From Thermodesulfobacteriota bacterium (lineage in GTDB: Bacteria > Desulfobacterota > Anaeroferrophillalia > Anaeroferrophillales > Tharpellaceae): a DNA stretch of 64,000 nucleotides. A model generated the notes under the pieces. That model saw only the letters and a list, made by a program, of their open reading frames with translations. It had not been told where the DNA came from and did not search any database. Positions 1-64,000 of this stretch are shown piece by piece. Numbering within the stretch: the stretch's first letter is position 1; every line of letters starts with the position of its first letter. The translations under genes and the position numbers were made by a program. The DNA lies in NCBI GenBank assembly GCA_024763535.1, contig JANTFH010000001.1, positions 7,337-71,336 on the forward strand, in the 5' to 3' direction.

Positions 1-60
1 GGGGAGAGCGCTACCTTGACACGGTAGAAGTCGGCGGTTCAAATCCGCCTGTGCCTACCA
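1..60 (+). tRNA. 3' portion of a tRNA gene truncated by the window edge. T-arm GGTTCAAATCC, acceptor end and CCA are present, and a long variable-arm-like stretch suggests a type II tRNA.
   Basis: GGCGGTTCAAATCCGCC T-stem/loop followed by TGTGCCTA-CCA at positions ~36-60. The 5' half is missing, so the anticodon cannot be read. Confidence 0.5.
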
Positions 61-270
61 TTAAAATCTGTTAGAGGTGTCACGGTCGGTGGGTTTTTAT
101 CTGCGGATGCCGGGTGATGCCTCTATTTTTATTTTGAGCTTCAGTTCCTGTTGTGGTCGTTGCGGCCTTAGCGTCAGGGCTGAATTTTATCATCGGCAGT
201 TACAATTTCACTTAAACACTCAGCTTTTAAGCCGGATGTTTGAGTAACCATATATTTTAAGGTTTACTCC

Positions 271-2214
271 ATGCTGACTCTGCATCTGTCAGATAAATCA
301 GCGCCCGTAGAGCTCGAAGCCGACGGTCGCAGCCTGCTTGACTTGATTCTTGAGCAGGATAAACCGCGCCTTAAGGATGTGGTCGCGGCCCGGGTGGGTG
401 ATGAACTGCTCGACTTAAAGAGCATCCCGGCCGATGGGGATGAGATTTTTCTGGTTGAGAAAGAGTCGGATACCGGTCTTGAAGTCTTGCGTCATAGCGC
501 CGCCCATATTATGGCGGAAGCCGTGCAGGAGCTCTTCCCGGAAGCCAAGGTTACCATCGGCCCTGCAATTCAAGATGGTTTCTATTACGATTTTGATATA
601 GAGAAACCCTTTACGCCCGAGGATCTGCGTGCTATCGAGAAGCAGATGAAGGCCAATATCAAAAAGGGTCGTACTTTCACCCGCCGCGAGGTTGAACGCC
701 GGGAGGCGCTTGATCTTTTTACCGGTATGGGGGAAAAATATAAGGTCGAGCTGATTGAAGATCTGCCTGAGGACGAGAAACTTTCGCTCTATCAGAGCGG
801 CGAGTTTGTTGATCTCTGCCGCGGGCCGCATCTGCCGAATGCCTCCTACCTCAAGGGTTCATTTAAGCTCTTGAGTGTGGCCGGGGCCTACTGGCGCGGC
901 AGTGAAAAAAACCAGATGCTGCAGCGGATTTACGGCACCGCGTTTGCCGATAAGGCGGCGTTGACGGCCCATCTCAATCTGCTCGAAGAAGCGAAAAAGC
1001 GGGATCACCGTAAACTGGGTCGTGAGCTTGATCTTTTCAGTATTCAGGACGAAGCCGGCGCCGGTTTTGTTATCTGGCACCCGAAAGGAGCCCTGCTGCG
1101 GACCTTGCTGGAAGATTTTGAGCGCCGTCAGCACCTGAAACGGGGCTATGACATTGTCATGGGGCCGCAGATGCTGAAGGCGGATCTCTGGAAACGTTCA
1201 GGTCATTTTGAAAACTACCGGGAGAATATGTATTTCACCCGGATCAAGGATGACGATGGTGCCGGTGAAGGGCAGGAGTACGGCATCAAGCCGATGAACT
1301 GTCTGGCCCATATGCTGATTTATAACTCCCGTCTGCGCAGCTACCGGGATCTGCCGTTAAGATATTTTGAACTCGGCACGGTGCACCGGCATGAACCCTC
1401 CGGGGTGCTGCACGGGCTTATGCGGGTGCGTTGCTTCACTCAGGATGACGCCCATATAATATGTACTCCGGAACAGTTGCAGACGGAAATCACCCGAATT
1501 CTCGAATTTGTGGCGGATGTCATGCAGCTTTTCGGCTTTTCCTACTCAATGGAGTTGAGTACGCGGCCGGAAGAGAAATCGATCGGCAGCGATGCCGACT
1601 GGGAGCGGGCGACCGCCGCCCTGATTCAGGCCTTGGAAGAGAATCATTTAGAGTATGAGATTAATGCCGGTGACGGTGCTTTCTACGGTCCCAAGATTGA
1701 TGTGAAATTGAAGGACGCTCTCGGCCGGGAGTGGCAGTGTGCCACGATTCAGTGTGATTTTACCCTGCCGGAGCGTTTTGACTTAAACTACATCGGGGCC
1801 GATGGTGAGAAACATCGTCCGGTTATGTTGCATCGGGTTATTTTAGGCTCGATTGAGCGCTTTATCGGGATTTTGATTGAGCATTATGCCGGAGCCTTCC
1901 CGCTCTGGCTGGCCCCGGAGCAGGTTCGGATCCTGACGGTTACCGAAGCTCATAACGAATATGCCGAACAGGTCGCGGCCGCCCTTAAAACGGCTGATAT
2001 TCGGGTAACAACCGATCTGCGGAATGAAAAACTGGGTAAAAAAATTCGTGAATCTCAGATCGATAAGATTCCGTATATGTTAGTTATAGGTGATCAGGAG
2101 GTGGCCTCGGAAACGGTTGCACCTCGTTTGCGCAAGCAGGGCGAAACCCTCGCATCGATGAGTGTTGATCACTTTATTTGTCACCTGCAGGATGAATTAA
2201 AAGAGATAGAGTAG
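271..2214 (+). CDS. thrS: Threonine--tRNA ligase (ThrRS)
   Basis: 647-aa ORF with an N-terminal TGS domain, class II aaRS motifs, and HxxxH/CxxxH zinc-site residues typical of ThrRS. It heads the conserved thrS-infC-rpmI-rplT-pheST order. Confidence 0.95.
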
Positions 2215-2223
2215 GAGGTTCCC

Positions 2224-2745
2224 ATAGCTGCTGATAAAGTAAGAGTCAATCGTCAAATAAGAGTCCCGCAGGTTCGTCTCATCGGTGATGGTGCGGAACA
2301 GATCGGGATTATATCTACGGATGAGGCGTTGACCTATGCTGAAGAGCGGGGGCTGGATCTGGTTGAGGTTTCACCTCATGCCAAGCCGCCGGTCTGCAAG
2401 GTGATGGATTACGGGAAATTTAAGTACCAGCAGAGTAAAAGGGCCCAGGAAGCCAAGAAAAAACAGACTGTAATTCAGGTTAAAGAGATCAAGATGCGGC
2501 CGCGTACTGATGTTCATGACCTGGATGTCAAGGTTCGCAGTATTGTTCGTTTTCTTGAGTCCGGTGATAAAGTTAAGGTGACGATTCGTTTTCGGGGCCG
2601 GGAGATGGCCTATACCGAACAGGGCCATGAACTGCTGGTCAAGGTGGCGGAACGGGTTAAAGAGTACGGTGTGGTGGAACAGCATGCCAAACGCGAGGGT
2701 CGCCAGTTGATGATGGTCCTCGGGCCGGTAAAAAAGGTCAAATAG
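2224..2745 (+). CDS. infC: Translation initiation factor IF-3. The true start is probably a non-AUG codon (AUA at 2224) 5 nt after a GGAGG Shine-Dalgarno. The ORF track's TTG at 2329 would cut off the conserved N-domain.
   Basis: In frame upstream of 2329 the sequence reads IAADKVRVNRQIRVPQVRLIGDGAEQIGIISTDEALTYAEE, which matches the IF-3 N-terminal domain. The frame is closed by the thrS TAG at 2212, so translation must begin at 2215-2224. No AUG/GUG/UUG is available there; ATA lies at 2224. Confidence 0.8.
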   Translation: MAADKVRVNRQIRVPQVRLIGDGAEQIGIISTDEALTYAEERGLDLVEVSPHAKPPVCKVMDYGKFKYQQSKRAQEAKKKQTVIQVKEIKMRPRTDVHDLDVKVRSIVRFLESGDKVKVTIRFRGREMAYTEQGHELLVKVAERVKEYGVVEQHAKREGRQLMMVLGPVKKVK

Positions 2746-2893
2746 AACTCCGGACTCATTTTATATATAGAACAGCTCTTACGTCAACGGCCGCAGGCGG
2801 TTGTCGGCGGGACTGTTATTTGCATTGATTATAAATTTTGACGGTCTGTCTGGAAATATCAGCAGAACCTAACTTAAAGGAGCAAAGAAGATT

Positions 2894-3091
2894 ATGCCGA
2901 AGATGAAATCGAACAGTGGAGCCAAAAAGCGCTTTAAGGTTACCGGTACCGGTAAAGTTGTGCGGCGCAAAGCTTATGCCAGCCATCTGCTGAATTGTAA
3001 GAGCCGCAAGCGCAAACGGAATCTGCGTAAGTCCACATTGCTGGACAGTGCCAACCAGGCCGGTATCAAACGGATGCTGCCTTACCTGTAG
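2894..3091 (+). CDS. rpmI: 50S ribosomal protein L35
   Basis: 65-aa basic protein MPKMKSNSGAKKRFKVTGTGKV..., positioned between infC and rplT. Confidence 0.95.
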   Translation: MPKMKSNSGAKKRFKVTGTGKVVRRKAYASHLLNCKSRKRKRNLRKSTLLDSANQAGIKRMLPYL

Positions 3092-3163
3092 ACTTTAAAT
3101 GACCGGGTTCGGCGGAAACCGGATGCCGGTATCAGCAACAATAATTTCAGGAGTTAAAGTAAA

Positions 3164-3523
3164 ATGCCTAGAGTAAAGGGTGGGTTTAAGTCCCACAGAA
3201 GACATAAAAAAGTATTGAAGATGGCCAAAGGCTATCGCGGTGGTCGCAGCAAGCTTTATCGCTCTGCCGCCGAGACGGTTGACCGGGCCTTGAATTATGC
3301 CTATCGTGACCGCCGGGTCCGGAAACGTGATTTTCGGCGTCTCTGGATTGTCCGCATTAATGCCGCGGCCCGTCTGCACGGTCTCTCCTACAGTCGCTTT
3401 ATCGCCGGTCTGACCAAGGCTCAGGTTGAAGTCGACCGCAAAATTCTGGCGGATATCGCAGTTACCGATCCGAGTGCGTTCGGGAAATATGCCGATATCG
3501 CCAGTGCGGCTCTGGCTAACTAG
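3164..3523 (+). CDS. rplT: 50S ribosomal protein L20
   Basis: 119 aa, [26 protein letters not shown]..., conserved L20 N-terminus. Confidence 0.95.
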
Positions 3524-3530
3524 ACAGTCC

Positions 3531-4547
3531 ATGAAAAACCGTTTACAGGGACTGCTGGCCGAAGCTCAAGATGCAATCAGCAAAGCCGTATCCCTTGAAG
3601 AGATTGAAAACCTGCGGGTCGATATTCTCGGCCGCAAAGGTAGTCTGACGGCGTTACTGAAGGGGCTGGCTGATCTGCCGCGGGAAGAGAAACCGGTAAT
3701 CGGTAAACTTGCCAATCAGATCAAGGAAGAGATTCAGAAAGCCCTGACCGCGGCCCACAACCTTCTTGATACGGCTGAGCGCGAACGTCAAATGGTTGCC
3801 GGGGCGGTGGATATCACCCTGCCCGGACGGCGTCAGCCGCGGGGTACGGTTCATCCGGTAACCCGGGTTACGGACGATGTCTGTGCGATTTTCAAAAGGC
3901 TCGGATTCAGTGTCGCCCAGGGTCCTGAAGTTGAGATTGACTACTACAACTTCGAAGCCTTGAATATTCCTAAAGATCACCCCGCCCGCCAGATGCAGGA
4001 CACCTTCTATGTTTCCGATGATGTGGTTTTACGAACGCATACGTCACCGGTTCAGGTGCGGGTTATGGAGGGTCAGGAGCCGCCGGTCAAGGTGATTGCT
4101 CCGGGCCGGGTCTACCGTTGTGATTCCGATCTTACGCACACTCCGATGTTTGATCAGATCGAGGGCCTGCTGGTTGATGAAAAGGTTACCTTCGCTGATC
4201 TTAAAGGGATTCTGGTTGCCTTTCTGCACGCCTTTTTCGGCCCCAAAGCCGGAGTCCGTTTCCGTCCCAGCTACTTTCCTTTTACCGAGCCCAGTGCCGA
4301 AGTCGATATTGAATGTGTGATGTGCAAGGGTAAGGGGTGCCGGGTCTGCGGGCAGACGGGCTGGCTTGAGATCTTAGGTTGCGGTATGGTCGATCCGGCT
4401 GTCTATAAATTTGTTGATTACGACCCTGAAAAATATAGCGGCTTTGCTTTCGGTATGGGAGTCGAACGCCTGGCGATGCTGCGTTACGGGATTGACGATC
4501 TACGGTTGTTTTTTGCTAATGATCTGCGTTTTTTAAGGCAGTTTTGA
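3531..4547 (+). CDS. pheS: Phenylalanine--tRNA ligase alpha subunit. Start moved to the ATG at 3531; the ORF-track start at 3426 overlaps rplT.
   Basis: [16 protein letters not shown]... N-terminus. Class II core motifs are present ([12 protein letters not shown], GxGxGxERL), as is the C-terminal zinc-ribbon-like CxxC..CxxC insertion. Confidence 0.9.
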
Positions 4548-4562
4548 AATTGTGGTAGATAA

Positions 4563-6971
4563 ATGCTCATAAGCTGGAACTGGATATCAGATTTTGTCGA
4601 CCTTAACGGGATCGACCCCGAAGCGGCGGCTGAACGTTTGACCATGGCCGGGCTTGAGGTGGCGGCAATCACTAAACTCTGCCCGGACGCTTTAAGCCGG
4701 GTGGTCAGTGCACAGATAACCGCAATGAAGCCCCACCCGGAAGCCGACAAACTCTCTCTCTGTCAGGTGACGGACGGGCAGGATGAGTTTACGATCGTTT
4801 GCGGGGCCAGCAATATGAAGGCCGGTGATTTTGTTGCCCTGGCACCGTTGAAAACCCGGCTGCCGAACGGCATGACGATTAAAAAAGCGAAAATTCGCGG
4901 AGTCGTTTCGATCGGGATGCTCTGTTCGGCCGCGGAAATGGGCCTGGAAGATGAATCCGCCGGAATTATGATTCTGCCGGAAAATTCTCCGCTTGGCAAA
5001 CCGGTGATCGATCTGCTCGCTCTGCAGGATACCATCCTTGAATTTGAGATTACCCCCAATCGCGGTGACTGCCTGAGTGTTATCGGTGTGGCCCGGGAGC
5101 TGGCGGCAATTTATAAACGAAAATTTACCCTGCCCGAAATTACCCTGTCGGAAAGTTCTCAGAAATCATCTGATATGGCGGCCATTACCATTTCCGATGC
5201 CGACCTCTGCCCCCGTTATGTTGGGCGGGTGGTTAAGGATGTAGTTTTAGGCGAATCGCCGTTATGGCTTAAAGCCCGTCTCAAGGCGGCCGGGGTACGG
5301 CCGATCAGCAATGTGGTTGATGTCAGTAACTATGTTATGCTTGAGACCGGCCAGCCGCTGCACGCTTTTGATCTGGATCTTTTGCAGGGGGCACGGATTG
5401 ATGTCCGGCGTGCCGGAGATAATCTTAAATTTGTTACCCTTGACGAGATCGAACGCACCATTGATCCCGATACTCTGATGATCTGTGACGGTAAGGAACC
5501 GGTGGCGATTGCCGGGATTATGGGCGGCTTAAATTCCGAGATCAATGCTGCCACCCGGAATGTTATGATTGAGAGCGCTTTTTTTCAGCCCGCTTCCATC
5601 CGGCGCTCAGCCCGGATTTTGAACCTTGGCACCGAAGCTTCATACCGTTTTGAACGCGGGGTCGATTCTCAGGCCACCGGTCGCGCCGCTGACCGGGCCG
5701 CGGAACTTCTGCAACAGCTGGCTCAGGGAAAAGTTGCCGCCGGGGCCATTGATATCTGTCCGCAGCCGCGGCAGATGCCGGAGATCAGCTTTCGCCCGGC
5801 TAAAGCCAACGCTCTGCTCGGTCTTGACCTCGATCTTGAGGCCATAAAAGATATTCTCCAGCGTCTGGAAATCAGCATTGTCAGCGAAACTGATGACGCT
5901 CTGGTGGTTACTCCTCCGGCCTGGCGTTTCGATATTGAACGTGAGGTTGATCTTATTGAAGAGGTGGCCCGGCTTTTCGGTTACGACCGGGTGCCGGTAA
6001 CTGCCGCCGTTCTCCGGTCCCCTGAGGTTCTGGATGCGCCTGAAGTAATCGCCCTGAACCGGGTGCGGGAGACGGTTCTGACGTTTGGTTACAGTGAAGC
6101 GGTCAACTACAGCTTTATCGATCCCAAGTCCGTGTCCGGGCTCAATTTTGCTGCAGAAAGCCGGTTTTTCGATTTTGTTCGGCTCAAAAATCCCATCAGT
6201 TCGGAGATGGCGGTGATGCGGACTTCGCTGCTGCCGGGCCTGCTGACCAATCTCAATGACAACCTCCGGGTCAATGTCAAGAACATCCGTCTCTTTGAGA
6301 TCGGCCGGACATTCTATGCCGAGGCCGGCCGGAAACAGCCGGCGGAAGAGCTTTTTCTCAGCGCGGTCGCCTGCGGCCGGCGCTATCGGGAACACTTCTC
6401 CTCTCCCGGGGATCTGATCGATTTTTTCGATCTTAAAGGAGTTCTGGAAGAGCTGGCGGCGACCCTTGGTCTTGCACTGGAATTTGCAGCCGCAGATTTT
6501 TATCCCTGCCTGACCCCGGGTCGGGCCGCCATGATTAAACTCGGCGACTTAAATCTCGGCAGTGTCGGACAACTGCATCATCAGGCCGCACAGGCTTACG
6601 ACCTCGATCAGGAGGTATATGTTTTTGAACTCTCGCTGACACCCCTGCTGGAACTTGCCGCGGAAACGTCGGTTACTTATCAGGGCCTGGCCCGTTTCCC
6701 GGCGGTCTATCGGGATCTGGCGTTTCTGGTTGACAGTTCCCTGGCGGCGGCGGATCTGCTTGATTATATGCGCCATCAGCATAAATTACTGACCGCGGTT
6801 GAGGTCTTCGATCTCTTTCAGGGTGATACCCTGCCGGCGGGGAAAAAGAGCCTGGCGTTCAGACTTACGTTCCAGGATATGAATAAAACCTTGACAGATA
6901 AAAAAGTTAATGCGATTATCGCCAAGTTGATTTCGGGAGTCGAAAGCACCTTTCAGGGCGAAGTACGCTGA
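4563..6971 (+). CDS. pheT: Phenylalanine--tRNA ligase beta subunit
   Basis: 802 aa. Has an N-terminal tRNA-binding (EMAP-like) domain, B3/B4 and B5 domains, and a C-terminal FDX-ACB-like domain. Lies directly downstream of pheS. Confidence 0.95.
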   Translation: MLISWNWISDFVDLNGIDPEAAAERLTMAGLEVAAITKLCPDALSRVVSAQITAMKPHPEADKLSLCQVTDGQDEFTIVCGASNMKAGDFVALAPLKTRLPNGMTIKKAKIRGVVSIGMLCSAAEMGLEDESAGIMILPENSPLGKPVIDLLALQDTILEFEITPNRGDCLSVIGVARELAAIYKRKFTLPEITLSESSQKSSDMAAITISDADLCPRYVGRVVKDVVLGESPLWLKARLKAAGVRPISNVVDVSNYVMLETGQPLHAFDLDLLQGARIDVRRAGDNLKFVTLDEIERTIDPDTLMICDGKEPVAIAGIMGGLNSEINAATRNVMIESAFFQPASIRRSARILNLGTEASYRFERGVDSQATGRAADRAAELLQQLAQGKVAAGAIDICPQPRQMPEISFRPAKANALLGLDLDLEAIKDILQRLEISIVSETDDALVVTPPAWRFDIEREVDLIEEVARLFGYDRVPVTAAVLRSPEVLDAPEVIALNRVRETVLTFGYSEAVNYSFIDPKSVSGLNFAAESRFFDFVRLKNPISSEMAVMRTSLLPGLLTNLNDNLRVNVKNIRLFEIGRTFYAEAGRKQPAEELFLSAVACGRRYREHFSSPGDLIDFFDLKGVLEELAATLGLALEFAAADFYPCLTPGRAAMIKLGDLNLGSVGQLHHQAAQAYDLDQEVYVFELSLTPLLELAAETSVTYQGLARFPAVYRDLAFLVDSSLAAADLLDYMRHQHKLLTAVEVFDLFQGDTLPAGKKSLAFRLTFQDMNKTLTDKKVNAIIAKLISGVESTFQGEVR

Positions 6972-7007
6972 TCTTTTTGAACAACCGTAAGGCACAGGTG
7001 GACGATT

Positions 7008-7283
7008 ATGACAAAAGCCGATATGGTCGAGCTGGTTTATGAGCGGATTGGAGTCTCGAAAAGAGAGGCGGCCAGTGTGGTTGAATCAATCTTTGATATT
7101 ATCAAGGAGAGCCTCGAGCGGGGCGAGAATGTCAAAATATCCGGTTTCGGAAGTTTTAATCTGCGGGAGAAAAAGCCCCGTCGCGGGCGGAATCCGCAGA
7201 CCGGGGAGGAGATCACTATCTCCGCCCGCCGGGTATTGAGTTTCAAATCAAGCAATGTCTTAAGAGATCAGCTCAACTCTTAA
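7008..7283 (+). CDS. ihfA: Integration host factor alpha subunit (HU/IHF family DNA-binding protein)
   Basis: 91 aa, MTKADMVELVYERIGVSKREAASVVESIFDII...GFGSFNLREKKPRRGRNPQTGEEI. The IHF-alpha signature arm is present, and it sits after pheT as in many proteobacteria. Confidence 0.9.
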   Translation: MTKADMVELVYERIGVSKREAASVVESIFDIIKESLERGENVKISGFGSFNLREKKPRRGRNPQTGEEITISARRVLSFKSSNVLRDQLNS

Positions 7284-7298
7284 AGGTTTAGTCAATAT

Positions 7299-7667
7299 TT
7301 GCTGAGAGAGGCGGATGTGGCCTCAGCCGAAAAAATTCCGGATAAACTCTATTTTCGTATAGGTGAAGCCAGCCGGCTGGTGGGGGTCAAGCCCTACGTC
7401 CTGCGTTACTGGGAAAAAGAGTTTACGGCGATCAAGCCGGAGAAAAGCAAATCCCAGCAGCGCCTCTACCGGCGGGCCGACGTTGTACTTTTCTGTCAGA
7501 TAAGACGTTTGTTGCATGAGGAGCGTTTTACGATTGAAGGCTGCCGCAAGAAGATTGCGGAACCCGTTGAAAAAGAACAGCCGGATAAATTAAATATCGA
7601 CTGTATCGCCCACTTAAAGAGCGAATTGCAGGCAGTCAGAAGTATGATCCAAAAACACAAGAATTGA
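7299..7667 (+). CDS. MerR-family transcriptional regulator. The start is uncertain: TTG at 7299 or GTG at 7317.
   Basis: N-terminal MerR HTH ([25 protein letters not shown]) followed by a coiled-coil-like tail. A MerR gene is commonly paired with ihfA. Confidence 0.75.
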
Positions 7668-7679
7668 AAACGGGACGTA

Positions 7680-7756
7680 GCGCAGCCTGGTAGCGTACCT
7701 GAATGGGGTTCAGGTGGTCGGAGGTTCAAATCCTCTCGTCCCGACCAATAAAACCA
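7680..7756 (+). tRNA. tRNA-Pro (anticodon GGG)
   Basis: 77-nt cloverleaf. Acceptor CGGGACG/CGTCCCG, D-arm AGCGCAGCCTGGTAGCGT, anticodon stem CCTGA/TCAGG with loop AUGGGGU (GGG), T-arm GGAGGTTCAAATCCTCT, discriminator A plus CCA. Confidence 0.85.
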
Positions 7757-7764
7757 AGCACCTA

Positions 7765-7798
7765 GCGTTAATTCGCTGGGTGCTTTTTTGGTTTGTGT
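7765..7798 (+). terminator. Rho-independent terminator after tRNA-Pro
   Basis: AAGCACC...GGGTGCT stem followed by TTTTTT. Confidence 0.7.
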
Positions 7799-8040
7799 TG
7801 CCTATTTGTTGCCTATGGGTTTTTTACTGATGTTTTTCCGCCAGTGAGAAGCGCCGAAGAGGTGGACGCCGGATAATCGGAGAAAGAGGCGTCCCAGGAC
7901 CAGGTCAGGCCGGTTTGCAAACTTGAAGGGATCAAAAAACAATACTCCAGGCAGAGTTGTATTTCTAACTTACCTGTGGAAGTATACGACGGTTTTTAAA
8001 AAAATTAAGAAACGGCGAAATAAGGGTCTTGACAAGGTTT

Positions 8041-8358
8041 TCAGCGGACCTTGCGGAGGCGGATTTTATCGAGCTGCCAGATTTGGCCGCGCCTGATCTT
8101 TAACTCGTAGCGCCAGGGGAAAAAATCATAAACCCACAACTCAACTTTGCATTGATGATAACCGTCGTCGGTTTCGCCGAGATCGACTTTCATATCCGGT
8201 TCACCGAATAAAGAGATTACATCGGCAACCGAATCGCCGACCTCGACCCGGCGGCCATCATGCCGCATCGAGTGCCGGGCAAAAACAGGGGCGGCCGTGA
8301 TCAGAATGAACAGGAAAGCGAGGAGCAGGGCGGTGGTTGAAATCTTAGTTTTCTTCAT
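8041..8358 (-). CDS. Small secreted hypothetical protein (signal peptide)
   Basis: 105 aa with an N-terminal MKKTKISTTALLLAFLFILITAAPVFA signal peptide. I did not recognise a domain. Confidence 0.55.
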   Translation of the reverse strand: MKKTKISTTALLLAFLFILITAAPVFARHSMRHDGRRVEVGDSVADVISLFGEPDMKVDLGETDDGYHQCKVELWVYDFFPWRYELKIRRGQIWQLDKIRLRKVR

Positions 8359-8359
8359 T

Positions 8360-8540
8360 TTTCAAGCTCCTTTTTTGGGGTGGGTTCGGATTTATCCGGG
8401 AGCCCGGCCAGGGCGTCCCAATAGCGCTGGCTCGGGGAGGTTGATAATTTTGAGAAAGCGCGGGGCGTGATGCCCCAGCGCTCGGCAACCTCTTTGCACG
8501 TCCAGCCCTATTGCCGGACGGCGGCAACGTAGGGTTTCAT
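8360..8540 (-). pseudogene. Short HTH-like ORF fragment interrupted by an in-frame amber codon. Possibly a remnant of an IS/phage DNA-binding gene.
   Basis: The minus strand reads MKPYVAAVRQ-TAG-GWTCKEVAERWGITPRAFSKLSTSPSQRYWDALAGLPDKSEP... The KEVAERWGITPRAF segment looks like a helix-turn-helix, and a stop follows codon 10. Confidence 0.3.
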
Positions 8541-8686
8541 TTAATCTCTCCCTTTTTCCCGGCCCGGCTTGATTGCAGCCGCCTTTATACTTATAAATGT
8601 AGTCTAAAAGTTCCGGTTTATCAAGGGGAATCAGTAGTTTCAATCCACGCTCCCATGAGGGAGCGACGAGTGGACATTGCCCTATT

Positions 8687-9505
8687 TCATAGATTCTGAG
8701 AGTAATAGACGATTGCATGATCATATCTGAAATCCGTGCTGCCGTCAGGGTCGCAGATGGAAATTGGTTCGCCATGATGGTCAAAACCGAAAACGGTTTC
8801 CGGGGGAAGCCTGGGTATCGGGTCGTCACCGTTGACGTAACGGAGGTGTCGTTTTGCTCGAAAAGCCCGGTCCAAGCGGCAACCGACCCTGGGCTCACCA
8901 AAGGTCACAACCTCTTCGAAGGGATAGCGCAGAGCCGAGATGGTCGCCATGGCGGCACCGAGGCTGTGACCTGTAACCCATACCGGTAGGCCGTGGGTTT
9001 CCTGCTGCAGCAGCGCCAGGATTCCCTCCCACAACTTATCCACCTCGCGCAGGAAGCCGCTATGTACTTTCACTCTGCCACTCTCATCTACAGCCTTTTT
9101 CCTGAAGTCTAAGTCGGCAAGTATATCATTGCCGAGAAGCAGCCAATGCTGCGGATCGAATCCGGGCTGAAGTAATCTGCCGAATAATTTATCAAATGAA
9201 TTGGCCCTTGAGTCGGAAAGGTTCTCTTTAAGCTGTGAACCTCTGAATGCCAGGATAGCTTTATCCGGCCAAACGGCGAGAAAGGCTTGAGCTCCGTGTT
9301 TGTCAAAGAGGTATAAACTTCGTACTCCCAAGCTGTTGATATGCTCCTTGAGTTCAGTCTCCTTGAGGTATGCGGCATGAGACATGTGCGCCAGTATTGC
9401 CGCCCGATTTTCAACCCATTTTTGATTGAAATCCTCCAGGTCACGGATCTTGGGCATCAGGGGGAATCTTTCGGGATGGAATACGGCGGCAAATGATTTA
9501 GACAT
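8687..9505 (-). CDS. Lipase class 3 family alpha/beta hydrolase
   Basis: 272 aa with a GHSLGAA nucleophile-elbow motif (VWVTGHSLGAAMATISAL) in Lipase_3-like context. Confidence 0.75.
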   Translation of the reverse strand: MSKSFAAVFHPERFPLMPKIRDLEDFNQKWVENRAAILAHMSHAAYLKETELKEHINSLGVRSLYLFDKHGAQAFLAVWPDKAILAFRGSQLKENLSDSRANSFDKLFGRLLQPGFDPQHWLLLGNDILADLDFRKKAVDESGRVKVHSGFLREVDKLWEGILALLQQETHGLPVWVTGHSLGAAMATISALRYPFEEVVTFGEPRVGCRLDRAFRAKRHLRYVNGDDPIPRLPPETVFGFDHHGEPISICDPDGSTDFRYDHAIVYYSQNL

Positions 9506-9587
9506 AGGCTTTTATATCAACCAATTTAACAGTTGCGGTAATACAATCGTTAAATTGGCTGCAATAGGGTTTGTTTTCTGTCGAAAA

Positions 9588-12500
9588 TTAACGCAGCGCC
9601 GGCAAACCGTCCAGAAGTACGCCGTCAGTGGTGCCATTGAGTTGAAATCCGACAAGTTTCCGGTCGGATCTGTAGGTTATGTAGGTCGCACGGCTGATAT
9701 CGCTGCTGAAAAGCTTTTCGGCAACCTTTACAACTTTTTCATATCCGTCCAGACTTATAGTTTGCGGCTTTCCCACCATATGGCCATCGTTGTCGTAGGC
9801 TGTCAGAGTGACCCGGCTGGCCTTTAGTGATGTAGCGTTAACCATGGCGATGCCGGTAAATCCATCTTTTTCAAGTTTTGGAAACACCCCTCTGGGTGCG
9901 CTTAAATTGACACTGGAATAGCCGCCCAGTTCCAGACCGTTACTGGTGCCGAACAACTCAAATCCGGTCATCGGCTGACTGGACTTGATTCTGAACCAGG
10001 CCGTTGCTTCCGGGAAGTCCAGAGCGGCAACAGAGCCTATAAATTTATCATGTCCGGTAAGGTCCAGGCTTACATTGGAGGTCAGGATTTTCCCCTCAGT
10101 ATTGAAAGTTGTAAAATTTAAGTGGCTGGTTGCAGTCGCACAGTTATAAGCTACAACCCCGGTCCACCATTCATCTGTAGAGGCAACATGGGGGTAGATG
10201 ATTTCGGTGGCACTGTCATCCTGCAGTAAGATGCCGGAGAGTTGCTTGCCGCTGCCGAAAAGTTCAAGCCCGATGATACCGGCACAATTTCTGATGACGG
10301 CCGACTGGATGCCGGTTTGGGGCTGGCCGGCAAACAGAGACCTGAGGCTCAGCGCCTTGTGTTCACCGGGATTAAGCTCCAGGGTTTGTTTCATACCATT
10401 ATCTGTTTCGATGAAAAGGGTGCGGGCGGAAGCGGTAACATTGACCAGACTCAAACCTGTAAACCAGTTGTCGTCCGAGGCAATGTGCGAGACGAAGATA
10501 TCTTTTTGATTGAGTTCCCTGACAGCCGGAATTGCGACCCGGTAGTTGCCGGCAACGTAAAACTTGGTATAGCCTGCCAGCGTATCGCCGGAGGCGGTGA
10601 AAATGATGTAGCCGATCCGGTCCGGATCGCTGAAGGTCGTGCCGACGGTAATCTCGCGTCGTCCCCGGGGCGGCAGCACAACATCATCTATTTCAGAAAC
10701 CGGGGTTCCGTCATCAGCGTAGGCTTTAAAAGTACCGGTTATGGTGGAATCGGCACTTAAATTGATAACGCAGATCTCAGTTTCCCAGTTATCCACCGTG
10801 GCAATATGGGGGTAGTAGAGGCAGTCGGGTTTACTGACCAGGTATTTACCGATTGCCTGGTTGCCGTAGTTGTCGGTTGCCTCGACCCGCACCAGATAGT
10901 TGCCGGGCCGGGCATAGGTGTGGGAACAGGCACTGTCACTGAAAGGGCCCTGCGGGCTGCTGCCGTCACCGAAATCCCAGCGGTAGTAACTGCCCCAGGA
11001 GTTAATGACCGGAGAATCCAGCAGAGCCTGAAAGCTCTTTTCGGTAACCGTGGAGTTGTTTCTCTCGACAATCGCAGCGGTCGGCTCATCCGCCATCCAG
11101 TTAAGAAAAATGCCGAGCAGTTTTGATCGGGAAGTACGGTGGGCCTGGTCGTTAATACCTTCAAGCCCAAAGCTGGCATAGATGGCGCGGATGGCAGAAG
11201 GCGGCTCGGGAATTCCCAGACTGGGCTGGAAGCGGTTTGCCTGAGCGACAATCCCGTATTGGTTATTGTTCTTATCCGGGTAACAGAGTAAGGCCGGCAA
11301 GTGAAGCCGCCGCAAATCCGCATCTTCGTACGTGCACATCTCATCGATAAAAAACTGGTTTCCGGCCCCGTCTCCACTGTCGCTTAAATCGAGATGGATA
11401 TTCTTAAAAGCTGAAGGCGCATCCGCAAAGGCAACAATATCATGTTCCGGCAGTTTTCCGTCGGTCAGTCCATGCTGCCATACAAGTCCGTTGAGGATGT
11501 TGTCCCAGAAGAATTTTTCACCTTCAAAGGCATCACCTTCAGAGAATATATTAGAAATGTTCTGTCCCATGGCAATTATATGACCGCCGCCATTGGCATA
11601 TTCAGTCAGTCTGTCGGTATACAGATTGTCCATGGGATTCCAGTTGTCTCCGGAGAAATAGACCATGGCCGGATAGCGGGCGAGTTTTGCCGCTTCCGGT
11701 ATGAGGTTGTCGGCCGGTTGGGCATCCACATCCCAGACATCATAACTTTTACCGAGTTTGTCAAGAGCCTCAGTGTAATATTTGCGATAATCTTTTTTCT
11801 CCTGATCGGCGCTGCTGCCGTCGTTGTCGACCAACAGTATCTCTCCCGAAGATGGTCTGACGATCCGGGCCCAGAAAGGGAGGTGGGCGTTGTGAGCTTT
11901 GCCACTGAGTACAATGAATCCCTGGAGGTCGCCACTGTTAACCCTGTCATTGGTCGTGTCAATTGTTAACGTCAGCGTGGTAGAGGTTTTCGGTTTTAAC
12001 GTCAGCTGCGCCGGGGAGAAACTTACACCCTCCATGCTTTTTTCATGGCCGTCCGCGGCCCGTGGGTTAAAAATGGAAACGGTGTAGGTTTCCGGATTGG
12101 GAGATATATTGGTAACGGTTACAGTGAGAGATTTGTTTTTCCCTTTAGCTACCCGGCCGAAACTGACTGAGGGCGGCTGACAGATGATGCCGGGGTCGAT
12201 CACCCGGGTCAGATCGAGGCGGCCGGCACCGATTTCCAGGGGCAGGGCGGGAAGATCATTATCTACCTTTATGCCCTTAAACCTGGAAGTCGTCATGATT
12301 GCCGATTTAATATAACTGTTGGGCCAGTCGGGATGAACCTGGAGAATCAGGGCTGCGGCCCCGGCCACATGCGGGGTCGCCATTGAGGTTCCTGAAGCAA
12401 TTCCAAAGCCTAAATGGCGATTCTCGCCGGCGGCATAGGGGTCATAGCCTTGCGAAAGGATCCGGACTCCGGGGGCAGTAATATCGGGTTTTAAGACTTC

Positions 12501-14255
12501 ACCGACTCCGGGTCCCCGACTACTAAAGTATGCAAGGTAATCGGGAGGGAAATCTGTCGGGTGGGATCGGTAATCCATTTCCAGCCGGGAAGCCGAACCG
12601 TAAGTATCGCACCAATCACGCAGGGCTTCGCCGTCACTGTGCTTGATGAATATTGAAGGGATGCTGATTTCGTCGGCATGGAATGAGGGGCCCATGGTCA
12701 TCAGGTTGTCGCCGCCCTCTGCGTGGTTGTGGTTGTAGATCACCACCAGGACGGCACCGGCTTTTTGGGCCATAAAGACCTTATCACAGAAATCACAGTC
12801 GCCGCGTTCGATCAGTACAGCTTTGTTTGCGAATGGGGTTCCCACCCAGGGGGAACAACCTTCGAAGTTATCAGCTTCAATCCCGGCGGCGGAAATCAGT
12901 TCGTAGGTTGTTACTCCAACCGGCAAGTACGGGCCGAAATCCGCCTCTTGGTAATCAATGTTGGTTAGAGCCTCGTCGGTTGCCCCCGGAGCATTCACTT
13001 TGAAGGGTGGTAAAGTCAGAATCGAAGATTTGCTGGAGGCCGCTACGTTGATGTAGTCGGCCGAAGGATGATCCATGGTTCCCAGGCCGGGACCGGAATT
13101 GCCATTTGCAGCAACAACAAAAATTCCGGATTTGGCGGCATTGATCAGGGTGCGATCGAGCAGGTCATAATAACCCCCTGAGGAATCAGGGGCACCTCCC
13201 ACTGAAAAATTGAGAACATCCGCCCCGTCGGCAACGATATCCTCCAGGGCGGCCAGGCCTTCGGTGGTGTTAACACCTCCCGAACCGCTCTGATGAGGGT
13301 AGAAGACACGGTAGCTCATCAGCCAGGCTGCCGGTGCGACCCCGCTGATTTTTGTTTGGAAGCCGAGATAGGCGGCGGTTACCGGGTTACCGGCGGCAAT
13401 ACCGGCGACGTGAACTCCGTGTGAAATACCGTGTTCACCGGGCCATACATTTGTATCGCCTTCAAGGGGCGGATCATCGGGGTTGAAATAGGCCCGGGAA
13501 ACGATGATTTTACCATTGTTATTGCGGGGGTCGCCCAGGCCCGGAGCCGGGATGTCCGGAGGAAAGTTGAACCCGGTGCCGCTGAACATCGGCGCCTGAT
13601 GATGGATACCGGCGTCCATGATGGCAATTTTAATGCCGCGTCCGGCGTCGGCAGCCGAGTGTATGGCGGGATTGTCCCAGAGAGCCTGAACGTTGATCAG
13701 GTTGCAGCTGGGATAGAGAGTCGGGTAATAAATTTTTTCCGGGTAAACCGCTTTTACTTCCGGCAAATTTCTAAGATTCTGCAAAAGGGTATTTCGATCC
13801 GAGTTCCCGGGATCAAGCGATACTCCATTGAAAAGTAGTTTGTAACGGTTTTCATGTAATCTACCCTGATAATCCAGACGGCGGGAAACCTGGACTCCGG
13901 GGCTTATTGTCTCTAATTTTCGAACAAAACTGTTCTGTTCCTGTTCAAGTCGCCGCAGATATTGTCTGGCGGCCCGATTGCCCGGGGACAGCCGCCGGCC
14001 GCCGGGAGAGCCGTATTTTTTCGGTGATTCGGCAAATCTACAAGCCAATGGTTCATTTTGAAGTTCAACAATCAGCCGACCGGATCTTTTCAGTTCAGGA
14101 TCAAGGGTGCCGGTTGAATTTCTTACTGCAGGGACAGTACCGGCTGCCGCCAGAGCGGTGCCGGCTATAATCATTGGGGCCGCTAGAGAGCTGAGGATGA
14201 GAATGAGAATTGCGGCTGCAGTTTTCCCTGTTCCTGTTATTATCCGGTTCTTCAC
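9588..14255 (-). CDS. Large secreted subtilisin-like serine protease (peptidase S8). Carries a signal peptide, pro-domain, PA-like insert, PKD-like domain and four C-terminal tandem ~100-aa repeats.
   Basis: 1555 aa. N-terminal signal peptide with a hydrophobic stretch. Asp/His/Ser catalytic motifs are IAIMDAGI, HGVHVAGIAAG and GTSMATPHVAGAAALI. A PKD-like segment reads WDFGDGSS...YLVRVEATDNYGN. The repeats carry the motif [YF]PH[IV]A(S/T)xDxW(W/F)TG. Confidence 0.9.
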   Translation of the reverse strand: MKNRIITGTGKTAAAILILILSSLAAPMIIAGTALAAAGTVPAVRNSTGTLDPELKRSGRLIVELQNEPLACRFAESPKKYGSPGGRRLSPGNRAARQYLRRLEQEQNSFVRKLETISPGVQVSRRLDYQGRLHENRYKLLFNGVSLDPGNSDRNTLLQNLRNLPEVKAVYPEKIYYPTLYPSCNLINVQALWDNPAIHSAADAGRGIKIAIMDAGIHHQAPMFSGTGFNFPPDIPAPGLGDPRNNNGKIIVSRAYFNPDDPPLEGDTNVWPGEHGISHGVHVAGIAAGNPVTAAYLGFQTKISGVAPAAWLMSYRVFYPHQSGSGGVNTTEGLAALEDIVADGADVLNFSVGGAPDSSGGYYDLLDRTLINAAKSGIFVVAANGNSGPGLGTMDHPSADYINVAASSKSSILTLPPFKVNAPGATDEALTNIDYQEADFGPYLPVGVTTYELISAAGIEADNFEGCSPWVGTPFANKAVLIERGDCDFCDKVFMAQKAGAVLVVIYNHNHAEGGDNLMTMGPSFHADEISIPSIFIKHSDGEALRDWCDTYGSASRLEMDYRSHPTDFPPDYLAYFSSRGPGVGEVLKPDITAPGVRILSQGYDPYAAGENRHLGFGIASGTSMATPHVAGAAALILQVHPDWPNSYIKSAIMTTSRFKGIKVDNDLPALPLEIGAGRLDLTRVIDPGIICQPPSVSFGRVAKGKNKSLTVTVTNISPNPETYTVSIFNPRAADGHEKSMEGVSFSPAQLTLKPKTSTTLTLTIDTTNDRVNSGDLQGFIVLSGKAHNAHLPFWARIVRPSSGEILLVDNDGSSADQEKKDYRKYYTEALDKLGKSYDVWDVDAQPADNLIPEAAKLARYPAMVYFSGDNWNPMDNLYTDRLTEYANGGGHIIAMGQNISNIFSEGDAFEGEKFFWDNILNGLVWQHGLTDGKLPEHDIVAFADAPSAFKNIHLDLSDSGDGAGNQFFIDEMCTYEDADLRRLHLPALLCYPDKNNNQYGIVAQANRFQPSLGIPEPPSAIRAIYASFGLEGINDQAHRTSRSKLLGIFLNWMADEPTAAIVERNNSTVTEKSFQALLDSPVINSWGSYYRWDFGDGSSPQGPFSDSACSHTYARPGNYLVRVEATDNYGNQAIGKYLVSKPDCLYYPHIATVDNWETEICVINLSADSTITGTFKAYADDGTPVSEIDDVVLPPRGRREITVGTTFSDPDRIGYIIFTASGDTLAGYTKFYVAGNYRVAIPAVRELNQKDIFVSHIASDDNWFTGLSLVNVTASARTLFIETDNGMKQTLELNPGEHKALSLRSLFAGQPQTGIQSAVIRNCAGIIGLELFGSGKQLSGILLQDDSATEIIYPHVASTDEWWTGVVAYNCATATSHLNFTTFNTEGKILTSNVSLDLTGHDKFIGSVAALDFPEATAWFRIKSSQPMTGFELFGTSNGLELGGYSSVNLSAPRGVFPKLEKDGFTGIAMVNATSLKASRVTLTAYDNDGHMVGKPQTISLDGYEKVVKVAEKLFSSDISRATYITYRSDRKLVGFQLNGTTDGVLLDGLPALR

Positions 14256-14724
14256 GATCGCTCTCCAGTTGTAAAAAAAATTAAGCTGAAATCTTCACTT
14301 AAATTTAAGTCAGAGCAAAGGGGGGATCCAACAACTAAAATCCATATCATTTAATACTGGACAAAAGCAATCTTTTAATGTTATATAGCGGTTCAGTTCA
14401 ACGATATAGTTGAATAGAGTAAGGGTTGTGATGGGGATGTTCTCCATAGATCAACCTTTTACTTTGAGGAAGATTAAAATAGCAAAGCGGTTGTTTTCGG
14501 CAACGGAGGCAAGCGCTTTTTTGTTTTTTGGGTCGGTTTTTTCCGATGGTCGATTTAGAACCTTAATCAATCAGGTTCATCTGCAAGATAGATTTACTAC
14601 AACACTATAATTTAAGCCCGTATCCGGAAAGATCGGAACTTTTTAATTTATAAGGTTTGCCGAAAAGCTAAATTTCGCCAGCCTTTTAAGAAAATGTCCG
14701 GCCGGGCTATTGAGAGATTTAGAT

Positions 14725-16017
14725 ATGTCATTTGAAAAATTGGGCCTGGTGCCCAGACTGCTTGAAACCGTAGCCGCACAGGGCTACACCATTCCCACCC
14801 CGATTCAGGCGCAGGCGATTCCCGTGATTCTGGAAGGCCGTGATGTTCTGGGCGGGGCCCAGACGGGAACCGGAAAAACCGCTGCCTTTGCCCTGCCGGT
14901 ATTGCAGAAACTGGATGCGGCCGGTCGTAAAGGTAAACATCCGCGCTGCCTGGTGCTGACGCCGACCCGTGAGCTTGCGGCGCAGGTGGGTGAGTCGATG
15001 GCGGTTTACGGAAAGAAAATGTCGTTGCGTTCGACGATTGTCTTCGGTGGTGTCGGCATTAACCCGCAGATTGATAAATTACGGCGCGGGATTGATATCC
15101 TGGTCGCCACCCCCGGCCGGCTACTGGACCATTGCGGTCAGAAAACCGTTGATCTTTCTCATGTCGAGATTTTGATTCTGGATGAGGCCGACCGGATGCT
15201 GGATATGGGTTTTATCCACGATATCAAGCGGGTGCTCAAATTGCTGCCGCAGAAACGTCAGAATCTGCTCTTTTCCGCGACCTATTCCAATGATATCCGG
15301 GGACTGGCTGACAACCTGTTGCGGGATCCGGTTATGGTTGAAGTCGCACCGCGGAACACCGCGGCCGAAAAGGTTGATCAGGTGGTGTATCCGGTGGCCT
15401 TAAAAGAGAAAAAAGTGCTGCTGGCGAAATTGATTAATGATGGTGACTGGCAGAAAGCTTTGGTTTTCACCCGCACTAAACACGGTGCCAATCGGCTCGC
15501 GACCTATCTGGAAAAAGGTGGTATCGGGGCGGCGGCGATTCACGGCAACAAGAGTCAGACCGCCCGAACCCGGGCTCTGGCTGAGTTTAAGCAGGGCAAA
15601 GTCAAAGTTCTGGTGGCGACCGATATTGCCGCCCGGGGTCTTGACATTGCGGCCCTGCCGCAGGTTGTCAATTTTGATTTGCCGAATGTGGCTGAAGATT
15701 ATGTCCATCGCATCGGCCGGACCGGCCGGGCCGGCAGTTCCGGTATGGCGATTTCACTGGTGAGTGCCGATGAGCAGAAACTCCTGCGGCCGATCGAGAG
15801 ACTGTTGGGGCGGGATATTCTCGTCGAAAATATCGACGGTTTTGCCCAGAATGAGGCCGATAAGGACGAAGAGACTTTCGTTAATTTCAACCGCCGCGGC
15901 AAAGGGCCGGGCCGGGGGCGTTACTCTAAACCGCGTCAATCCGGTGGCAGACCCGGCGGTAATTCCCGAAATTCCAGCCACTCGCGCGCCAGATCCGGCG
16001 GGGCCGGTAATCGTTAG
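14725..16017 (+). CDS. rhlE: ATP-dependent DEAD-box RNA helicase (RhlE-like) with an Arg/Gly-rich C-terminal tail
   Basis: Q-motif FEKLGL...GYTIPTPIQ, Walker [13 protein letters not shown] box ([13 protein letters not shown]), [13 protein letters not shown], and a C-terminal RGKGPGRGR...GGRPGGNSR tail. Start set at ATG 14725 (MSFEKLGL). Confidence 0.9.
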
Positions 16018-16063
16018 ATCGCGGTTGATAATTCAGCAAACAAAAATTCATATTGAAATGTTG

Positions 16064-16093
16064 ACTGAAGTCTGATAGCAATCAGACTTCAGT
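16064..16093. repeat. Perfect 13-bp inverted repeat (hairpin) downstream of rhlE
   Basis: ACTGAAGTCTGAT-agca-ATCAGACTTCAGT. It is not followed by a clean T-tract, so it may be a terminator or a regulatory hairpin. Confidence 0.5.
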
Positions 16094-16218
16094 TCAGAAA
16101 AAGAATTATGGCCTGCGACGTTATGCGGTTTTTCTCTGGATTTCATTGTGTGTCTTCCGGCAATGATGAATTCCTGAAGTTTTTTAGTTGACAGTTTTTA
16201 AGCAGAAGAGGTGAAAAT

Positions 16219-16998
16219 ATGAGTTTCGAAACGGTGTTGATGGAAATAGTTGCTGAAAATGTCGGCGAGATAACTCTGAACCGGCCCAAAAATTTAAATA
16301 CATTCAGTTTGCCGCTGGCTCAGGAACTGAATCAGGCTCTGCTTGATTTTGACGGTCGGAACGATGTGCGGGTAGTTATTGTCAAAGGTGCCGGCAGAGC
16401 CTTTTGTGCCGGCATTGACGTCAGCGATTTTTTCGGCAAGACGGCAATGGAGTATAAGCGTTGGATTGAGACCATGGAAACTCCGTTGGTTACTATCAGC
16501 CGGATGAGCAAACCGGTGATCGCCCAGGTGCATGGTGTGGCGGCGGCCAACGGTGCCGGTCTGGTAGCGGCGGCCGACCTGGCGGTTATGGCGGATTCAG
16601 CTCGTTATGGTCTGACCGCCATTAACGTCGGTTTGAATTGTATTGGTCCAATTGTGCCGGTGAGCAAGTCGATTGGTCGAAAAAGGGCTTTGGAACTGCT
16701 TTTCGACGGTCAACTGATTAAAGCGGATAAAGCTTTAAGTATGGGACTTGTCAACCGTGTAGTTTCTGATGATGAACTTGAGTCTGAAACCAGAAAGTGG
16801 GCTGCCAGTCTGGCCCAGAAGAGTCCGATCGCCTTACAGATCGCCAAGACCGCTTTTTATGGTGCCGCCGATCAGGATTATTTTAAGGCTTTCGAGTATA
16901 TGAATGAAGCTTTTGCCCGCATGTGTACAACTGAAGATGCGGCCGAAGGGATCAAGGCCTTCATGGATAAACGAGCTCCCAACTGGCAGGAGAAATAG
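16219..16998 (+). CDS. Enoyl-CoA hydratase/isomerase (crotonase) family protein
   Basis: 259 aa, crotonase fold: oxyanion-hole segments (VIVKGAGRAFCAGIDV, AQVHGVAAANGAGL) and the typical length. Confidence 0.85.
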   Translation: MSFETVLMEIVAENVGEITLNRPKNLNTFSLPLAQELNQALLDFDGRNDVRVVIVKGAGRAFCAGIDVSDFFGKTAMEYKRWIETMETPLVTISRMSKPVIAQVHGVAAANGAGLVAAADLAVMADSARYGLTAINVGLNCIGPIVPVSKSIGRKRALELLFDGQLIKADKALSMGLVNRVVSDDELESETRKWAASLAQKSPIALQIAKTAFYGAADQDYFKAFEYMNEAFARMCTTEDAAEGIKAFMDKRAPNWQEK

Positions 16999-17027
16999 GC
17001 GGAATTATATTAATAAATTGGCAAGTT

Positions 17028-17075
17028 AAAAGCCGGTTTTCTGAAAGAATTATTTTTCAGGAAACCGGCTTTTTG
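17028..17075. terminator. Bidirectional Rho-independent terminator between the convergent crotonase and rSAM-fusion genes
   Basis: AAAAGCCGGTTTTCTGAAA...TTTCAGGAAACCGGCTTTTT, a long perfect stem flanked by A- and T-tracts on both sides. Confidence 0.8.
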
Positions 17076-17151
17076 TCGTATTACGGGTTGGGGCCGGTCG
17101 AAATCGAGTCGGTCAACCTGCGGATAAATAAAATGAACTCCCCGTTTCTAA

Positions 17152-20100
17152 TCAACTCTTTTCCATGATAAAACATGGCGTCTGGCTGGATGAGGGGGGA
17201 CTTAACGGACACCTGGAGGCGATGCAGGTCGGGTTTATGCCCATCTGTTTACAGTTAAGTTCAGTATCGGCCTTGAGGCCTGTCGGCAGCATGGTCTGGG
17301 AGAGCTCCGCCGCCTTTTTCAAGGCCAGCCAGGAATCACGCTGGCAGCAGCGGGCGGCATCGAGTTCGGCAATATCAGCCAGACACATCTGGGTGGCCGT
17401 TTGAATCTTTTGGCGGGCGGAAGCCGCCATCGGGGTTGATTTAAGAATCAGGCCGAAAGCAATACCTACGCCCAAAGCGGCACCGCAGGCACCAAAAAAA
17501 CCGCAGAATCCGCCGGGTATCTGCGAGCCCCGGGAGATTCCGTTTTTTACGGTTTCACTGCTGATTCCACCACCAATATTTTTATAAGTTGCGAGAATAA
17601 TTCCCGGTACCAGAGCATGGTGCTCGGGGCCGTGCACCGGAATGCGCGGATGATTGCGTATCTGCCGCAACAGGGCAATCATGTCGGTTTCAGTGGTTGT
17701 CGTACACAGGTGCTCAATGACCTGCAGGGCATCCCGGGCATGACACTCATCACAGACGAAATGCCCATTTTCACAGAGAGCGTTGGTTTTTAAGCTCTGA
17801 TGACAAAAAGCGCAGCTTTTTTCCACCTCTGTCTGTTGATAGACCAGCGGGGCACCGCAAACCATACAGTCAACGCTTTTCCTGACATTACCATCATTTT
17901 TATCCTGAGTATCTACGGCCTTTGCTTTTGCCTCCGGCGGTGAAGCACAGCAGGAGTCGCCGAGCTCAATATTGCTGACAAAACCATGACCGTCCAAGAG
18001 AAAAATTTCTTCACCGCAGCCCTTTAAGCGGCTGTCCGGCAGCGTGTAAGTTGTGCCCGGCGTCAGCACTTGCCGGTCGGCCGTCAGCACCGCGGCAAAG
18101 GGGCCCCGGTAGATCATTTTGATCATCTTGCCGGGCCCCGGTTTCCAGGCGGCAAAGGTCAGGGAATAGAAGGGGTGGCCAGCTACCGTACGGTAGGGAT
18201 ATCTTTTAATGATTCTCGGATTTATAAAACCTGATTCACTCAGCAGAGCCATAAGGTTTTTCTGAGTCAAGGCTCCGGCAATACATTCGCCCCGCAGAAT
18301 TTCATCACTGCGGATGGCGGGATCGGGTTCGTCCTCGCAGACCACATCCGCGACTACGAGTCGGCCCCCGGGCCGTAATACACGCAGGATTTCAGCAAAA
18401 GTCCGCCTTTTGTTGGTGGATAAATTGAGAACGCAGTTGGAGATGATTACATCAGCTCCGTGATCGTCCAGCGGCAGATCTTCAAGCAGGCCTTTTTTGA
18501 ACCTCAAATTGTCATAACCGAGGTTCTTGCGGATGGAGATAGCTCCCTGTCGGGCCAGTTCCAGCATGGGATCAAGCATGTCGATGCCGGTTACCCGGCC
18601 GGAGTCGCCGACCAGGCGGGCCCCGATAAAACACTCCACTCCGCTGCCGCTGCCGAGATCAACCAGGCTTTCTCCGGTCTGCAACTCGGCGTCCAGAATC
18701 GGGCTTCCGCAGCCGTAACTGCGTACCCGGGAGGCGGTTGGAATATGGCTCAGCAGTTCAGCGGGATAATTCACCGGATTAAGGATATCGAGGTTGGGCT
18801 TTAAGGCGGCGCTGCCGTAAAATTTTCTGATAACGGTTCGGCTGTCATTCCGACTTAAAGAGAGCAGGCAGTTATTGTGAACCAGAGTCTCCCGGCCATG
18901 GGCGCCGCAGCTCTCCAGGATATCCCCCATTTTCAGGCGCAGTCCCGGCAGCTTACGCTCGGGCCGGGCCGGTAGATTACTGGTAATTTGCCATAAGGCG
19001 ATATCTTCGTAGAGGGGCCAGTAGGGGTCGTGGCCGCTGAATTCTCCGGAATGGATATAGCTGTGGTCGGGGTCACCGCCGCCGAGGATGAAGCGCAGCG
19101 GGTGGCTGATGGCCATGGCGTTGGCCCGGCGCAGGTGCTTAAACACCGGGTCGGAACGCCAGGTGGTGCCGAGGTCGGAGTTAATTTCCGCCCCCAGTCC
19201 TTTCATGCCGATCAGGGCCGGAGAGGGATAAAGTTTATGATCCGGTCCGATGGCAATCGATTCCCAACCGCTGGAGCCGGCCCAGTGAATGGTTCCCGGG
19301 GGCGCGAACACCTGGGTTTGCATGGTCTCAAGGTTATCGATACCGACTCCCAGCTGAGCCCCTTTTGCGGCCGCCTCCTGCAGTTTAGTGAAAATCTTCT
19401 GCGGCAGAACGAAGGCCTCCGCCGAGCCCCGGCCCCGGATAAAATACCACATAAAGTGGACCGTTGCGGCGCCAACCTCAGAAGCCAGTTCGATAATCTC
19501 CGGCATTTGCTGCACATTGCTCTCGGTGACACACATGGAAAGGGTGAAAGGCATGTTCTGCTGCCGCAGGAGATGAAATTCATGTCCCAATTTTTTGAAT
19601 GATCCTGCTCCCCGTAAATGGTCGTGTTCCTTTTCCAGGCCATCGATGCTGATCTGCAGATGTAAGTTATCTTTCGGCCAGGACTTAAGCTCCTTTGTAA
19701 AATTATGCCAGAGCATGCCGTTGGTCAGCACTGCCACGTGCCGCTCCGGGTCAGCCAGCAGATGGTCGATGATTGCGGCAAACTGCGGGTGCACCAGGGG
19801 CTCACCGCCGGTCAGGGCGAAGACGCGGCAGCCTAAGTTTGCGGCCTGATCTGTCAGTGAGATAATCTCCGCCAGTGACAGACTCTCCTTTTCTCCGGGG
19901 GAGCAGGCAAAGAGACAATGTCTGCAGGCCTGATTACAGTCATTGGTGATGTGCAGCCAGCACTCTTTAAGCTCCCGGGTTGACAGGGTTTCGGGCCGTC
20001 CGCTCAGCTTCGTCTCTGCGTAGGCCGGCAGGCGCTGTAAAAACAGTTGCTGTTGTAAATCACCAGGATACGCACCTCCGGCAGCCAGGTCGCTGAGCAG

Positions 20101-20244
20101 CTGGTCTCCGGCACGGTTGGGGATAAACCAGTCCGGATGGTCGCGGTTGACATAGACGGGGATGGTATTAAACTCAATCCGGCTCCATTGATGCGGGTCG
20201 TAAACTAACTTACAGTTTTCAGACGGGGGGCTGTTTTTCAGCAT
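17152..20244 (-). CDS. Three-module fusion protein: ArsS-like radical SAM domain + ArsM-like (arsenite methyltransferase-type) class I SAM methyltransferase + Cys-rich C-terminal module. Start probably at the second ATG (20244), which has an AAGGA SD; the ORF track's 20295 ATG has none.
   Basis: CX3CX2C radical-SAM motif in ITNDCNQACRHC, followed by a GGEP-like segment (ALTGGEPLV). MTase motifs YGCGSPILDAELQTGESLVDLGSGSGVECF and VIISNCVLNLS with RVLRPGGRLVVADVV, which line up with the ArsM family. C-terminal ~290 aa with CMVCG...CAFC...CENGHFVCDEC and GGFCGFFGACGAALG. Confidence 0.8.
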   Translation of the reverse strand: MLKNSPPSENCKLVYDPHQWSRIEFNTIPVYVNRDHPDWFIPNRAGDQLLSDLAAGGAYPGDLQQQLFLQRLPAYAETKLSGRPETLSTRELKECWLHITNDCNQACRHCLFACSPGEKESLSLAEIISLTDQAANLGCRVFALTGGEPLVHPQFAAIIDHLLADPERHVAVLTNGMLWHNFTKELKSWPKDNLHLQISIDGLEKEHDHLRGAGSFKKLGHEFHLLRQQNMPFTLSMCVTESNVQQMPEIIELASEVGAATVHFMWYFIRGRGSAEAFVLPQKIFTKLQEAAAKGAQLGVGIDNLETMQTQVFAPPGTIHWAGSSGWESIAIGPDHKLYPSPALIGMKGLGAEINSDLGTTWRSDPVFKHLRRANAMAISHPLRFILGGGDPDHSYIHSGEFSGHDPYWPLYEDIALWQITSNLPARPERKLPGLRLKMGDILESCGAHGRETLVHNNCLLSLSRNDSRTVIRKFYGSAALKPNLDILNPVNYPAELLSHIPTASRVRSYGCGSPILDAELQTGESLVDLGSGSGVECFIGARLVGDSGRVTGIDMLDPMLELARQGAISIRKNLGYDNLRFKKGLLEDLPLDDHGADVIISNCVLNLSTNKRRTFAEILRVLRPGGRLVVADVVCEDEPDPAIRSDEILRGECIAGALTQKNLMALLSESGFINPRIIKRYPYRTVAGHPFYSLTFAAWKPGPGKMIKMIYRGPFAAVLTADRQVLTPGTTYTLPDSRLKGCGEEIFLLDGHGFVSNIELGDSCCASPPEAKAKAVDTQDKNDGNVRKSVDCMVCGAPLVYQQTEVEKSCAFCHQSLKTNALCENGHFVCDECHARDALQVIEHLCTTTTETDMIALLRQIRNHPRIPVHGPEHHALVPGIILATYKNIGGGISSETVKNGISRGSQIPGGFCGFFGACGAALGVGIAFGLILKSTPMAASARQKIQTATQMCLADIAELDAARCCQRDSWLALKKAAELSQTMLPTGLKADTELNCKQMGINPTCIASRCPLSPPSSSQTPCFIMEKS

Positions 20245-20366
20245 CGGGAATGTCCTTTTTCGGTGCAACCGATCTTCGCAGGGCGAAATTTGCATAAATA
20301 TGATTGTTATGGTAGAGTATTGCCTGTCTTGTTATGATGTTTTTAGGTTGGATGTCAAGAGGTATT

Positions 20367-21080
20367 ATGAAGCGGGCTTCAAGCGGGAAAATTATTCTCC
20401 TGATCGCGATCATTCTGCTGCTGGTTGTTTTCAGGGCATTTGAGCTCAATCAGTACCTGACTCTTGACTATCTTAAAGCTTCCCGATCTCATTTCATCAG
20501 CCTCTATACTCTTCATCCTTTTGCCGTGATTGCCGTTTATACGGCCGGATATATTCTGGTTACGGCCCTCTCTTTACCCGGCGCCACGGTTTTAACCCTG
20601 GCCGGAGGGGCCCTGTTCGGTCTGGTCAAGGGTACCGTAATCATCTCTTTTGCCAGCACTATCGGAGCAACCCTGGCCTGTCTGGTCTCCCGCTATCTGC
20701 TTCGTGACTGGGTTCAGGACCGTTTTCGCGATACCCTGGCCGCGATTAATCAGGGGATGGCCCGGGAGGGCGGTTTCTACCTTTTCAGCCTGCGTCTGGT
20801 GCCGATTTTTCCCTTTTTCATGATCAATCTGGTGATGGGGCTTTCCCGGATGCGGCTGACCCAATTTTACTGGATATCCCAGCTCGGTATGCTGCCCGGA
20901 ACCCTGGTTTATGTCAATGCCGGCCGGGAACTGGGGAAGCTTGATAGTCTTTCCGGAATTCTTTCACCGGGATTGATCGGCTCTTTTGTGATTTTGGGAA
21001 TTTTCCCTTTCTTGGTTAAAAAACTTGTCGCCTGCTGGCGGCGGAGACGCTCTTTAGTGCCGCCTCCCGAGCACCATTAA
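20367..21080 (+). CDS. DedA/TVP38/TMEM64-family integral membrane protein
   Basis: Multi-pass membrane protein with the conserved DedA core (GxxxV..ALSLPGATVLTLAGGALFG). Start placed at ATG 20367 after an AGAGG SD. Confidence 0.75.
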   Translation: MKRASSGKIILLIAIILLLVVFRAFELNQYLTLDYLKASRSHFISLYTLHPFAVIAVYTAGYILVTALSLPGATVLTLAGGALFGLVKGTVIISFASTIGATLACLVSRYLLRDWVQDRFRDTLAAINQGMAREGGFYLFSLRLVPIFPFFMINLVMGLSRMRLTQFYWISQLGMLPGTLVYVNAGRELGKLDSLSGILSPGLIGSFVILGIFPFLVKKLVACWRRRRSLVPPPEHH

Positions 21081-21113
21081 CTTTAACGCATCTGTAATTT
21101 AAGGAGATTCGTA

Positions 21114-22571
21114 ATGGCAAACTATGATTATGATATGGGTATCATCGGCGGCGGGGCGGCCGGGCTTACGATTGCCTCGGGAGCGGCCCAGCTGGGGGCC
21201 AAAACCCTGTTGATAGAAAAGGAGGACAGGCTTGGCGGTGACTGCCTCCATTATGGCTGTGTTCCCAGTAAAACCCTGATTAAGAGTGCCCGGGTCTATC
21301 AGCAGATGAAAAATGCTCATGTTTTCGGCCTGCCGGACATAACTCCCGGCCCGGTTGACTTTAGCCGGGTGCGAGAAAGGATAGAGTCGGTTATCTCCGG
21401 GATCCAGAAACACGATTCCGAGGATCGTTTCTGCCGGTTGGGTGTCAAGGTTGAGTTCGGCCAGCCGGAATTTGTGGATGAATATCAGGTGCGTTTACCG
21501 GGTCAGACGGTGTCGGCGGCAAAATGGGTGATTGCCAGCGGCTCTTCTCCGGCGCCGCCGCCTTATGCCGGGCTGGAGAAAATCAACTATCTTACCAATA
21601 AGGAGTTGTTTTCACTTGAAAGCCTGCCGTCCTCCATGATTATTCTGGGAGCCGGCCCCATCGCCATGGAGATGGCCCAGGCCTTCAACAGCCTGGGCAC
21701 CCGGGTTGAGGTTATTCAGAGAAGCGGTCAGATTCTCAGCAAGGAAGATCAGGATATGGCCGATATGGTTATGCATAACCTGCAGCAGGAGGGGGTGATA
21801 ATACACCTGCACGCCTCGGTCATGGCAATTGAAGATGCCGGTAACCGTCGACCGCGGATAACGATCAGCACAAAAGGGGATGAAACACCGGTGCAGCTGG
21901 AAGCCGAGACTCTGCTGGTGGCTATGGGCCGTCGGGCCAATCTGGAAGGTTTGGGTCTGGAAAATATCGGGGTCGATTTCAGCCCTAAAGGTCTCACGGT
22001 TGATAAACGGCTGCGGACTCGGCATAAACATATTTACGCCGCCGGTGATGTCACCGGTACCTACCAGTTTACCCATGCGGCCGGATATGAAGGCGGGATT
22101 GTTTTAAGCAATGCGATTTTTCATCTGCCGAGAAAGGTTGATTACAGCACCATGCCCTGGTGTACCTATACTCACCCCGAGCTGGCCAGTATCGGTATGA
22201 ATGTCAAGGCAGCCCGGGCTGCCGGAATAGAGTATTCCGAGTGGAGCGAAAATTTTCAAAATAATGACCGGAGTCTGGCAGAAGGCAACCAGAGCGGCCT
22301 GATCAAGATGCTGCTTGATGCCGGCGGTAAGCCTTTGGGGGTGCAGATTGCCGGCCCCCAGGCGGGCGAATTGCTCAATGAGTGGGTGGCGGTAATGAAC
22401 GGCGGGGTGAAATTGACGAGCCTGGCGTCGGCGATTCATCCCTATCCGACGCTGGGAGAGATCAACAAGCGCGTGGCGGGAAAACCACTGGCGCAAAAAC
22501 TGTTCTCGCCGAAAATGAAAAAAGGGTTGAAATTTTTCTTCGGGTTTAAGGGCCGGGCCTGCGATGTTTAG
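21114..22571 (+). CDS. Class I pyridine nucleotide-disulfide oxidoreductase (dihydrolipoamide-dehydrogenase / mercuric-reductase-like FAD flavoprotein)
   Basis: FAD GxGxxG (GIIGGGAAG), redox-active disulfide GGDCLHYGCVPSK, NAD(P) GxGxxA motif (IILGAGPIAMEMA), C-terminal dimerisation HPYPTLGE. Confidence 0.85.
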   Translation: MANYDYDMGIIGGGAAGLTIASGAAQLGAKTLLIEKEDRLGGDCLHYGCVPSKTLIKSARVYQQMKNAHVFGLPDITPGPVDFSRVRERIESVISGIQKHDSEDRFCRLGVKVEFGQPEFVDEYQVRLPGQTVSAAKWVIASGSSPAPPPYAGLEKINYLTNKELFSLESLPSSMIILGAGPIAMEMAQAFNSLGTRVEVIQRSGQILSKEDQDMADMVMHNLQQEGVIIHLHASVMAIEDAGNRRPRITISTKGDETPVQLEAETLLVAMGRRANLEGLGLENIGVDFSPKGLTVDKRLRTRHKHIYAAGDVTGTYQFTHAAGYEGGIVLSNAIFHLPRKVDYSTMPWCTYTHPELASIGMNVKAARAAGIEYSEWSENFQNNDRSLAEGNQSGLIKMLLDAGGKPLGVQIAGPQAGELLNEWVAVMNGGVKLTSLASAIHPYPTLGEINKRVAGKPLAQKLFSPKMKKGLKFFFGFKGRACDV

Positions 22572-23283
22572 AAAACTATGTCTTGTTATTGTCCTGCTTA
22601 TTCTCATCTCGGCTTATGCCGCCGCCTCCGGTAGCGGCCGTAATTTTTTTCTGAATGAGCAGTTTGCATCGTTGGCTGACTGGAAGCCCTTCTATTTTCC
22701 TGAAATTAAAGAGCACAGCCGCTATGCTGTCATCCGGGAAAATGGTGCAAGCTGGTTGCAGACTTCAAGCTTAGCTTCGGCCTCCGCCATCGTTTATCAG
22801 CAAAGTTTTGATGTCTACCGCTTTTCGCACCTTAAATGGCGCTGGCGGGTTGACAATATCTATAAAAAGGGTAATGCTGAGAAAAAGTCCGGAGATGATT
22901 ATCCGATCAGGATTTATGTTATGTTTGAGTATAATCCTCAGTCGGCCGGTTTTTTCGAGAAGATAAAATACAACACCGCCCGGCTCTTATACGGCTCCTA
23001 TCCGCCCCACTCCTCGCTGAACTATATCTGGGCCAATCGTAAACAGCCGCAAAGAATAATGGACAATCCCTATACTGACCGAACCCGGATGATCATTATG
23101 GAAGCGGGGCGTAAAAATCTTGGAAAATGGCGGGAATATGAGGTTGATATCCTCAATGATTACCGTCAGGCTTTCGGTGAAGAACCGCCCGCCCGGGCCC
23201 GGATTGCGATCATGAACGATTCGGATAATACCGGCGAGGCCGGCAAATCCCAGGTTGATTATATTCAGGTTTATGGAGAATAG
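22564..23283 (+). CDS. Secreted DUF3047-like protein
   Basis: Signal peptide MFRKLCLVIVLLILISAYAAASG. ~230-aa domain containing WRWRVDNIYKKGNAEKKSGDDYPIRIYVMF. It partners with the two transferases downstream, the arrangement I know for DUF3047. Confidence 0.55.
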   Translation: MFRKLCLVIVLLILISAYAAASGSGRNFFLNEQFASLADWKPFYFPEIKEHSRYAVIRENGASWLQTSSLASASAIVYQQSFDVYRFSHLKWRWRVDNIYKKGNAEKKSGDDYPIRIYVMFEYNPQSAGFFEKIKYNTARLLYGSYPPHSSLNYIWANRKQPQRIMDNPYTDRTRMIIMEAGRKNLGKWREYEVDILNDYRQAFGEEPPARARIAIMNDSDNTGEAGKSQVDYIQVYGE

Positions 23284-23287
23284 AACG

Positions 23288-23932
23288 ATGCCCGTCGCCC
23301 GGGCCCTTATCATTATGACCCGCTACCCGGAGCCCGGCCGGGTCAAGACCCGTCTGATTCCGGCCCTGGGTGCAAACGGTGCCGCCCGTCTGCATCGGCA
23401 GATGGTTGAATATACGCTGGCAACCGTTAAGAATTTAAGCTCCGTTACCGCTGCCGGGATCTTTATCTTTTTTCAGGGCGGCAGCAGAGAGCTGATGGCT
23501 GAATGGCTGGGAGACGGGGTCGAATATCTGCCCCAGGTTGAGGGTGATCTTGGGGATAAAATGAGGGCGGCCCTGCAAACGGTTTTTAACCGGGGCTTTG
23601 AAGAGGTGATTATGATCGGCAGCGACTGTCCGGCAATCGATGCTGAAATTTTAGCGCAGGCTTTTTCCGGATTATCCCGGGCCGGGATGGTTATCGGCCC
23701 GGCCGCCGACGGCGGTTATTATCTGCTGGGCTTAAAACAGGTTTACGAGCCGCTCTTTGAAAAGATCGACTGGGGTAGCGGGGTCGTGCTGAGACAGACC
23801 CTTTCTGCCGCCCGCAAAGTTGGTCTCAGGGTGCAGAGCCTTTCCGAACTGAGAGATATTGACCGGCCTGAAGATCTTAAGCAGCTGCAAGCTCTGGCCG
23901 CTTTCTCCTCCTGGAGTGATATTTCGGCATGA
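23288..23932 (+). CDS. DUF2064 / TIGR04282-like nucleotide-diphospho-sugar transferase (the 'rSAM/selenodomain-associated transferase 1' type)
   Basis: N-terminus MPVARALIIMTRYPEPGRVKTRLIPALGANGAARLHRQM matches the DUF2064 signature (PxPGxVKTRL). Start placed at ATG 23288 with a GGAGA SD. Confidence 0.7.
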   Translation: MPVARALIIMTRYPEPGRVKTRLIPALGANGAARLHRQMVEYTLATVKNLSSVTAAGIFIFFQGGSRELMAEWLGDGVEYLPQVEGDLGDKMRAALQTVFNRGFEEVIMIGSDCPAIDAEILAQAFSGLSRAGMVIGPAADGGYYLLGLKQVYEPLFEKIDWGSGVVLRQTLSAARKVGLRVQSLSELRDIDRPEDLKQLQALAAFSSWSDISA

Positions 23933-24639
23933 GGCGTAGATCGCAAGAGCTTATCTCAATTATTATTCCGACCCTTAATGAAGAGTCATCCCTTCCGGCC
24001 GCTGTCAGTCGGGCGCGGTCGGGCGCAGAGATTGAAATAGTTGTGGCCGACGGCGGCAGTTCAGACCGGACCTTAGAACTGGCTGAGGAGCTGCGGGTAA
24101 AGGTTGTCTCCTCAAAGCCCGGTCGCGCGGTGCAGATGAATGCCGGGGCCCGGGAATCACGGGGTGATATCCTGCTCTTTCTGCATGCGGACACCCTGCT
24201 GCCGAGGGGTTACGATAAATGTGTCCGCCGGATATCCGGGGATCGGTCGGTTGCGATTGGCGCCTTTCGGCTGGGTATTAGGGACCCGGGAATAGCTTTA
24301 CGGATTATCGAGCTCGGGGCTAATCTCAGGTCAAAATACGGCCATCTTCCTTATGGTGATCAGGCGCTGTTTATGAGCCGGCGGCGGTTTGATGAATTAG
24401 GCGGATTTCCTGAAATCTCACTGATGGAAGATTTTGCTCTGGTTCAGCAGCTGAAGCGGCGGGGCCGGGTTGTTCTGGCTCCCCTTGCCGTATACACCTC
24501 GGCCCGGCGGTGGCGTGATCTGGGAATCTTAAGAACTACCGTCTTGAATCAACTGATTGTCGGAGCCTATATGATGGGGGTATCGCCCGTCCGGCTTGCG
24601 GCCTGGTACCGGCGGAGGAAAAACCGAGATGCAGAATGA
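23929..24639 (+). CDS. Family 2 glycosyltransferase (TIGR04283-like, the 'rSAM/selenodomain-associated transferase 2' type)
   Basis: ISIIIPTLNEESSLP...IEIVVADGGSSDRT GT-A fold N-terminus with a DxD-type motif. ATGA overlap with the upstream gene. Confidence 0.75.
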   Translation: MRRRSQELISIIIPTLNEESSLPAAVSRARSGAEIEIVVADGGSSDRTLELAEELRVKVVSSKPGRAVQMNAGARESRGDILLFLHADTLLPRGYDKCVRRISGDRSVAIGAFRLGIRDPGIALRIIELGANLRSKYGHLPYGDQALFMSRRRFDELGGFPEISLMEDFALVQQLKRRGRVVLAPLAVYTSARRWRDLGILRTTVLNQLIVGAYMMGVSPVRLAAWYRRRKNRDAE

Positions 24640-25468
24640 AGCAAAAATACGCCTGATCTCTTTTGTCGTGATATTCCTGGCGGTGGCTCTGGCGGAAATT
24701 ATCTTTCCCCGGCGCCGGTTGACGGATGCCAAAGGCCGGCGCTGGCGGCATAATCTGGGATTGATTTTTCTCGACAATTTGGTGGTCTGGCTGCTGCTCT
24801 CCGGTGCGACGATTGCCGTAGCGGTGGCGGCTGAACGGGCTCAGTGGGGACTGTTTAACCTTTATCATGTGCCTGAATTTCCGGCGATAATTCTCGGTGT
24901 TCTGGCTCTGGACTTAATTATCTACCTGCAGCATCTGATGTTTCATGCGGTGCCGCGATTATGGCGTCTGCATATGGTTCATCACACGGATTTGGATATT
25001 GACGTCTCCACCGGGCTGCGCTTTCATCCGCTGGAAATAATAATTTCCGTCTGGATCAAGCTGGCTGCAATTGTGGCTTTGGGAGTGCCGGCTGCCGGAG
25101 TGCTGCTTTTTGAGGTAGTGCTCAACGGCACCGCGCTGTTTAATCACGGAAATCTTCGGCTGCCTGAAGATAGCGATCGTTTTCTCAGGAAATTTCTCGT
25201 AACCCCGGATATGCACCGGGTGCATCATTCGGTGATTATCCGGGAGACCAACTCCAATTTCGGTTTTAATCTGTCCTGGTGGGATCGACTGTTCGGTACC
25301 TACCGGCCGCAGCCGGCCGCCGGTCATGAAGGGATGAGTATCGGCCTTGCGCCCTATCGGGAGGCCCGGGAGTTAACTTTTCTAACGCTTTTGCGGCTGC
25401 CCTTTTCCGGGGATCCCGGGAGATACTCCCTGGATCATAGCGGTCGCGAACCGTCGCTTAAGAAATGA
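24629..25468 (+). CDS. Fatty acid hydroxylase / sterol desaturase superfamily integral membrane protein
   Basis: His-box motifs HMVHHTDLDIDVSTGLRFHPLE, HRVHH and NFGFNLSWWDRLFGT are typical of the FA_hydroxylase family. Start placed at ATG 24629 (MQNEAKIRL). Confidence 0.8.
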   Translation: MQNEAKIRLISFVVIFLAVALAEIIFPRRRLTDAKGRRWRHNLGLIFLDNLVVWLLLSGATIAVAVAAERAQWGLFNLYHVPEFPAIILGVLALDLIIYLQHLMFHAVPRLWRLHMVHHTDLDIDVSTGLRFHPLEIIISVWIKLAAIVALGVPAAGVLLFEVVLNGTALFNHGNLRLPEDSDRFLRKFLVTPDMHRVHHSVIIRETNSNFGFNLSWWDRLFGTYRPQPAAGHEGMSIGLAPYREARELTFLTLLRLPFSGDPGRYSLDHSGREPSLKK

Positions 25469-25524
25469 TGGCAGTGAGGCTTAAGTCTATTTTTGTTTTT
25501 GCTGTGTCAGCCGTAAAATAGTTA

Positions 25525-27309
25525 CTACGCTTTATCCTTTTTACGTTTGCTCTTGCTACGGATCGGATGGGGTCTGGAGGGTCGGTTCGGGCGTTTTGAG
25601 CGGTCCGGGCGGGGCGTCATTTTTTCTTTGCTGTCAGCAATTTTGGCTCGGACTTTACGGCCGTTGATCATCAGGCTGGAGAAGGTGTTGATAATCTCTT
25701 TGGCGTAGCGGGTATCGGCCTCAATCAGGCTGCAGTTGGTTTGGATTTCGATGCGGCCGACATGGATGCGCGGGCCGCCGACACTGGCGTCGTTAATCTC
25801 GCCGATCAGCCGGCCCGGGTTGATGCCGTCCCGTTTGCCGACATTGACGTGGAAGCGGGTGAAGCGTTCCCGGTCACTGCCGCGGTCATTGGTATCACGG
25901 TTTTTATAGGTTTTGGATCTGCCGTCCCGCCGTTCGTAATCCCGGCTGCTGCCGGATTCCCGCCGGCCTTTGCCTACGGAGTCATTCTCATTCAGATCCG
26001 GGGCGTTGCGATAATAGCTTAAGAGTTGAGCAAATTCGGAGATGACAAAACGTTTGACCAGTTCTTCCCGTTCCAGCGGAGCGAGACTCTCCATAATCGC
26101 CGGCAGAAACGGTTCAATCTGGCGGCTGTCGATGGCGGTCATTTTCAGTTCATCCAGATAGTGCAGCATCCGTTGCCGGCAAATCTCCTGGCCGGTCGGG
26201 ATGCGGCCCGGTTCAAATTTCCTCTTGAGCCGTCTCTCAATCTGTTTAATCTTGTATTTTTCGCGCAGGTGGGCAATTGCAATCGAGATGCCCTCCTTGC
26301 CGGCCCGGCCGGTGCGGCCGCTGCGATGGGTGTAGGCGGCGACATCATCGGGCAGGTTGTAATTTATGACATGAGTTAAGTTTTTAACGTCAAGGCCGCG
26401 GGCGGCAACGTCGGTGGCCACCAGCAGTTTAATATTACGGCGCCGGAATTTCTGCATGACATGATCACGCTGAGCCTGAGCCAGTTCGCCATGCAGAGCA
26501 TCGGCATTGTAGCCGTCGTCAATCAGTTTGGCGGCGATATCGCGGGTCTCCTGGCGGGTACGGCAGAAGATAATGGCATAGATATCGGGGTTGCTGTCGG
26601 CAATGCGTTTCAGGGTCGGGTAGCGGTTTTTGGCGGCCACCATATAGTAAGTATGGCGGACATTTTCAATGCCCTGGTTGCGTTCGCCGATGGTAACTTC
26701 AATCGGATCCTTCATGTAGCTGTTGGCGATGGCGGTAACTTCCCGGGGCATCGTGGCCGAGAAAAGGACGGTTTTTTTACTCTCCGGGGTCGCTGCCAGA
26801 ATCTCGTTGAGATCGTCCTGAAAACCCATCTGCAGCATTTCGTCAGCTTCATCAAGAATGACGGCCCGGATGTTTTTGATATTAACATCGCCCTGCTGGA
26901 TAAAAGCTAAAAGCCTCCCCGGAGTGGCAACAATTATCTGGGCTCCGGCTTTAAGCTGCCGGCTTTGGCCGATGATACTGGCACCGCCGTAGACGGCGAC
27001 AATTCTGATTTTAGGGAGAAATCGGGAGAAGGCGGCAAGATCCTTGTGGACCTGGACGCAGAGTTCCCGGGTCGGACAGAGGATTAAGGCTTGAGTCTGC
27101 ATGTTGCTTTGATCCAGCATCTGGATCAGAGGCAGTCCGAAGGCCGCGGTTTTGCCGGTGCCGGTCTGGGAGAGTGCTACCAGATCGTCTTCAAGTTTGT
27201 TCAGGCGCGGGATTACCTCAGCCTGGACCGGAGTCGGGGTTTTGAAGCCGAGTTTGTTGATGCCTTCGAGAAGTTCTGAACTTAAGCCTAAATCGGCAAA
27301 CGTGGTCAT
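25525..27309 (-). CDS. deaD: Cold-shock DEAD-box RNA helicase DeaD/CsdA-like, with a DbpA-type RNA-binding domain and a basic C-terminal tail
   Basis: 594 aa: FADLGL...TPTPVQ, SQTGTGKT, LDEADEMLQMGF, SAT, HRSGRTGRAG, then a C-terminal DbpA-like domain and a KRPNRPSRPHPIRSKSKRKK tail. Confidence 0.9.
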   Translation of the reverse strand: MTTFADLGLSSELLEGINKLGFKTPTPVQAEVIPRLNKLEDDLVALSQTGTGKTAAFGLPLIQMLDQSNMQTQALILCPTRELCVQVHKDLAAFSRFLPKIRIVAVYGGASIIGQSRQLKAGAQIIVATPGRLLAFIQQGDVNIKNIRAVILDEADEMLQMGFQDDLNEILAATPESKKTVLFSATMPREVTAIANSYMKDPIEVTIGERNQGIENVRHTYYMVAAKNRYPTLKRIADSNPDIYAIIFCRTRQETRDIAAKLIDDGYNADALHGELAQAQRDHVMQKFRRRNIKLLVATDVAARGLDVKNLTHVINYNLPDDVAAYTHRSGRTGRAGKEGISIAIAHLREKYKIKQIERRLKRKFEPGRIPTGQEICRQRMLHYLDELKMTAIDSRQIEPFLPAIMESLAPLEREELVKRFVISEFAQLLSYYRNAPDLNENDSVGKGRRESGSSRDYERRDGRSKTYKNRDTNDRGSDRERFTRFHVNVGKRDGINPGRLIGEINDASVGGPRIHVGRIEIQTNCSLIEADTRYAKEIINTFSSLMINGRKVRAKIADSKEKMTPRPDRSKRPNRPSRPHPIRSKSKRKKDKA

Positions 27310-27453
27310 GATGCGGTTACTCCAGAGTCAGATTGAATTACTTGAATCCGGTATAATATCACATAATGGATAATTTTAGTAGGGAAATCTTGGATTTTGC
27401 CGGCAGGTTGCGGCCCCGGACCGGAGTTGAACCGGCTTAGGAGGGCGGGTTTA

Positions 27454-27897
27454 TTACGGCGCCTGATAGGGTACCAGTTTTATGCCGATTTTCGGCAGGT
27501 ATTGAACTCCGCCTTTAAGGTCGATGACCTTATAACCCTTCTGTGCCAGGAGTTGTGCCACCACCCGGGTACGGGCGCCGCTGCGGCAAATAATGGCGAA
27601 CTCCTCATTGCGATCAACCACCCGGTCAAGCTGCTGCAGGAATTTTTTTTCATCGTAGTTGCCGTTTTCGTCAAAGAAGGTGATTGTCTTGGCGCCGGCG
27701 ACAATTCCGGTCTGGCGCCACTCGGCTTCAGTTCTAATGTCGATGATGGTTATATCCTTCGAGAAAAATTCTGCCTCCGGGTAAGGCCCTCCGCCGGTTT
27801 CAGCACAAGCGGCTACAGAAATTACCAGGATTATTAAGAGGAAATTCAGGGTCAGGGGCAGGCTAATTTTTTTGTATTCGGAGGTGGTGCCGGGCAT
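27454..27897 (-). CDS. Single-domain rhodanese (sulfurtransferase) with an N-terminal signal/lipoprotein-like sequence
   Basis: 147 aa. Hydrophobic N-terminus with Cys (ISVAACAETGG). Rhodanese active-site loop CRSGARTR. Confidence 0.8.
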   Translation of the reverse strand: MPGTTSEYKKISLPLTLNFLLIILVISVAACAETGGGPYPEAEFFSKDITIIDIRTEAEWRQTGIVAGAKTITFFDENGNYDEKKFLQQLDRVVDRNEEFAIICRSGARTRVVAQLLAQKGYKVIDLKGGVQYLPKIGIKLVPYQAP

Positions 27898-28135
27898 GAT
27901 TTTTTCCTCATTGTCAGCTGGTTTTAACTTTTGGATGCGGGATCGTAAACCTTGAATTTATTCCCGGCCGCGGCTGAAACTGCGCTTGGTTCAGGGGTAC
28001 GTGTATTTGCGTAACCTTGGTTTGCTAGCACTTTGTTTTTTGTTTTGTCAAGGAAATTGGGTCGGAGCCGGTTTCGGTTTATACCGGCTCAACCACGCTG
28101 TTGCGCAGCAGATTTCCGATTTACTGATAAAACTC

Positions 28136-28163
28136 TTGACATAAGTATACAGTATATAATAGA
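28136..28163 (+). promoter_or_regulatory. Candidate sigma70-type promoter for nfnAB
   Basis: TTGACA at 28136-28141 followed by an AT-rich TATATAAT/TAATAG region 13-16 nt downstream. It lies ~60 nt upstream of the GTG start. Confidence 0.4.
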
Positions 28164-28224
28164 AGACTGACTCTTGTGTTTTTTTTATCAAGCGGAAGCT
28201 ATTTTAACTTTGAAGGAGCAGGTT

Positions 28225-29103
28225 GTGAACCGGATAGTTGCAAAAGAGGAGTTCTCACAGAACCCCGGCGTTAAAATGATGCAGATTGAAGCGCCGCGTA
28301 TCGCGAGAAAGGCAAAAGGTGGCCAGTTTGTAGTTTTTCGTCTGAATGAGACTGGAGAACGGGTGCCGCTGACGGTAGCGGATACCGACCCGGAAAAGGG
28401 TCTGGTGACGATTATTTTTCAGGAAGTCGGCAAAAGTACGATGGCTCTGGGTAAACTTGAAGTTGGTGATTGTCTTGCCGATTTTATCGGGCCTCTGGGA
28501 CAGCCGACCCACATGGGTGATTACGGAACGGTACTTTGTGTTGCCGGCGGTATCGGGATTGCCCCGACCCACAATATTGTTAAGGCGTTGAAGGCTCACG
28601 GCAACAAAGTTATCTCGATTATCGGCGCCCGGACCAAGGATCTTCTCTTTTGGGAAGATAAGATGCGGGATTTGAGTGACGAACTCTATGTCTGCACCGA
28701 TGACGGTTCCTACGGAATTCATGGTCTGGTGACCAAGGTCGAAGAGGAGTTGCTCGAAAAAAGCCGGGAAAGTGGTGAGATCGGTCTGGTTATCGGCATC
28801 GGTCCTCCGATTATGATGAAATTTGTCTGCAAGACCTCAGAGCCGTTCGGGGTCAAAACCCTGGTCTCACTTCCGACAATTATGGTTGATGCGACCGGGA
28901 TGTGCGGGGCTTGCCGGGTGACGGTTGGTGGCGAGACTAAATTTGTCTGTGTCGACGGGCCCGAATTTGACGGTCATAAAGTTGATTTTGACGAGATGCT
29001 GAAACGTCAGAGTATCTATCTTGAACAGGAGAAGGTAGCGGTCGAACGCTATCGGCACGGCGACGATTGTGGTTGCTGTGATGAATGCGGAGGTAACCAG
29101 TAA
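28225..29103 (+). CDS. nfnA: NfnA/SudB-type ferredoxin-NADP+ reductase subunit (FAD/NAD-binding, [2Fe-2S])
   Basis: Start moved to GTG 28225 after an AAGGAG SD (MNRIVAKEEF...). Has the FNR-like fold and a C-terminal CGACRV...C...C 2Fe-2S cluster. TAATG overlap with the next gene. Confidence 0.8.
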   Translation: MNRIVAKEEFSQNPGVKMMQIEAPRIARKAKGGQFVVFRLNETGERVPLTVADTDPEKGLVTIIFQEVGKSTMALGKLEVGDCLADFIGPLGQPTHMGDYGTVLCVAGGIGIAPTHNIVKALKAHGNKVISIIGARTKDLLFWEDKMRDLSDELYVCTDDGSYGIHGLVTKVEEELLEKSRESGEIGLVIGIGPPIMMKFVCKTSEPFGVKTLVSLPTIMVDATGMCGACRVTVGGETKFVCVDGPEFDGHKVDFDEMLKRQSIYLEQEKVAVERYRHGDDCGCCDECGGNQ

Positions 29104-30506
29104 TGGCTGAAGAAGTTAATAAAGCAAAAAAACTGCCCCGGCACCCGATGCCGGAACAAGAGGCCAAGGTTCGTGCCCGCAATTTTGATGAGGTGCCTTT
29201 CGGCTACTCCAATGAGACGGCCATGGCGGAAGCGAGCCGTTGTCTGCGCTGCAAGAAACCGAAATGTGTTGAGGGCTGCCCGGTCAATGTCAAGATTCCC
29301 GAATTTGTCGGCCTTATTGCTGACGGTGATTTTATCGGGGCCGCGCATAAACTCAAAGAAACCAATGCTCTGCCGGCGGTCTGCGGCCGGGTTTGTCCTC
29401 AGGAGAGTCAGTGTGAATCTCGCTGTGTGTTGGCGAAAAAGGGTGAGTCGGTGGCAATCGGCCGCCTCGAACGTTTTGCCGCGGACTATGAACGGAATCA
29501 GGGCAAAATGGAATTGCCGAAGATCGCTCCGGCAAGCGGTAAAAAAGTTGCGGTTATCGGTGGCGGGCCGGCCGGTTTAACCGTCGCCGGTGATCTTGTC
29601 AAACTTGGTCACGATGTGACAATCTTTGAGGCTCTGCATAAAACCGGCGGAGTTTTGGTCTATGGCATTCCTGAGTTTCGTCTGCCGAAAGCGATCGTTC
29701 AGGCTGAGGTCGACTATCTTAAGTCTCTGGGAGTCAAAATTATTGAAAGTTATGTTGTCGGCCGGATTGAGACGGTTGATGAACTTTTAGAGCGTTTTGA
29801 TGCCTGTTTTATCGGTACCGGGGCCGGTTTGCCGGTTTTTATGAAACTTGAAGGTGAAAACCTGAACGGGGTCTATTCCGCCAATGAGTATCTGACCCGT
29901 TCCAACCTGATGAAGGCCTATAAGTTCCCTGAATATGATACTCCGATTGTTAAAGGCAAAAGGGTGGCGACCTTCGGCGGCGGTAATGTCGCCATGGATT
30001 CGTCGCGGACGGCCCTGCGTCTCGGGGCGGAGAAATCCTATATTATCTACCGTCGTTCTATGGATGAGATGCCGGCCCGTGACGAAGAGATTCATCATGC
30101 CGGTGAAGAGGGCGTTGAGTTTCTCCTGCTGGCCAATCCTGAGCGTTTGATTGGTGATGAAAAAGGCTGGCTCACCGGGGTTGAATGTATCAAGATGGAG
30201 CTTGGTGAACCGGATGAGTCCGGGCGCCGGCGGCCGCAGCCGATTCCCGGTTCCAATTTTGTGGTTGAAGTTGATACCGTGGTCGTTGCTATCGGCAATG
30301 GGCCGAATCCGCTGGTACCGTCAACCACTCCCGATCTCAAAACCAATCGCTGGGGTAATATTGACGCTGATCTGGAAACCGGCAAAACCAGTATGCCGGG
30401 GGTCTATGCCGGGGGTGATATCGTCACCGGTGCGGCCACGGTTATTGAAGCTATGGGGGCCGGGAAAAAGGCGGCCGTGGCGATTCATGAATATCTTACC
30501 AGTTAG
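29103..30506 (+). CDS. nfnB: NfnB/SudA-type (glutamate synthase small-subunit-like) NADPH-dependent oxidoreductase, 2x[4Fe-4S] + FAD
   Basis: N-terminal Cys clusters CLRCKKPKCVEGCPV and CPQESQCESRCV. GltD-like FAD/NADPH GxGxxG motifs (VAVIGGGPAG; VATFGGGNVAMD). Confidence 0.85.
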   Translation: MAEEVNKAKKLPRHPMPEQEAKVRARNFDEVPFGYSNETAMAEASRCLRCKKPKCVEGCPVNVKIPEFVGLIADGDFIGAAHKLKETNALPAVCGRVCPQESQCESRCVLAKKGESVAIGRLERFAADYERNQGKMELPKIAPASGKKVAVIGGGPAGLTVAGDLVKLGHDVTIFEALHKTGGVLVYGIPEFRLPKAIVQAEVDYLKSLGVKIIESYVVGRIETVDELLERFDACFIGTGAGLPVFMKLEGENLNGVYSANEYLTRSNLMKAYKFPEYDTPIVKGKRVATFGGGNVAMDSSRTALRLGAEKSYIIYRRSMDEMPARDEEIHHAGEEGVEFLLLANPERLIGDEKGWLTGVECIKMELGEPDESGRRRPQPIPGSNFVVEVDTVVVAIGNGPNPLVPSTTPDLKTNRWGNIDADLETGKTSMPGVYAGGDIVTGAATVIEAMGAGKKAAVAIHEYLTS

Positions 30507-30560
30507 CAGCCTGGTTATGCAAATTCGGCTGCAATTAATGCCTCATTAAGTTCGACCAAT

Positions 30561-30598
30561 AAAGAGCAATCGGTTAATGCCGGTTGCTCTTTATTTTT
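30561..30598 (+). terminator. Rho-independent terminator after nfnB
   Basis: AAAGAGCAATCGG...CCGGTTGCTCTTT followed by ATTTTT. Confidence 0.75.
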
Positions 30599-30748
30599 GC
30601 TTTGCGGTAAAAGTGTAATACTGTTTTACTGGCGTTCCGATATTTTGTCGACAACCTTAAAAAGCGGGCAAATGGCAGTTATTGTTGTTCTTTTGCAATA
30701 AAGTGAAATTATTAACTATTTTCCCGATGAGGGAGGCTTAAAAAAATC

Positions 30749-30777
30749 TTGACAATGTCTTTTTTATGGACTATGAG
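30749..30777 (+). promoter_or_regulatory. Candidate sigma70-type promoter for the nuo operon
   Basis: TTGACA, then a 17-nt spacer, then TATGAG, ~150 nt upstream of nuoA. Confidence 0.35.
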
Positions 30778-30927
30778 TCTCGCGATTTTCCGGTCTGAGT
30801 TGTTTTAAAATTGAGTTGCGGAGGGGGTAAGGTTCTTTGCGCGGCTAATTTTCCGGTTTATTTGTTAAGTTTAATCCTTTTTTGTCGAGTTTAATTCTTT
30901 TTTAATGTTCGGTAACAGGGGGATTTG

Positions 30928-31320
30928 ATGCCTGCTCCGCACGTCCTTGATTTTGTCTATGTTATCGTGGTTCTGGCTGGTGGTATTATCGCCGGATTCG
31001 CGCCTTTCGTAATTTCCGATATCTTTCGTCCCCGGGTAGTTAATAAGAAGACCCTGCTCACCTATGAGTGCGGGATGGATCCTTACGGCTCCGCCTGGGA
31101 TATTCGTTTCGGAGCGGCATATTATCTGTATGCCCTGATTTTTCTGGCCTTTGATGTTGATATTCTCTATCTCTTCCCGGTAGCTGCAGCCTATGATCGT
31201 GTATCCAGCATGCAGGGGGTTTTGGAACTATTTCTTTTTGTCGGAATTTTGACCCTGGCTATCGCATATATCTGGGTTAAAGGAGTTTTTACGTGGGCGA
31301 TCAAGAGAGAGGAAAACTAG
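30928..31320 (+). CDS. nuoA: NADH-quinone oxidoreductase subunit A
   Basis: ~130-aa 3-TM protein with the conserved ND3 pattern ([33 protein letters not shown]). ATG 30928 follows an AGGGGG SD. Confidence 0.9.
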
Positions 31321-31892
31321 GGGTCCACTCCTATGCAGCCGAGCTTCAGGAGCGGCTGCAGAGAGGAGAACCGGGAAATCTTGTAGTCAGAGATCCGGGG
31401 CCGCTGGTTCAGAATAAAATAGCCGATCAGATCTTCGATATCTGCCGGGCCAACTCACTCTGGCCGATGACTTTCGGGCTGGCCTGCTGTGCGATCGAGA
31501 TGATGAGTCTGGGAATGGCCCGTTTTGATATCTCCCGTTTCGGCTCTGAAGTTTTCCGGCCTTCGCCGCGCCAGAGTGATCTGATGATTGTTGCCGGTAC
31601 GGTTAATAAGAAGATGGCCTCCGCGGTGATGACTCTTTATGATCAGATGCCTTCACCCAAGTGGGTTATTGCCATGGGTAACTGCGCGATTTCCGGCGGC
31701 CCTTTTGCCGTGGGTGAGAACTATAATGTGGTTGAAGGGGTCGATAAACTGATTCCGGTTGATGTCTATGTTCCCGGTTGCCCGCCGCGTCCGGAAGGAC
31801 TGCTCGAAGGCATCCTGAAACTCCAGGAGAAAATTACCGGGGTTCGCCATCCGTTCCCCCAGAGGAAGATGTCCGATGCACCCAGCTACTGA
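31293..31892 (+). CDS. nuoB: NADH-quinone oxidoreductase subunit B (N2 [4Fe-4S])
   Basis: GTG start 7 nt after an [17 protein letters not shown], the conserved GNCAISGG-type segment and CPPRPE cluster ligands. Confidence 0.9.
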
Positions 31893-32388
31893 GAAACTTG
31901 TCAGCCTCCTTAAGGAGAAATCCTTTGCGGTTGAGGCCTGTGATTACGCCCAGCGCGGCTACCACCTCGAGATAGATCTTGAAGCGGACCGGTTACGTGA
32001 ATTGGCTCAGTGTCTGTTGGCTGAGGAGATGTATCTGGTCTTCGTCGGCGGTCTTCATGTAGCCCCGGCCATTGAAGTTGTTTATCAGTTTGCAAGTTAC
32101 GACAGAGCCTGCCGGCTGGTCGTAAGGGTGGCGGCAGACGGCGATAATAAAGTGCCGACGATCTCCGATATCTATCACGGAGCCAACTGGCATGAGCGCG
32201 AGACCCGCGATTTCTTCGGAGTCGATTTTGTCGGTCATCCCAACTTGATCCCGCTGATTCTGGCCGAAGAGGATGTCGATTTAAAGCCTCTGTTGAAAGC
32301 AGATGATGACCTGAAAGAGTCAGCGGCGTTGCGCTGGGTTACTGTGGAAGAGCAACCTGAAACCGAAGAGAAGGCGGATAAGGACTGA
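31876..32388 (+). CDS. nuoC: NADH-quinone oxidoreductase subunit C
   Basis: 170 aa, NuoC/30-kDa-subunit core ([21 protein letters not shown]). Confidence 0.85.
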
Positions 32389-33524
32389 TGGAAACTGCAC
32401 AGCTAAATCTGGAGCCGGCAACTGATATCCCGCACGATAATCGCTACTATCTTAATATGGGGCCGCAGCATCCGAGTACGCACGGGGTACTGCGGGTTCT
32501 TCTGGAGATGGACGGTGAATATATCATCAATCCGCAGCCGGTCTTAGGTTATGGCCACCGGATGCATGAGAAGATGGCCGAGCATAAAAACTGGATGGCC
32601 TTCATGCCCAATACCGGGCGCATGGATTATGCCGCGGCCCTGCCCTATAATCATGGTTATGTCGCCCTGTATGAACGGCTCTGCGGCATTGAGGTTCCGG
32701 AGCGGGCCGAATATATCCGCGTCATTACTTCGGAGTTGAACCGACTGGTCAGCCATCATCTCTGGCTCGGGGCATTTCTGCTTGATCTCGGGGCCTTCAC
32801 CCCGATCCTCTATACCTTTATCGACCGGGAAAAGGTTCTCGATATTCTTGAAGACATTACCGGTTCGCGCCTGACTTACTGTTACTTCCGGGTCGGCGGC
32901 GTAAGTAAGGATATTGACGATAAATTTGTCGAACGCACCCGTGAATTCATCAAGTATCAGCGGCAGCGTTTTGATGTTTACAACAAACTGGTGACCGGTA
33001 ATATTATCTTCATCAAGCGGGCCGAAGGGGTCGGGGTCATCAGCAAGGATATGGCCTTGCGTTACGGGGTTACGGGGCCGGTGGCCCGGGGTTCCGGTAT
33101 CAATTACGACGTTCGTAAAAATGAGCCCTATTCGGTTTATTCCAAGTTTGATTTTGAGATTCCGTTAGGTCAGAACGGTGATTCGCTTGATCGTTACATG
33201 GTCAGGTTGAATGAGATGGAACAGAGCCTGAGGATTATTGAGCAGGCTCTGGATCAACTGCCGGAGGGCCCTTACCTGGCAAAGGCTCCGAAAAAGCTGA
33301 AAATGCCGGTTGGTGATTCCAGCTTCTCGGTTGAGGCGGCCCGCGGTGAGTTGACCTATTATATGATCAGCGGCGGCGGCGATATTCCCTATCGTCTTAA
33401 AATCCGGGTGCCCTCATATTCAAATCTAAGTGTCCTGCCCGAATTGGGTCAGGGAATCCTGCTTTCCGATCTGGTTACGGCAATGGGGAGTCTGGATCTG
33501 GTAATCCCCGAGATTGATCGATAG
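32388..33524 (+). CDS. nuoD: NADH-quinone oxidoreductase subunit D
   Basis: 378 aa, 49-kDa subunit motifs (GPQHPSTHGVLRV; RIIEQAL...; C-terminal VIPEIDR). ATGA overlap with nuoC. Confidence 0.9.
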   Translation: METAQLNLEPATDIPHDNRYYLNMGPQHPSTHGVLRVLLEMDGEYIINPQPVLGYGHRMHEKMAEHKNWMAFMPNTGRMDYAAALPYNHGYVALYERLCGIEVPERAEYIRVITSELNRLVSHHLWLGAFLLDLGAFTPILYTFIDREKVLDILEDITGSRLTYCYFRVGGVSKDIDDKFVERTREFIKYQRQRFDVYNKLVTGNIIFIKRAEGVGVISKDMALRYGVTGPVARGSGINYDVRKNEPYSVYSKFDFEIPLGQNGDSLDRYMVRLNEMEQSLRIIEQALDQLPEGPYLAKAPKKLKMPVGDSSFSVEAARGELTYYMISGGGDIPYRLKIRVPSYSNLSVLPELGQGILLSDLVTAMGSLDLVIPEIDR

Positions 33525-33634
33525 TTTGTGAACTGAGCCATTTGTAGTACTCTTTAGTAAAAGGTACTTATTTGCGGGCTGAAAAGGCCGTCTTAAGGTT
33601 GCGGGGTTGGTTCCCGCATTAGTGGAGTAGTGAT

Positions 33635-34603
33635 ATGCCCCCTGAGTTGTTACGTATGATCATCGCCGCCGTGCTGGTGGTGGCCTTTGTTTTCTTGAAC
33701 GCCATGATCTTAGGTTACATGGAGCGTAAGGTTTCGGCTCATATTCAGCGTCGTCCGGGATTGATGGAAGTCGGCCCGCACGGGGTACTGCAGTTGATTA
33801 TTGATGGCCTGAAACTGATCGGTAAACAGCTGGTCGTGCCTGAAGGCTCGAACCGCTTCCTGTTTCGTCTGGCCCCGCTGCTCTCTTTTGCTCCCTGTGT
33901 GTTGCCGTTTGTTGTAATTCCTTTCAGTAAGAAGTTGCAGATTGTTTCAATGGATATCAGCCTGATATTCATTCTCGCCATGACCTCAATCAATGTTATC
34001 GCCATTCTGGTTGCGGGCTGGGCCTCAAACAACAAATATTCACTCTTTGGTACCTTTCGTTCCGTCGCCCAGGCGGTCTCCTACGAGATTCCGATGCTGC
34101 TCTCTCTGCTCTCGATTATTTTGATGACCAGTACTTTCAGTCTGCAGGGGATTATCGCGGCCCAGAAATATTACTGGTTTATTCTGGTGCAGCCGCTGGC
34201 TTTTATCATCTACTTTGTCTCCGGTCTGGCCGAGACCAACCGGGCGCCTTTCGATATACCTGAAGCCGAGAGTGAGTTGACGGCCGGTTTTCATACCGAG
34301 TACAGCGGTATGGGTTTCAGCTTTTTCTTTCTTGCAGAATATGCCAACATGTTTACCGTCTGTTCCATCGCGACGGTGCTATTTTTGGGCGGCTGGAAGG
34401 GTATCCCGCTGCCGTTGGGTGATTTTACCGGTATTGTCTGGTTTCTGCTCAAGGTCTATGGCCTGCTTTTTGTCATGATCTGGGCTCGTTGGACTTATCC
34501 CCGGGTGCGTTTTGATCAATTGATGAGTTTCTGCTGGAAATATTTGATCCCCTTCGCCCTGGCTAACCTTCTCATTACAGCGGTAGTGGTTAAACTGATA
34601 TGA
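33635..34603 (+). CDS. nuoH: NADH-quinone oxidoreductase subunit H
   Basis: 322-aa 8-TM ND1 homolog (MERKVSAHIQRRPG...; AETNRAPFDIPEAESELTAGFHTEYSG). Confidence 0.9.
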   Translation: MPPELLRMIIAAVLVVAFVFLNAMILGYMERKVSAHIQRRPGLMEVGPHGVLQLIIDGLKLIGKQLVVPEGSNRFLFRLAPLLSFAPCVLPFVVIPFSKKLQIVSMDISLIFILAMTSINVIAILVAGWASNNKYSLFGTFRSVAQAVSYEIPMLLSLLSIILMTSTFSLQGIIAAQKYYWFILVQPLAFIIYFVSGLAETNRAPFDIPEAESELTAGFHTEYSGMGFSFFFLAEYANMFTVCSIATVLFLGGWKGIPLPLGDFTGIVWFLLKVYGLLFVMIWARWTYPRVRFDQLMSFCWKYLIPFALANLLITAVVVKLI

Positions 34604-35079
34604 GCAAACGAGGATATTTTGGTGAACTCTGGTTCGGCGCCAAGAGTTTGCTGATTGGTCTGAAAGTGACCATAGTCGAGATGTTTAAGCCGATTGTTAC
34701 GGTTCAGTACCCGCGCGAAGAGTGTGATATCACACCCAACTACCGCGGCCACATTGAGCTGGTTTTTAATTCGGAAACCGGTGGCAGCAACTGCATTGTC
34801 TGCGGTTTATGCGCCCGGGCCTGCCCTTCCGACTGCATTATTGTCGAAGGTGAGAAAAAAGAGGGTGAAAAACGAAAAACCTTAACCCGGTTTTCTCTTG
34901 ATTTTACTAAATGCAGTCTTTGTGGCAGTTGTGTTGAGGCTTGTAATAAATCGGCTATTGACTATTCACAGGATTACAATATCGCTGGATTCAGCCGCGA
35001 AGAGTTTCACTACGATCTCATCGAGCGGCTCAATCGCCGGCATATCCAACCCTTTGCTGCGGCCGCCGGAGGCAACTGA
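34600..35079 (+). CDS. nuoI: NADH-quinone oxidoreductase subunit I (2x[4Fe-4S] ferredoxin-like)
   Basis: CIVCGLCARACP and CSLCGSCVEAC motifs. Confidence 0.9.
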   Translation: MSKRGYFGELWFGAKSLLIGLKVTIVEMFKPIVTVQYPREECDITPNYRGHIELVFNSETGGSNCIVCGLCARACPSDCIIVEGEKKEGEKRKTLTRFSLDFTKCSLCGSCVEACNKSAIDYSQDYNIAGFSREEFHYDLIERLNRRHIQPFAAAAGGN

Positions 35080-35603
35080 TGGTTTACGGAACCTTTACTG
35101 AAGTTTTCTTCTATCTTTTTGTCACTCTGATTGCTTTTGGGGCCCTGGTGGCGGTGACTTCACCGATCCTGATGAAAGCGGTAATGGGGCTGGCAATGGC
35201 GATGTTCGGGGTTGCCGGACTCTACCTCTATCTTAACAGCCCGTTTCTGGCGCTGATGCAGATTCTTATCTATGTCGGAGCGGTTTGCATCATGATTGTT
35301 TTCGGGATTATGGTCGGCTATACGCCGAAACAGCTGGCTGAATATGCGATCGGGCCGAAAAATACGGTTCTGGCGATTGTGACCTCGCTCCTGACTGTCG
35401 GGGTGCTGGCCTTTGCTCTGGTTAAAACCCAATGGGTAGAGGTGGCCGGTGCGGGTGCCGGCGATTACAGCCTGGCGCATCTGGGTGAAACCCTGATGAC
35501 CCGTTACGGTCTGGCTTTTGAACTTATCTCGGTTGTTCTCATGATTGCTATGGTCGGTGCGGTAGCGATTACCTGGAACGGCAAACGTAGGGGGATCAAG
35601 TAA
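35079..35603 (+). CDS. nuoJ: NADH-quinone oxidoreductase subunit J
   Basis: 174-aa ND6-like hydrophobic protein between nuoI and nuoK. Confidence 0.8.
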   Translation: MVYGTFTEVFFYLFVTLIAFGALVAVTSPILMKAVMGLAMAMFGVAGLYLYLNSPFLALMQILIYVGAVCIMIVFGIMVGYTPKQLAEYAIGPKNTVLAIVTSLLTVGVLAFALVKTQWVEVAGAGAGDYSLAHLGETLMTRYGLAFELISVVLMIAMVGAVAITWNGKRRGIK

Positions 35604-35918
35604 GTGATTAGTTATACTCTTCATACCTATCTGTTAATTGCCGTCTTTTTGCTGGCTGCAGGTTTGTACGGCATGATGCAGCATCGTTCATTGATCGGCA
35701 TGCTGATCTCAATCGAGTTGATCTTAAATGGTGCCGGACTTAATTTCATGGCCTTTAACCGTTTTTTAGCTCCGGATCCGACTACCGGACAGATCTTTAC
35801 ACTTTTTATTATGGGCCTGGCCGCAGCGGAAGCAGCGATAGCTGTCAGTCTGATCTTTGCGGTCTACCGGAAATATAAAACATCCGATCCCGAGCAGATT
35901 TCCGATCTGCGCGGTTAG
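35604..35918 (+). CDS. nuoK: NADH-quinone oxidoreductase subunit K
   Basis: 104-aa ND4L-like 3-TM protein (GLYGMMQHRSLIGMLISIELILNG, conserved Glu). GTG start abuts the nuoJ stop. Confidence 0.85.
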   Translation: MISYTLHTYLLIAVFLLAAGLYGMMQHRSLIGMLISIELILNGAGLNFMAFNRFLAPDPTTGQIFTLFIMGLAAAEAAIAVSLIFAVYRKYKTSDPEQISDLRG

Positions 35919-35942
35919 CGGGGATAGAGGTTATAAATAGAT

Positions 35943-37436
35943 ATGGATACAATTATTACCAGTAAAGTCCTGCTGACCTCAGCCTTGCCGATGTTGACGG
36001 CCCTGCTTATCATGTTCTCCGGCAAGAGGCCGAATCTGCGGGAGTCGTGGTCGGTGATTGGTGCGATTCTGACCTTTCTCTCCGTCTTAAGTCTCTTGCC
36101 GCATATTCTGGCGGGCGGCTCTTACGAGTTCACTCTGGCGACTCTCTATCCCGGAGTCAATATCAAGTTTCACCTTGATGGTCTGGGAATTCTCTTTGCC
36201 GGGACCGCATCATTTCTCTGGATTCTGGCCGGTTTCTACTGTATCGGTTATATGCGGGGCCTGGATGAGCACGCGCAGACCCGGTTTTATGTCTGTTACG
36301 CGGTTGCGGTCGGGGCGGCGATGGGCGCCGCGTTTGCCGGCAGCCTCTTTACCCTCTATCTCTTTTATGAGATCGTTTCCATCTTTACCTATCCGCTGGT
36401 AGCCCATCATCAGGATGCCGAGGGCTATGCCGGGGCCAAGAAATATATTGTCTATCTGATGTTTACCTCAAAGGCGTTTCTGCTGCCGGCAATGGTAATC
36501 ATCTTTATGCAGTGCGGCACCCTCGATTTCTGCTACACCGGGATTCTCAACGGTATCTTTCCGGCCGGGGCTAATCACACGCTGGTGGTGGTCTCCTATC
36601 TGCTCTGTCTCTTCGGTTTTGCCAAAGCCGGGATCATGCCTCTGCATAACTGGCTGCCTTCAGCCATGGTGGCGCCGACTCCGGTCAGTGCCCTCCTGCA
36701 TGCAGTTGTCGTGGTAAAAGTCGGGGTCTTTTCAACCTGCCGGGTTATGCTGTCGGTATTCGGTGTGCAGATGTTGCAGAGTCTCAACCTAGGCATAATA
36801 ACCGCCTATTTTGTTTCGTTTACCATAATAACCGCTTCGATAATTGCTTTGAGTAAAAGCAACCTTAAAGCCCGGCTGGCATATTCGACTATCAGCCAAC
36901 TCTCCTATATCATTCTCGGTGTGGCGATGCTGACTCCGAGCGGGATTACCGGTGGTCTGGTTCATATTGCCAACCACGCTTTCTCCAAGATTACCCTCTT
37001 TTTCTGCGCTGGCGCCATCTTTGTCGCCACCGGCAAAAAGGATATCAAGGAGATGGGCGGTTTAGGTTACCGGATGCCGCTGACCATGATCGCTTTCGGG
37101 ATTGCTTCGTTGAGTATGATCGGGGTGCCGCCTTCATGCGGTTTTGTGACCAAATGGTTTCTCGCTTTGGGAGCGATGGAGCTGAAGAGTGTCGGTTTGC
37201 TGGTTGTTTTGCTGGCCAGTAGTTTGCTGAACGCCGGTTACTTTGTGCCGGTGTTCCTGAAAGCCTTTTTTGGTAAAGTTGCCCCGGCGGATGCGGAAAT
37301 GACCGGTTCGCTTGAGAATAAACCGTTGATCCTTTTTATGGTGGTGCCGCTGTTGATTACTGCGATTATTTCAATGGTTATCGGTATCTATCCGGATCTC
37401 TTTCTTAATATTATACATGTAATGGTGGGAGCATGA
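35943..37436 (+). CDS. Additional Mrp/NuoM-type antiporter-like subunit inserted between nuoK and nuoL
   Basis: 497-aa polytopic protein of the NuoL/M/N/MrpD superfamily (AYSTISQLSYIILGV; LHNWLPSAMVAPTPVSALLHA). It lacks the long C-terminal amphipathic helix of NuoL. Confidence 0.7.
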   Translation: MDTIITSKVLLTSALPMLTALLIMFSGKRPNLRESWSVIGAILTFLSVLSLLPHILAGGSYEFTLATLYPGVNIKFHLDGLGILFAGTASFLWILAGFYCIGYMRGLDEHAQTRFYVCYAVAVGAAMGAAFAGSLFTLYLFYEIVSIFTYPLVAHHQDAEGYAGAKKYIVYLMFTSKAFLLPAMVIIFMQCGTLDFCYTGILNGIFPAGANHTLVVVSYLLCLFGFAKAGIMPLHNWLPSAMVAPTPVSALLHAVVVVKVGVFSTCRVMLSVFGVQMLQSLNLGIITAYFVSFTIITASIIALSKSNLKARLAYSTISQLSYIILGVAMLTPSGITGGLVHIANHAFSKITLFFCAGAIFVATGKKDIKEMGGLGYRMPLTMIAFGIASLSMIGVPPSCGFVTKWFLALGAMELKSVGLLVVLLASSLLNAGYFVPVFLKAFFGKVAPADAEMTGSLENKPLILFMVVPLLITAIISMVIGIYPDLFLNIIHVMVGA

Positions 37437-37702
37437 TGGCTAAAGTTTTAGGTTATCTGCAGGCACATGCAAATGTCTTGAAATGGATATTTTTTGCTTT
37501 TCTGCTCGGGACTCTGGTGTTCGACTTTATGATCGAGAGACATCACGCGCATTTCTGGGGTGACTCTATAATCGGATTCTGGTCCCTGTTTACACTTTTC
37601 GGCTGTCTCGGCATGATAGTTTTTTGCAAGGGACTCTCGCACGTCTGGCTGGCCCAGCCTGAAGATTTCTACGATAGAGAGGATTCTGATAATGTTGAGT
37701 AA
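37433..37702 (+). CDS. Small 2-TM membrane protein embedded in the nuo operon
   Basis: 89 aa, two hydrophobic helices (WIFFAFLLGTLVFDFMI; IGFWSLFTLFGCLGMIVF) and an acidic tail. Start overlaps the upstream stop and the stop overlaps the nuoL start. Confidence 0.5.
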   Translation: MMAKVLGYLQAHANVLKWIFFAFLLGTLVFDFMIERHHAHFWGDSIIGFWSLFTLFGCLGMIVFCKGLSHVWLAQPEDFYDREDSDNVE

Positions 37703-39461
37703 TACGATTTTACTTCATCCCGCCTCCTATTTTATTATTGGAGCTTTTCTGCTGCCGTTGTTCAGCCGGGTCAGGATTGCCCAGAAGGTGATTCTGCTGG
37801 CAGTGCCGCTTCTGGCCTTCTGGCAGATTCATTATCTGCCGGAAAGTTTCGGTATCTGTCATTTCATGGGGTTTGAGTTGACCTTCGGTCGGGTCGATAA
37901 ATTGACCTATGTCTTTCTTCATGTCTTTACCCTGATGGCTTTGATCGGAGCGATCTACTGTCTTCATGTTAAAGAGACAGGGCATCATATAGCGGCTTTT
38001 CTTTATGTTGCCGGGTCTTTAGGAACAACTTTGGCCGGGGACTACCTGACAATTTTTATCTTTTGGGAACTGATGGCCTTTGCCTCGGTTTTCCTGATCT
38101 GGTACCGCAAGAAAAAACGCTCGATTGAGGCCGGTTATCGTTATCTTCTGGTCCATACCGTCGGCGGACTGATTCTTCTGGCCGGAATTTTCTTACGCTA
38201 TAAGAATTGTCACGATTTGACTTTTACGCGAATCCTGGCGGAGGGAGCGACGACAGCTGATTACCTGATTATGATCGGTTTTATGCTCAATGCTGCAGTA
38301 CCGCCGATTCACGCCTGGCTGCCTGATGCCTATCCCGAAGCCACTGTGGCCGGGGCCGTGTTTATGTGTGCCTTCACCACGAAAACGGCGGTTTATGTGC
38401 TCGCCCGGGGTTTCCCCGGATTTGAGATGCTGGCGATTTTGGGCGCGATTATGACTCTTTACGGGGTCGGCTACGCCGTTATCGAAAATGACGCCAGACG
38501 AATTCTGGCCTACCATATTGTCAGTCAGGTCGGATACATGGTCTGTGGTATAGGCATCGGTACGGCCATGGCAGTCAATGGTGCCTGTGCTCATGCCTAC
38601 GCCCATATTCTCTACAAAGCTCTGCTCTTTATGGGGGTCGGTGCGGTGCTGGAGATGACCGGCAAATCCAAACTCAATGAGCTTGGCGGACTCTATAAAA
38701 CCATGCCGGTAGCTCTTTTCTTTACCGTGATCGGCGGAATCGCGATTTCGGGATTCCCCCTGACCAGCGGATTCATCAGCAAATCGATGATTATTGCCGC
38801 TGCCGGGGTAGATCACCGGGTTATTATCATGCTGATGCTGAGTCTGGCAGCAGTCGGGACCTTCCTTTCGGTCGGCATCAAGCTGCCTTATTTTATCTGG
38901 TTCGGTAAAGATTCCGGAGTTAAAGGCAAAGAAGCCCCCTGGAATATGAACCTGGCGATGGCAATAGCCGCATTTATGTGCATCTTTTTGGGCGTCTATC
39001 CTGAATATCTTTATAAAATGTTGCCGTTTGCCTGTGATTATCATCCCTATTCAGCCTACCATATATCGGAAACCCTGCAGATTCTTGGCTTTACAGGTCT
39101 GGGTTTCTATCTGATGGTCAACTATCTTCATCCAGATCCGAAAAGCAATCTTGATGTCGACTGGTTTTATCGCAAAGGGGCCCTCGTTTTTATGTGGTGT
39201 GCCCGGAAACCGATCAGTATTGCCAACGACTGGGTCGGCGAGGTTTACCGGACGGTGGGTATGCGTTTTACCATGCTCGTGGCCAAAGCTCTCTCCTGGT
39301 TTGACTGGGAAGGGATCGACTGGGCTGTAGACGGTTCCGCCAAAGGCGTGGTTAAAGGTGGCGATCAGATACGGGCTCTGCAGACGGGTAAAATCCAGCA
39401 GTATGTCGGCGGCGCGGTGGCGGCGCTGATGATTGTTCTGCTGGTAATCGTCTTTCTCTAA
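37692..39461 (+). CDS. nuoL: NADH-quinone oxidoreductase subunit L
   Basis: 589-aa antiporter-like subunit. Has a C-terminal long amphipathic segment (DWVGEVYRTVGMRFTMLVAKALSWFDWEGIDWAVDGSAKGVV) followed by a terminal TM helix, i.e. the NuoL horizontal helix plus TM16 architecture. Confidence 0.8.
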   Translation: MLSNTILLHPASYFIIGAFLLPLFSRVRIAQKVILLAVPLLAFWQIHYLPESFGICHFMGFELTFGRVDKLTYVFLHVFTLMALIGAIYCLHVKETGHHIAAFLYVAGSLGTTLAGDYLTIFIFWELMAFASVFLIWYRKKKRSIEAGYRYLLVHTVGGLILLAGIFLRYKNCHDLTFTRILAEGATTADYLIMIGFMLNAAVPPIHAWLPDAYPEATVAGAVFMCAFTTKTAVYVLARGFPGFEMLAILGAIMTLYGVGYAVIENDARRILAYHIVSQVGYMVCGIGIGTAMAVNGACAHAYAHILYKALLFMGVGAVLEMTGKSKLNELGGLYKTMPVALFFTVIGGIAISGFPLTSGFISKSMIIAAAGVDHRVIIMLMLSLAAVGTFLSVGIKLPYFIWFGKDSGVKGKEAPWNMNLAMAIAAFMCIFLGVYPEYLYKMLPFACDYHPYSAYHISETLQILGFTGLGFYLMVNYLHPDPKSNLDVDWFYRKGALVFMWCARKPISIANDWVGEVYRTVGMRFTMLVAKALSWFDWEGIDWAVDGSAKGVVKGGDQIRALQTGKIQQYVGGAVAALMIVLLVIVFL

Positions 39462-39531
39462 GCCCTGGAGCTGAATATTTATTTGAATGATTGATTAATT
39501 CGTCGAGATGAAATCTTAAGAGACTTTGATT

Positions 39532-41136
39532 ATGCACATGGAAAAATATCTGATCTTAAATACCTTGAGCTACCCGGTTCTGTCGCTGATTATGCTGGTT
39601 CCGCTGGTGGGTGCGCTGCTGAGTCTTCTGATAAAAAATGAGACCTGGTTAAAGATCTTCGGACTTCTGGTGACGCTGGTTACTCTGGTGCTGTCGCTGC
39701 CGCTCTATACCTGCTTTGATCTGCATACGGCCAAATATCAGTTCGCCGAGCTTCGGCACTGGTTTCCCCTGCTTAAGCTGCATTACGTAGTCGGGGTTGA
39801 CGGTATCAGTGTGCTGCTGGTTCTTCTGACGACGATTATCATGCCTTTCTGCATTTTATGTTCCTGGAACTATATCAAAAAGCGGATGGGTGAGTTTATA
39901 TTTGTGACGCTGGTTATGGAGACTGCCATGATCGGGGTCTTTATCAGTCTGAATACGGTGCTCTTTTATATCTTCTGGGAAGCGATGTTGATTCCGATGT
40001 TCCTGCTGATCGCTGTCTGGGGCGGAGCCCGCAAGGATTATGCTTCAATCAAGTTTTTCCTCTACACTCTATGCGGCAGTATCTTCCTGCTGGTGGCAAT
40101 TGTCGCCCTCTATATTAAAACCGGAACCTTCTTTATCCCGGAGTTGATGGATCAGCCCTTCTCTTTTGCCTATCAGATGTGGATCTTTCTGGCCTGCGCT
40201 CTGGCTTTCGCCATCAAGATTCCCATGTATCCGCTCCATACCTGGCTACCGGCCGCTCACGTTGAAGCCCCGACCGCCGGCAGTGTTATTCTGGCAAGTA
40301 TCCTGTTGAAGATGGGCGGCTACGGTTTCTTGCGCTTTTGTCTGCCTATGGCGCCGGCGGCAACCCTCTACTGTATGCCGTATTTTATCGCTCTTTCACT
40401 TATCTCCATTATATTCGGCGGCTATCTGGCTTTAGGTCAGACCGACATCAAGAAGCTGATTGCTTACTCCAGTGTCGGTCACATGGGTTTCGTTACCCTC
40501 GGTATTTTCCTCTTAAATGATCAGGGTCTGAAAGGTGCGATCCTGCAGATGATCAACCATGGGATCACTACCGGCGGCCTCTTCATCATGGTCGGCATGA
40601 TTTACGAGAGAACCCACAGTCGTGAGATTGCCGACAACTCGGCATTGGGGATGATGATTCCGATTTACGTGACATTCCTGGGTATCTTCTGTCTCTCGTC
40701 ACTGGCTTTTCCGGGAACCAACAGTTTTGTTGGAGAATTCCTGGTGCTCTTCGGGGCTTTCAAGAAGAGTGTCGTGGTCGGTTTCCTGGCAATCCCCGGA
40801 GCGATTCTGGCTGCCGCCTACATGTTGCGTCTTCTGCAGCGGATGGTCTGGCACGATTCCGACGGGCATGCTCATCATGATTCCGCGGGTGATGATCACG
40901 GTCATAAGTTGACTGACCTCTGTTTTCGTGAGATCGTAATGGTGGTGGTTCTGGCAGTATTTGTCTTCTGGATCGGGCTCTATCCGACTCCGCTGCTGAA
41001 GGTGATGGATGCCAGTGTTACCCACCTGCTGCATCAGATTACAGCCGGAGGAACTCCGGCACCGGTTACCCCGCATGAAGGTCATCACGCTCTGCTTGAG
41101 ATCGGCAACTGGTTGAAACAGGTTGCAGCTTTTTAG
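39532..41136 (+). CDS. nuoM: NADH-quinone oxidoreductase subunit M
   Basis: ND4-like (WLPAAHVEAPTAGSVILASILLKMGGYG; AYSSVGHMGFVTLGI). Start ATG 39532 preferred over the upstream TTG. Confidence 0.85.
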   Translation: MHMEKYLILNTLSYPVLSLIMLVPLVGALLSLLIKNETWLKIFGLLVTLVTLVLSLPLYTCFDLHTAKYQFAELRHWFPLLKLHYVVGVDGISVLLVLLTTIIMPFCILCSWNYIKKRMGEFIFVTLVMETAMIGVFISLNTVLFYIFWEAMLIPMFLLIAVWGGARKDYASIKFFLYTLCGSIFLLVAIVALYIKTGTFFIPELMDQPFSFAYQMWIFLACALAFAIKIPMYPLHTWLPAAHVEAPTAGSVILASILLKMGGYGFLRFCLPMAPAATLYCMPYFIALSLISIIFGGYLALGQTDIKKLIAYSSVGHMGFVTLGIFLLNDQGLKGAILQMINHGITTGGLFIMVGMIYERTHSREIADNSALGMMIPIYVTFLGIFCLSSLAFPGTNSFVGEFLVLFGAFKKSVVVGFLAIPGAILAAAYMLRLLQRMVWHDSDGHAHHDSAGDDHGHKLTDLCFREIVMVVVLAVFVFWIGLYPTPLLKVMDASVTHLLHQITAGGTPAPVTPHEGHHALLEIGNWLKQVAAF

Positions 41137-41197
41137 ATAGTGATTCGTAACTGCTATTAAAACGAATTATCGATATTTTTAATTACAGGTAATTAAA

Positions 41198-42622
41198 ATG
41201 CAAGTAATGCTTATTCTTCCGGAGCTTGTCCTGATCCTTACGGTGCTGGTTCTTTTTGCGGCGTCTCTGAAAAAAATCAAGGGCGGCGGTTTAACCGGTA
41301 TTGCCCTGGTCGGATCGTTTTTAACCTTGGTCGCTACCGTACTTGGGGGGACGGCCTCCGGAAGTCTGTTTGCCGGAGCCTATCAGCTTGATGCGCTTTC
41401 ACAATTAATAAAATTTCTTCTGGGAGGCGGTCTTTTCCTGATATTCTTCATGTGCCGCAGCTTAAGCGGCATTGAAGAGGAGATGCAGAATGAGTTTTTT
41501 CTGTTTCTCAGTTTGAGTGCCCTGGGCCTGATGATGATGAGCAGCGCGGTCGAACTGCTGACGATTCTGGTCTCTCTGGAGATCTCATCTTATGCTCTCT
41601 ATATTGTTATCTCTTTCCGTAAAGGCGAAGGCCGGCGGACTGAGGTTGAGGCCGGGATTAAATATGTACTCTTCGGGGCAGCCGCAACCGGCATATCTCT
41701 TTTCGGCATCAGCTATATTTTCGGTTTGACTCATTCAACCTATCTGATTGACATAAGTGCGCAGCTGCCGAAACTTATTCATCATCAACCCCTGGCAGTA
41801 ATCGGGATGGTTTTGATGCTCTGTAGCTTTTTCTATAAGCTGGCGATGTTTCCGATGCACGCCTGGACACCGGATATCTATCAGGGGGCCTCGAATGAGA
41901 CAACCACCTTTATCGCGACCCTGCCCAAGGTTGGTGCGGCGGCTCTGTTGATTCGTCTGGTCAGCATGACCGGCACCGGGGTTACTGAATTTACCTGGGT
42001 GCTGGTAGTTCTTGCGGTACTTTCTATGAGTTTTGGTAATCTCGCAGCTCTGGTGCAGAATGATATCAAGCGCCTCCTGGCCTATTCGAGTATCGCGCAT
42101 GCCGGTTATATGATGATCGGCCTGTTGAGTGGTAATCAGCTGGGTATGGCAGCCGTGATCTACTATATTGCCGGTTACGTACTCATGAATCTGGCCTGCT
42201 TTGTGGTGATCTACTATATTGCTCCCCGGGGCGAGAATATTACTTTTGAGGATCTTAAAGGACTCTACCGGCGTTCGCCGATACTTGCCTTTACCCTGGC
42301 GGCCGGAGCCTTTGGTATGGCCGGGATTCCACCGACGGTTGGTTTTACAGGTAAATTCGTCATCTTTACGGCCGCCCTCGAAAAGGGGTTTTACGGTCTG
42401 GTTGTGATAGCCATGGTCAATGCCGCCGTTTCGGCTTTCTACTATTTGAAATTGGCCCGGGCCGTCTATTGTCAGGGTGAAGAGGGCGAACTCGAAAGTA
42501 TCAAACTGGGAATCGGCGCTAAGATATTCGGCATTTTCCTGATTGCTGCGATTGTGTTCGTGGGGATTATGCCCCAGGGATTACTGCAGATGGCCGATCA
42601 GGCGGTAGCGGCGCTTTTATAG
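41198..42622 (+). CDS. nuoN: NADH-quinone oxidoreductase subunit N
   Basis: 474-aa ND2-like last subunit (AYSSIAHAGYMMIGL). Followed by a strong terminator. Confidence 0.85.
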   Translation: MQVMLILPELVLILTVLVLFAASLKKIKGGGLTGIALVGSFLTLVATVLGGTASGSLFAGAYQLDALSQLIKFLLGGGLFLIFFMCRSLSGIEEEMQNEFFLFLSLSALGLMMMSSAVELLTILVSLEISSYALYIVISFRKGEGRRTEVEAGIKYVLFGAAATGISLFGISYIFGLTHSTYLIDISAQLPKLIHHQPLAVIGMVLMLCSFFYKLAMFPMHAWTPDIYQGASNETTTFIATLPKVGAAALLIRLVSMTGTGVTEFTWVLVVLAVLSMSFGNLAALVQNDIKRLLAYSSIAHAGYMMIGLLSGNQLGMAAVIYYIAGYVLMNLACFVVIYYIAPRGENITFEDLKGLYRRSPILAFTLAAGAFGMAGIPPTVGFTGKFVIFTAALEKGFYGLVVIAMVNAAVSAFYYLKLARAVYCQGEEGELESIKLGIGAKIFGIFLIAAIVFVGIMPQGLLQMADQAVAALL

Positions 42623-42650
42623 CCTGAATGTAGTCTGTTTGATTCGTGAT

Positions 42651-42688
42651 AAAAAAAAGGGCAGTTTCCACTGCCCTTTTTTTTATCC
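42651..42688 (+). terminator. Rho-independent terminator ending the nuo operon
   Basis: AAAAAAAAGGGCAGTTTCCACTGCCCTTTTTTTT. Confidence 0.85.
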
Positions 42689-42868
42689 GTAATTTTGTAA
42701 CAGAGGTTGAAAAGGCATTGCCTTTTATGATACTAGCTGTACAGCCGTGAAAGTGTAAAATCCCGGTTTATTAGTTGCCGGATAATTATTAATCTTATCT
42801 GTCGAAGCAAATTTTCCTTAAAATCCGATTTTTTTAAGGGGATGGTTTGAATCTAAGGGTAGAACAGC

Positions 42869-44644
42869 TTGTTACATAAACAACTCAGCGTAAAATTTCT
42901 GCTGATTGCGATAATTGTAATTCTTATCTCAGGGGTATCCGGTAGCGGTACTTCTCTACTGGCCGAATCCAGGGTTCCGGCAGAAAAGAGTTTCAAAGCG
43001 GCCAAAGATGAATATTCCCGATTTATGTCGAACTCCAGGGACTGGAATAAACGGCAGCATTGGGAAGCCCTGATTGAAAAATTTGATGCTTTAGTCCAAA
43101 AATACCCTCGCAGTAAAAGAGCTGATGATTCTCTCTATCTGGCTGCCGGACTCTACCTCTCTTTACACAACTATTCCGGTTGGTCGAGTGATCTCAAACA
43201 GTCGGAGAAACGCTATAAGCTCCTTCTTAAGAACTATCATGCTAGTCATCTGGCCGATGACGCCCTCTACAATCTCGGTCTGATAGACCAGAAGTTAGCG
43301 GATGAAAAGGGAGCGCAGGAATACTGGCGGAAACTTTTAAAAGAGTATCCCGACTCCGATATGCGGGAGCGAACTCTGGCTAAACTGGAGGAGTCGAGCC
43401 GAACTAAAACCTCCTCTAAGAAGAGCGTTGTCAGAAAAAAAGCCCGGATCAAAAAATCTCGCTTCCGAAAAACCAACAGCCATGCCGGCACCGCGGCCCG
43501 GCCGAAGAAGGGTAGCGGCTTCCACGGCAAAGCCCTGATAAAAGATCTGCGGCACTGGTCGTCACCGACCTATACCCGGGTGGTTATCGACTTAAGCCGT
43601 GAGGTTGAATTCAGCAAAGGCATTCTTAAGGACAAGCACAACAGTAAAAAAACCAAATCGATCTATCTTAATCTTAAGGATTCGGTGATTCCCGAGACCA
43701 AGCGGGAAATTATAATTAATGACGGTATTCTGCAACGGGTTAAAATCGCACAGTTTAATGCCAAAACCGTGCGCGCGGTTATCCATGTCGGCAACATTGA
43801 TCATTACAAAATTTTCGCCTTGAGCAATCCCCCGCGGATTGTGATTGATGTTATTGGCGGTAATTATAAAAAATCAAGCCGGAAACCGGAGAAACATCCG
43901 GTCAGCCATTCCCGTTCCGGGAAAACCGGCACTCTAAGTCTGGCCCGACAGCTGGGACTTGGGGTCGGAACCATCGTTATCGATGCCGGTCATGGCGGTA
44001 AGGATCCCGGAGCCTTGTCTCCGGGAGGGGCGCGGGAGAAGGATGTTGTTCTCGATATTGCCAAAAGGCTGAGAAAAATATTACAGGAGAGGTTGAAATT
44101 TCGCGTTATAACGACCCGGGATACAGACCGTTTTATCCCGCTTGAAGAGAGAACCGTAATCGCCAATACTAAAAAGGCGGATATGTTTATCTCGATTCAT
44201 GCCAATGCCAGCCGCAATCGTCGGGCTCACGGAATCGAGACTTACTTCCTTAATCTCTCTACAGATAAGGAAGCGATGGAGCTCGCGGCCCTGGAGAACT
44301 CGACTTCAACCAAAAATATCGGGCAATTACAGTCGATTCTCAATGACCTGATGCAAAATTCCAAAATCAAGGAATCCAGCCGTCTGGCCGGTTGCGTTCA
44401 GGCCGCACTGGTGGGCAGATTACGTAAATCCTATACTAAAGTAAATAATCTCGGGGTGAAACAGGCTCCGTTTTATGTTCTCATCGGAGCTCAGATGCCG
44501 AGTATTCTGGTTGAGGTATCTTTTATCTCAAATAAGATGGAATCCCAGCGCCTGGCATCATCGGCATACCGGCAGAAAATTGCCGAAGGCCTGGCCGACG
44601 GGGTACAGAGATATATCAGTGAGATTAAACTTGCCCGCAGATAA
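42869..44644 (+). CDS. N-acetylmuramoyl-L-alanine amidase (Amidase_3, AmiC-like) with an N-terminal TPR-like region and an AMIN-like domain
   Basis: Signal peptide, TPR-like repeats (YLAAGLYLSLHNY; ALYNLGLIDQ), then the catalytic region IVIDAGHGGKDPGA...ISIHANA. Confidence 0.85.
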   Translation: MLHKQLSVKFLLIAIIVILISGVSGSGTSLLAESRVPAEKSFKAAKDEYSRFMSNSRDWNKRQHWEALIEKFDALVQKYPRSKRADDSLYLAAGLYLSLHNYSGWSSDLKQSEKRYKLLLKNYHASHLADDALYNLGLIDQKLADEKGAQEYWRKLLKEYPDSDMRERTLAKLEESSRTKTSSKKSVVRKKARIKKSRFRKTNSHAGTAARPKKGSGFHGKALIKDLRHWSSPTYTRVVIDLSREVEFSKGILKDKHNSKKTKSIYLNLKDSVIPETKREIIINDGILQRVKIAQFNAKTVRAVIHVGNIDHYKIFALSNPPRIVIDVIGGNYKKSSRKPEKHPVSHSRSGKTGTLSLARQLGLGVGTIVIDAGHGGKDPGALSPGGAREKDVVLDIAKRLRKILQERLKFRVITTRDTDRFIPLEERTVIANTKKADMFISIHANASRNRRAHGIETYFLNLSTDKEAMELAALENSTSTKNIGQLQSILNDLMQNSKIKESSRLAGCVQAALVGRLRKSYTKVNNLGVKQAPFYVLIGAQMPSILVEVSFISNKMESQRLASSAYRQKIAEGLADGVQRYISEIKLARR

Positions 44645-44673
44645 GGCGGCCATAACCTAAGGAGGAGGTCAAG

Positions 44674-46068
44674 ATGATTGAACAAAAATTTGTTTTACGC
44701 GACGATGAGATTCCCCGGCAGTGGTACAATCTGGCAGCGGATCTGCCTTCACCGATGGAGCCGTTGCGGGCCCCGGATGGCAGCCTGGTTACCCCGGAGA
44801 TGATGGCTCCGATTTTTCCAATGAACCTGATTGAACAGGAGGTCAGTCAGGAGCGCTGGATCGATATCCCGGAGCCGCTTTTAGCGCTGTTGGCCGGTTA
44901 TCGGCCGGCCCCGCTGAAACGGGCGATTAAACTGGAAAAAGCTTTAGATACTCCGGCCAAAATCTACTATAAGGATGAGAGCACCTCTCCGGCGGGCAGT
45001 CACAAACCCAATTCAGCCCTGGCTCAGGCCTGGTATAATAAAGAGTTCGGAACTAAACGCCTGACTACGGAAACCGGGGCCGGACAGTGGGGCAGTGCCC
45101 TCAGTTATGCCTGCGCTCTGGTTGGTTTGGAGTGTAAAGTCTTTATGGTACGGATCAGTTTCGATCAAAAGCCGTATCGAAAAATTTTGATGGAGACCTG
45201 GGGTGGCACCTGTATCGCCAGTCCCAGTAACGAGACTGCGGCCGGGCGTAAATTTCTTGAAGAGTATCCGGATACTCCGGGTAGTCTCGGTATGGCCATC
45301 AGCGAAGCGGTTGAGGCCGCGGTCTGTGATAAGAGCGGTGAGACTAAATACGCCCTGGGCAGCGTCTTGAACCTGGTCATGCTGCATCAGACGATTATCG
45401 GTCTCGAAGCCAAAAAACAGCTGGCTCTGGCGGGGGTTAAAAAACCCGATATTGTCATCGGCTGCGCTGGCGGCGGCAGTAATTTTGCCGGGTTGTCATT
45501 CCCTTTTGTCAATGACAAAATTCATGGTGCCGATATCACCATTATTCCGGTTGAACCGCAATCCTGCCCGAGTTTGACCAAAGCTCCTTTCTCCTATGAT
45601 TTTGGCGATACTTCCGGGATGACTCCGTTGTTGCCAATGTATACTCTGGGGCACAACTTTGTTGCTCCGCCGCTGCACGCCGGTGGTCTGCGTTATCACG
45701 GCATGGCCCCGTTGGTAAGCCAGGCGGTAGTTGAGGGCTTGTTGGAACCGATGAGTATCCCGCAGCTGGAATGTTATGCCGCGGCCGTACAATGGGCGCG
45801 CACGGAAGGCACCGTCTGTGCCCCGGAAACCAGTCACGCGATTGCCGCGACTATCCGCCAGGCGAAACAGGCGAAAGAGGAAGGCAAGGAGAAGGTTATT
45901 CTCTTTAACTACAGTGGTCACGGTATGCTTGATCTGTCCGGTTACGACAGCTATCTGAGCGGTCGGCTGAAAGATTACGAAATCCCGCAGGAGGACTTTG
46001 ATGCGTCTATAGCCGAATCGCTTAAAGGGATGCCCGAAGCGCATGAGAAACGTACCGGTAAATGGTAG
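44674..46068 (+). CDS. TrpB-like PLP-dependent enzyme (TrpB2-type tryptophan synthase beta paralog)
   Basis: 464 aa, larger than TrpB1. PLP lysine context (KDESTSPAGSHKPNSA) and GAGQWGSAL glycine loop. Not adjacent to trpA. Confidence 0.8.
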   Translation: MIEQKFVLRDDEIPRQWYNLAADLPSPMEPLRAPDGSLVTPEMMAPIFPMNLIEQEVSQERWIDIPEPLLALLAGYRPAPLKRAIKLEKALDTPAKIYYKDESTSPAGSHKPNSALAQAWYNKEFGTKRLTTETGAGQWGSALSYACALVGLECKVFMVRISFDQKPYRKILMETWGGTCIASPSNETAAGRKFLEEYPDTPGSLGMAISEAVEAAVCDKSGETKYALGSVLNLVMLHQTIIGLEAKKQLALAGVKKPDIVIGCAGGGSNFAGLSFPFVNDKIHGADITIIPVEPQSCPSLTKAPFSYDFGDTSGMTPLLPMYTLGHNFVAPPLHAGGLRYHGMAPLVSQAVVEGLLEPMSIPQLECYAAAVQWARTEGTVCAPETSHAIAATIRQAKQAKEEGKEKVILFNYSGHGMLDLSGYDSYLSGRLKDYEIPQEDFDASIAESLKGMPEAHEKRTGKW

Positions 46069-46087
46069 TTTATTAAAATTTAAGACC

Positions 46088-46118
46088 AAAAAAGCGCCTT
46101 ATCCCGGGCGCTTTTTTG
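46088..46118 (+). terminator. Rho-independent terminator after trpB2
   Basis: AAAAAAGCGCC-ttatcc-GGGCGCTTTTTTGG. Confidence 0.8.
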
Positions 46119-46198
46119 GTTTTTACGACATAATCTTAAGACGTACTTGATCGGTCCGTGAGCATTGCGGGTTTGATTGACTGAGGTTTTCGCATTAA

Positions 46199-47545
46199 AT
46201 GATAAGACTTTTTTTTAAGAATAAAATACTACTGGCGGGGCTGCTTCTGGTACTATCCGGATGGCTGGTGGCCGGATTTCTTTTTTTTGCGGGCCGGCCG
46301 TCGGGCCCGGCTCGAGAGATTACGAGGGCCGATGCCGCGAGCCCGAATGTATTGCCCCATGATGTTTCTCAATCGAAAGTTCAGCTGCCGGCGGAAACCG
46401 CGCTGGCTGCAACTGTGAAAGTGCCGGAGATTAAAGAGTTCGCCGGTACAATTAAGCGGGGTGAAACCTTAAGCTCTCTGCTTGGAGACTATTTAAGCGG
46501 CCATGAAATATGCTGTCTGGCTGAACAGTGCGAGGATACCTTTTCGGTTAAAGATATCCGGGCCGGCCGGCCCTACTGTATGCTTTTTGAAGATGGCTCA
46601 TTCAAATGCTTCACTTATGAAATTGATGCTGATGAACAGCTGCTGATAAACTATGAGGGCGAAAAGTTTAAGATAAGCAGAGCGGCGATTGCTTACCAGG
46701 TTGAACGCTCGGTCATATCCGGAACCATCTCAAGCTCACTTTTTCTGACGATTGCTGAACTCGGAGAGAGAGCGGAACTGGCCTGCCGCCTGGCCGATAT
46801 ATTCGCCTGGGATATTGATTTTATGCGTGATTTACGGCCGGGCGATTCTTTTCGGGTGCTGGTTGAAAAGCGTTATCGTGCCGGTGAATTTGCCGGTTAT
46901 GGTACCCTCCTGGCAGCTGAATTTATTAATCGGGGTGAGACCTTCGAGGCAGTTTACTATAAAGATAAAGAGAAATCGGCCTACTATGATCGCAATGGCC
47001 GCAGCCTGAAAAAGGCTTTTCTTAAAGCCCCGCTTGTCTATAGCCGGATCTCTTCGACCTACAGCAACCGTCGTTATCATCCGGTGTTAAATATCTATCG
47101 ACCGCACCGGGCGATAGATTATGCAGCCCCGGTTGGAACTCCGGTTCGGGCGGTGGCCGGCGGGGTGGTTACGCAACGCAGTTATGACCGGCAAAATGGT
47201 AATAAAATCCGTTTGCGTCACCCTAATCGATATGAAACGACCTACATTCATCTAAGTCGTTTCGGTCGGGGAATTAAGGTCGGTAGCAAGGTTGAACAGG
47301 GCCGGGTTATCGGTTACGTCGGGGCCACCGGTCTGGCTACCGGACCCCATCTTGATTTCCGGGTTTTTAAGAACGGTCACGCGATTAACCCCTTAAAGAT
47401 GGAACGAATTCCGTCGGCGCCGCTCCCGAAAAAAGATTTGCCGGAATTTGCGCTCAAAGCTAAGGAGTATTTTGCCGCATTGGCCGGTGACTTACCGTTG
47501 AAACGGGCCCGGAAACAGATTTCAGATGCCGGCAAAGATAGCTGA
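46199..47545 (+). CDS. M23-family peptidoglycan metalloendopeptidase (OapA/LysM-less type)
   Basis: N-terminal TM/signal. C-terminal Peptidase_M23 motifs (HRAIDYAAPVGTPVRA; HLDFRVFKNGHAINP). Confidence 0.85.
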   Translation: MIRLFFKNKILLAGLLLVLSGWLVAGFLFFAGRPSGPAREITRADAASPNVLPHDVSQSKVQLPAETALAATVKVPEIKEFAGTIKRGETLSSLLGDYLSGHEICCLAEQCEDTFSVKDIRAGRPYCMLFEDGSFKCFTYEIDADEQLLINYEGEKFKISRAAIAYQVERSVISGTISSSLFLTIAELGERAELACRLADIFAWDIDFMRDLRPGDSFRVLVEKRYRAGEFAGYGTLLAAEFINRGETFEAVYYKDKEKSAYYDRNGRSLKKAFLKAPLVYSRISSTYSNRRYHPVLNIYRPHRAIDYAAPVGTPVRAVAGGVVTQRSYDRQNGNKIRLRHPNRYETTYIHLSRFGRGIKVGSKVEQGRVIGYVGATGLATGPHLDFRVFKNGHAINPLKMERIPSAPLPKKDLPEFALKAKEYFAALAGDLPLKRARKQISDAGKDS

Positions 47546-47566
47546 ATTAGAATAAAGGAGTTTTTA

Positions 47567-47986
47567 GTGATGAAACATTTTCGGCAGGAGTTATGGTTTT
47601 CAACTTCCGCCCGGCGGGAGTTTATCAATATTACCCCGGAAGTAGCAAAGTGTCTGCTGGAAAGCGGTATTCAGGAAGGTCTCTGCTTGGTCAATGCGAT
47701 GCATATTACAGCTTCCGTTTTTATCAACGATGATGAGTCCGGCCTGCATCATGATTTTGAGCTCTGGTTGGAAAAACTGGCACCGCACGCGCCGACTTCG
47801 CAATACCGGCATAACGGCTTTGAAGATAATGCCGACGGTCATCTCAAACGGCAGATTATGGGGCGGGAAGTCGTGGTCGCCGTCACCGGCGGTAAACTCG
47901 ATTTCGGCCCTTGGGAACAAATATTTTACGGTGAATTCGACGGCCGGCGCAAGAAACGGGTACTGGTTAAGATTATCGGCGAATAA
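47567..47986 (+). CDS. yjbQ: YjbQ/UPF0047-family protein (secondary thiamine-phosphate synthase-type)
   Basis: 139 aa with the conserved YjbQ core ([21 protein letters not shown]...). Confidence 0.75.
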
Positions 47987-48137
47987 TCATTTTGTCATTT
48001 CCCTCGGTTTACCGCTCTTGATCTGTCTATAGCTTGGTAAATCATGCCTACCTTTCAACGTTTCGCATCAGCGGCGCGGCATGTCCGCGGGCATATAGAT
48101 GTTAGACGGTGCCTTTCCGCATCGATTCAGTCTGACC

Positions 48138-49463
48138 TCATACGCATTTCGAAAGGAGGCGAAATATCACGAAAATGAGCCCTATTGACAGGTAAGCGGA
48201 CATTGCGAAATAGAACGCACCAATGTTATTAACCGCAAGGTAATACACGAGGAGAGAAGCGGTGATTGCCATTAATATGATGCCGAGAACAACTGGGGTT
48301 ATGGCTGTACGTGTATTCTCGCGCAACCGCAGATTGGCTATACAGACACCAATCGACACCAACAAGAACGTTAAGCTCGAGAATGATGCGATGACTTCAA
48401 GACTCCCCAGTGCCGTCAAAGCGACTGATATCGCCGTTATGACAACAGCAGCGGCAGCAGGTACGCCTGTCCTATTGCGAAAAGAAAATGCCTTCGGAGC
48501 GAGATTATCGTTGGAAATCTCGTAGGCGAGATGGCTCGCCCCAAAAATCGTGGCGTTAATTGCTGAGGCCGTTGCAAGCATAGCGGCTACATCGACCAAT
48601 ACAACACCGAATGTCCCCAAGATCGGCTTTGCGACGGCAGCAAGTGCGTATTCTTCGGCAGCATGAATCGCAGACACATCTAAATTGCCGACCGCAACCA
48701 AAGCAATGACAACATAGATTACCGAAGTTATTCCGATCGAACCGTACAGCCCCCTCGGGATATTGCGTTCCGGATCGCGTGTTTCACATACCGCATTCGT
48801 GATCAACTGAAAGCCCTCGAAAGCTACAAAGATGAGGGCTCCACCCAGGAAGACGGAACTGGCGCCATGGTCGAATAGAGGGCGGACCCGAGATGGGTCT
48901 ATTGTGTAGAAACCAACGGCCGCAAGCAGTGCCAACAGCGATATCTTTATATATACGGCAATATCCTCTGCTTTACCCATCGTACTGGCGCCGAGAAGAT
49001 TGATCCCCAGGAACATCAGCAGAATGCCACCAGAGAAAAACATTCGAAGGAGTGGTGAGTCAGTGAGGCCAAATAGGTGTGATGTATAGGCCCCAAACGT
49101 GAAAGCGTAGAGGGAAAGCGTGCCAATATAGCCAACGACAATGGTCCAGCCGGCAATGCCAGCAATCGCAAGCATTTTCGGGAATGCTTTTTCAAGATAT
49201 GTAAAGCTGGCACCATCGCTGTGGTAAGTAAGGGCAAGACGCACATAGCTGTAGCCAGCCACGACAGCAATAACGCTTCCAATCAGAAACGCAAACGGAG
49301 CAGCGTGCCCGCTGATATCGACGGCAAGTCCCAGAATTGAAAAAATTCCGCCGCCAATCATTCCACCTACGCCGATTGCGATCAACTCGACGAAGCCCAG
49401 GTTCTTCTTCTGTGAGCCACACGTTGGCGCATTGCTGGATTTTTGTATCTCACGTCCCTTCAT
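48138..49463 (-). CDS. APC-superfamily amino acid permease
   Basis: 441-aa 12-TM protein with a glycine-rich TM1 (IAIGVGGMIGGGIFSILG) typical of APC transporters. Confidence 0.8.
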   Translation of the reverse strand: MKGREIQKSSNAPTCGSQKKNLGFVELIAIGVGGMIGGGIFSILGLAVDISGHAAPFAFLIGSVIAVVAGYSYVRLALTYHSDGASFTYLEKAFPKMLAIAGIAGWTIVVGYIGTLSLYAFTFGAYTSHLFGLTDSPLLRMFFSGGILLMFLGINLLGASTMGKAEDIAVYIKISLLALLAAVGFYTIDPSRVRPLFDHGASSVFLGGALIFVAFEGFQLITNAVCETRDPERNIPRGLYGSIGITSVIYVVIALVAVGNLDVSAIHAAEEYALAAVAKPILGTFGVVLVDVAAMLATASAINATIFGASHLAYEISNDNLAPKAFSFRNRTGVPAAAAVVITAISVALTALGSLEVIASFSSLTFLLVSIGVCIANLRLRENTRTAITPVVLGIILMAITASLLVYYLAVNNIGAFYFAMSAYLSIGLIFVIFRLLSKCV

Positions 49464-49475
49464 TGCCCTACATCC

Positions 49476-49545
49476 GTCTAACGTTCAGGATCACGGGATG
49501 AGAAACGCGCGCGTTTCTCAGTACCGTGGGTCCTCTTGTTCGCCA
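49476..49545 (-). repeat. attC-like recombination site / hairpin overlapping the 3' end of the methylase gene
   Basis: Minus strand reads GGCGAAC-aagag-GGACCCACGGTACTGAGAAACGCG|CGCGTTTCTCATCCCGTGATCC-tgaac-GTTAGAC. This fits R''-5nt-L''/L'(imperfect, bulged)-5nt-R', with GTTAGAC matching the GTTRRRY core. The mate heptamer GTCTAAC recurs at 48101-48107 after the permease. Confidence 0.4.
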
Positions 49546-50351
49546 TTTTTTTTCAGGTAATTTGAAATTACTACCTCGGTAGTTCCTTTTCTGTGTTTTG
49601 ACGAAGACGCGAGCCGACTGAACCTACGTACCGTCATCTGTTGCCAATATTTGGCTTGATACAATTCGTGAATGCAGTGGTGGTCTGCATTGGATATGAA
49701 AATACTTACTCCGCGTCTGGCAGCTTTCGCAAGACAAGCTGCAAGGCGTTGTTGGTCAGCCCATGAGAAGATACGTTCATTATACTTGAGAAAGTTATTA
49801 TTGTTATGGCGTACGGTATAGGGAGGGTCTATATATAAGAAATCACCAGTATGGGCTTGATCTATTGTGTCTGCAAAATCGCATGAGGAAAGGTTTGTGT
49901 TTTGCAAAAGAGCGGACACTTCTTCAAAATTATCTGATGGTAGAACGACCTTCTCTTTTGTTCCTTTCGGAACATTAAAGACACCCTGCAAATTGACCCT
50001 GTAGAGGCCGTTAAAACATGTTCGATTCAAATATATGAACCTCGCGGCCTGCGTGGCTATCGACTGCGGAGATTGCTGCCGAATATGGTAATAGTAATCA
50101 TGGCAGTGCAATCGGTGATGTGTCAGGAGATGACGTTTCACCCTGCCAGGCACATCTCGCAATGCTTTGTAGGTAGATATTAATTCCTCATTAAGATCAG
50201 ACAGGATTGCAACCTTGGGTTGCAAGTGAAAGAATACCGCTCCACTGCCTAAAAATGGCTCAATATATCTTTTTGCATTCTGTCGTAGCCATGTGTCGTA
50301 CCCGGATACAAGCCAACGCTTGCCTCCTGCCCATTTTAAGAATGGTGTCAT
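49518..50351 (-). CDS. Dam-like N6-adenine DNA methyltransferase (D12 class)
   Basis: N-terminus FLKWAGGKRWLV...EPFLGSGAVF and catalytic DPPY (LYIDPPYTV), collinear with E. coli Dam. Confidence 0.85.
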   Translation of the reverse strand: MTPFLKWAGGKRWLVSGYDTWLRQNAKRYIEPFLGSGAVFFHLQPKVAILSDLNEELISTYKALRDVPGRVKRHLLTHHRLHCHDYYYHIRQQSPQSIATQAARFIYLNRTCFNGLYRVNLQGVFNVPKGTKEKVVLPSDNFEEVSALLQNTNLSSCDFADTIDQAHTGDFLYIDPPYTVRHNNNNFLKYNERIFSWADQQRLAACLAKAARRGVSIFISNADHHCIHELYQAKYWQQMTVRRFSRLASSSKHRKGTTEVVISNYLKKNGEQEDPRY

Positions 50352-52678
50352 TCTGCCACCTCTTGATTTGAGGCTGCGAGATCCTCTGGGTTAAGGCGTC
50401 CCATAAACTCCTCATAGATATAGTCAATATATTCAAAATCAATTGGTTTATAATGGCGTTTTTCAGTTGCGTGAGCAGGTATCCTCCTCAGTTCATTGAT
50501 CCGTTCCATCCATCGGACATTCTTTGAGTAACCCTTTTCTCCTGGTTCAGGAATGTCGAAAAGAGATTTGAATATATTCCAATGAACCTTGTTCTCAACG
50601 ATTTTTTTGTATTCGATGAAATCAAGGTAGTTTTCTAATGGGAGCCTATCCTCATCGTCATCATCAAGTGATTTTTCATAAGCACGCGTTTTGATTTTCT
50701 TGTCAATTACGCCTTTGTTCCAGTATGCATCACCATCTGTCCCATATTGTTGTTTGAATGTGGCGAATATTGTTTTTTGCACATGAATATTGAGTTCCTT
50801 AAGTTTCTTGTCGGCATCGTCAACAAGTTCCTCTGATTGTCCTTTTACCCATTCGTCCATACCTTCTGGAGAAAAATCAGAGAATGATTCACAAATCATT
50901 TGGCAAAGACGGTAATAGTATTCACGTGGACCACCCGATCCAAATTGAACCTTGAAGCGTTTCTCTATTTGGCTTGCGGTTGCTTCGCTGAGCCACAGCA
51001 GGATGGGATCCATGTACTCTTCGACCTCCGAGACTAGATCATTGGGCTCAAGCTCTCTCGCAGACAATCCTTTGTTGGATTCCATATAATCAACTAGTGA
51101 ACTAAACAGCTTTAAGTATGCCTGTAGCGCAACGTTTGTACATAGATAGCCTTGGCGACCAGATTCCCACTGGGTTACATTAGCGTTCGCCAGTAGTTGA
51201 AAGAAACTGTTCAAAGCCGATCGTGCACGATCGAGAGTCGCTGTGTCGTTCGTTCCGCAGAGCACTCCCGGGGCAAATTCTTTCTTCTTTAGTATAGCTT
51301 CACCAACCAAACCAGATCTACGAAGTCCATCTTTCAGAGCTGGTACTGTTAAACATGTTTTCTCTGTAGGAGAGATTCCCTGTTGAGTCACCCGACCATA
51401 GAGAGGTTCGCCTATATCGTTATTCAATAATCCAATGAGCCTGGCGCTTACAGCACCAATTCGTTCTGTCGGGCGATCTGACCCCCATTTCAATTCTCCT
51501 TCTAAATCATCCAACAAGGTTTTGGGTACGGATTTTTGCTCATGATTAATTGTAACAAAAAGGTTGGCCTCTTCTTCTTTCTTCAAGTTTTCGAAAGCGA
51601 CAACCATAATATTTTGATTCAGGTGTTTGTCTGATAACGGGGCGTATCCATAGAGTCTGTGCTGTCCGTCAATAATCCAAGCAGATCTGTATTGAGACGG
51701 CAAATATAGGTTCCCAAATATAACGTTCGTCTCTTCATCTTTGGCGACGTGTTCAAAGCGACATTTGCGAGAGAAATTCACAAGAATATTTGTAGGGAAG
51801 AATCCACCGCCATGAATAAAGCGAGAAACCTGGCGAAGCCGTGTTCTGCTAACAAGTCGCTGGTAGGATGGTGCTCCAGCAGGATCATTCAGGGATCGGT
51901 GGTTCACAAATGCAATTTTAAGCATTTGCTTGGGCGTTGAGACAAAAGAATAGAAAACTTTTCCTCCAAGTTTGCCCCTTACAGCGGGTACATGAATACC
52001 GTCCATCTCAGGTATCTTCTGGTCTTGCAGAAATTCAGCTAAGAACTGAAAGCGTGCTGCCGCTCTGAGGTGATCGGCAATTTGCACGTAATACCTCAAT
52101 TGCTTTTCCGTTATGATATTGATGCGTGCTCCAGCCGCACGTTGCCTATCCGGTTGAGACCATGCAATGTTGCTTGTTACAAATAGCCAGATAATCTTCG
52201 GCTTGTAATGAGGGCCATAATGCTTCTTTATCGCGTTTGCGATTGGGCTTTTAAGGTTTGCAAACTCCTCTATGTCTTTTTGTAAGCTTCGGCGAGTGAT
52301 GCGGGCGGAAGATTTACATTCGGTGACAACGACAGTTTCGTCGTCTTTTGCTAATACATCAATCTGCTTCGTATAAGGATCAGCACCTTTGCGCTTGATT
52401 GTAACCTGAAAGTTTCTTCCCTCGCTAATTTCAGGATAGCCAAGCAAATGAAAGAGGTACCATACTTTGTTTTCCAGTTTTTCGTCATGGGACCATGGTT
52501 TGCGTATGCGAGTTTTGATCTTCAGCTCTTTATCCACTTCCCATCCATCGTCAATATATTCTTGGACGCTAGATTTCAGAACAGAGAGTTCTTTATATGC
52601 TTTTCTTCGCTTGGCGGCCTCTCGCTTTAGCTTCTTGCTGTCTGTGTATATTGAATTTAGCCATTCTGTATCTGGCAT
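50348..52678 (-). CDS. Large DGQHR-domain protein with an N-terminal PD-(D/E)xK nuclease-like module, translationally coupled to the Dam-like methylase
   Basis: 776 aa. N-terminal D...E-x-K motif (IDVLAKDDETVVVTECKSS). DGQHR motif (WIIDGQHRLYGY) within a DndB/ParB-like segment (GGGFFPTNILVNF...FVTINHEQK). ~350-aa C-terminal region without a recognisable motif. Stop overlaps the methylase ATG (ATGA). Confidence 0.7.
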   Translation of the reverse strand: MPDTEWLNSIYTDSKKLKREAAKRRKAYKELSVLKSSVQEYIDDGWEVDKELKIKTRIRKPWSHDEKLENKVWYLFHLLGYPEISEGRNFQVTIKRKGADPYTKQIDVLAKDDETVVVTECKSSARITRRSLQKDIEEFANLKSPIANAIKKHYGPHYKPKIIWLFVTSNIAWSQPDRQRAAGARINIITEKQLRYYVQIADHLRAAARFQFLAEFLQDQKIPEMDGIHVPAVRGKLGGKVFYSFVSTPKQMLKIAFVNHRSLNDPAGAPSYQRLVSRTRLRQVSRFIHGGGFFPTNILVNFSRKCRFEHVAKDEETNVIFGNLYLPSQYRSAWIIDGQHRLYGYAPLSDKHLNQNIMVVAFENLKKEEEANLFVTINHEQKSVPKTLLDDLEGELKWGSDRPTERIGAVSARLIGLLNNDIGEPLYGRVTQQGISPTEKTCLTVPALKDGLRRSGLVGEAILKKKEFAPGVLCGTNDTATLDRARSALNSFFQLLANANVTQWESGRQGYLCTNVALQAYLKLFSSLVDYMESNKGLSARELEPNDLVSEVEEYMDPILLWLSEATASQIEKRFKVQFGSGGPREYYYRLCQMICESFSDFSPEGMDEWVKGQSEELVDDADKKLKELNIHVQKTIFATFKQQYGTDGDAYWNKGVIDKKIKTRAYEKSLDDDDEDRLPLENYLDFIEYKKIVENKVHWNIFKSLFDIPEPGEKGYSKNVRWMERINELRRIPAHATEKRHYKPIDFEYIDYIYEEFMGRLNPEDLAASNQEVAE

Positions 52679-52857
52679 GTCATTTATCTCCTCTATTTGT
52701 GGCGAACATTGTTAATAACTGGAAAAAGTATGTTATATTTTATAACTGTACGATTTTTCCATAAAATTCGATATCAAATTTAGAGACATGGAAGAATCTT
52801 TCCATGCTATCAATTTTCTCTAAGTCCATCTCTTTGTTGTAGTGCTACCACATACAT

Positions 52858-53135
52858 TATGGAAAATAAATCAAAATTTACGTCGAACCCTCAACTCAAA
52901 TTGATGGATCAGGTGCGGGAAACGTTGCGTTATCATCATTACGCTTATTCGACTGAAAAAACTTATTGTCAGTAGATTACACGCTATATCTGTTTTTTAC
53001 GATAAAAAACATCACCTCCGAGATATGGGCGCTATGGAGATCTAGCGTTATTTGTTGCATCCGGCATCACCTGAGCATGTTGTCGCTACGACTCAGCGGC
53101 AGGCATTGAATGCGCTGGTTTTTCTCTCTCCTCTC
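52858..53135 (+). pseudogene. Decayed N-terminal fragment of an integron-type (IntI/XerD-like) tyrosine recombinase
   Basis: Reads MENKSKFTSNPQLKLMDQVRETLRYHHYAYSTEKTYCQ-stop-ITRYICFLR-stop, then after frameshifts TQRQALNALVFL. This is collinear with the IntI N-terminal SAM-like domain (..[32 protein letters not shown]...QALAALLFLY). No catalytic domain follows. Confidence 0.55.
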
Positions 53136-53199
53136 AGGTTTTATCTCCCACCTTTTTATATAAGAAAATTCCGGCCGAAAATTTTTTTTATCACCTCTC

Positions 53200-53228
53200 T
53201 TGACATTCGAAAATGTCGTAATTAATTT
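53200..53228 (+). promoter_or_regulatory. Sigma70-like promoter with an embedded palindrome upstream of the hsp20 pair
   Basis: TTGACA, then a 17-nt spacer, then TAATTT. The perfect inverted repeat GACATTcgaaAATGTC overlaps the -35 and spacer. Confidence 0.4.
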
Positions 53229-53394
53229 TTTTTCCAGAAGGCGGAAAGAGGCCTTTATGGATTGTTATGAAAGATGAAATCACTTGGTCTTTCAGGTGGT
53301 TGAAGGATGTCCGGCCAGGAATTGAAAGTTTCCATCGGACGTGGGGCCGGATAAATTTTAACCCTAAAAATTTTTATTAAAGGAGGGAATGGTT

Positions 53395-53841
53395 ATGTGG
53401 ACAAGAGTTAGTGATATTGACCGGATGTACGGGGCTATGGATCTGCTGCGCTCGCACATGAATCGACTGTTCACCGATTACGACAGAGGCTTTGGTGATG
53501 AGTTCGGCTGGAGGGTTGCCGAAGCCGCGCCGCGGACAAATCTTTACGACAATGGAGATCAGTTTGAGGTTCGAGCGGAGGTCCCGGGTTTAAACAAGGA
53601 CGATCTGAAAATTATGATTCAGGGGAACTATCTCGAACTCAGCGGCAGCCGCAAGTCCGAGGCTCCTGAGGGCTATAAAGCCCATCGGGTGGAACGGGGT
53701 GATGCCAGCTTTACTCGCAGTTTTACTCTACCGTCCGATGTCGATGTGGATAAGGTTGAGGCCGGTTTGCAGAACGGTATCCTGACGCTCACCTTGCCGA
53801 AGGCCGAGGCGGCCAAACCGAAACAGATCGGTATTAAGTAA
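53395..53841 (+). CDS. Hsp20/alpha-crystallin family small heat-shock protein
   Basis: Alpha-crystallin domain (FEVRAEVPGLNKDDLKIMIQGNYLELSG...GILTLTLPK). ATG 53395 is 7 nt after a GGAGGG SD. Confidence 0.85.
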   Translation: MWTRVSDIDRMYGAMDLLRSHMNRLFTDYDRGFGDEFGWRVAEAAPRTNLYDNGDQFEVRAEVPGLNKDDLKIMIQGNYLELSGSRKSEAPEGYKAHRVERGDASFTRSFTLPSDVDVDKVEAGLQNGILTLTLPKAEAAKPKQIGIK

Positions 53842-53883
53842 TAATAATTTTAGGCGAAAACTTTATTAATGGAGGTTTGAGTC

Positions 53884-54270
53884 ATGAGTGAAAATAAAAA
53901 AATAGCGACCCGCAGTGAAACCCTGGCCGAGCGAAGCCGTGAGATTCCGGTTATCTCGCCTATGGTTGATATTTATGAAAATGATGATGAAATCCTGCTG
54001 CACGCGGATATGCCCGGAGTGGCCAAGGAAGATATTTCGGTAAATGTTGATAACGGCAAACTCCTGATCTCCGGGGTGCGCAGTCTCAAGATCTCCGGCG
54101 CCGCTAACTGGGAGGAGTTTGGTGATGTTGAGTACCGGCGTACCTTCTCGGTGCCTCAGAGTATTGATGTTGCCAAGGTCAATGCCGAACTTAAAGACGG
54201 GGTTTTGAAACTCCATCTTCCCAAATCAGAAGCGGCCAAACCGCGCATGGTTGAAATTAAAGCGGCTTAG
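53884..54270 (+). CDS. Hsp20/alpha-crystallin family small heat-shock protein (second copy)
   Basis: ILLHADMPGVAKEDISVNVDNGKLLISG...GVLKLHLPK. Confidence 0.85.
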   Translation: MSENKKIATRSETLAERSREIPVISPMVDIYENDDEILLHADMPGVAKEDISVNVDNGKLLISGVRSLKISGAANWEEFGDVEYRRTFSVPQSIDVAKVNAELKDGVLKLHLPKSEAAKPRMVEIKAA

Positions 54271-54307
54271 GGGAGGCGTGGTTAAGTGTTAAAATAACTT
54301 TGGATCG

Positions 54308-54390
54308 GTGGCGGAGCCCTTCTCCCCGCTTGATTGTCGCTCTGTCAGTCAGGCTCCGCCACCGGTCTTTTCTATACTCTTCTCTTTTTT
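54308..54390 (+). terminator. Terminator after the hsp20 pair. A long hairpin with 12-bp perfect arms is followed by a T-rich run.
   Basis: GGTGGCGGAGCC...(33 nt)...GGCTCCGCCACC, then GGTCTTTTCTATACTCTTCTCTTTTTTT. Confidence 0.6.
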
Positions 54391-54405
54391 TCGATAATTA
54401 CCAAC

Positions 54406-57400
54406 CTAGAGCATATCCTTTATTTTACCCCGTGAAAAAAACGGATAGAGGGCCGGCAGGACGAAGAGGGTGAGTAGCGTCGCACTGACGAGGCCGCCGA
54501 CGATGACGGTTGCCAGAGGTTTTTGAATCTCGGCGCCGATGCCGTTTGAAAGCAGCATCGGGATAAGACCCAGGGCCGAGGTTGCGGCCGTCATCAGCAC
54601 CGGCCTGAGGCGGGATGTGGCCCCGGCAAAGATTGCTTCCGGGAGTTTGAGGCCGCCGCTGAGGCGCAGGTTAATGCTCTCCACCATGACCACCCCGTTT
54701 AAGACGGCGACCCCGAAAAGGGTGATAAAACCGACCGAACTGGGCACCGAAAGATACTGCCCCGATACGTAGAGGGAAACCACGCCGCCGATTACAGCCA
54801 GGGGCACGTTCATCAGAATTAAAAGCGCCTGACCGATGGAGTTGAAGGCAAAATAGAGGAGCAGGGCGATTAAGGCGAGAGAGAAAGGCACCACCAGAGC
54901 CAGCCGTTTCTGGGCCCGCCGCTGATTTTCAAACTGGCCGCCGATAGCTACCGAATAGCCGGGTGGTAATGCAACCTGAGCCGCGATAGCCGTTTGAATA
55001 TCGCTGACCACACTTCCCATATCACGATTCTTTATATTGGCCTGGACCACCACCCGGCGCTGAACATCATCCCGGCGGATTTGGGGCGGGCCGGATTCGA
55101 TGGCGATGGCGGCAACATCACCGAGCCGAACCAGGGCCCCGGTGGGTGACTGCAGACGCAACTCGGCAATGGTTCGGGGATTGTCGCGGAAATCTTTTTC
55201 GAGGCGCACATAGATATCATAACGTTCATTACCGTTGATGATCTGGCCCGCGGCCCGGCCGCCGAGGACGTCCCGAACCAGGTTCATAACGTCGCCTACG
55301 GCCAGGCCGTAGCGTGAGAGGCGGCGGCGATCCGGGCGAATGACGAGCTGGGCTTCCCCGGCGATCTGCTCCATGGCGACATCACGGGTACCCTCGATAC
55401 TCTGTACAACTTTGGTTATCTCCCGGCCTTTGGCCGCGAGTACGTTCAGTTCCGGGCCGAATATTTTAATTGCGAGCTGCGCTTTGACCCCGGAAAGCAG
55501 TTCGTCAACCCGGGTGGCGATCGGTTGGGAGAAGTTCAGCAGAAGCCCGGGAAACTGTTCCAGTCTCATCTCCATCATCTCCTGTAACTTCTGCCGGTCT
55601 GGAGCACTGGTCCACTCTTTTGCCGGTTTTAGGCCGACAAAAATCTCAATATTATTGACGGGCTCAGGGTCGCCGCCGATCTCGGCCCGGCCGATCCGGC
55701 TGGAGGCGTAAGTGACTTCCGGAAATTCAAGAAGCATGGCTTCCAGTTTCGGAGCCACCGCCAGGGCGGTATCAAGGCTGGCCGACGGGGCCAGAGTGAC
55801 CCGCAGATTAAGTGTTCCCTCCTCCAGCTCCGGCACAAATTCGGTGCCCAGTTGTGGGATCAATCCCATAACCGCGATAAAAACTATAAGTGCGGCGCCG
55901 ATTACTGTTTTTCGATGGTGCATGGTCCAGTTAAGACCCCTTCGGTAGAGCCAGGCGAGGGGTTTTAAGAGCAGGCTTTCGCGTTCTCTGATACCGCTGC
56001 GGAAAAGATAGGTCGCCAGTGCCGGAACAATGATTAAGGCGACCATGACCGAGGCGATAATCGCGATAATAATACTGATTGCCAGCGGCTGGAAAAGTTT
56101 GGCTTCGACACCTTCAAAACTGAACAGCGGCATGAAAACGACAAGAATAATCGAGGCGGCAAAAAATATCGGCCGGGCCACCTCCTTGCCGGCCTCCTGC
56201 AGGCGCAGGGCGATCCCCCGCCGGTCCCGGGTTACGTCGTGGGGGTCGGAATCATCCCCGGCAGTATTGCCGGGGATGTCCTGCTTGTGAACCGGATCGG
56301 GGTGGGAGAGGTGTTTGAACATGTTCTCGACCATCACCACCGAGCCGTCGACGAGCATGCCGATAGCCACCGCCAGGCCGCCTAATGACATCAGGTTGGC
56401 GGAAAAACCGAATTGCGCCATCACCATCAGAGCGATGCCGATCGAGATGGGAACCGAAATCAGCACCAGCAGAGTGGCTCTTAAATTCATCAGGAAAAGG
56501 GCGAGAATAACAACGATAAAAATGAAAGCCAGAGCCAGGGTATGGACGACCGTGCGTACCGCTTTTTCGATCAGGTCGGCCTGATTGTACATAACCTTGA
56601 ACTCCACTCCCTGAGGCAGCGCCTGGCGGATCAGATCGATGCGTGAGTTGATACCGTCGATGGTGGCTTTGGTGTTGGCGCCCATGCGTTTCAAAACGAT
56701 TCCCGAGACCACTTCGCCCCGGGATTCCGCCTCACCGTCGGCGTTTCGGCCGGTTACGGTTACCGCCCCCTGACGGATTTCGCTGCCGAATTCGACCTTG
56801 GCTATATCGGCGATCCGGATAATTTTGCCGGCGATGGTTTTCAGCGGAATTTCGCGGATCTCCGTCAGGCCGGTGCGGCCGTGGCCAAGCCAGCCGACAC
56901 CCCGGATAACCAGCTGCTCCTGACCCCGGTTCAGATACCAGCCGCCGGCATTCCGGTTGTTGTTCTCCAGCGCCTGAAAAACATCGTCCTGGGTCAGTCC
57001 GTAGGCGAGCATCCGGTTGGGGTTAAGGTTTACCTGATATTGGCGCACACTGCCGCCGAAAGAGAGAACATCAGTGATGCCGTCAACCGGCATCAGCAGC
57101 AGTTTTACGACCCAGTCATTGAGACTGCGCAGTTTCATCGTATCATAATCAGAATCGGGCTCAGCGATCAGCAGATATTGGTAGATCTGGCCGAGACCCG
57201 AGGTGTTGGGCCCCATTTCCGGAATTCCGACCCCCTGCGGGATCAGCTCTTTGGCGCTCTGCAGACGTTCGAAGACCAGCTGTCGGGCAAAGAAAATATC
57301 GGTCTTCTCTTTGAAAACCACAGTGACTCCGGAGAGGCCGGTTTTAGAGATTGAACGGACCTCTTCAACATCCGGCAGGGCATACATCACCGACTCGATG

Positions 57401-57603
57401 GGGAAGGTAATCAGTTGTTCGACCTCGGCCGCCGCCAGGCCCGGAGCTTCGGTATTGATCGACACCTGAATATTGGTGACGTCGGGAAAAGCATCAAGAT
57501 TTAAGCGCGGAATCATGAAAAAAGCCGCGATAGTCAGTGTGAACAGAGAGATAACCACCAGCAGACGGTTGCTCACGGCCCAGTCAATTATTTTATTTAA
57601 CAT
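54406..57603 (-). CDS. czcA: Heavy-metal efflux RND transporter, CzcA/CusA family
   Basis: 1065 aa with 12 TM and two large periplasmic loops. HME-RND signature in TM4 region (ALGMLVDGSVVMVEN). Confidence 0.85.
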   Translation of the reverse strand: MLNKIIDWAVSNRLLVVISLFTLTIAAFFMIPRLNLDAFPDVTNIQVSINTEAPGLAAAEVEQLITFPIESVMYALPDVEEVRSISKTGLSGVTVVFKEKTDIFFARQLVFERLQSAKELIPQGVGIPEMGPNTSGLGQIYQYLLIAEPDSDYDTMKLRSLNDWVVKLLLMPVDGITDVLSFGGSVRQYQVNLNPNRMLAYGLTQDDVFQALENNNRNAGGWYLNRGQEQLVIRGVGWLGHGRTGLTEIREIPLKTIAGKIIRIADIAKVEFGSEIRQGAVTVTGRNADGEAESRGEVVSGIVLKRMGANTKATIDGINSRIDLIRQALPQGVEFKVMYNQADLIEKAVRTVVHTLALAFIFIVVILALFLMNLRATLLVLISVPISIGIALMVMAQFGFSANLMSLGGLAVAIGMLVDGSVVMVENMFKHLSHPDPVHKQDIPGNTAGDDSDPHDVTRDRRGIALRLQEAGKEVARPIFFAASIILVVFMPLFSFEGVEAKLFQPLAISIIIAIIASVMVALIIVPALATYLFRSGIRERESLLLKPLAWLYRRGLNWTMHHRKTVIGAALIVFIAVMGLIPQLGTEFVPELEEGTLNLRVTLAPSASLDTALAVAPKLEAMLLEFPEVTYASSRIGRAEIGGDPEPVNNIEIFVGLKPAKEWTSAPDRQKLQEMMEMRLEQFPGLLLNFSQPIATRVDELLSGVKAQLAIKIFGPELNVLAAKGREITKVVQSIEGTRDVAMEQIAGEAQLVIRPDRRRLSRYGLAVGDVMNLVRDVLGGRAAGQIINGNERYDIYVRLEKDFRDNPRTIAELRLQSPTGALVRLGDVAAIAIESGPPQIRRDDVQRRVVVQANIKNRDMGSVVSDIQTAIAAQVALPPGYSVAIGGQFENQRRAQKRLALVVPFSLALIALLLYFAFNSIGQALLILMNVPLAVIGGVVSLYVSGQYLSVPSSVGFITLFGVAVLNGVVMVESINLRLSGGLKLPEAIFAGATSRLRPVLMTAATSALGLIPMLLSNGIGAEIQKPLATVIVGGLVSATLLTLFVLPALYPFFSRGKIKDML

Positions 57604-57772
57604 ATTTTTTTTCTCCAGGAGATAATCATAAATTCGTAAAAAGTCACGTGACTACTAAGTAGAATATTCAGCTGCGAGGCTCCGAAAAGTTGATGAATGA
57701 GGCGTACATGGAAGTCCGCCGCAGTAACGAAGATTTTTCGAGAACAAAGCAGGTGGGCTTTTTACTTAGCCA

Positions 57773-59047
57773 TCAATGGTTGTGAGGGTCGAAGCCGCCT
57801 TTTGCAAGTTGCGAAGCGATAAAAAAAGCTCCTTCAACGACAACCCGGCTACCGGCGGCAACCCCGGTTATCTCCTGTAAGTTCCCGAAAGTCCGGCCCC
57901 GGTCGACTTCGTGGGCCTGGTATTCACCCGCTTTCTCTTCAATAAATATGGTCCAGTCGCCGTCGCCGCCGCGCATTAAAGCGGTTTCGGGAACGGCAAG
58001 AACGGGTTCAGAGGCCGGTAAAGAGAGATAGACATCGACAAACATGCCGGGGTGGAGCTTGTGTTTTTCATTGTCAACCAGCAGGCGCACGGTTCGGGTG
58101 CGGCTCAGCGAATTGATGGTGTGTTCCTGCTGACTGACGACGGCCGGGTAGGAACGGTTGTCAATCATGATCCGGGCTTTGGTGCCGGGAGCAAGGTCAA
58201 AGGTCAGGTTCGGGGTCAGATAAGCCTCGGCCCAGAGATTTCGTTCATCGGCCAGCTGTAGCAGCTCCTCCCCGGCGGCGACCCGTTGACCCTGTTGAAA
58301 ATCATCCCTTAAGACTGTACCGCTGATGACCGCTTTCAATGTGTATTCGCCCAAAGTTGTCGAGTTGGCGGCAGTATTTTTAATCGCGCCGGCATCCAGA
58401 CCGAAGATCTTCAGGCGGCTGTAGGCGGCTTTATAATCCATCTCGGCCCGGATATAACGTTTGGCTCCGACCGTTTTCCGGCCCATTTTTTGTACCCGCT
58501 GCCACTCCTCGCGGACAACCAAAAACTCGGCCTGCGCGGCGGCCACGGTTTCCGCAAACAGGGTTACTAAAGGCTGCCCTTCTTCGATATGATCGCCGAG
58601 TGCAACATGGCGTTTAAGCACCACGGAATCGGTGCGGGGCGATACCAGATAGCTGGTGTAATCGTTGGCTTTAAGCTCGCCGGGGGTATAGATTTCGGTG
58701 GAGAGATTGCGGTATTCTAAAACTTCAACTTTGATGGCGGCGGTTGCCAGCTGGGTCGGTGACAATTTAACCCCGGCTTCACCCTCCTCGTGTTCATGCT
58801 CATGCGAACCGGGTTTTGTTGCGGCCGCGTCGTGGTGGTCATCTTCATGCTCTCCGGCAGGCTCTTCAGGTTCGCTGTGATCGGCCGGGTGGTCGTGATC
58901 TTTGTGATCTTCGTGATCGCTATGGATTTTTTCGGCGGCCGAAAGTTTTTTGCCGGCTGAATGTTGATGCTCGTCAGCGCTCAGGCCGATTGTCGTCAGG
59001 CTGAAAATGAGAGAAAAAATTATTATTATCTGTAAACTCGGTTTCAT
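57773..59047 (-). CDS. czcB: RND efflux membrane fusion (periplasmic adaptor) protein with a His-rich metal-binding N-terminal extension
   Basis: Signal peptide, then HQHSAGKK...HSDHEDHKDHDHPADHSEPEEPAGEHEDDHHD...HEHEHEE, then HlyD-like beta-barrel/lipoyl regions. Confidence 0.8.
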   Translation of the reverse strand: MKPSLQIIIIFSLIFSLTTIGLSADEHQHSAGKKLSAAEKIHSDHEDHKDHDHPADHSEPEEPAGEHEDDHHDAAATKPGSHEHEHEEGEAGVKLSPTQLATAAIKVEVLEYRNLSTEIYTPGELKANDYTSYLVSPRTDSVVLKRHVALGDHIEEGQPLVTLFAETVAAAQAEFLVVREEWQRVQKMGRKTVGAKRYIRAEMDYKAAYSRLKIFGLDAGAIKNTAANSTTLGEYTLKAVISGTVLRDDFQQGQRVAAGEELLQLADERNLWAEAYLTPNLTFDLAPGTKARIMIDNRSYPAVVSQQEHTINSLSRTRTVRLLVDNEKHKLHPGMFVDVYLSLPASEPVLAVPETALMRGGDGDWTIFIEEKAGEYQAHEVDRGRTFGNLQEITGVAAGSRVVVEGAFFIASQLAKGGFDPHNH

Positions 59048-59062
59048 GGTTTCCCCTGTTGT

Positions 59063-60292
59063 TTAGAGTTGATTGAAGATAGTGCTAAGATGTCCGCTCT
59101 GCAGATAGAGGTCGATCAGGGCCGTGTGGTAGAGGGCCTCAAGTTCGATGCCGGTACGCAGATTTTCATTCTGCTGCTGGCGGATGCGCAGGTATCCGGT
59201 GGTGTCAAGATCGCCGCTCTGCCAGTGTTTTTCCAGTAACTGTCGGCTTTGCTCACCTCTTAAGCGCATAATCTCCTGCCATTGTTTGTAACTCTGTTGG
59301 TACTCTTTCATAGTTTCTGCCGCCGCTTCAGCGGCAATCAGCTGCCGGCGTTTAAGTGCCTGATAACGGGCCTGAGTTACCACGATATCCTGGTTGGCGG
59401 CATCGGTTTCGGCGCTGAACGAGTTGAGTATATTTAAGGGGATGGAGAATGTCAGGGCGAAAACATTTTCCTCACCGTCTTCACCGGCGTTAAAACCTAT
59501 GGTTGGATCCGGTTTCGCCTGCTGCCGGGTCAGTTCGGCCGTATGTTTCCGGGCTTCCCAGTTGAGGCGGGCCAGAGCTACCCGGGGATGGTTGTCAATC
59601 AGTTTTTGCAGGTCGTAATTGGCGGCGGCAGACCAAAACTCTTCCGGAATCGGAGCCGCCGCTACCGACCACTCCGGCAGCTCTTCTTTGAGACGGGCCT
59701 CCGTCCGGCGCACCCGGATCCGGGCCGCAACCGTATTCTTCAGATTCTCGGAGAGATTGAGAAAGGCCAGTTCGCTGTCGATGAGACCGGCATCACCGGC
59801 CATCTGCCGCTGTTTTACCTGCTCCGCCAGGGCGGTCATGGCATCTTTCTGCTGCAAAGAGAGAGCCGCGGCCTTTCCGGCGGCCTGCCACTCGGCTAGA
59901 AGTTTCAGAATTTCTGCCGTTTTTTCTAAGGTTTTAAGTTTGAATTCGGTTTCGGCGGCCGTCAGCTCTGCCTGACTCTGCTGAGTGCGAATCCCGCGTT
60001 TACCCCAGATATCAAGGGTCTGGCTCAGGCCGATCCGGTAGTTGTTGTCATCGCCGTTGCGTTCATATTCGGTTTCAAATTCCGGATTATAGAGCGGTTG
60101 CTGCCGGCCCGCGGCGGTTAATCTCAGGTGCTCCAGATTCTTCCGGGCGACCACGATTTCCGGGTTCTGGTCGATCTGAGAGATAAGTCTGGAAGTCCAG
60201 CTTTCCGTTGTCTGGGCCAGGATCTGTCCGGGATTGCTAAAGATCAGTAAAAACAGAATGATTACAAGACCTTTTATTGTTTTTTTAGACAT
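59063..60292 (-). CDS. czcC: Outer-membrane efflux protein (TolC/CzcC family)
   Basis: 409 aa, signal peptide, two OEP-type repeats. Sits upstream of czcB and czcA in the same orientation. Confidence 0.75.
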   Translation of the reverse strand: MSKKTIKGLVIILFLLIFSNPGQILAQTTESWTSRLISQIDQNPEIVVARKNLEHLRLTAAGRQQPLYNPEFETEYERNGDDNNYRIGLSQTLDIWGKRGIRTQQSQAELTAAETEFKLKTLEKTAEILKLLAEWQAAGKAAALSLQQKDAMTALAEQVKQRQMAGDAGLIDSELAFLNLSENLKNTVAARIRVRRTEARLKEELPEWSVAAAPIPEEFWSAAANYDLQKLIDNHPRVALARLNWEARKHTAELTRQQAKPDPTIGFNAGEDGEENVFALTFSIPLNILNSFSAETDAANQDIVVTQARYQALKRRQLIAAEAAAETMKEYQQSYKQWQEIMRLRGEQSRQLLEKHWQSGDLDTTGYLRIRQQQNENLRTGIELEALYHTALIDLYLQSGHLSTIFNQL

Positions 60293-60470
60293 AGAAATTC
60301 CTTGTTATAGAGGTGCGGCGGCCCGGGGCATCCCGGATGCCGCAGCGGAATCATTGGTGGTTACTATCGATTACGGGTAGTGGCTTGTGTAAATTGCCGG
60401 AGATGCACTGCTGCAGTTGTAGAAGGCTTTTTGTGACTTTTGTTTTAAGGCAATTTACAGGGAATGGAAC

Positions 60471-60941
60471 TCAAATCAGGAGGACTATGCTTTGCAGATG
60501 GGTAAGGGCTGGGTCAATTGTTGCCGGGTTGTATGAAATAGTAGAGAAGGTGTTGCTAAGCTTTACTACCGGCTCTTTTAACTGTCCGGTTGTCAACTGT
60601 GGGTCGGCAATGAATGTGATGAGATGGTTGATGGTTTCATTACGCTGAGCAAAGAGTTGAAAAGAGACCTCGAAATCTTTGCAGGTAGCCCGGGTGTTAC
60701 AGCTTGACATGGTGGTGTTCAGGGTTTTGGTTCGAACCGTATGACCGGCCTGTTTCGCCCGGTGCAGATGATTATCGATACAGCGATGGGGTCTGTTCTT
60801 AGGCCCCAGCTCCAGGGTTGCCTCACCATTTTGTTCGAGACAGATCACGGCCCGGGCGGAGCCGCTGCCGATAGATAAAAAGCAGGCTATGACCAGAAAC
60901 CAGATGATGATATTTCTGGTGTATGAGTTTGCGTGGGACAA
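60471..60941 (-). CDS. Hypothetical membrane-anchored small protein upstream of czcC
   Basis: 156 aa with an N-terminal hydrophobic anchor (IIIWFLVIACFLSIGSG). No domain recognised. Could be a CzcI-like periplasmic accessory protein, but I cannot support this from motifs. Confidence 0.35.
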   Translation of the reverse strand: MSHANSYTRNIIIWFLVIACFLSIGSGSARAVICLEQNGEATLELGPKNRPHRCIDNHLHRAKQAGHTVRTKTLNTTMSSCNTRATCKDFEVSFQLFAQRNETINHLITFIADPQLTTGQLKEPVVKLSNTFSTISYNPATIDPALTHLQSIVLLI

Positions 60942-61287
60942 GGTGTCGGCTTCCAGTAATGAAGGTTAAGTCAGGCAGATTTTCAGTTCACAATTTATCA
61001 GATTGACCGGTCTCATTAATAAACCTATCCATTTTTGTCAAGTAATTTTGTGTTTCCGGCGGCTGCCATAATGCTGTGTGACGGCTCTGATGATAGTGCG
61101 GGTGTAGGTAAATTACCTAAAGAGTTTTCAGCTTTTAACCTATGCCGGATTACCTTATTCACCGATTTACATGTTGTCCATAATTGGCTAAAGTTAATTT
61201 GTCTCAGACTCGGTTCAGGCAATGGCTGGAGGCGCAAACTGCAAGACATTATGAAAATTCAAGACGTTTTTTTGATTTTGTAAATTT

Positions 61288-62067
61288 ATGGCACTTCTGG
61301 AAGTAAATAATCTTCATCTCTCCTTTGGCGGCCTGCAGGTTCTGCATGATGTCAGCTTCGCGGTTGAGCCCGGTCAGATCTACGCGATTATCGGGCCGAA
61401 CGGGGCCGGTAAAACCTCTATCTTAAATTGTCTCGGCGGTTTTTATCAGCAGCAGCAGGGAAAAATTATCTTTGCCGAAAATGATATTTCACATCAATCC
61501 CCGGACCGGCGGGCGGCTGCCGGACTGGCCCGGACGTTTCAGAATATCGCGCTGTTTAAGGGGATGACGGTGCTTGATAATATCAAGCTGGGAAGTCATG
61601 CTCACTTAAAGACCGGCCTTTTGGGGGCCGCACTCTACTGGGGCGCGGCTCATCGTGAAGAGATGCGGCTGCGGGAGGAGATCGAGAATGACATTATTGA
61701 TTTTCTCGAGATCGAATCTATCCGCAAACAGCCGGTCAGTACCCTGGCTTACGGCCTGCAGAAGCGGGTCGAACTGGCCCGGGCTCTGGCGATGCAGCCG
61801 CGTATCCTGCTGCTGGATGAGCCGGTGGCCGGGATGAATGCCGAAGAGACCGAGGACATGGTGCGTTTTATCCTCGATATTCAGGAAGAGCGGGATTTGA
61901 CGATTATCATTATTGAACACGATATGCGGATGATCATGGATATCTCCGATCGGATTATGGTGCTCAATTTCGGTCGCAAGATTGCCGACGGCACGCCTCT
62001 GGAAGTGCAGCAGCATCCCGAGGTTATCAAAGCCTATCTCGGCAGCGAAAAGCGGAGGACGGGCTGA
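61288..62067 (+). CDS. livG: Branched-chain amino acid ABC transporter ATP-binding protein (LivG-like)
   Basis: Walker A GPNGAGKT, signature LAYGLQKRVELARAL, Walker B LLLDEP, and the LivG-type insertion. Confidence 0.85.
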   Translation: MALLEVNNLHLSFGGLQVLHDVSFAVEPGQIYAIIGPNGAGKTSILNCLGGFYQQQQGKIIFAENDISHQSPDRRAAAGLARTFQNIALFKGMTVLDNIKLGSHAHLKTGLLGAALYWGAAHREEMRLREEIENDIIDFLEIESIRKQPVSTLAYGLQKRVELARALAMQPRILLLDEPVAGMNAEETEDMVRFILDIQEERDLTIIIIEHDMRMIMDISDRIMVLNFGRKIADGTPLEVQQHPEVIKAYLGSEKRRTG

Positions 62068-62952
62068 ATGGATTTCTTTCTTCTGCTTTTGACCAGCGGG
62101 ATTGCCGTGGGCGGTATCTACGCCCTGATCGCTCTGGGTTTTGTTCTTATCTATAAAGCGACCAGTATCATCAATTTCGCTACCGGGGAATTCATGATGA
62201 TCGGGGCCTATATCTTTTACACCTGTTCGGTGCTGATCGGCTGGCCGGCAATTCCCTCTTTTCTGGTGGTCATGGCCGGGGCCGGTCTGCTCGGCCTGAT
62301 GGTGGAAAAAACCATTTTACGTCATATGCTCGGGCAGCCGACGATCAGTATCGTCATGGTGACCATCGGTTTAAGCTCAATCCTGACGGGTCTGGCCGAG
62401 ATGATCTGGTCATCCGATTTCAAGAGTTTTCCCCCGCTTTTCCCCCGGGCCCCGATAATTATCGGTGATCTGATTATCCGATCCAATCTTTTCTGGGGAT
62501 TTGTCGTGGCTATGGGTACGGTGGCGGTTTTCGCCCTGATTTTCAAATATGCCAAAGTCGGGGTCGCCATGCGGGCTACGGCCGGGGATCAGATGGCCGC
62601 ATTTTCAATGGGTATCAATGTCCGCAGCATGTTTACTCTGGCCTGGATTTTCGGGGCCATTGCCGCATCCATCGGAGGTTTGATCATCGGTAATATCGGC
62701 GGGGTTCAGCCTAATCTCGGCGGGATCGGCTTAAAAATCTTTCCGGTGGTGATTCTCGGCGGACTCGATTCGATCGGCGGCGCGGTTTTAGGCGGCCTGA
62801 TTGTCGGAATTATCGAGAATCTGGCCGGCGGTTATCTCGATCCGATGATCGGCGGCGGGGTCAAAAATATTGCACCGTTTGTCGTTTTGGTCTTGATTCT
62901 GATGGTTCGCCCCTACGGTCTTTTCGGCCGCAAAGAGATTGAGAGATTGTAG
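62068..62952 (+). CDS. livH: Branched-chain amino acid ABC transporter permease (LivH-like)
   Basis: 294-aa polytopic protein, LivH-family pattern (IYALIALGFVLIYKATSIINFATGEFMMIGAY). Confidence 0.85.
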   Translation: MDFFLLLLTSGIAVGGIYALIALGFVLIYKATSIINFATGEFMMIGAYIFYTCSVLIGWPAIPSFLVVMAGAGLLGLMVEKTILRHMLGQPTISIVMVTIGLSSILTGLAEMIWSSDFKSFPPLFPRAPIIIGDLIIRSNLFWGFVVAMGTVAVFALIFKYAKVGVAMRATAGDQMAAFSMGINVRSMFTLAWIFGAIAASIGGLIIGNIGGVQPNLGGIGLKIFPVVILGGLDSIGGAVLGGLIVGIIENLAGGYLDPMIGGGVKNIAPFVVLVLILMVRPYGLFGRKEIERL

Positions 62953-62958
62953 AAACTT

Positions 62959-64000
62959 ATGCGTATCGGTGACTATAAAGAGAGCTATTCCGCCGATGAA
63001 GCGGTTTTCGTGACGCCGACCAGCCGTTTCTGGCTGGGAGTGCTGTTCGTCTGTCTGGCACTGTTTCCCTTTTTTGCGGGAGAATATCTGCTCTATATGG
63101 CCAATATCACCGGTATCGCCGTCGTCGCGGCCTTAGGTCTGAATATCCTGACCGGGGCCACCGGGCAGATCTCTTTAGGGCATGCCGCCTTTGTCGGAAT
63201 CGGTGCCTATACTTCAGCCGTATTAACTAACCGGCTGGGTCTGCCGCTGCTTTTGTGTCTGCCCCTGGCGGGTCTGGCGTCAGCCTTTTTCGGGGTTTTG
63301 GTCGGGGCGCCCTCAATGCGGATGAAAGGGCTCTATCTCTGTATCACGACCCTGGCGGCTCAGGTTATCTTTGAGTTCTTTTTCGTCCACTGGGAGTCTT
63401 TGACCGGCGGCATTCGCGGCCTTAATGTGCCCTCCCCGTCGATCTTCGGCCTCGATGTCGGCAGTGAGTTCGGTTTCTACTGGGTGACGCTTATCGTAGT
63501 GATCCTGGCGGCCACCATGAGCCGCAATCTCTTTCGCACCCGGATCGGCCGGGCTTTTATCGCGATTCGCGACCGGGATATCTCGGCGGAATTGATGGGA
63601 ATCAATCTTTTTCGTTACAAACTTTACTCTTTTGCCGTGAGTTCTTTTCTTGCCGGAGTGGCCGGCTGTCTCTGGGTTAATCATCTCAAATCGATTACCC
63701 CGGAACACTTTCCCCTGCATGAGAGTATCCGCTATCTGGCAATGATTATTGTCGGCGGTCTCGGCAATATCCTGGGGGCGATTTACGGGGCCGTCTTTAT
63801 GACCCTGATCCCGGAAGCTCTTTCCGCCGTACTGAAATTTTTCGAAGGTTATTTCCCTCAGGCGATGGCCTATCTCTACCCTCTGCAGACCGTGGTCTTC
63901 GGTTTTCTGATAGTGCTTTTTCTGGTTTTTGAACCCCACGGACTGGCAGAGATGTGGTGCCGGGTTAAGGCCTATTTTCGTCTCTGGCCCTTTAAACACT
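62959..64000 (+). CDS. livM: Branched-chain amino acid ABC transporter permease (LivM-like), 3'-truncated by the window end
   Basis: Open frame from ATG 62959 to the window edge. MRIGDYKESY...ITGIAVVAALGLNILTGATGQISLGHAAFVGIGAY is the LivM signature. The ORF track missed it because no stop falls inside the window. Confidence 0.8.
   Translation, partial: MRIGDYKESYSADEAVFVTPTSRFWLGVLFVCLALFPFFAGEYLLYMANITGIAVVAALGLNILTGATGQISLGHAAFVGIGAYTSAVLTNRLGLPLLLCLPLAGLASAFFGVLVGAPSMRMKGLYLCITTLAAQVIFEFFFVHWESLTGGIRGLNVPSPSIFGLDVGSEFGFYWVTLIVVILAATMSRNLFRTRIGRAFIAIRDRDISAELMGINLFRYKLYSFAVSSFLAGVAGCLWVNHLKSITPEHFPLHESIRYLAMIIVGGLGNILGAIYGAVFMTLIPEALSAVLKFFEGYFPQAMAYLYPLQTVVFGFLIVLFLVFEPHGLAEMWCRVKAYFRLWPFKH

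Follow-up and report, generated by a model that had tools for sequence, protein, structure and literature searches.

Integrons are bacterial devices for gene capture. In the 64-kb window, i.e., the whole stretch of DNA that was analyzed, a broken recombinase gene on the plus strand adjoins three genes on the minus strand, and the question is whether positions 47987-53135 hold the remains of such a device, as a sequence-only reading had proposed. The analysis supported this proposal: the recombinase stub falls in the integron-integrase (IntI) clade, boundary signatures are found on both units of the array, and attC sites occur at its relatives. The region 48053-53126 is very likely a degenerate chromosomal integron, comparable to a CALIN, with an N-terminal intI stub and two cassettes that are now immobile.

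Two cassettes and their boundaries

The genes for a DGQHR-domain protein, a Dam-family methyltransferase and an APC permease all lie on the strand opposite to the recombinase fragment, as had been stated, and diverge from it. All three had been taken for cassettes; their cassette nature was upheld but their count was reduced to two, because the DGQHR and Dam genes form a unit whose members are conserved together across phyla at 60-89% identity. Cassette 1 (~3.2 kb, 49482-52706, minus strand) thus carries the DGQHR-Dam pair, and cassette 2 (~1.4 kb, 48059-49481, minus strand) carries the permease. Both are long compared with typical integron cassette sizes.

In each unit, the TTNNNN that opens the cassette is complementary to the unit's own R'', as expected for an R' that is split when the circular form integrates. 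The 5' end of cassette 1, G|TTCGCC, forms the junction with attI (52701-52707, minus strand, read from 52707 to 52701); it is located 29 nt before the start codon and is 7/7 complementary to R'' GGCGAAC. Cassette 2 starts at TTAGAC; its 5' G|TTAGAC lies 19 nt ahead of the ATG and pairs with R'' GTCTAAC at 7/7 positions. The simulated chance of such a heptamer match was ~0.017 per unit, and most true cassettes in two relatives, L018 and L019, share this pattern. Among the 47 crude genes of the window, the signature was present in two, the permease itself and yjbQ, where it apparently arose by chance.

From this anatomy, together with the homologies and boundary signatures of the locus, we infer past recombination. 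An integron integrase would formerly have been encoded from 52859 onward on the plus strand, with attI just upstream, and would have captured circular cassettes via recombination at G|TT. Later, intI was inactivated through two nonsense mutations, a frameshift and the removal of everything past codon ~89, and the cassettes are therefore frozen in place. The three cassette ORFs are full length relative to their homologues and are therefore probably still in use. Their expression would proceed from a presumed promoter; a search within and beside the intI stub for a sigma-70 consensus promoter directed at the cassettes gave none.

The permease as a probable second cassette

Cassette 2 encodes an APC-family amino-acid permease of 441 aa (48138-49463, minus strand), identified by domain matches. 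The heptamers reported on either side of it, GTCTAAC (49476-49482) and GTTAGAC (48101-48107), are indeed present. Read on the minus strand, the second one is the R'' GTCTAAC (48107 to 48101) of a putative degenerate attC (48053-48107), which ends in a hybrid R' G|TTGAAA (48059 to 48053). The 3' half of this site reads CCGCGCCGCTGAT-N7-CGTT, like a true attC in L019 (5782-5841) with which it has 13 consecutive identical bases and an equal spacing to CGTT, and its layout resembles that of an attC in L018 (6568-6626). It folds weakly (z -1.7 to -2.4) and gave no match to the custom attC covariance model in either the 64-kb window or the 5.1 kb of the locus. This terminal attC is half eroded, while the attC of cassette 1 keeps attC geometry.

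The same features could be explained with DGQHR-Dam as the only cassette, the permease then being a chromosomal gene next to attI, GTTAGAC being derived from attI and GTCTAAC being coincidental. The weak fold, the missing model match and the chance occurrence of the signature in yjbQ would all fit this explanation, as would base composition. The AT-richness attributed to the three genes was recovered for DGQHR and Dam (GC 0.40-0.45) but not for the permease, whose GC of 0.49-0.52 is the same as that of the flanks; the only other AT-rich part of the locus is the intI stub (GC 0.36-0.38). This host-like GC and a length that is long for a cassette weigh against a two-cassette integron. Besides, the closest permease homologues are found outside integrons, after an aldo-keto reductase (L024), between an RND pump and CorA (L023), and near Lon (L025). 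However, the G|TTAGAC/GTCTAAC heptamers pair at 7/7 positions where they are expected, the 13-nt identity and CGTT spacing are those of a true attC, and in L026 and L027 a 72%-identical permease is part of an array that lies on one strand and includes toxin-antitoxin genes as well as attC sites. Permease homologues are thus encountered in varied contexts, and the cassette-like array of L026 is suggestive of the permease acting as a cassette elsewhere. Taken together, a single-cassette locus seems unlikely, and the permease is treated below as the second cassette of the degenerate integron.

The probable attC of cassette 1 and the DGQHR-Dam pair in other genomes

The putative attC of cassette 1 (49476-49544, minus strand) was assigned from its rank in the covariance-model search, its fold and its homologous hairpins. 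It consists of R'' GGCGAAC (49544 to 49538), a 5-nt spacer, a bulged imperfect palindrome, a second 5-nt spacer and a hybrid R' G|TTAGAC (49482 to 49476). The site extends over the Dam stop codon, which bears out the earlier description of an imperfect palindrome at 49476-49545 overlapping the methylase stop. Its R'' lies inside conserved Dam coding sequence and deviates from the RYYYAAC consensus. The covariance search, for which a custom model was trained on 10 attC sites, all from relatives, gave a mixed outcome. The site (49544 to 49476) ranked first in the 64-kb window, on the correct strand, with 11.2 bits (E 1.9, or E 0.15 within the 5.1 kb); true sites that had been held out scored higher (15-25 bits), and the L-box pairs are non-canonical in the model alignment. 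The palindrome folds with a z of -3 as it stands; with its own R' restored, it reaches -21.1 kcal/mol and a z of -5, and takes on an attC-like form with R box, spacer, bulged L box and loop. Homologous hairpins with compensatory changes are found in L014 and L015.

At the other end of cassette 1, the intI-attI intergenic region (52708-52858) presumably serves as attI and regulatory region. In an alignment with L013, L018, L019 and L020, these relatives carry the same TGGAAA/TTTCCA inverted repeats upstream of intI; in the window, the repeats are TGGAAAAAG at 52720-52728, TTTTTCCA at 52754-52761 and ATGGAAGAATCTTTCCAT at 52788-52805. Intergenic homology with IntI relatives extends across the clade and stops at AACAATG|TTCGCC, exactly where homology with other DGQHR-Dam copies starts. 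Relative to L014 and L029, identity rises from ~42% over the 30 nt upstream of this junction to ~70% over the 30 nt that follow it. The DGQHR-Dam pair of L014 is preceded by an attC-like site (13.1 bits, E 0.44), which ends at G|TTCTCC, the exact start of homology with the window. L029 provides a third upstream context, again joined at G|TT, and the Dam gene of L017 ends at a canonical attC (25.6 bits, E 2e-4). Judged from these junctions and sites, DGQHR-Dam behaves as a cassette in other genomes.

A generic defense or genomic island inserted by other means would offer a different account of these data, the hairpins being terminators and the recombinase fragment a leftover of a phage, Xer or other tyrosine recombinase. 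The hairpin that follows Dam in L014 and L015 is a perfect 48-nt palindrome and looks like a terminator, the attC model scores obtained for the window do not reach significance by themselves, and in L016 the DGQHR-Dam pair adjoins a 480-aa phage-type integrase rather than an integron. However, the hairpin has no T-tract and is flanked by AAC and GTT at the 5-nt spacing of attC sites. The breaks in homology, which fall at G|TT in each of three independent settings, and the canonical attC of L017 also argue against a generic island, as does the recombinase stub, whose matches are confined to IntI models and true IntI relatives, and whose relatives head attC arrays. Such an island is disfavored and very improbable, and the degenerate integron is kept as the reading of the locus.

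The intI pseudogene

The intI pseudogene (52859-53126, plus strand) corresponds to the N-terminal ~89 codons, with the SAM-like domain, of an integron integrase. The presence of an IntI-like pseudogene on this strand was confirmed, with its start at 52859 instead of 52858. From there it encodes MENKSKFTSNPQLKLMDQVRETLRYHHYAYSTEKTYCQ up to a TAG; in another frame, the reading continues as ...TTQRQALNALVFL and stops near 53126. Three lesions interrupt it: a TAG at 52973-52975 in place of the Trp codon of homologues, a surplus T within the run 52993-52998 that leads to a +1 frameshift, and a second TAG at 53043-53045. The homology runs out near 53126, and hence the catalytic domain is deleted; none was found in any reading frame. 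The part bearing the IntI-specific insertion is deleted as well. Where a complete integron has a functional integron-integrase gene, encoding a tyrosine recombinase with the IntI-specific extra domain, this locus retains a stub only.

The fragment had been described as collinear with the N-terminus of integron integrases, broken by stops and devoid of a catalytic domain, and comparison with IntI profiles agreed. The repaired stub peptide matches Pfam PF13495 (E 1.2e-18), and among NCBIfam models only those of integron integrases, TIGR02249 and PRK15417, were matched, the former over positions 1-74 of 315 (E 5.7e-16). The stub is 79% identical to P0001 and shares 69% identity with the N-terminal part of a full-length L020 integrase (323 aa), which itself matches TIGR02249 over positions 2-315 of 315 with 430 bits (cut-off 265). 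By homology, the stub is derived from the genuine IntI clade, and not from Xer or phage integrases. In its close homologues in L013, L018 and L020, intI is likewise frameshifted or truncated, with catalytic-domain remnants downstream, and close homologues of the stub stand at the head of cassette arrays that lie on the opposite strand and have canonical attC sites. That the ORF might be a decayed member of a stand-alone family of short SAM-like-domain proteins, as the best 120 database homologues (all 85-155 aa, with PF13495 only) could suggest, was rejected as hardly credible, given that these homologues end at differing points within the IntI sequence, that many of them are on very short contigs, and that the rest of intI is present in another frame or as separate fragments in L013, L018 and L020. 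In L013, a similar intI stub faces ZorA-like, TIR, SLATT and ThsB-TIR genes.

DGQHR-Dam as a defense-like unit

Domain matches identify the two products of cassette 1 as a DGQHR-domain protein of 776 aa (50348-52678, minus strand) and a Dam-family m6A DNA methyltransferase of 277 aa (49518-50351, minus strand). The DGQHR stop and Dam start codons overlap, and the genes are translationally coupled. The 776-aa protein combines a predicted N-terminal PD-(D/E)xK fold with a DGQHR domain of the ParB/DndB-like type; its C-terminus is long and helical and carries a conserved NxLRRxxxH motif. Over 32 sequences, D107, C121 and DGQHR are invariant, and E120 and K122 are kept in at least 90%. It scored 143.8 bits with TIGR03187 (cut-off 58.85) and 39.6 bits with Pfam DndB (cut-off 29.1), and the methyltransferase scored 245.6 bits with TIGR00571 (cut-off 114.85) and E 3.8e-94 with the PADLOC model MTase_II. 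In the PADLOC search, DGQHR-Dam matched no named system, the only matches being generic methyltransferase models and a weak DpdB-like one, and the restriction-enzyme models gave no match to the 776-aa protein.

From its domains, cassette 1 appears to be a restriction-modification-like unit with a putative defense function, in which the predicted nuclease would restrict unmethylated DNA and the methylase would protect the host. The TIGR00571 and MTase_II matches are shared with Type II-like restriction-modification systems that have a Dam-family (D12 class) methyltransferase, and so are the translational coupling and a partner with a PD-(D/E)xK-like predicted fold and a D...ExK motif. Unlike in these systems, the partner adds the DGQHR domain and the helical C-terminus, and its endonuclease nature is predicted only, with no PADLOC restriction-enzyme model matched.

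DndB belongs to phosphorothioation and DpdB to 7-deazaguanine DNA-modification systems; both are DGQHR proteins. They have the DGQHR domain in common with the 776-aa protein, but the latter adds a nuclease-like N-terminus and a methyltransferase partner, and its scores are far below the equivalog cut-offs (71 vs. 300 for DpdB, 70.5 vs. 450 for DGQHR_dnd_1). No dnd or dpd genes were found near DGQHR-Dam in the window. A Dnd or Dpd modification system, which would combine a DndB or DpdB equivalog with dndACDE or dpd genes, was rejected on both grounds, the scores and the neighborhood.

Defense cassettes in integrons have already been described (bioRxiv 10.1101/2024.07.02.601686), and the cassette-borne, defense-like unit of the window resembles reported anti-phage cassettes (10.1101/2024.07.02.601686, 10.1101/2024.07.02.601719). 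Like the reported Toutatis cassette, it has two genes and a methyltransferase partner. Integron-borne defense systems are reported to be streamlined and small (bioRxiv 10.1101/2024.07.02.601686, 10.1101/2024.07.02.601719), whereas the nuclease-like protein found here is 776 aa long, and DGQHR-Dam corresponds to no named PADLOC system.

Comparison with described decayed integrons

The island had been presented as one that could not be matched to a described element. This did not hold, as decayed integrons, or CALIN that adjoin an intI pseudogene, are already described (PMC4889954); the locus belongs to this category and is not a new kind of element. In common with them, it has an inactivated intI, same-orientation cassettes that diverge from it and are bounded by putative attC sites, G|TT junctions, and an R'' that pairs with the 5' end of its own cassette. 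It differs from them in that intI survives only as an N-terminal stub, the cassettes are just two, and both attC sites are below true-site scores in the custom model. Cury et al. (2016, NAR) screened intI pseudogenes with a C-terminal IntI profile (PMC4889954), and an N-terminal stub such as this one would therefore escape their screen. The flanks yjbQ and hsp20 had been called conserved; among the relatives, L003 alone retains yjbQ together with the sequence downstream of it, and different genes follow yjbQ there.

Decayed integron integrase

According to ORF listing and family scans, an M23 peptidase gene (46199-47545, + strand) and yjbQ/UPF0047 (47567-47986, +) precede three genes on the opposite strand, namely an APC-family permease (48138-49463, –), a Dam-family D12 methyltransferase (49518-50351, –) and a 776-aa DGQHR-domain protein (50348-52678, –). 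A broken IntI-like reading frame (52859 to about 53126, +), two hsp20 genes (53389-53841 and 53884-54270, +) and an RND pump (54406-57603, –) follow. The source is an uncultured lineage of sulfate-reducer type, and its relatives are Thermodesulfobacteriota MAGs. All three minus-strand genes had been described as AT-rich in the sequence-only reading; this held for DGQHR and Dam (GC 0.40-0.45) but not for the permease, whose GC content (0.49-0.52) equals that of the flanks. The GC content of the IntI-like stub is low (0.36-0.38).

The broken frame that this reading had noticed on the + strand proved real. It opens at 52859 (MENKSKF...TYCQ) and runs into a first TAG (52973-52975) at a position that is Trp in homologues. 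One T too many in the run 52993-52998 then shifts the frame, a second TAG stands at 53043-53045, and similarity to homologues stops after ...QRQALNALVFL, near 53126. Once repaired, the peptide matched PF13495 in Pfam (E 1.2e-18) and, as the proposed IntI origin would have it, only integron-integrase models in NCBIfam (TIGR02249 positions 1-74 of 315, E 5.7e-16). Inspection of all frames revealed no remnant of the catalytic domain.

Each of the best 120 stub homologues is 85-155 aa long and carries PF13495 alone, which raised the alternative of a stand-alone SAM-domain protein family. Three observations in other genomes exclude it: the C-termini of the short homologues end at differing points within the IntI sequence; in Desulforhopalus vacuolatus (L013), intI changes frame and extends into the catalytic domain before it is truncated; and in L018 and L020, two further loci with stub relatives, separate downstream fragments matching TIGR02249 represent the catalytic part. 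L020 also encodes an intact integrase of 323 aa that covers the whole TIGR02249 model (430 bits, cut-off 265) and to whose N-terminus the stub is 69% identical. Judged from sequence similarity, the stub derives from a clade of true IntI genes that are often decayed.

Cassette boundaries and mobility of the DGQHR-Dam unit

The first six bases of an integrated cassette are the last six of its own R' core, and G plus these six bases is therefore expected to be complementary to the R'' of its own attC. In the unit formed by DGQHR and Dam (cassette 1), G|TTCGCC (52707->52701) and GGCGAAC (49544->49538) are complementary at 7/7 positions, the boundary heptamer standing 29 nt before the start codon. 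For the permease (cassette 2), G|TTAGAC (49482->49476) and GTCTAAC (48107->48101) likewise reach 7/7, at 19 nt from the start codon; the complementary heptamers previously seen to bracket this gene occupy the positions expected of cassette boundaries. The same 7/7 match was found for the majority of cassettes in the L018 and L019 arrays, and simulation put the chance of boundary complementarity at 0.017 per unit. Among 47 crude genes of the window, two bear the heptamer signature, the permease and yjbQ. The latter is bracketed by GTTGAAA (47497-47503) and its complement TTTCAAC (48053-48059), which is also the R' of attC2, the 3' site of cassette 2. Taking yjbQ for a third, inverted cassette was judged to rest on a chance match because M23 and yjbQ are also neighbours in L002 and L003 and no model match was obtained.

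The stop and start codons of DGQHR and Dam overlap, and the pair recurs at 60-89% protein identity in Desulfuromusa, Verrucomicrobiota, Kiritimatiellales, a Thiodiazotropha symbiont, Coriobacteriia, Ignavibacteria and Deferribacterales. This taxonomic spread at such identity indicates horizontal transfer as one unit. The two genes had been counted as separate cassettes, a view given up since they recur together as a single unit. In L017, a canonical attC opens at the Dam stop (GGCTAAC...CGTTAGAC; 25.6 bits, E 2e-4). L014 has an attC-like site (13.1 bits) whose end, ...GCG|TTCTCC, coincides exactly with the onset of similarity to the window, and a second one (16 bits) follows the next gene, while in L029 a third, unrelated upstream sequence meets the unit at G|TTAGCCACAA. 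In the three contexts, identity rises from about 42% (30 nt preceding the junction G) to about 70% (30 nt following it). The hairpin over the Dam stop is kept in L014 and L015 as a perfect 48-nt palindrome with compensatory differences relative to the window, and AAC and GTT border it at the 5-nt spacing seen in attC. The proposal that this hairpin is a mere terminator intrinsic to the module was dropped on the attC matches of L017 and L014 and the G|TT boundaries.

Many DGQHR homologues lie on contigs of only 3.3-3.6 kb, near cassette size, which would fit assembly breaks at the ends of a cassette present in several contexts. A plasmid search with the DGQHR protein returned only distant homologues (about 32% identity, e.g., on pNL1) lacking the methylase partner. 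GATC, the usual target of Dam-family methylases, occurs within the attC hairpin of cassette 1, at 49490-49500 in the window and at ~11165-11215 in L014, where GGATCC stands at both palindrome ends. Because of this target, methylation might affect the site, which is pure speculation.

Candidate attC sites in the window

A covariance model (R1) was derived from ten short attC sites of relatives, with R-box and L-box pairs. Held-out true attC sites of other lengths scored 15-25 bits, and about 110 kb of non-integron loci gave no match at E <= 10. The whole 64 kb was then searched on both strands with filters off. The attC-like palindrome proposed at the methylase stop (49544->49476, – strand; attC1) ranked first and in the right orientation; its score was just 11.2 bits, with an E-value of 1.9, which fell to 0.15 when the search was limited to 5.1 kb. 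The candidate behind the permease (attC2, 48107->48053) gave no score with this model. Taken by itself, the covariance-model test does not establish the attC claim. An Rfam scan of 44-56 kb gave no attC family, only sub-threshold chance matches, and a strict motif-plus-fold scan found nothing in 47.9-53 kb, though it recovered the relatives' sites; with about 10 background loci in the window, the latter scan was not discriminating.

With its own R' restored, attC1 folds into R box, spacer, bulged L box and loop (-21.1 kcal/mol, z -5). The fold of attC2 is weak (z -2.4). The 3' half of attC2, CCGCGCCGCTGAT-N7-CGTT, includes 13 consecutive bases identical to a true L019 attC, and its overall layout parallels one attC of L018.

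Probable permease cassette

The surroundings of permease homologues of 68-88% identity differ: the gene follows an aldo-keto reductase in L024, lies between an RND pump and CorA in L023 and near Lon in L025, and belongs in L026 and L027 to a same-strand array that has PemK and VapBC modules and attC sites. A metagenome scan with the permease returned a single locus, L023, without integron features. The permease is an accessory gene with changing neighbours, and we consider it quite likely to be a cassette in the window. At L026/L027, where the permease is 72% identical, the same-strand run comprises DUF998, PemK, VapB/PIN, SnoaL, an Na/H antiporter, PMT_2 and several small ORFs. L026 has clear attC sites at 3058-3121 and 9374-9425, and the run is probably a large array with unusually long cassettes.

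Arrays of related integrons

Canonical attC sites (RYYYAAC...GTTRRRY) occupy intergenic regions of L018, L019, L020, L013 and L026. About 17 small genes lie on the strand opposite intI in L018, and a similar array in L019 includes a reverse-transcriptase gene (Pfam RVT_1). This gene (7423-9357) stands just downstream of an attC, about 800 nt of non-coding sequence lying between them, an arrangement suggestive of group II intron insertion at the attC. In L013 (1-10000), which also has attC-like sites at 4027-4090 and 5057-5147, the frameshifted intI stub faces opposite-strand ZorA/ZorB-like, TIR, SLATT and ThsB-TIR genes. The distal end has two tRNA-Met genes (499-575 and 1470-1546), and this island may for that reason be partly a tRNA-integrated element.

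Between intI and the first cassette, TGGAAA/TTTCCA inverted repeats are conserved across the IntI clade, the window included (52720-52805, e.g., ATGGAAGAATCTTTCCAT). The corresponding regions of relatives are L013 9780-10006, L018 9790-10006, L019 9820-10006, and L020 2080-2294 and 4520-4733. These repeats could be integrase- or regulator-binding sites of the attI or promoter region. A promoter scan detected no consensus promoter facing the cassettes.

Predicted function of cassette 1

Dam-family membership of the methyltransferase is clear (TIGR00571, 245.6 bits; PADLOC MTase_II, E 3.8e-94). Searching PDB sequences with the DGQHR protein found nothing, and family models showed that it is not a DndB or DpdB equivalog. 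Its AlphaFold2 model (mean pLDDT 78; about 85-93 for residues 1-220) matches PD-(D/E)xK nucleases, namely Cdn1, VC1899, Can2, Card1, AF1548, MspJI and McrC. Across 32 homologues, D107 and C121 of the nuclease motif are invariant and E120 and K122 occur in at least 90%; the DGQHR motif (residues 337-341) is invariant, and the C-terminal NxLRRxxxH (728-736) is conserved, including N728, L730, R731, R732 and H736. Cassette 1 most likely encodes a restriction-modification-like defence pair. A more specific proposal, for which our confidence falls somewhat short of even, is that DGQHR-Dam would represent an undescribed kind of such system, in which a PD-(D/E)xK nuclease is fused to a DGQHR domain of ParB/DndB-like type and to a helical C-terminal region bearing RxxxxH while a Dam-type methylase gives protection, and which would move between phyla as an unusually large integron cassette (about 3.2 kb) whose attC is a near-perfect palindrome over the methylase stop, with GATC sites.

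Relation to described integrons

The sequence-only reading could match the island to no described element, which did not hold, as decayed integrons (PMC4889954) and defence cassettes (bioRxiv 10.1101/2024.07.02.601686) are both described. Recognisable intI pseudogenes were reported near 15 of 279 CALIN, i.e., attC clusters without integron integrase, by means of a C-terminal IntI profile (Cury et al.; PMC4889954). In contrast to these, only the N-terminal part of intI remains in the window, and C-terminal IntI screens would therefore miss it. Defence systems carried as integron cassettes, two-gene methyltransferase cassettes included, are reported to be small and streamlined (bioRxiv 10.1101/2024.07.02.601686), whereas the putative defence cassette of the window is large and its own attC is near a palindrome. 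The locus leaves the established view of integrons unaltered. It illustrates integron decay in an under-sampled lineage, where an N-terminal stub is all that is left of the integrase and the captured genes are intact. Screens relying on the IntI C-terminal domain and strong attC matches probably overlook such remnants, and cassette-derived genes may therefore be under-counted. Widespread, cross-phyla and cassette-borne, DGQHR-Dam may reasonably be proposed as a restriction-modification-like defence system not yet characterised.

Genomic neighbourhood

When relatives' genomes were scanned with the M23 peptidase as query, yjbQ was retained only in L002 and L003, and hsp20 adjoined yjbQ in none of these relatives. 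The gene after yjbQ in L003 (8675-9226) encodes a 183-aa protein that by eye resembles the helix-turn-helix C-terminal part of a transposase-associated protein, which suggests that the site after yjbQ is variable. In the window, the interval from the stub end to hsp20 (53130-53388) had no match to a thermometer family in the Rfam scan of 44-56 kb. It contains a promoter-like TTGACA-N17-TAATTA at about 53201-53228 and a GC-rich, potentially hairpin-forming stretch directly ahead of the hsp20 ribosome-binding site.

Follow-up and report, generated by a model that had tools for sequence, protein, structure and literature searches.

ParB-like domains of the COG1479/DGQHR kind have been described in fusion with HNH, PD-(D/E)xK and HEPN nucleases and have been linked to restriction-modification (R-M) (PMC3632139). 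In SspE and GmrSD the DUF262 domain is a sensor NTPase that switches on the nuclease fused to it (PMC12065111), and these two proteins, together with BrxU, combine a DUF262 ParB-like NTPase with a DUF1524 His-Me nuclease and serve in Type IV or phosphorothioate-sensing restriction. DndB of Dnd phosphorothioation and DpdB of the 7-deazaguanine Dpd system carry a DGQHR domain and are partnered with a DNA-modification enzyme, and one DndB-like protein binds both ATP and GTP (PMC12704722). A Swt1-like HEPN-ParB fusion, Saro_3948, appears in Table 1 of Anantharaman et al. 2013 (PMC3710099), where the entry records the fusion only, with no function and no mention of an N-terminal restriction-endonuclease (REase) domain or of a Dam partner.

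Here we describe a two-gene locus of a Thermodesulfobacteriota bacterium, found in a window (the whole stretch of DNA that was analysed) of 64,000 nucleotides, which shares features with each of these systems. As in Type II R-M with a Dam-family methylase (DpnII, with DpnM/DpnA and R.DpnII), a Dam-family methylase gene stands beside a PD-(D/E)xK nuclease gene in a compact, mobile unit whose modification presumably protects host DNA. Unlike R.DpnII, the effector has 776 aa with ParB-like NTPase-type and HEPN domains, is probably nucleotide-dependent, and shows no similarity to the DpnII, MboI and Sau3AI enzymes. Like GmrSD, BrxU and SspE, it has a nuclease in fusion with a ParB/Srx-fold domain that bears a DGQ(Q/H)R motif and precedes a helical domain, and it may share their sensor-NTPase logic (PMC4619093, PMC12065111). 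However, its PD-(D/E)xK nuclease is N-terminal, a HEPN domain is added, the ParB-like domain groups with the DGQHR (TIGR03187) branch and not with DUF262, and Pfam finds neither a DUF1524 nor an HNH domain in it, so that it falls outside that group. Because it is encoded with its own methylase, it is, unlike them, unlikely to be simply modification-dependent.

From DndB and DpdB the locus differs in having no dndCDE or dpdA/dpdC neighbours, in the extra REase and HEPN domains, and in its partner, a simple adenine methylase. The Saro_3948 entry describes the same kind of fusion. A protein of Novosphingobium aromaticivorans pNL1, WP_011906619, aligns to effector aa 44-757 with 32% identity, including the R-x4-H motif, and is probably the listed Saro_3948, in which case the ParB+HEPN fusion of the effector family was already noted in 2013; this pNL1 paralogue, unlike the locus in the window, has no adjacent methylase. 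Among the closest structural matches of the effector's N-terminal domain are the CRISPR ancillary nucleases Can2/Card1/Cdn1, a likeness of fold only (12-19% identity), since the effector has neither a CARF domain nor a CRISPR context.

Layout of the pair and identity of the methylase

The effector gene (50348..52678) and the methylase gene (49518..50351), as well as all features located below, lie on the minus strand. ORF listing returned both at exactly these coordinates, with products of 776 and 277 aa; the former is further backed by domain matches and by homologues in more than 2,800 protein clusters, the best 120 being full-length with 62-89% identity, and the latter by family-model matches. 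The stop/start overlap that had been claimed is read directly from the DNA: the junction is ...GCAGAATGACACCA..., in which the stop codon TGA of the effector gene and the start codon ATG of the methylase gene share ATGA (50348..50351), and a Shine-Dalgarno-like stretch, AGAGGTGG, lies 5' of the methylase start. All the protein strings quoted there were found, IDVLAKDDETVVVTECKSS at aa 106-124, IIDGQHRLYGY at aa 335-345 and FVTINHEQK at aa 374-382, and the surroundings form an AT-rich island as described, GC dipping to 0.40-0.45 over 50-53 kb against about 0.50-0.55 (~0.52) in the flanks.

A perfect 10+10-nt palindrome (GAGAAACGCG/CGCGTTTCTC; 49500..49519) overlaps the methylase stop codon and is probably the hairpin at the 3' end of the operon. 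At the matching position the related locus L001 has a 48-nt perfect palindrome and L002 a shorter one, with base changes that compensate each other. A consensus terminator scan stayed at background level and passed over this palindrome because it has no T-run. Judging by position only, the operon promoter presumably lies in the non-coding region upstream of the effector gene (52679..52858), where matches in a promoter consensus scan were no commoner than background.

The methylase is a Dam-family N6-adenine DNA methyltransferase of the D12 class, alpha group, in agreement with its earlier assignment to Dam. It scores 245.6 bits against TIGR00571 (cut-off 114.85), matches Pfam MethyltransfD12 (PF02086) at 4e-50 and PADLOC MTase_II at 3.8e-94, and carries the motifs FLGSG (FxGxG; 50241-50255) and DPPY (49818-49829). 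Its closest solved relative is M.DpnII-1 (DpnM, 2dpm; 8.8e-46) and the second is E. coli Dam (5e-33), of whose equivalog model it falls short (150.9 vs 441). DpnM and E. coli Dam are GATC methylases, and GATC is probably the target of this enzyme too. The window holds 351 GATC sites against 319 +/- 17 expected, i.e. there is no avoidance, a count that speaks neither for nor against defence.

Domains of the effector

According to fold searches, which bear out the initial PD-(D/E)xK reading, the effector begins with a restriction-endonuclease-fold domain (aa about 61-215; 52034..52498), in which fold search and alignment place an intact motif made of the candidate catalytic residues E69 (52472-52474), D107 (52358-52360) and E120-C-K122 (52313-52321). 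In structure search the fold is most like the non-specific cleavage domains of FokI and BspD6I and like Can2/Card1. Each of the four catalytic positions is kept in about 87-93% of the 68 aligned members, and all four together in 56 of the 68 (~82%), a pattern that speaks for the importance of DNA cleavage in the majority. About 9 of the 68 have lost catalytic residues while the methylase and the DGQHR and HEPN motifs are still there; DNA cleavage by this domain is therefore not the sole selected activity. In one nuclease-degenerate subclade identity across the nuclease-fold domain nevertheless stands at 67%.

The central part (aa 232-528; 51095..51985) is a DGQHR domain of the DndB/DpdB/DUF262-type ParB/Srx fold, with the DGQHR motif itself at aa 337-341 (51656-51670). 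The DGQHR assignment of the initial annotation is confirmed by 143.8 bits against NCBIfam TIGR03187 (cut-off 58.85) and by a Pfam DndB (PF14072) match at 4e-10; there is also a partial match to PADLOC DpdB (2e-21), and the PF14072, TIGR03187 and PADLOC/NCBIfam DpdB models all fall on aa about 229-539. None of the 68 members deviates at Q273-R274, DGQHR 337-341, E370, F374xxxN378 or Q381. Most of the helical middle region (to aa 528) is still within the TIGR03187 match. A structure search with the predicted ParB-fold part gave no matches, because the model is of low confidence in that part.

The C-terminal region of about 350 aa had been called unassigned; it can now be assigned in part, first to a helical stretch and then to a HEPN domain of the Swt1/Abi2 type (aa about 615-765; 50384..50836). 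An R-x4-6-H motif, here R731-x4-H736 (RRIPAH; 50471-50488), sits within a four-helix-core HEPN fold of the Swt1/Abi2 clade, and the R-x4-H motif is invariant in 67/67 members. The window protein gave no match to PF18731 (HEPN_Swt1), and its isolated C-terminal 162 residues matched no Pfam model at all; PF18731 matched 6 of 64 relatives, below its 27.5-bit cut-off, with a best E of 6.4e-5. Searches of PDB sequences with full-length and C-terminal profiles returned chance matches only. When the C-terminal profile was run against 1.84 billion representatives, the best 150 matches fitted the effector family or fragments of it by length and match position, and the 10 of these 150 that were checked with Pfam gave DndB/HEPN matches or none and no new architecture. 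The HEPN domain is predicted to be of the RNase type.

Linkage, distribution and mobility

A scan of genome collections with the single effector protein had no matches, whereas a family-profile scan of species-representative genomes confirmed at least 547 relatives, from which 80 loci spanning about 15 phyla were retrieved. Among the carriers in culture are Stenotrophomonas daejeonensis JCM 16244, Lysobacter cavernae KCTC 42875, Luteimonas aquatica, Gordonibacter sp. 28C, Caulobacter vibrioides T5M6 and Polaromonas sp. A23, the last with a degenerate nuclease. In 71 of these 80 loci a Dam homologue directly adjoins the effector gene (immediately downstream on the same strand in 68, immediately upstream in 3), in 3 a divergent D12 methylase of 375-390 aa overlaps it downstream, and in one (L067) an unrelated MT-A70-family methylase takes the methylase's place. 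The pair is thus linked in other genomes, as the initial annotation would require, and the linkage, with some methylase in 75/80 loci, is robust enough to include non-homologous replacement. Flanks that are complete and yet lack a methylase beside the effector gene occur in L057 and L061 only; an adjacent methylase is missing from two alphaproteobacterial loci and from plasmid paralogues (31-32% identity, e.g. that of pNL1). Clustering of flanking ORFs makes the methylase the sole conserved partner, with no third gene; 139 nearest neighbours are spread over 129 Pfam families, and TGT is 1 of the 139 and no conserved partner.

The identity matrices of effector and methylase correlate (r = 0.41, a value reached by 0/999 permutations), and in some cases the methylase has clearly been exchanged, so the two genes are co-inherited, with swapping. 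DNA homology to the closest relative covers window positions 49488-52696, i.e. just the two genes, and synteny with the nearest relative ends about 2 kb before the module. The pair moves as a horizontally mobile unit. It was called cassette-like, and this is borne out in part, insofar as DNA homology does not extend beyond the two genes. A consensus-only search found no attC-type site, and no direct or inverted repeats were found on either side of the island. A decayed fragment of an N-terminal SAM-like integrase domain adjoins the module upstream in divergent orientation and is absent from 80/80 related loci. An integron gene cassette is not supported by these results. Exact look-ups of the flanking proteins, made in search of an empty site, had no matches. 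There is no effector homologue in E. coli complete genomes and no full-length one in phage records. Some relatives adjoin known defence genes: SoFic, MADS components, RmrA, CapP, and Type III and Type IIG enzymes.

Proposed mode of action and competing readings

We consider it probable that the pair is a self-contained, mobile, two-gene defence module of the restriction-modification kind. An active-looking methylase gene adjoins a nuclease gene with an intact catalytic motif, the linkage is kept across unrelated genomes, and PADLOC 2.0 has no model for the effector apart from the partial DpdB match; linkage, domains and the missing PADLOC model support the earlier view of a methylase-plus-nuclease module without a recognised name. 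Its wording, restriction-like or modification-dependent, stands in its first half; the second half is less likely, because a modification-dependent enzyme with its own methylase gene next door would kill the cell that carries it. We propose that the Dam-family methylase may mark host DNA with N6-methyladenine, probably at GATC, and thereby protect it, and that restriction and effector functions may reside in the 776-aa protein. There the DGQHR/ParB-like domain and the helical region would serve either as a switch that binds nucleotides or as a sensor of DNA, on the model of DndB, SspE and GmrSD/BrxU, and would license the FokI/BspD6I/Can2-like PD-(D/E)xK domain to cut unmarked, foreign DNA such as that of phages. 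The Swt1-type HEPN domain would contribute a second layer of protection through an RNase-type activity, possibly by abortive infection. Against this speaks that the effector gene precedes the translationally coupled methylase gene and that no controller protein is evident, a gene order that is awkward when the module has to establish itself safely in a new host. The members that have lost REase catalytic residues, those that lack an adjacent methylase, and the low confidence of the ParB-fold model speak against it as well. No target-recognition (sequence-reading) domain was recognised in the effector, and no domain diverges specifically in loci with another methylase type.

If confirmed, the module would add to the known defence systems a widespread one, present in at least 547 species-representative genomes of about 15 phyla and not in PADLOC 2.0. 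It would also offer a simple two-gene model for the way in which nucleotide switches of the ParB/DGQHR type link the sensing of DNA modification to the activation of a nuclease, the same question that stands for DndB, SspE, GmrSD/BrxU and Menshen NsnA. Since DNase-type and RNase-type domains are joined in one restriction subunit, it may allow a direct test of the proposal that HEPN domains are fail-safe suicide effectors of R-M.

The division of labour within the effector may also be quite different from the one we favour. In an Ssp-like, modification-sensing abortive infection, the ParB-like domain would read m6A or its absence, the HEPN RNase and/or the ParB-like NTPase/nickase would be the indispensable effector that shuts down the cell or degrades transcripts, and the REase fold would mainly bind DNA and cleave it in some members only. 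SspE and the GmrSD sensor NTPases are precedents (PMC12065111), a back-up suicide role of HEPN domains in R-M contexts has been proposed (PMC3710099, PMC3632139), and the conservation pattern fits: the HEPN R-x4-H (67/67) and DGQHR (68/68) motifs are invariant, whereas REase residues are lost in about 9/68 members that keep the methylase, and the degenerate nuclease domain is still constrained, as its within-subclade identity of 67% indicates. We nevertheless regard it as unlikely, in view of the catalytic positions kept in about 87-93% of members each, and all four in ~82% (56/68), of an RNase activity that is only predicted, and of a HEPN domain that in the window protein stays below every Pfam threshold. 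Slightly less doubtful, and put forward tentatively, is a combination in which the ParB-like switch reads the state of adenine methylation and gates both the DNase and the HEPN RNase in one polypeptide, with the RNase/NTPase arm as the indispensable activity, as is hinted by the nuclease-dead subclade that is otherwise intact; the pair might then be the methylation-based equivalent of SspABCD-SspE, with restriction coupled to abortive infection.

It appears quite improbable that the DGQHR protein serves the modification enzyme as a regulator or cofactor in the manner of DndB/DpdB and that the pair is an epigenetic module without restriction. Published work reports that DndB represses the dnd operon under modulation by ATP and that base insertion needs the ATPase DpdB (PMC10853773, PMC12839542). 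The middle of the effector does match models of both, but far under the equivalog cut-offs (70.5 bits vs 450 for DndB, TIGR04172; 71.2 vs 300 for DpdB, NF041060), which leaves it outside either family. A regulator would have no need of two additional nuclease-type domains whose catalytic motifs are conserved, and the replacement of the methylase by an unrelated family is easier to reconcile with a shared DNA mark than with a protein-protein cofactor. We see just as little probability in a purely selfish addiction element, i.e. one without net benefit in defence that is kept by nuclease toxicity once methylation is diluted (post-segregational killing). A compact two-gene unit found over many phyla in unrelated contexts, often amid housekeeping genes, AT-rich relative to its host and next to a decayed integrase fragment would suit such an element. 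Classical Type II systems, however, are both addiction elements and defence, so that addiction is compatible with defence; known defence genes stand beside some relatives, and none of the plasmid and phage collections searched holds the full pair. Hardly credible, finally, is a housekeeping ParB-like partition factor of a chromosome or plasmid, or a Dnd/Dpd component, that stands by chance beside a solitary Dam. No parA, parS, dndCDE or dpdA neighbours are conserved in the flanking-gene clustering of the 80 loci, whereas a methylase is linked in 75 of them; gene context and model scores contradict both versions. The effector is no housekeeping ParB, which the initial annotation had named as a possible objection, because its distribution over about 15 phyla is patchy, identity between different phyla reaches 60-89%, and neighbours are varied and unrelated. 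What speaks for it are the database names, just 'DGQHR domain-containing protein' or 'DNA sulfur modification protein DndB', and for the effector family this annotation misleads.

The overlapping gene pair

According to our analysis, the best-supported reading of the pair is an R-M-like defence module, in which the gene for a large protein of 776 aa (50348..52678, minus strand) is joined to one for a methylase of 277 aa (49518..50351, minus strand). The ORF listing reproduces exactly the two same-strand frames of the initial annotation, and the three peptide motifs quoted there are all found in the large protein. The claimed ATGA overlap is seen as well: the junction reads GCAGA-ATGA-CACC, so that the stop of the large gene overlaps the start of the methylase gene, and directly 5' of the ATGA a ribosome-binding-like stretch, AGAGGTGG, can be read. 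The AT-rich island is equally evident, with a GC content of 0.40-0.45 at 50-53 kb vs ~0.50-0.55 on both sides.

The methylase is a Dam-family, D12-class N6-adenine methyltransferase, in agreement with the Dam-type assignment made from sequence. It reaches 245.6 bits on TIGR00571 (cut-off 114.85) and 4e-50 on Pfam PF02086, its best PADLOC model is 'Type II methyltransferase' (3.8e-94), and its FxGxG (FLGSG) and DPPY motifs are intact. Of the relatives with a solved structure, DpnM, which methylates DNA in the DpnII R-M system, is nearest (8.8e-46), and E. coli Dam is the next (5e-33), so GATC specificity would be plausible by homology; the protein falls short of the E. coli Dam equivalog model.

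A palindrome lies over the methylase stop codon (49500-49519, 10+10 nt) and recurs at the same position in the Desulfuromusa relative L001 (~9144-9191, 48 nt, perfect) and, shorter, in the related locus L002 (~9160-9182), the base changes among the three being compensatory. It lacks a T-run and was not called by the terminator scan; it is probably a hairpin ending the operon.

Distribution and linkage among relatives

Homologues of the large protein form more than 2,800 clusters in a set of 5.8 billion proteins; the best 120 clusters are all ~775 aa long, 62-89% identical, and come from Desulfuromusa, Kiritimatiellales, Puniceicoccales, Thiodiazotropha, Coriobacteriia, Ignavibacteria, Deferribacterales and others. 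Scanning species-representative genomes with a profile yielded 547 confirmed relatives, of which 80 loci from ~15 phyla (38-87% identity) were kept for comparison. The initial annotation had considered that the pair might not be linked in other genomes, and the opposite is found: 71 of the 80 loci carry a Dam homologue (38-82% identity), directly downstream on the same strand in 68 and directly upstream in 3. Among the nine others, L009 and L026 end at contig edges and L051 has a disrupted gene, while in L050, L054 and L066 a divergent D12 methylase of 375-390 aa overlaps the large-gene stop codon, and L067 has in its place a 221-aa MT-A70-family methylase. Only the alphaproteobacterial loci L057 and L061 show no methylase in the fetched flanks; their large proteins retain intact catalytic motifs. 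Such partner replacement and change of gene order would be expected if the link between the two proteins is a DNA mark, and not a protein-protein interaction.

No third conserved gene was found at the 80 loci, the 139 nearest flanking ORFs falling into 129 Pfam families. Known defence genes (SoFic, MADS components, RmrA, CapP, Type III and Type IIG enzymes) make up a minority of the neighbours. The module is a self-contained and mobile unit. The closest relative comes from a Desulfuromusa MAG, and its DNA similarity spans 49488-52696 of the window and ends there; the identity matrices of the large protein and the methylase correlate with r = 0.41, reached by 0 of 999 permutations, and obvious methylase swaps are seen among the loci. 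Full-length homologues were found neither in the phage collection nor in E. coli, and the homologues on plasmids are paralogues of no more than 31-32% identity that have no methylase next to them. One of these, on the conjugative plasmid pNL1 of Novosphingobium aromaticivorans (NC_009426.1 118066-130204; 32% identical), neighbours a second, short DGQHR protein, a radical SAM protein, two ATP-binding proteins and genes for DUF736, DUF1173 and an SOS-response peptidase, and may represent a different DGQHR-based system.

Domains of the large protein and their possible functions

The AlphaFold2 model, made from an alignment of 22 family sequences (mean pLDDT 77.7), is well defined at aa 1-215 and 440-770 and poorly defined in the loops of the central domain. 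The proposed N-terminal restriction-endonuclease domain is confirmed by Foldseek matches in the PDB to the PD-(D/E)xK nuclease domains of Cdn1, VC1899, Can2 and Card1, together with residues E69, D107 and E120-C-K122; judged from the model, its nearest structural relatives are non-specific cleavage modules. The central DGQHR assignment holds with 143.8 bits on TIGR03187 (cut-off 58.85) and 4e-10 on PF14072, and DpdB models of PADLOC/NCBIfam match partially (aa 227-539). Published work describes such a domain as having a ParB/Srx fold, with the DGQ(H/Q)R loop corresponding to the nucleotide-binding motif (PMC4619093); in DndB, SspE, GmrSD and Menshen NsnA a domain of this type, thought to be a sensor NTPase, precedes a helical domain common to them (PMC12065111), and in vitro binding of both ATP and GTP is described for a DndB-like protein (PMC12704722).

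The C-terminal region had been left unassigned, and its end can now be assigned to a HEPN domain from its motif, a Pfam scan of relatives and a survey of HEPN proteins. The motif N728...R731-x4-H736 is invariant in the family, reading RRIPAH in the window protein and LRNIAAH in divergent members. HEPN_Swt1 is the sole family recurring among 64 C-terminal domains, matching 6 of them (best E 6.4e-5), all under the gathering score; the window protein reaches no Pfam HEPN threshold, so its own membership at the sequence level would follow transitively, via these relatives. The 2013 survey enters 'ParB (Saro_3948)' among Swt1-like HEPN fusions (PMC3710099), which is probably the pNL1 protein that aligns with aa 44-757 of the large protein at 32% identity. 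In P0019, an 803-aa homologue, the HEPN domain contains an internal tandem duplication of ~29 residues (SLDDEDEDRLPLENYLSFIEYKKIVENKTNWPLFKPVFD; alignment columns 691-729).

The architecture, the motif conservation, the linkage and the mobility are shown by these data. For an R-M-like module, whose activity we infer throughout, the methylase would mark the host's own DNA, the ParB-like/helical module would scan DNA under nucleotide control, the FokI-like nuclease domain would cut unmarked DNA, and the HEPN RNase-type domain would be a second effector. At least one PD-(D/E)xK catalytic residue is lost in ~9 of 68 members, which keep full length, a methylase next door and the DGQHR and HEPN motifs that are invariant in the family; hence an Ssp-like or abortive-infection variant, with its core activity in the HEPN and/or NTPase arm, is kept as a less probable reading. 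In the subclade L052, L053 and L056, and also in L013, L039 and L042, the glutamate and/or aspartate is gone. The degenerate domain of that subclade persists under constraint, because its identity among members (67%) is not below that of the HEPN domain, and is perhaps a DNA-binding module. That the large protein is a pure regulator similar to DndB or DpdB, as its DGQHR domain might suggest, is unlikely, since both of its nuclease-type domains are conserved and its scores lie well under the DndB/DpdB equivalog thresholds. A housekeeping ParB-like role, raised in the initial annotation as a possible objection, is contradicted by distribution and context.

The R-M-like module is not rated as a categorically new system, because classical R-M follows the same methylase plus nuclease logic, ParB-like domains fused to nucleases are already known in Type IV enzymes (GmrSD, BrxU) and SspE, and computational work of 2013 had listed HEPN domains in R-M contexts and a ParB-HEPN fusion (PMC3710099, PMC3632139). 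The literature searched yielded no account of the three-domain effector, of an obligate pairing of it with a Dam-family methylase or of any experiment, and PADLOC, proposed earlier as a screen, has no model for the module in version 2.0.

Surroundings of the window copy

The window copy lies on a MAG contig of 128,867 bases, which carries a TrpB-like gene; close relatives of this gene bear the names Candidatus Tharpella or Deltaproteobacteria. The module is flanked by an amino-acid permease gene and, directly past the island, two tandem Hsp20-family genes (53389-54270, plus strand). Next, at 54406-60292 on the minus strand, come an RND efflux pump of the CzcA/CusA type (1065 aa), the membrane-fusion protein that partners it (424 aa) and, as the third of these ORFs, an upstream one of 409 aa. 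The search around the module turned up neither attC-like sites nor flanking repeats. Upstream of the pair and divergent from it lies a decayed phage/integron-type integrase fragment, an N-terminal SAM-like domain (52859-53141, plus strand; merged reconstruction 3.3e-19 on PF13495) with two in-frame stops, one frameshift and no catalytic domain after it; since none of the 80 related loci has it, this fragment is a local relic outside the module. Synteny with the related genome L082 is lost beyond the M23 peptidase gene (~47.5 kb), so the wider 47.5-54 kb stretch may be variable.
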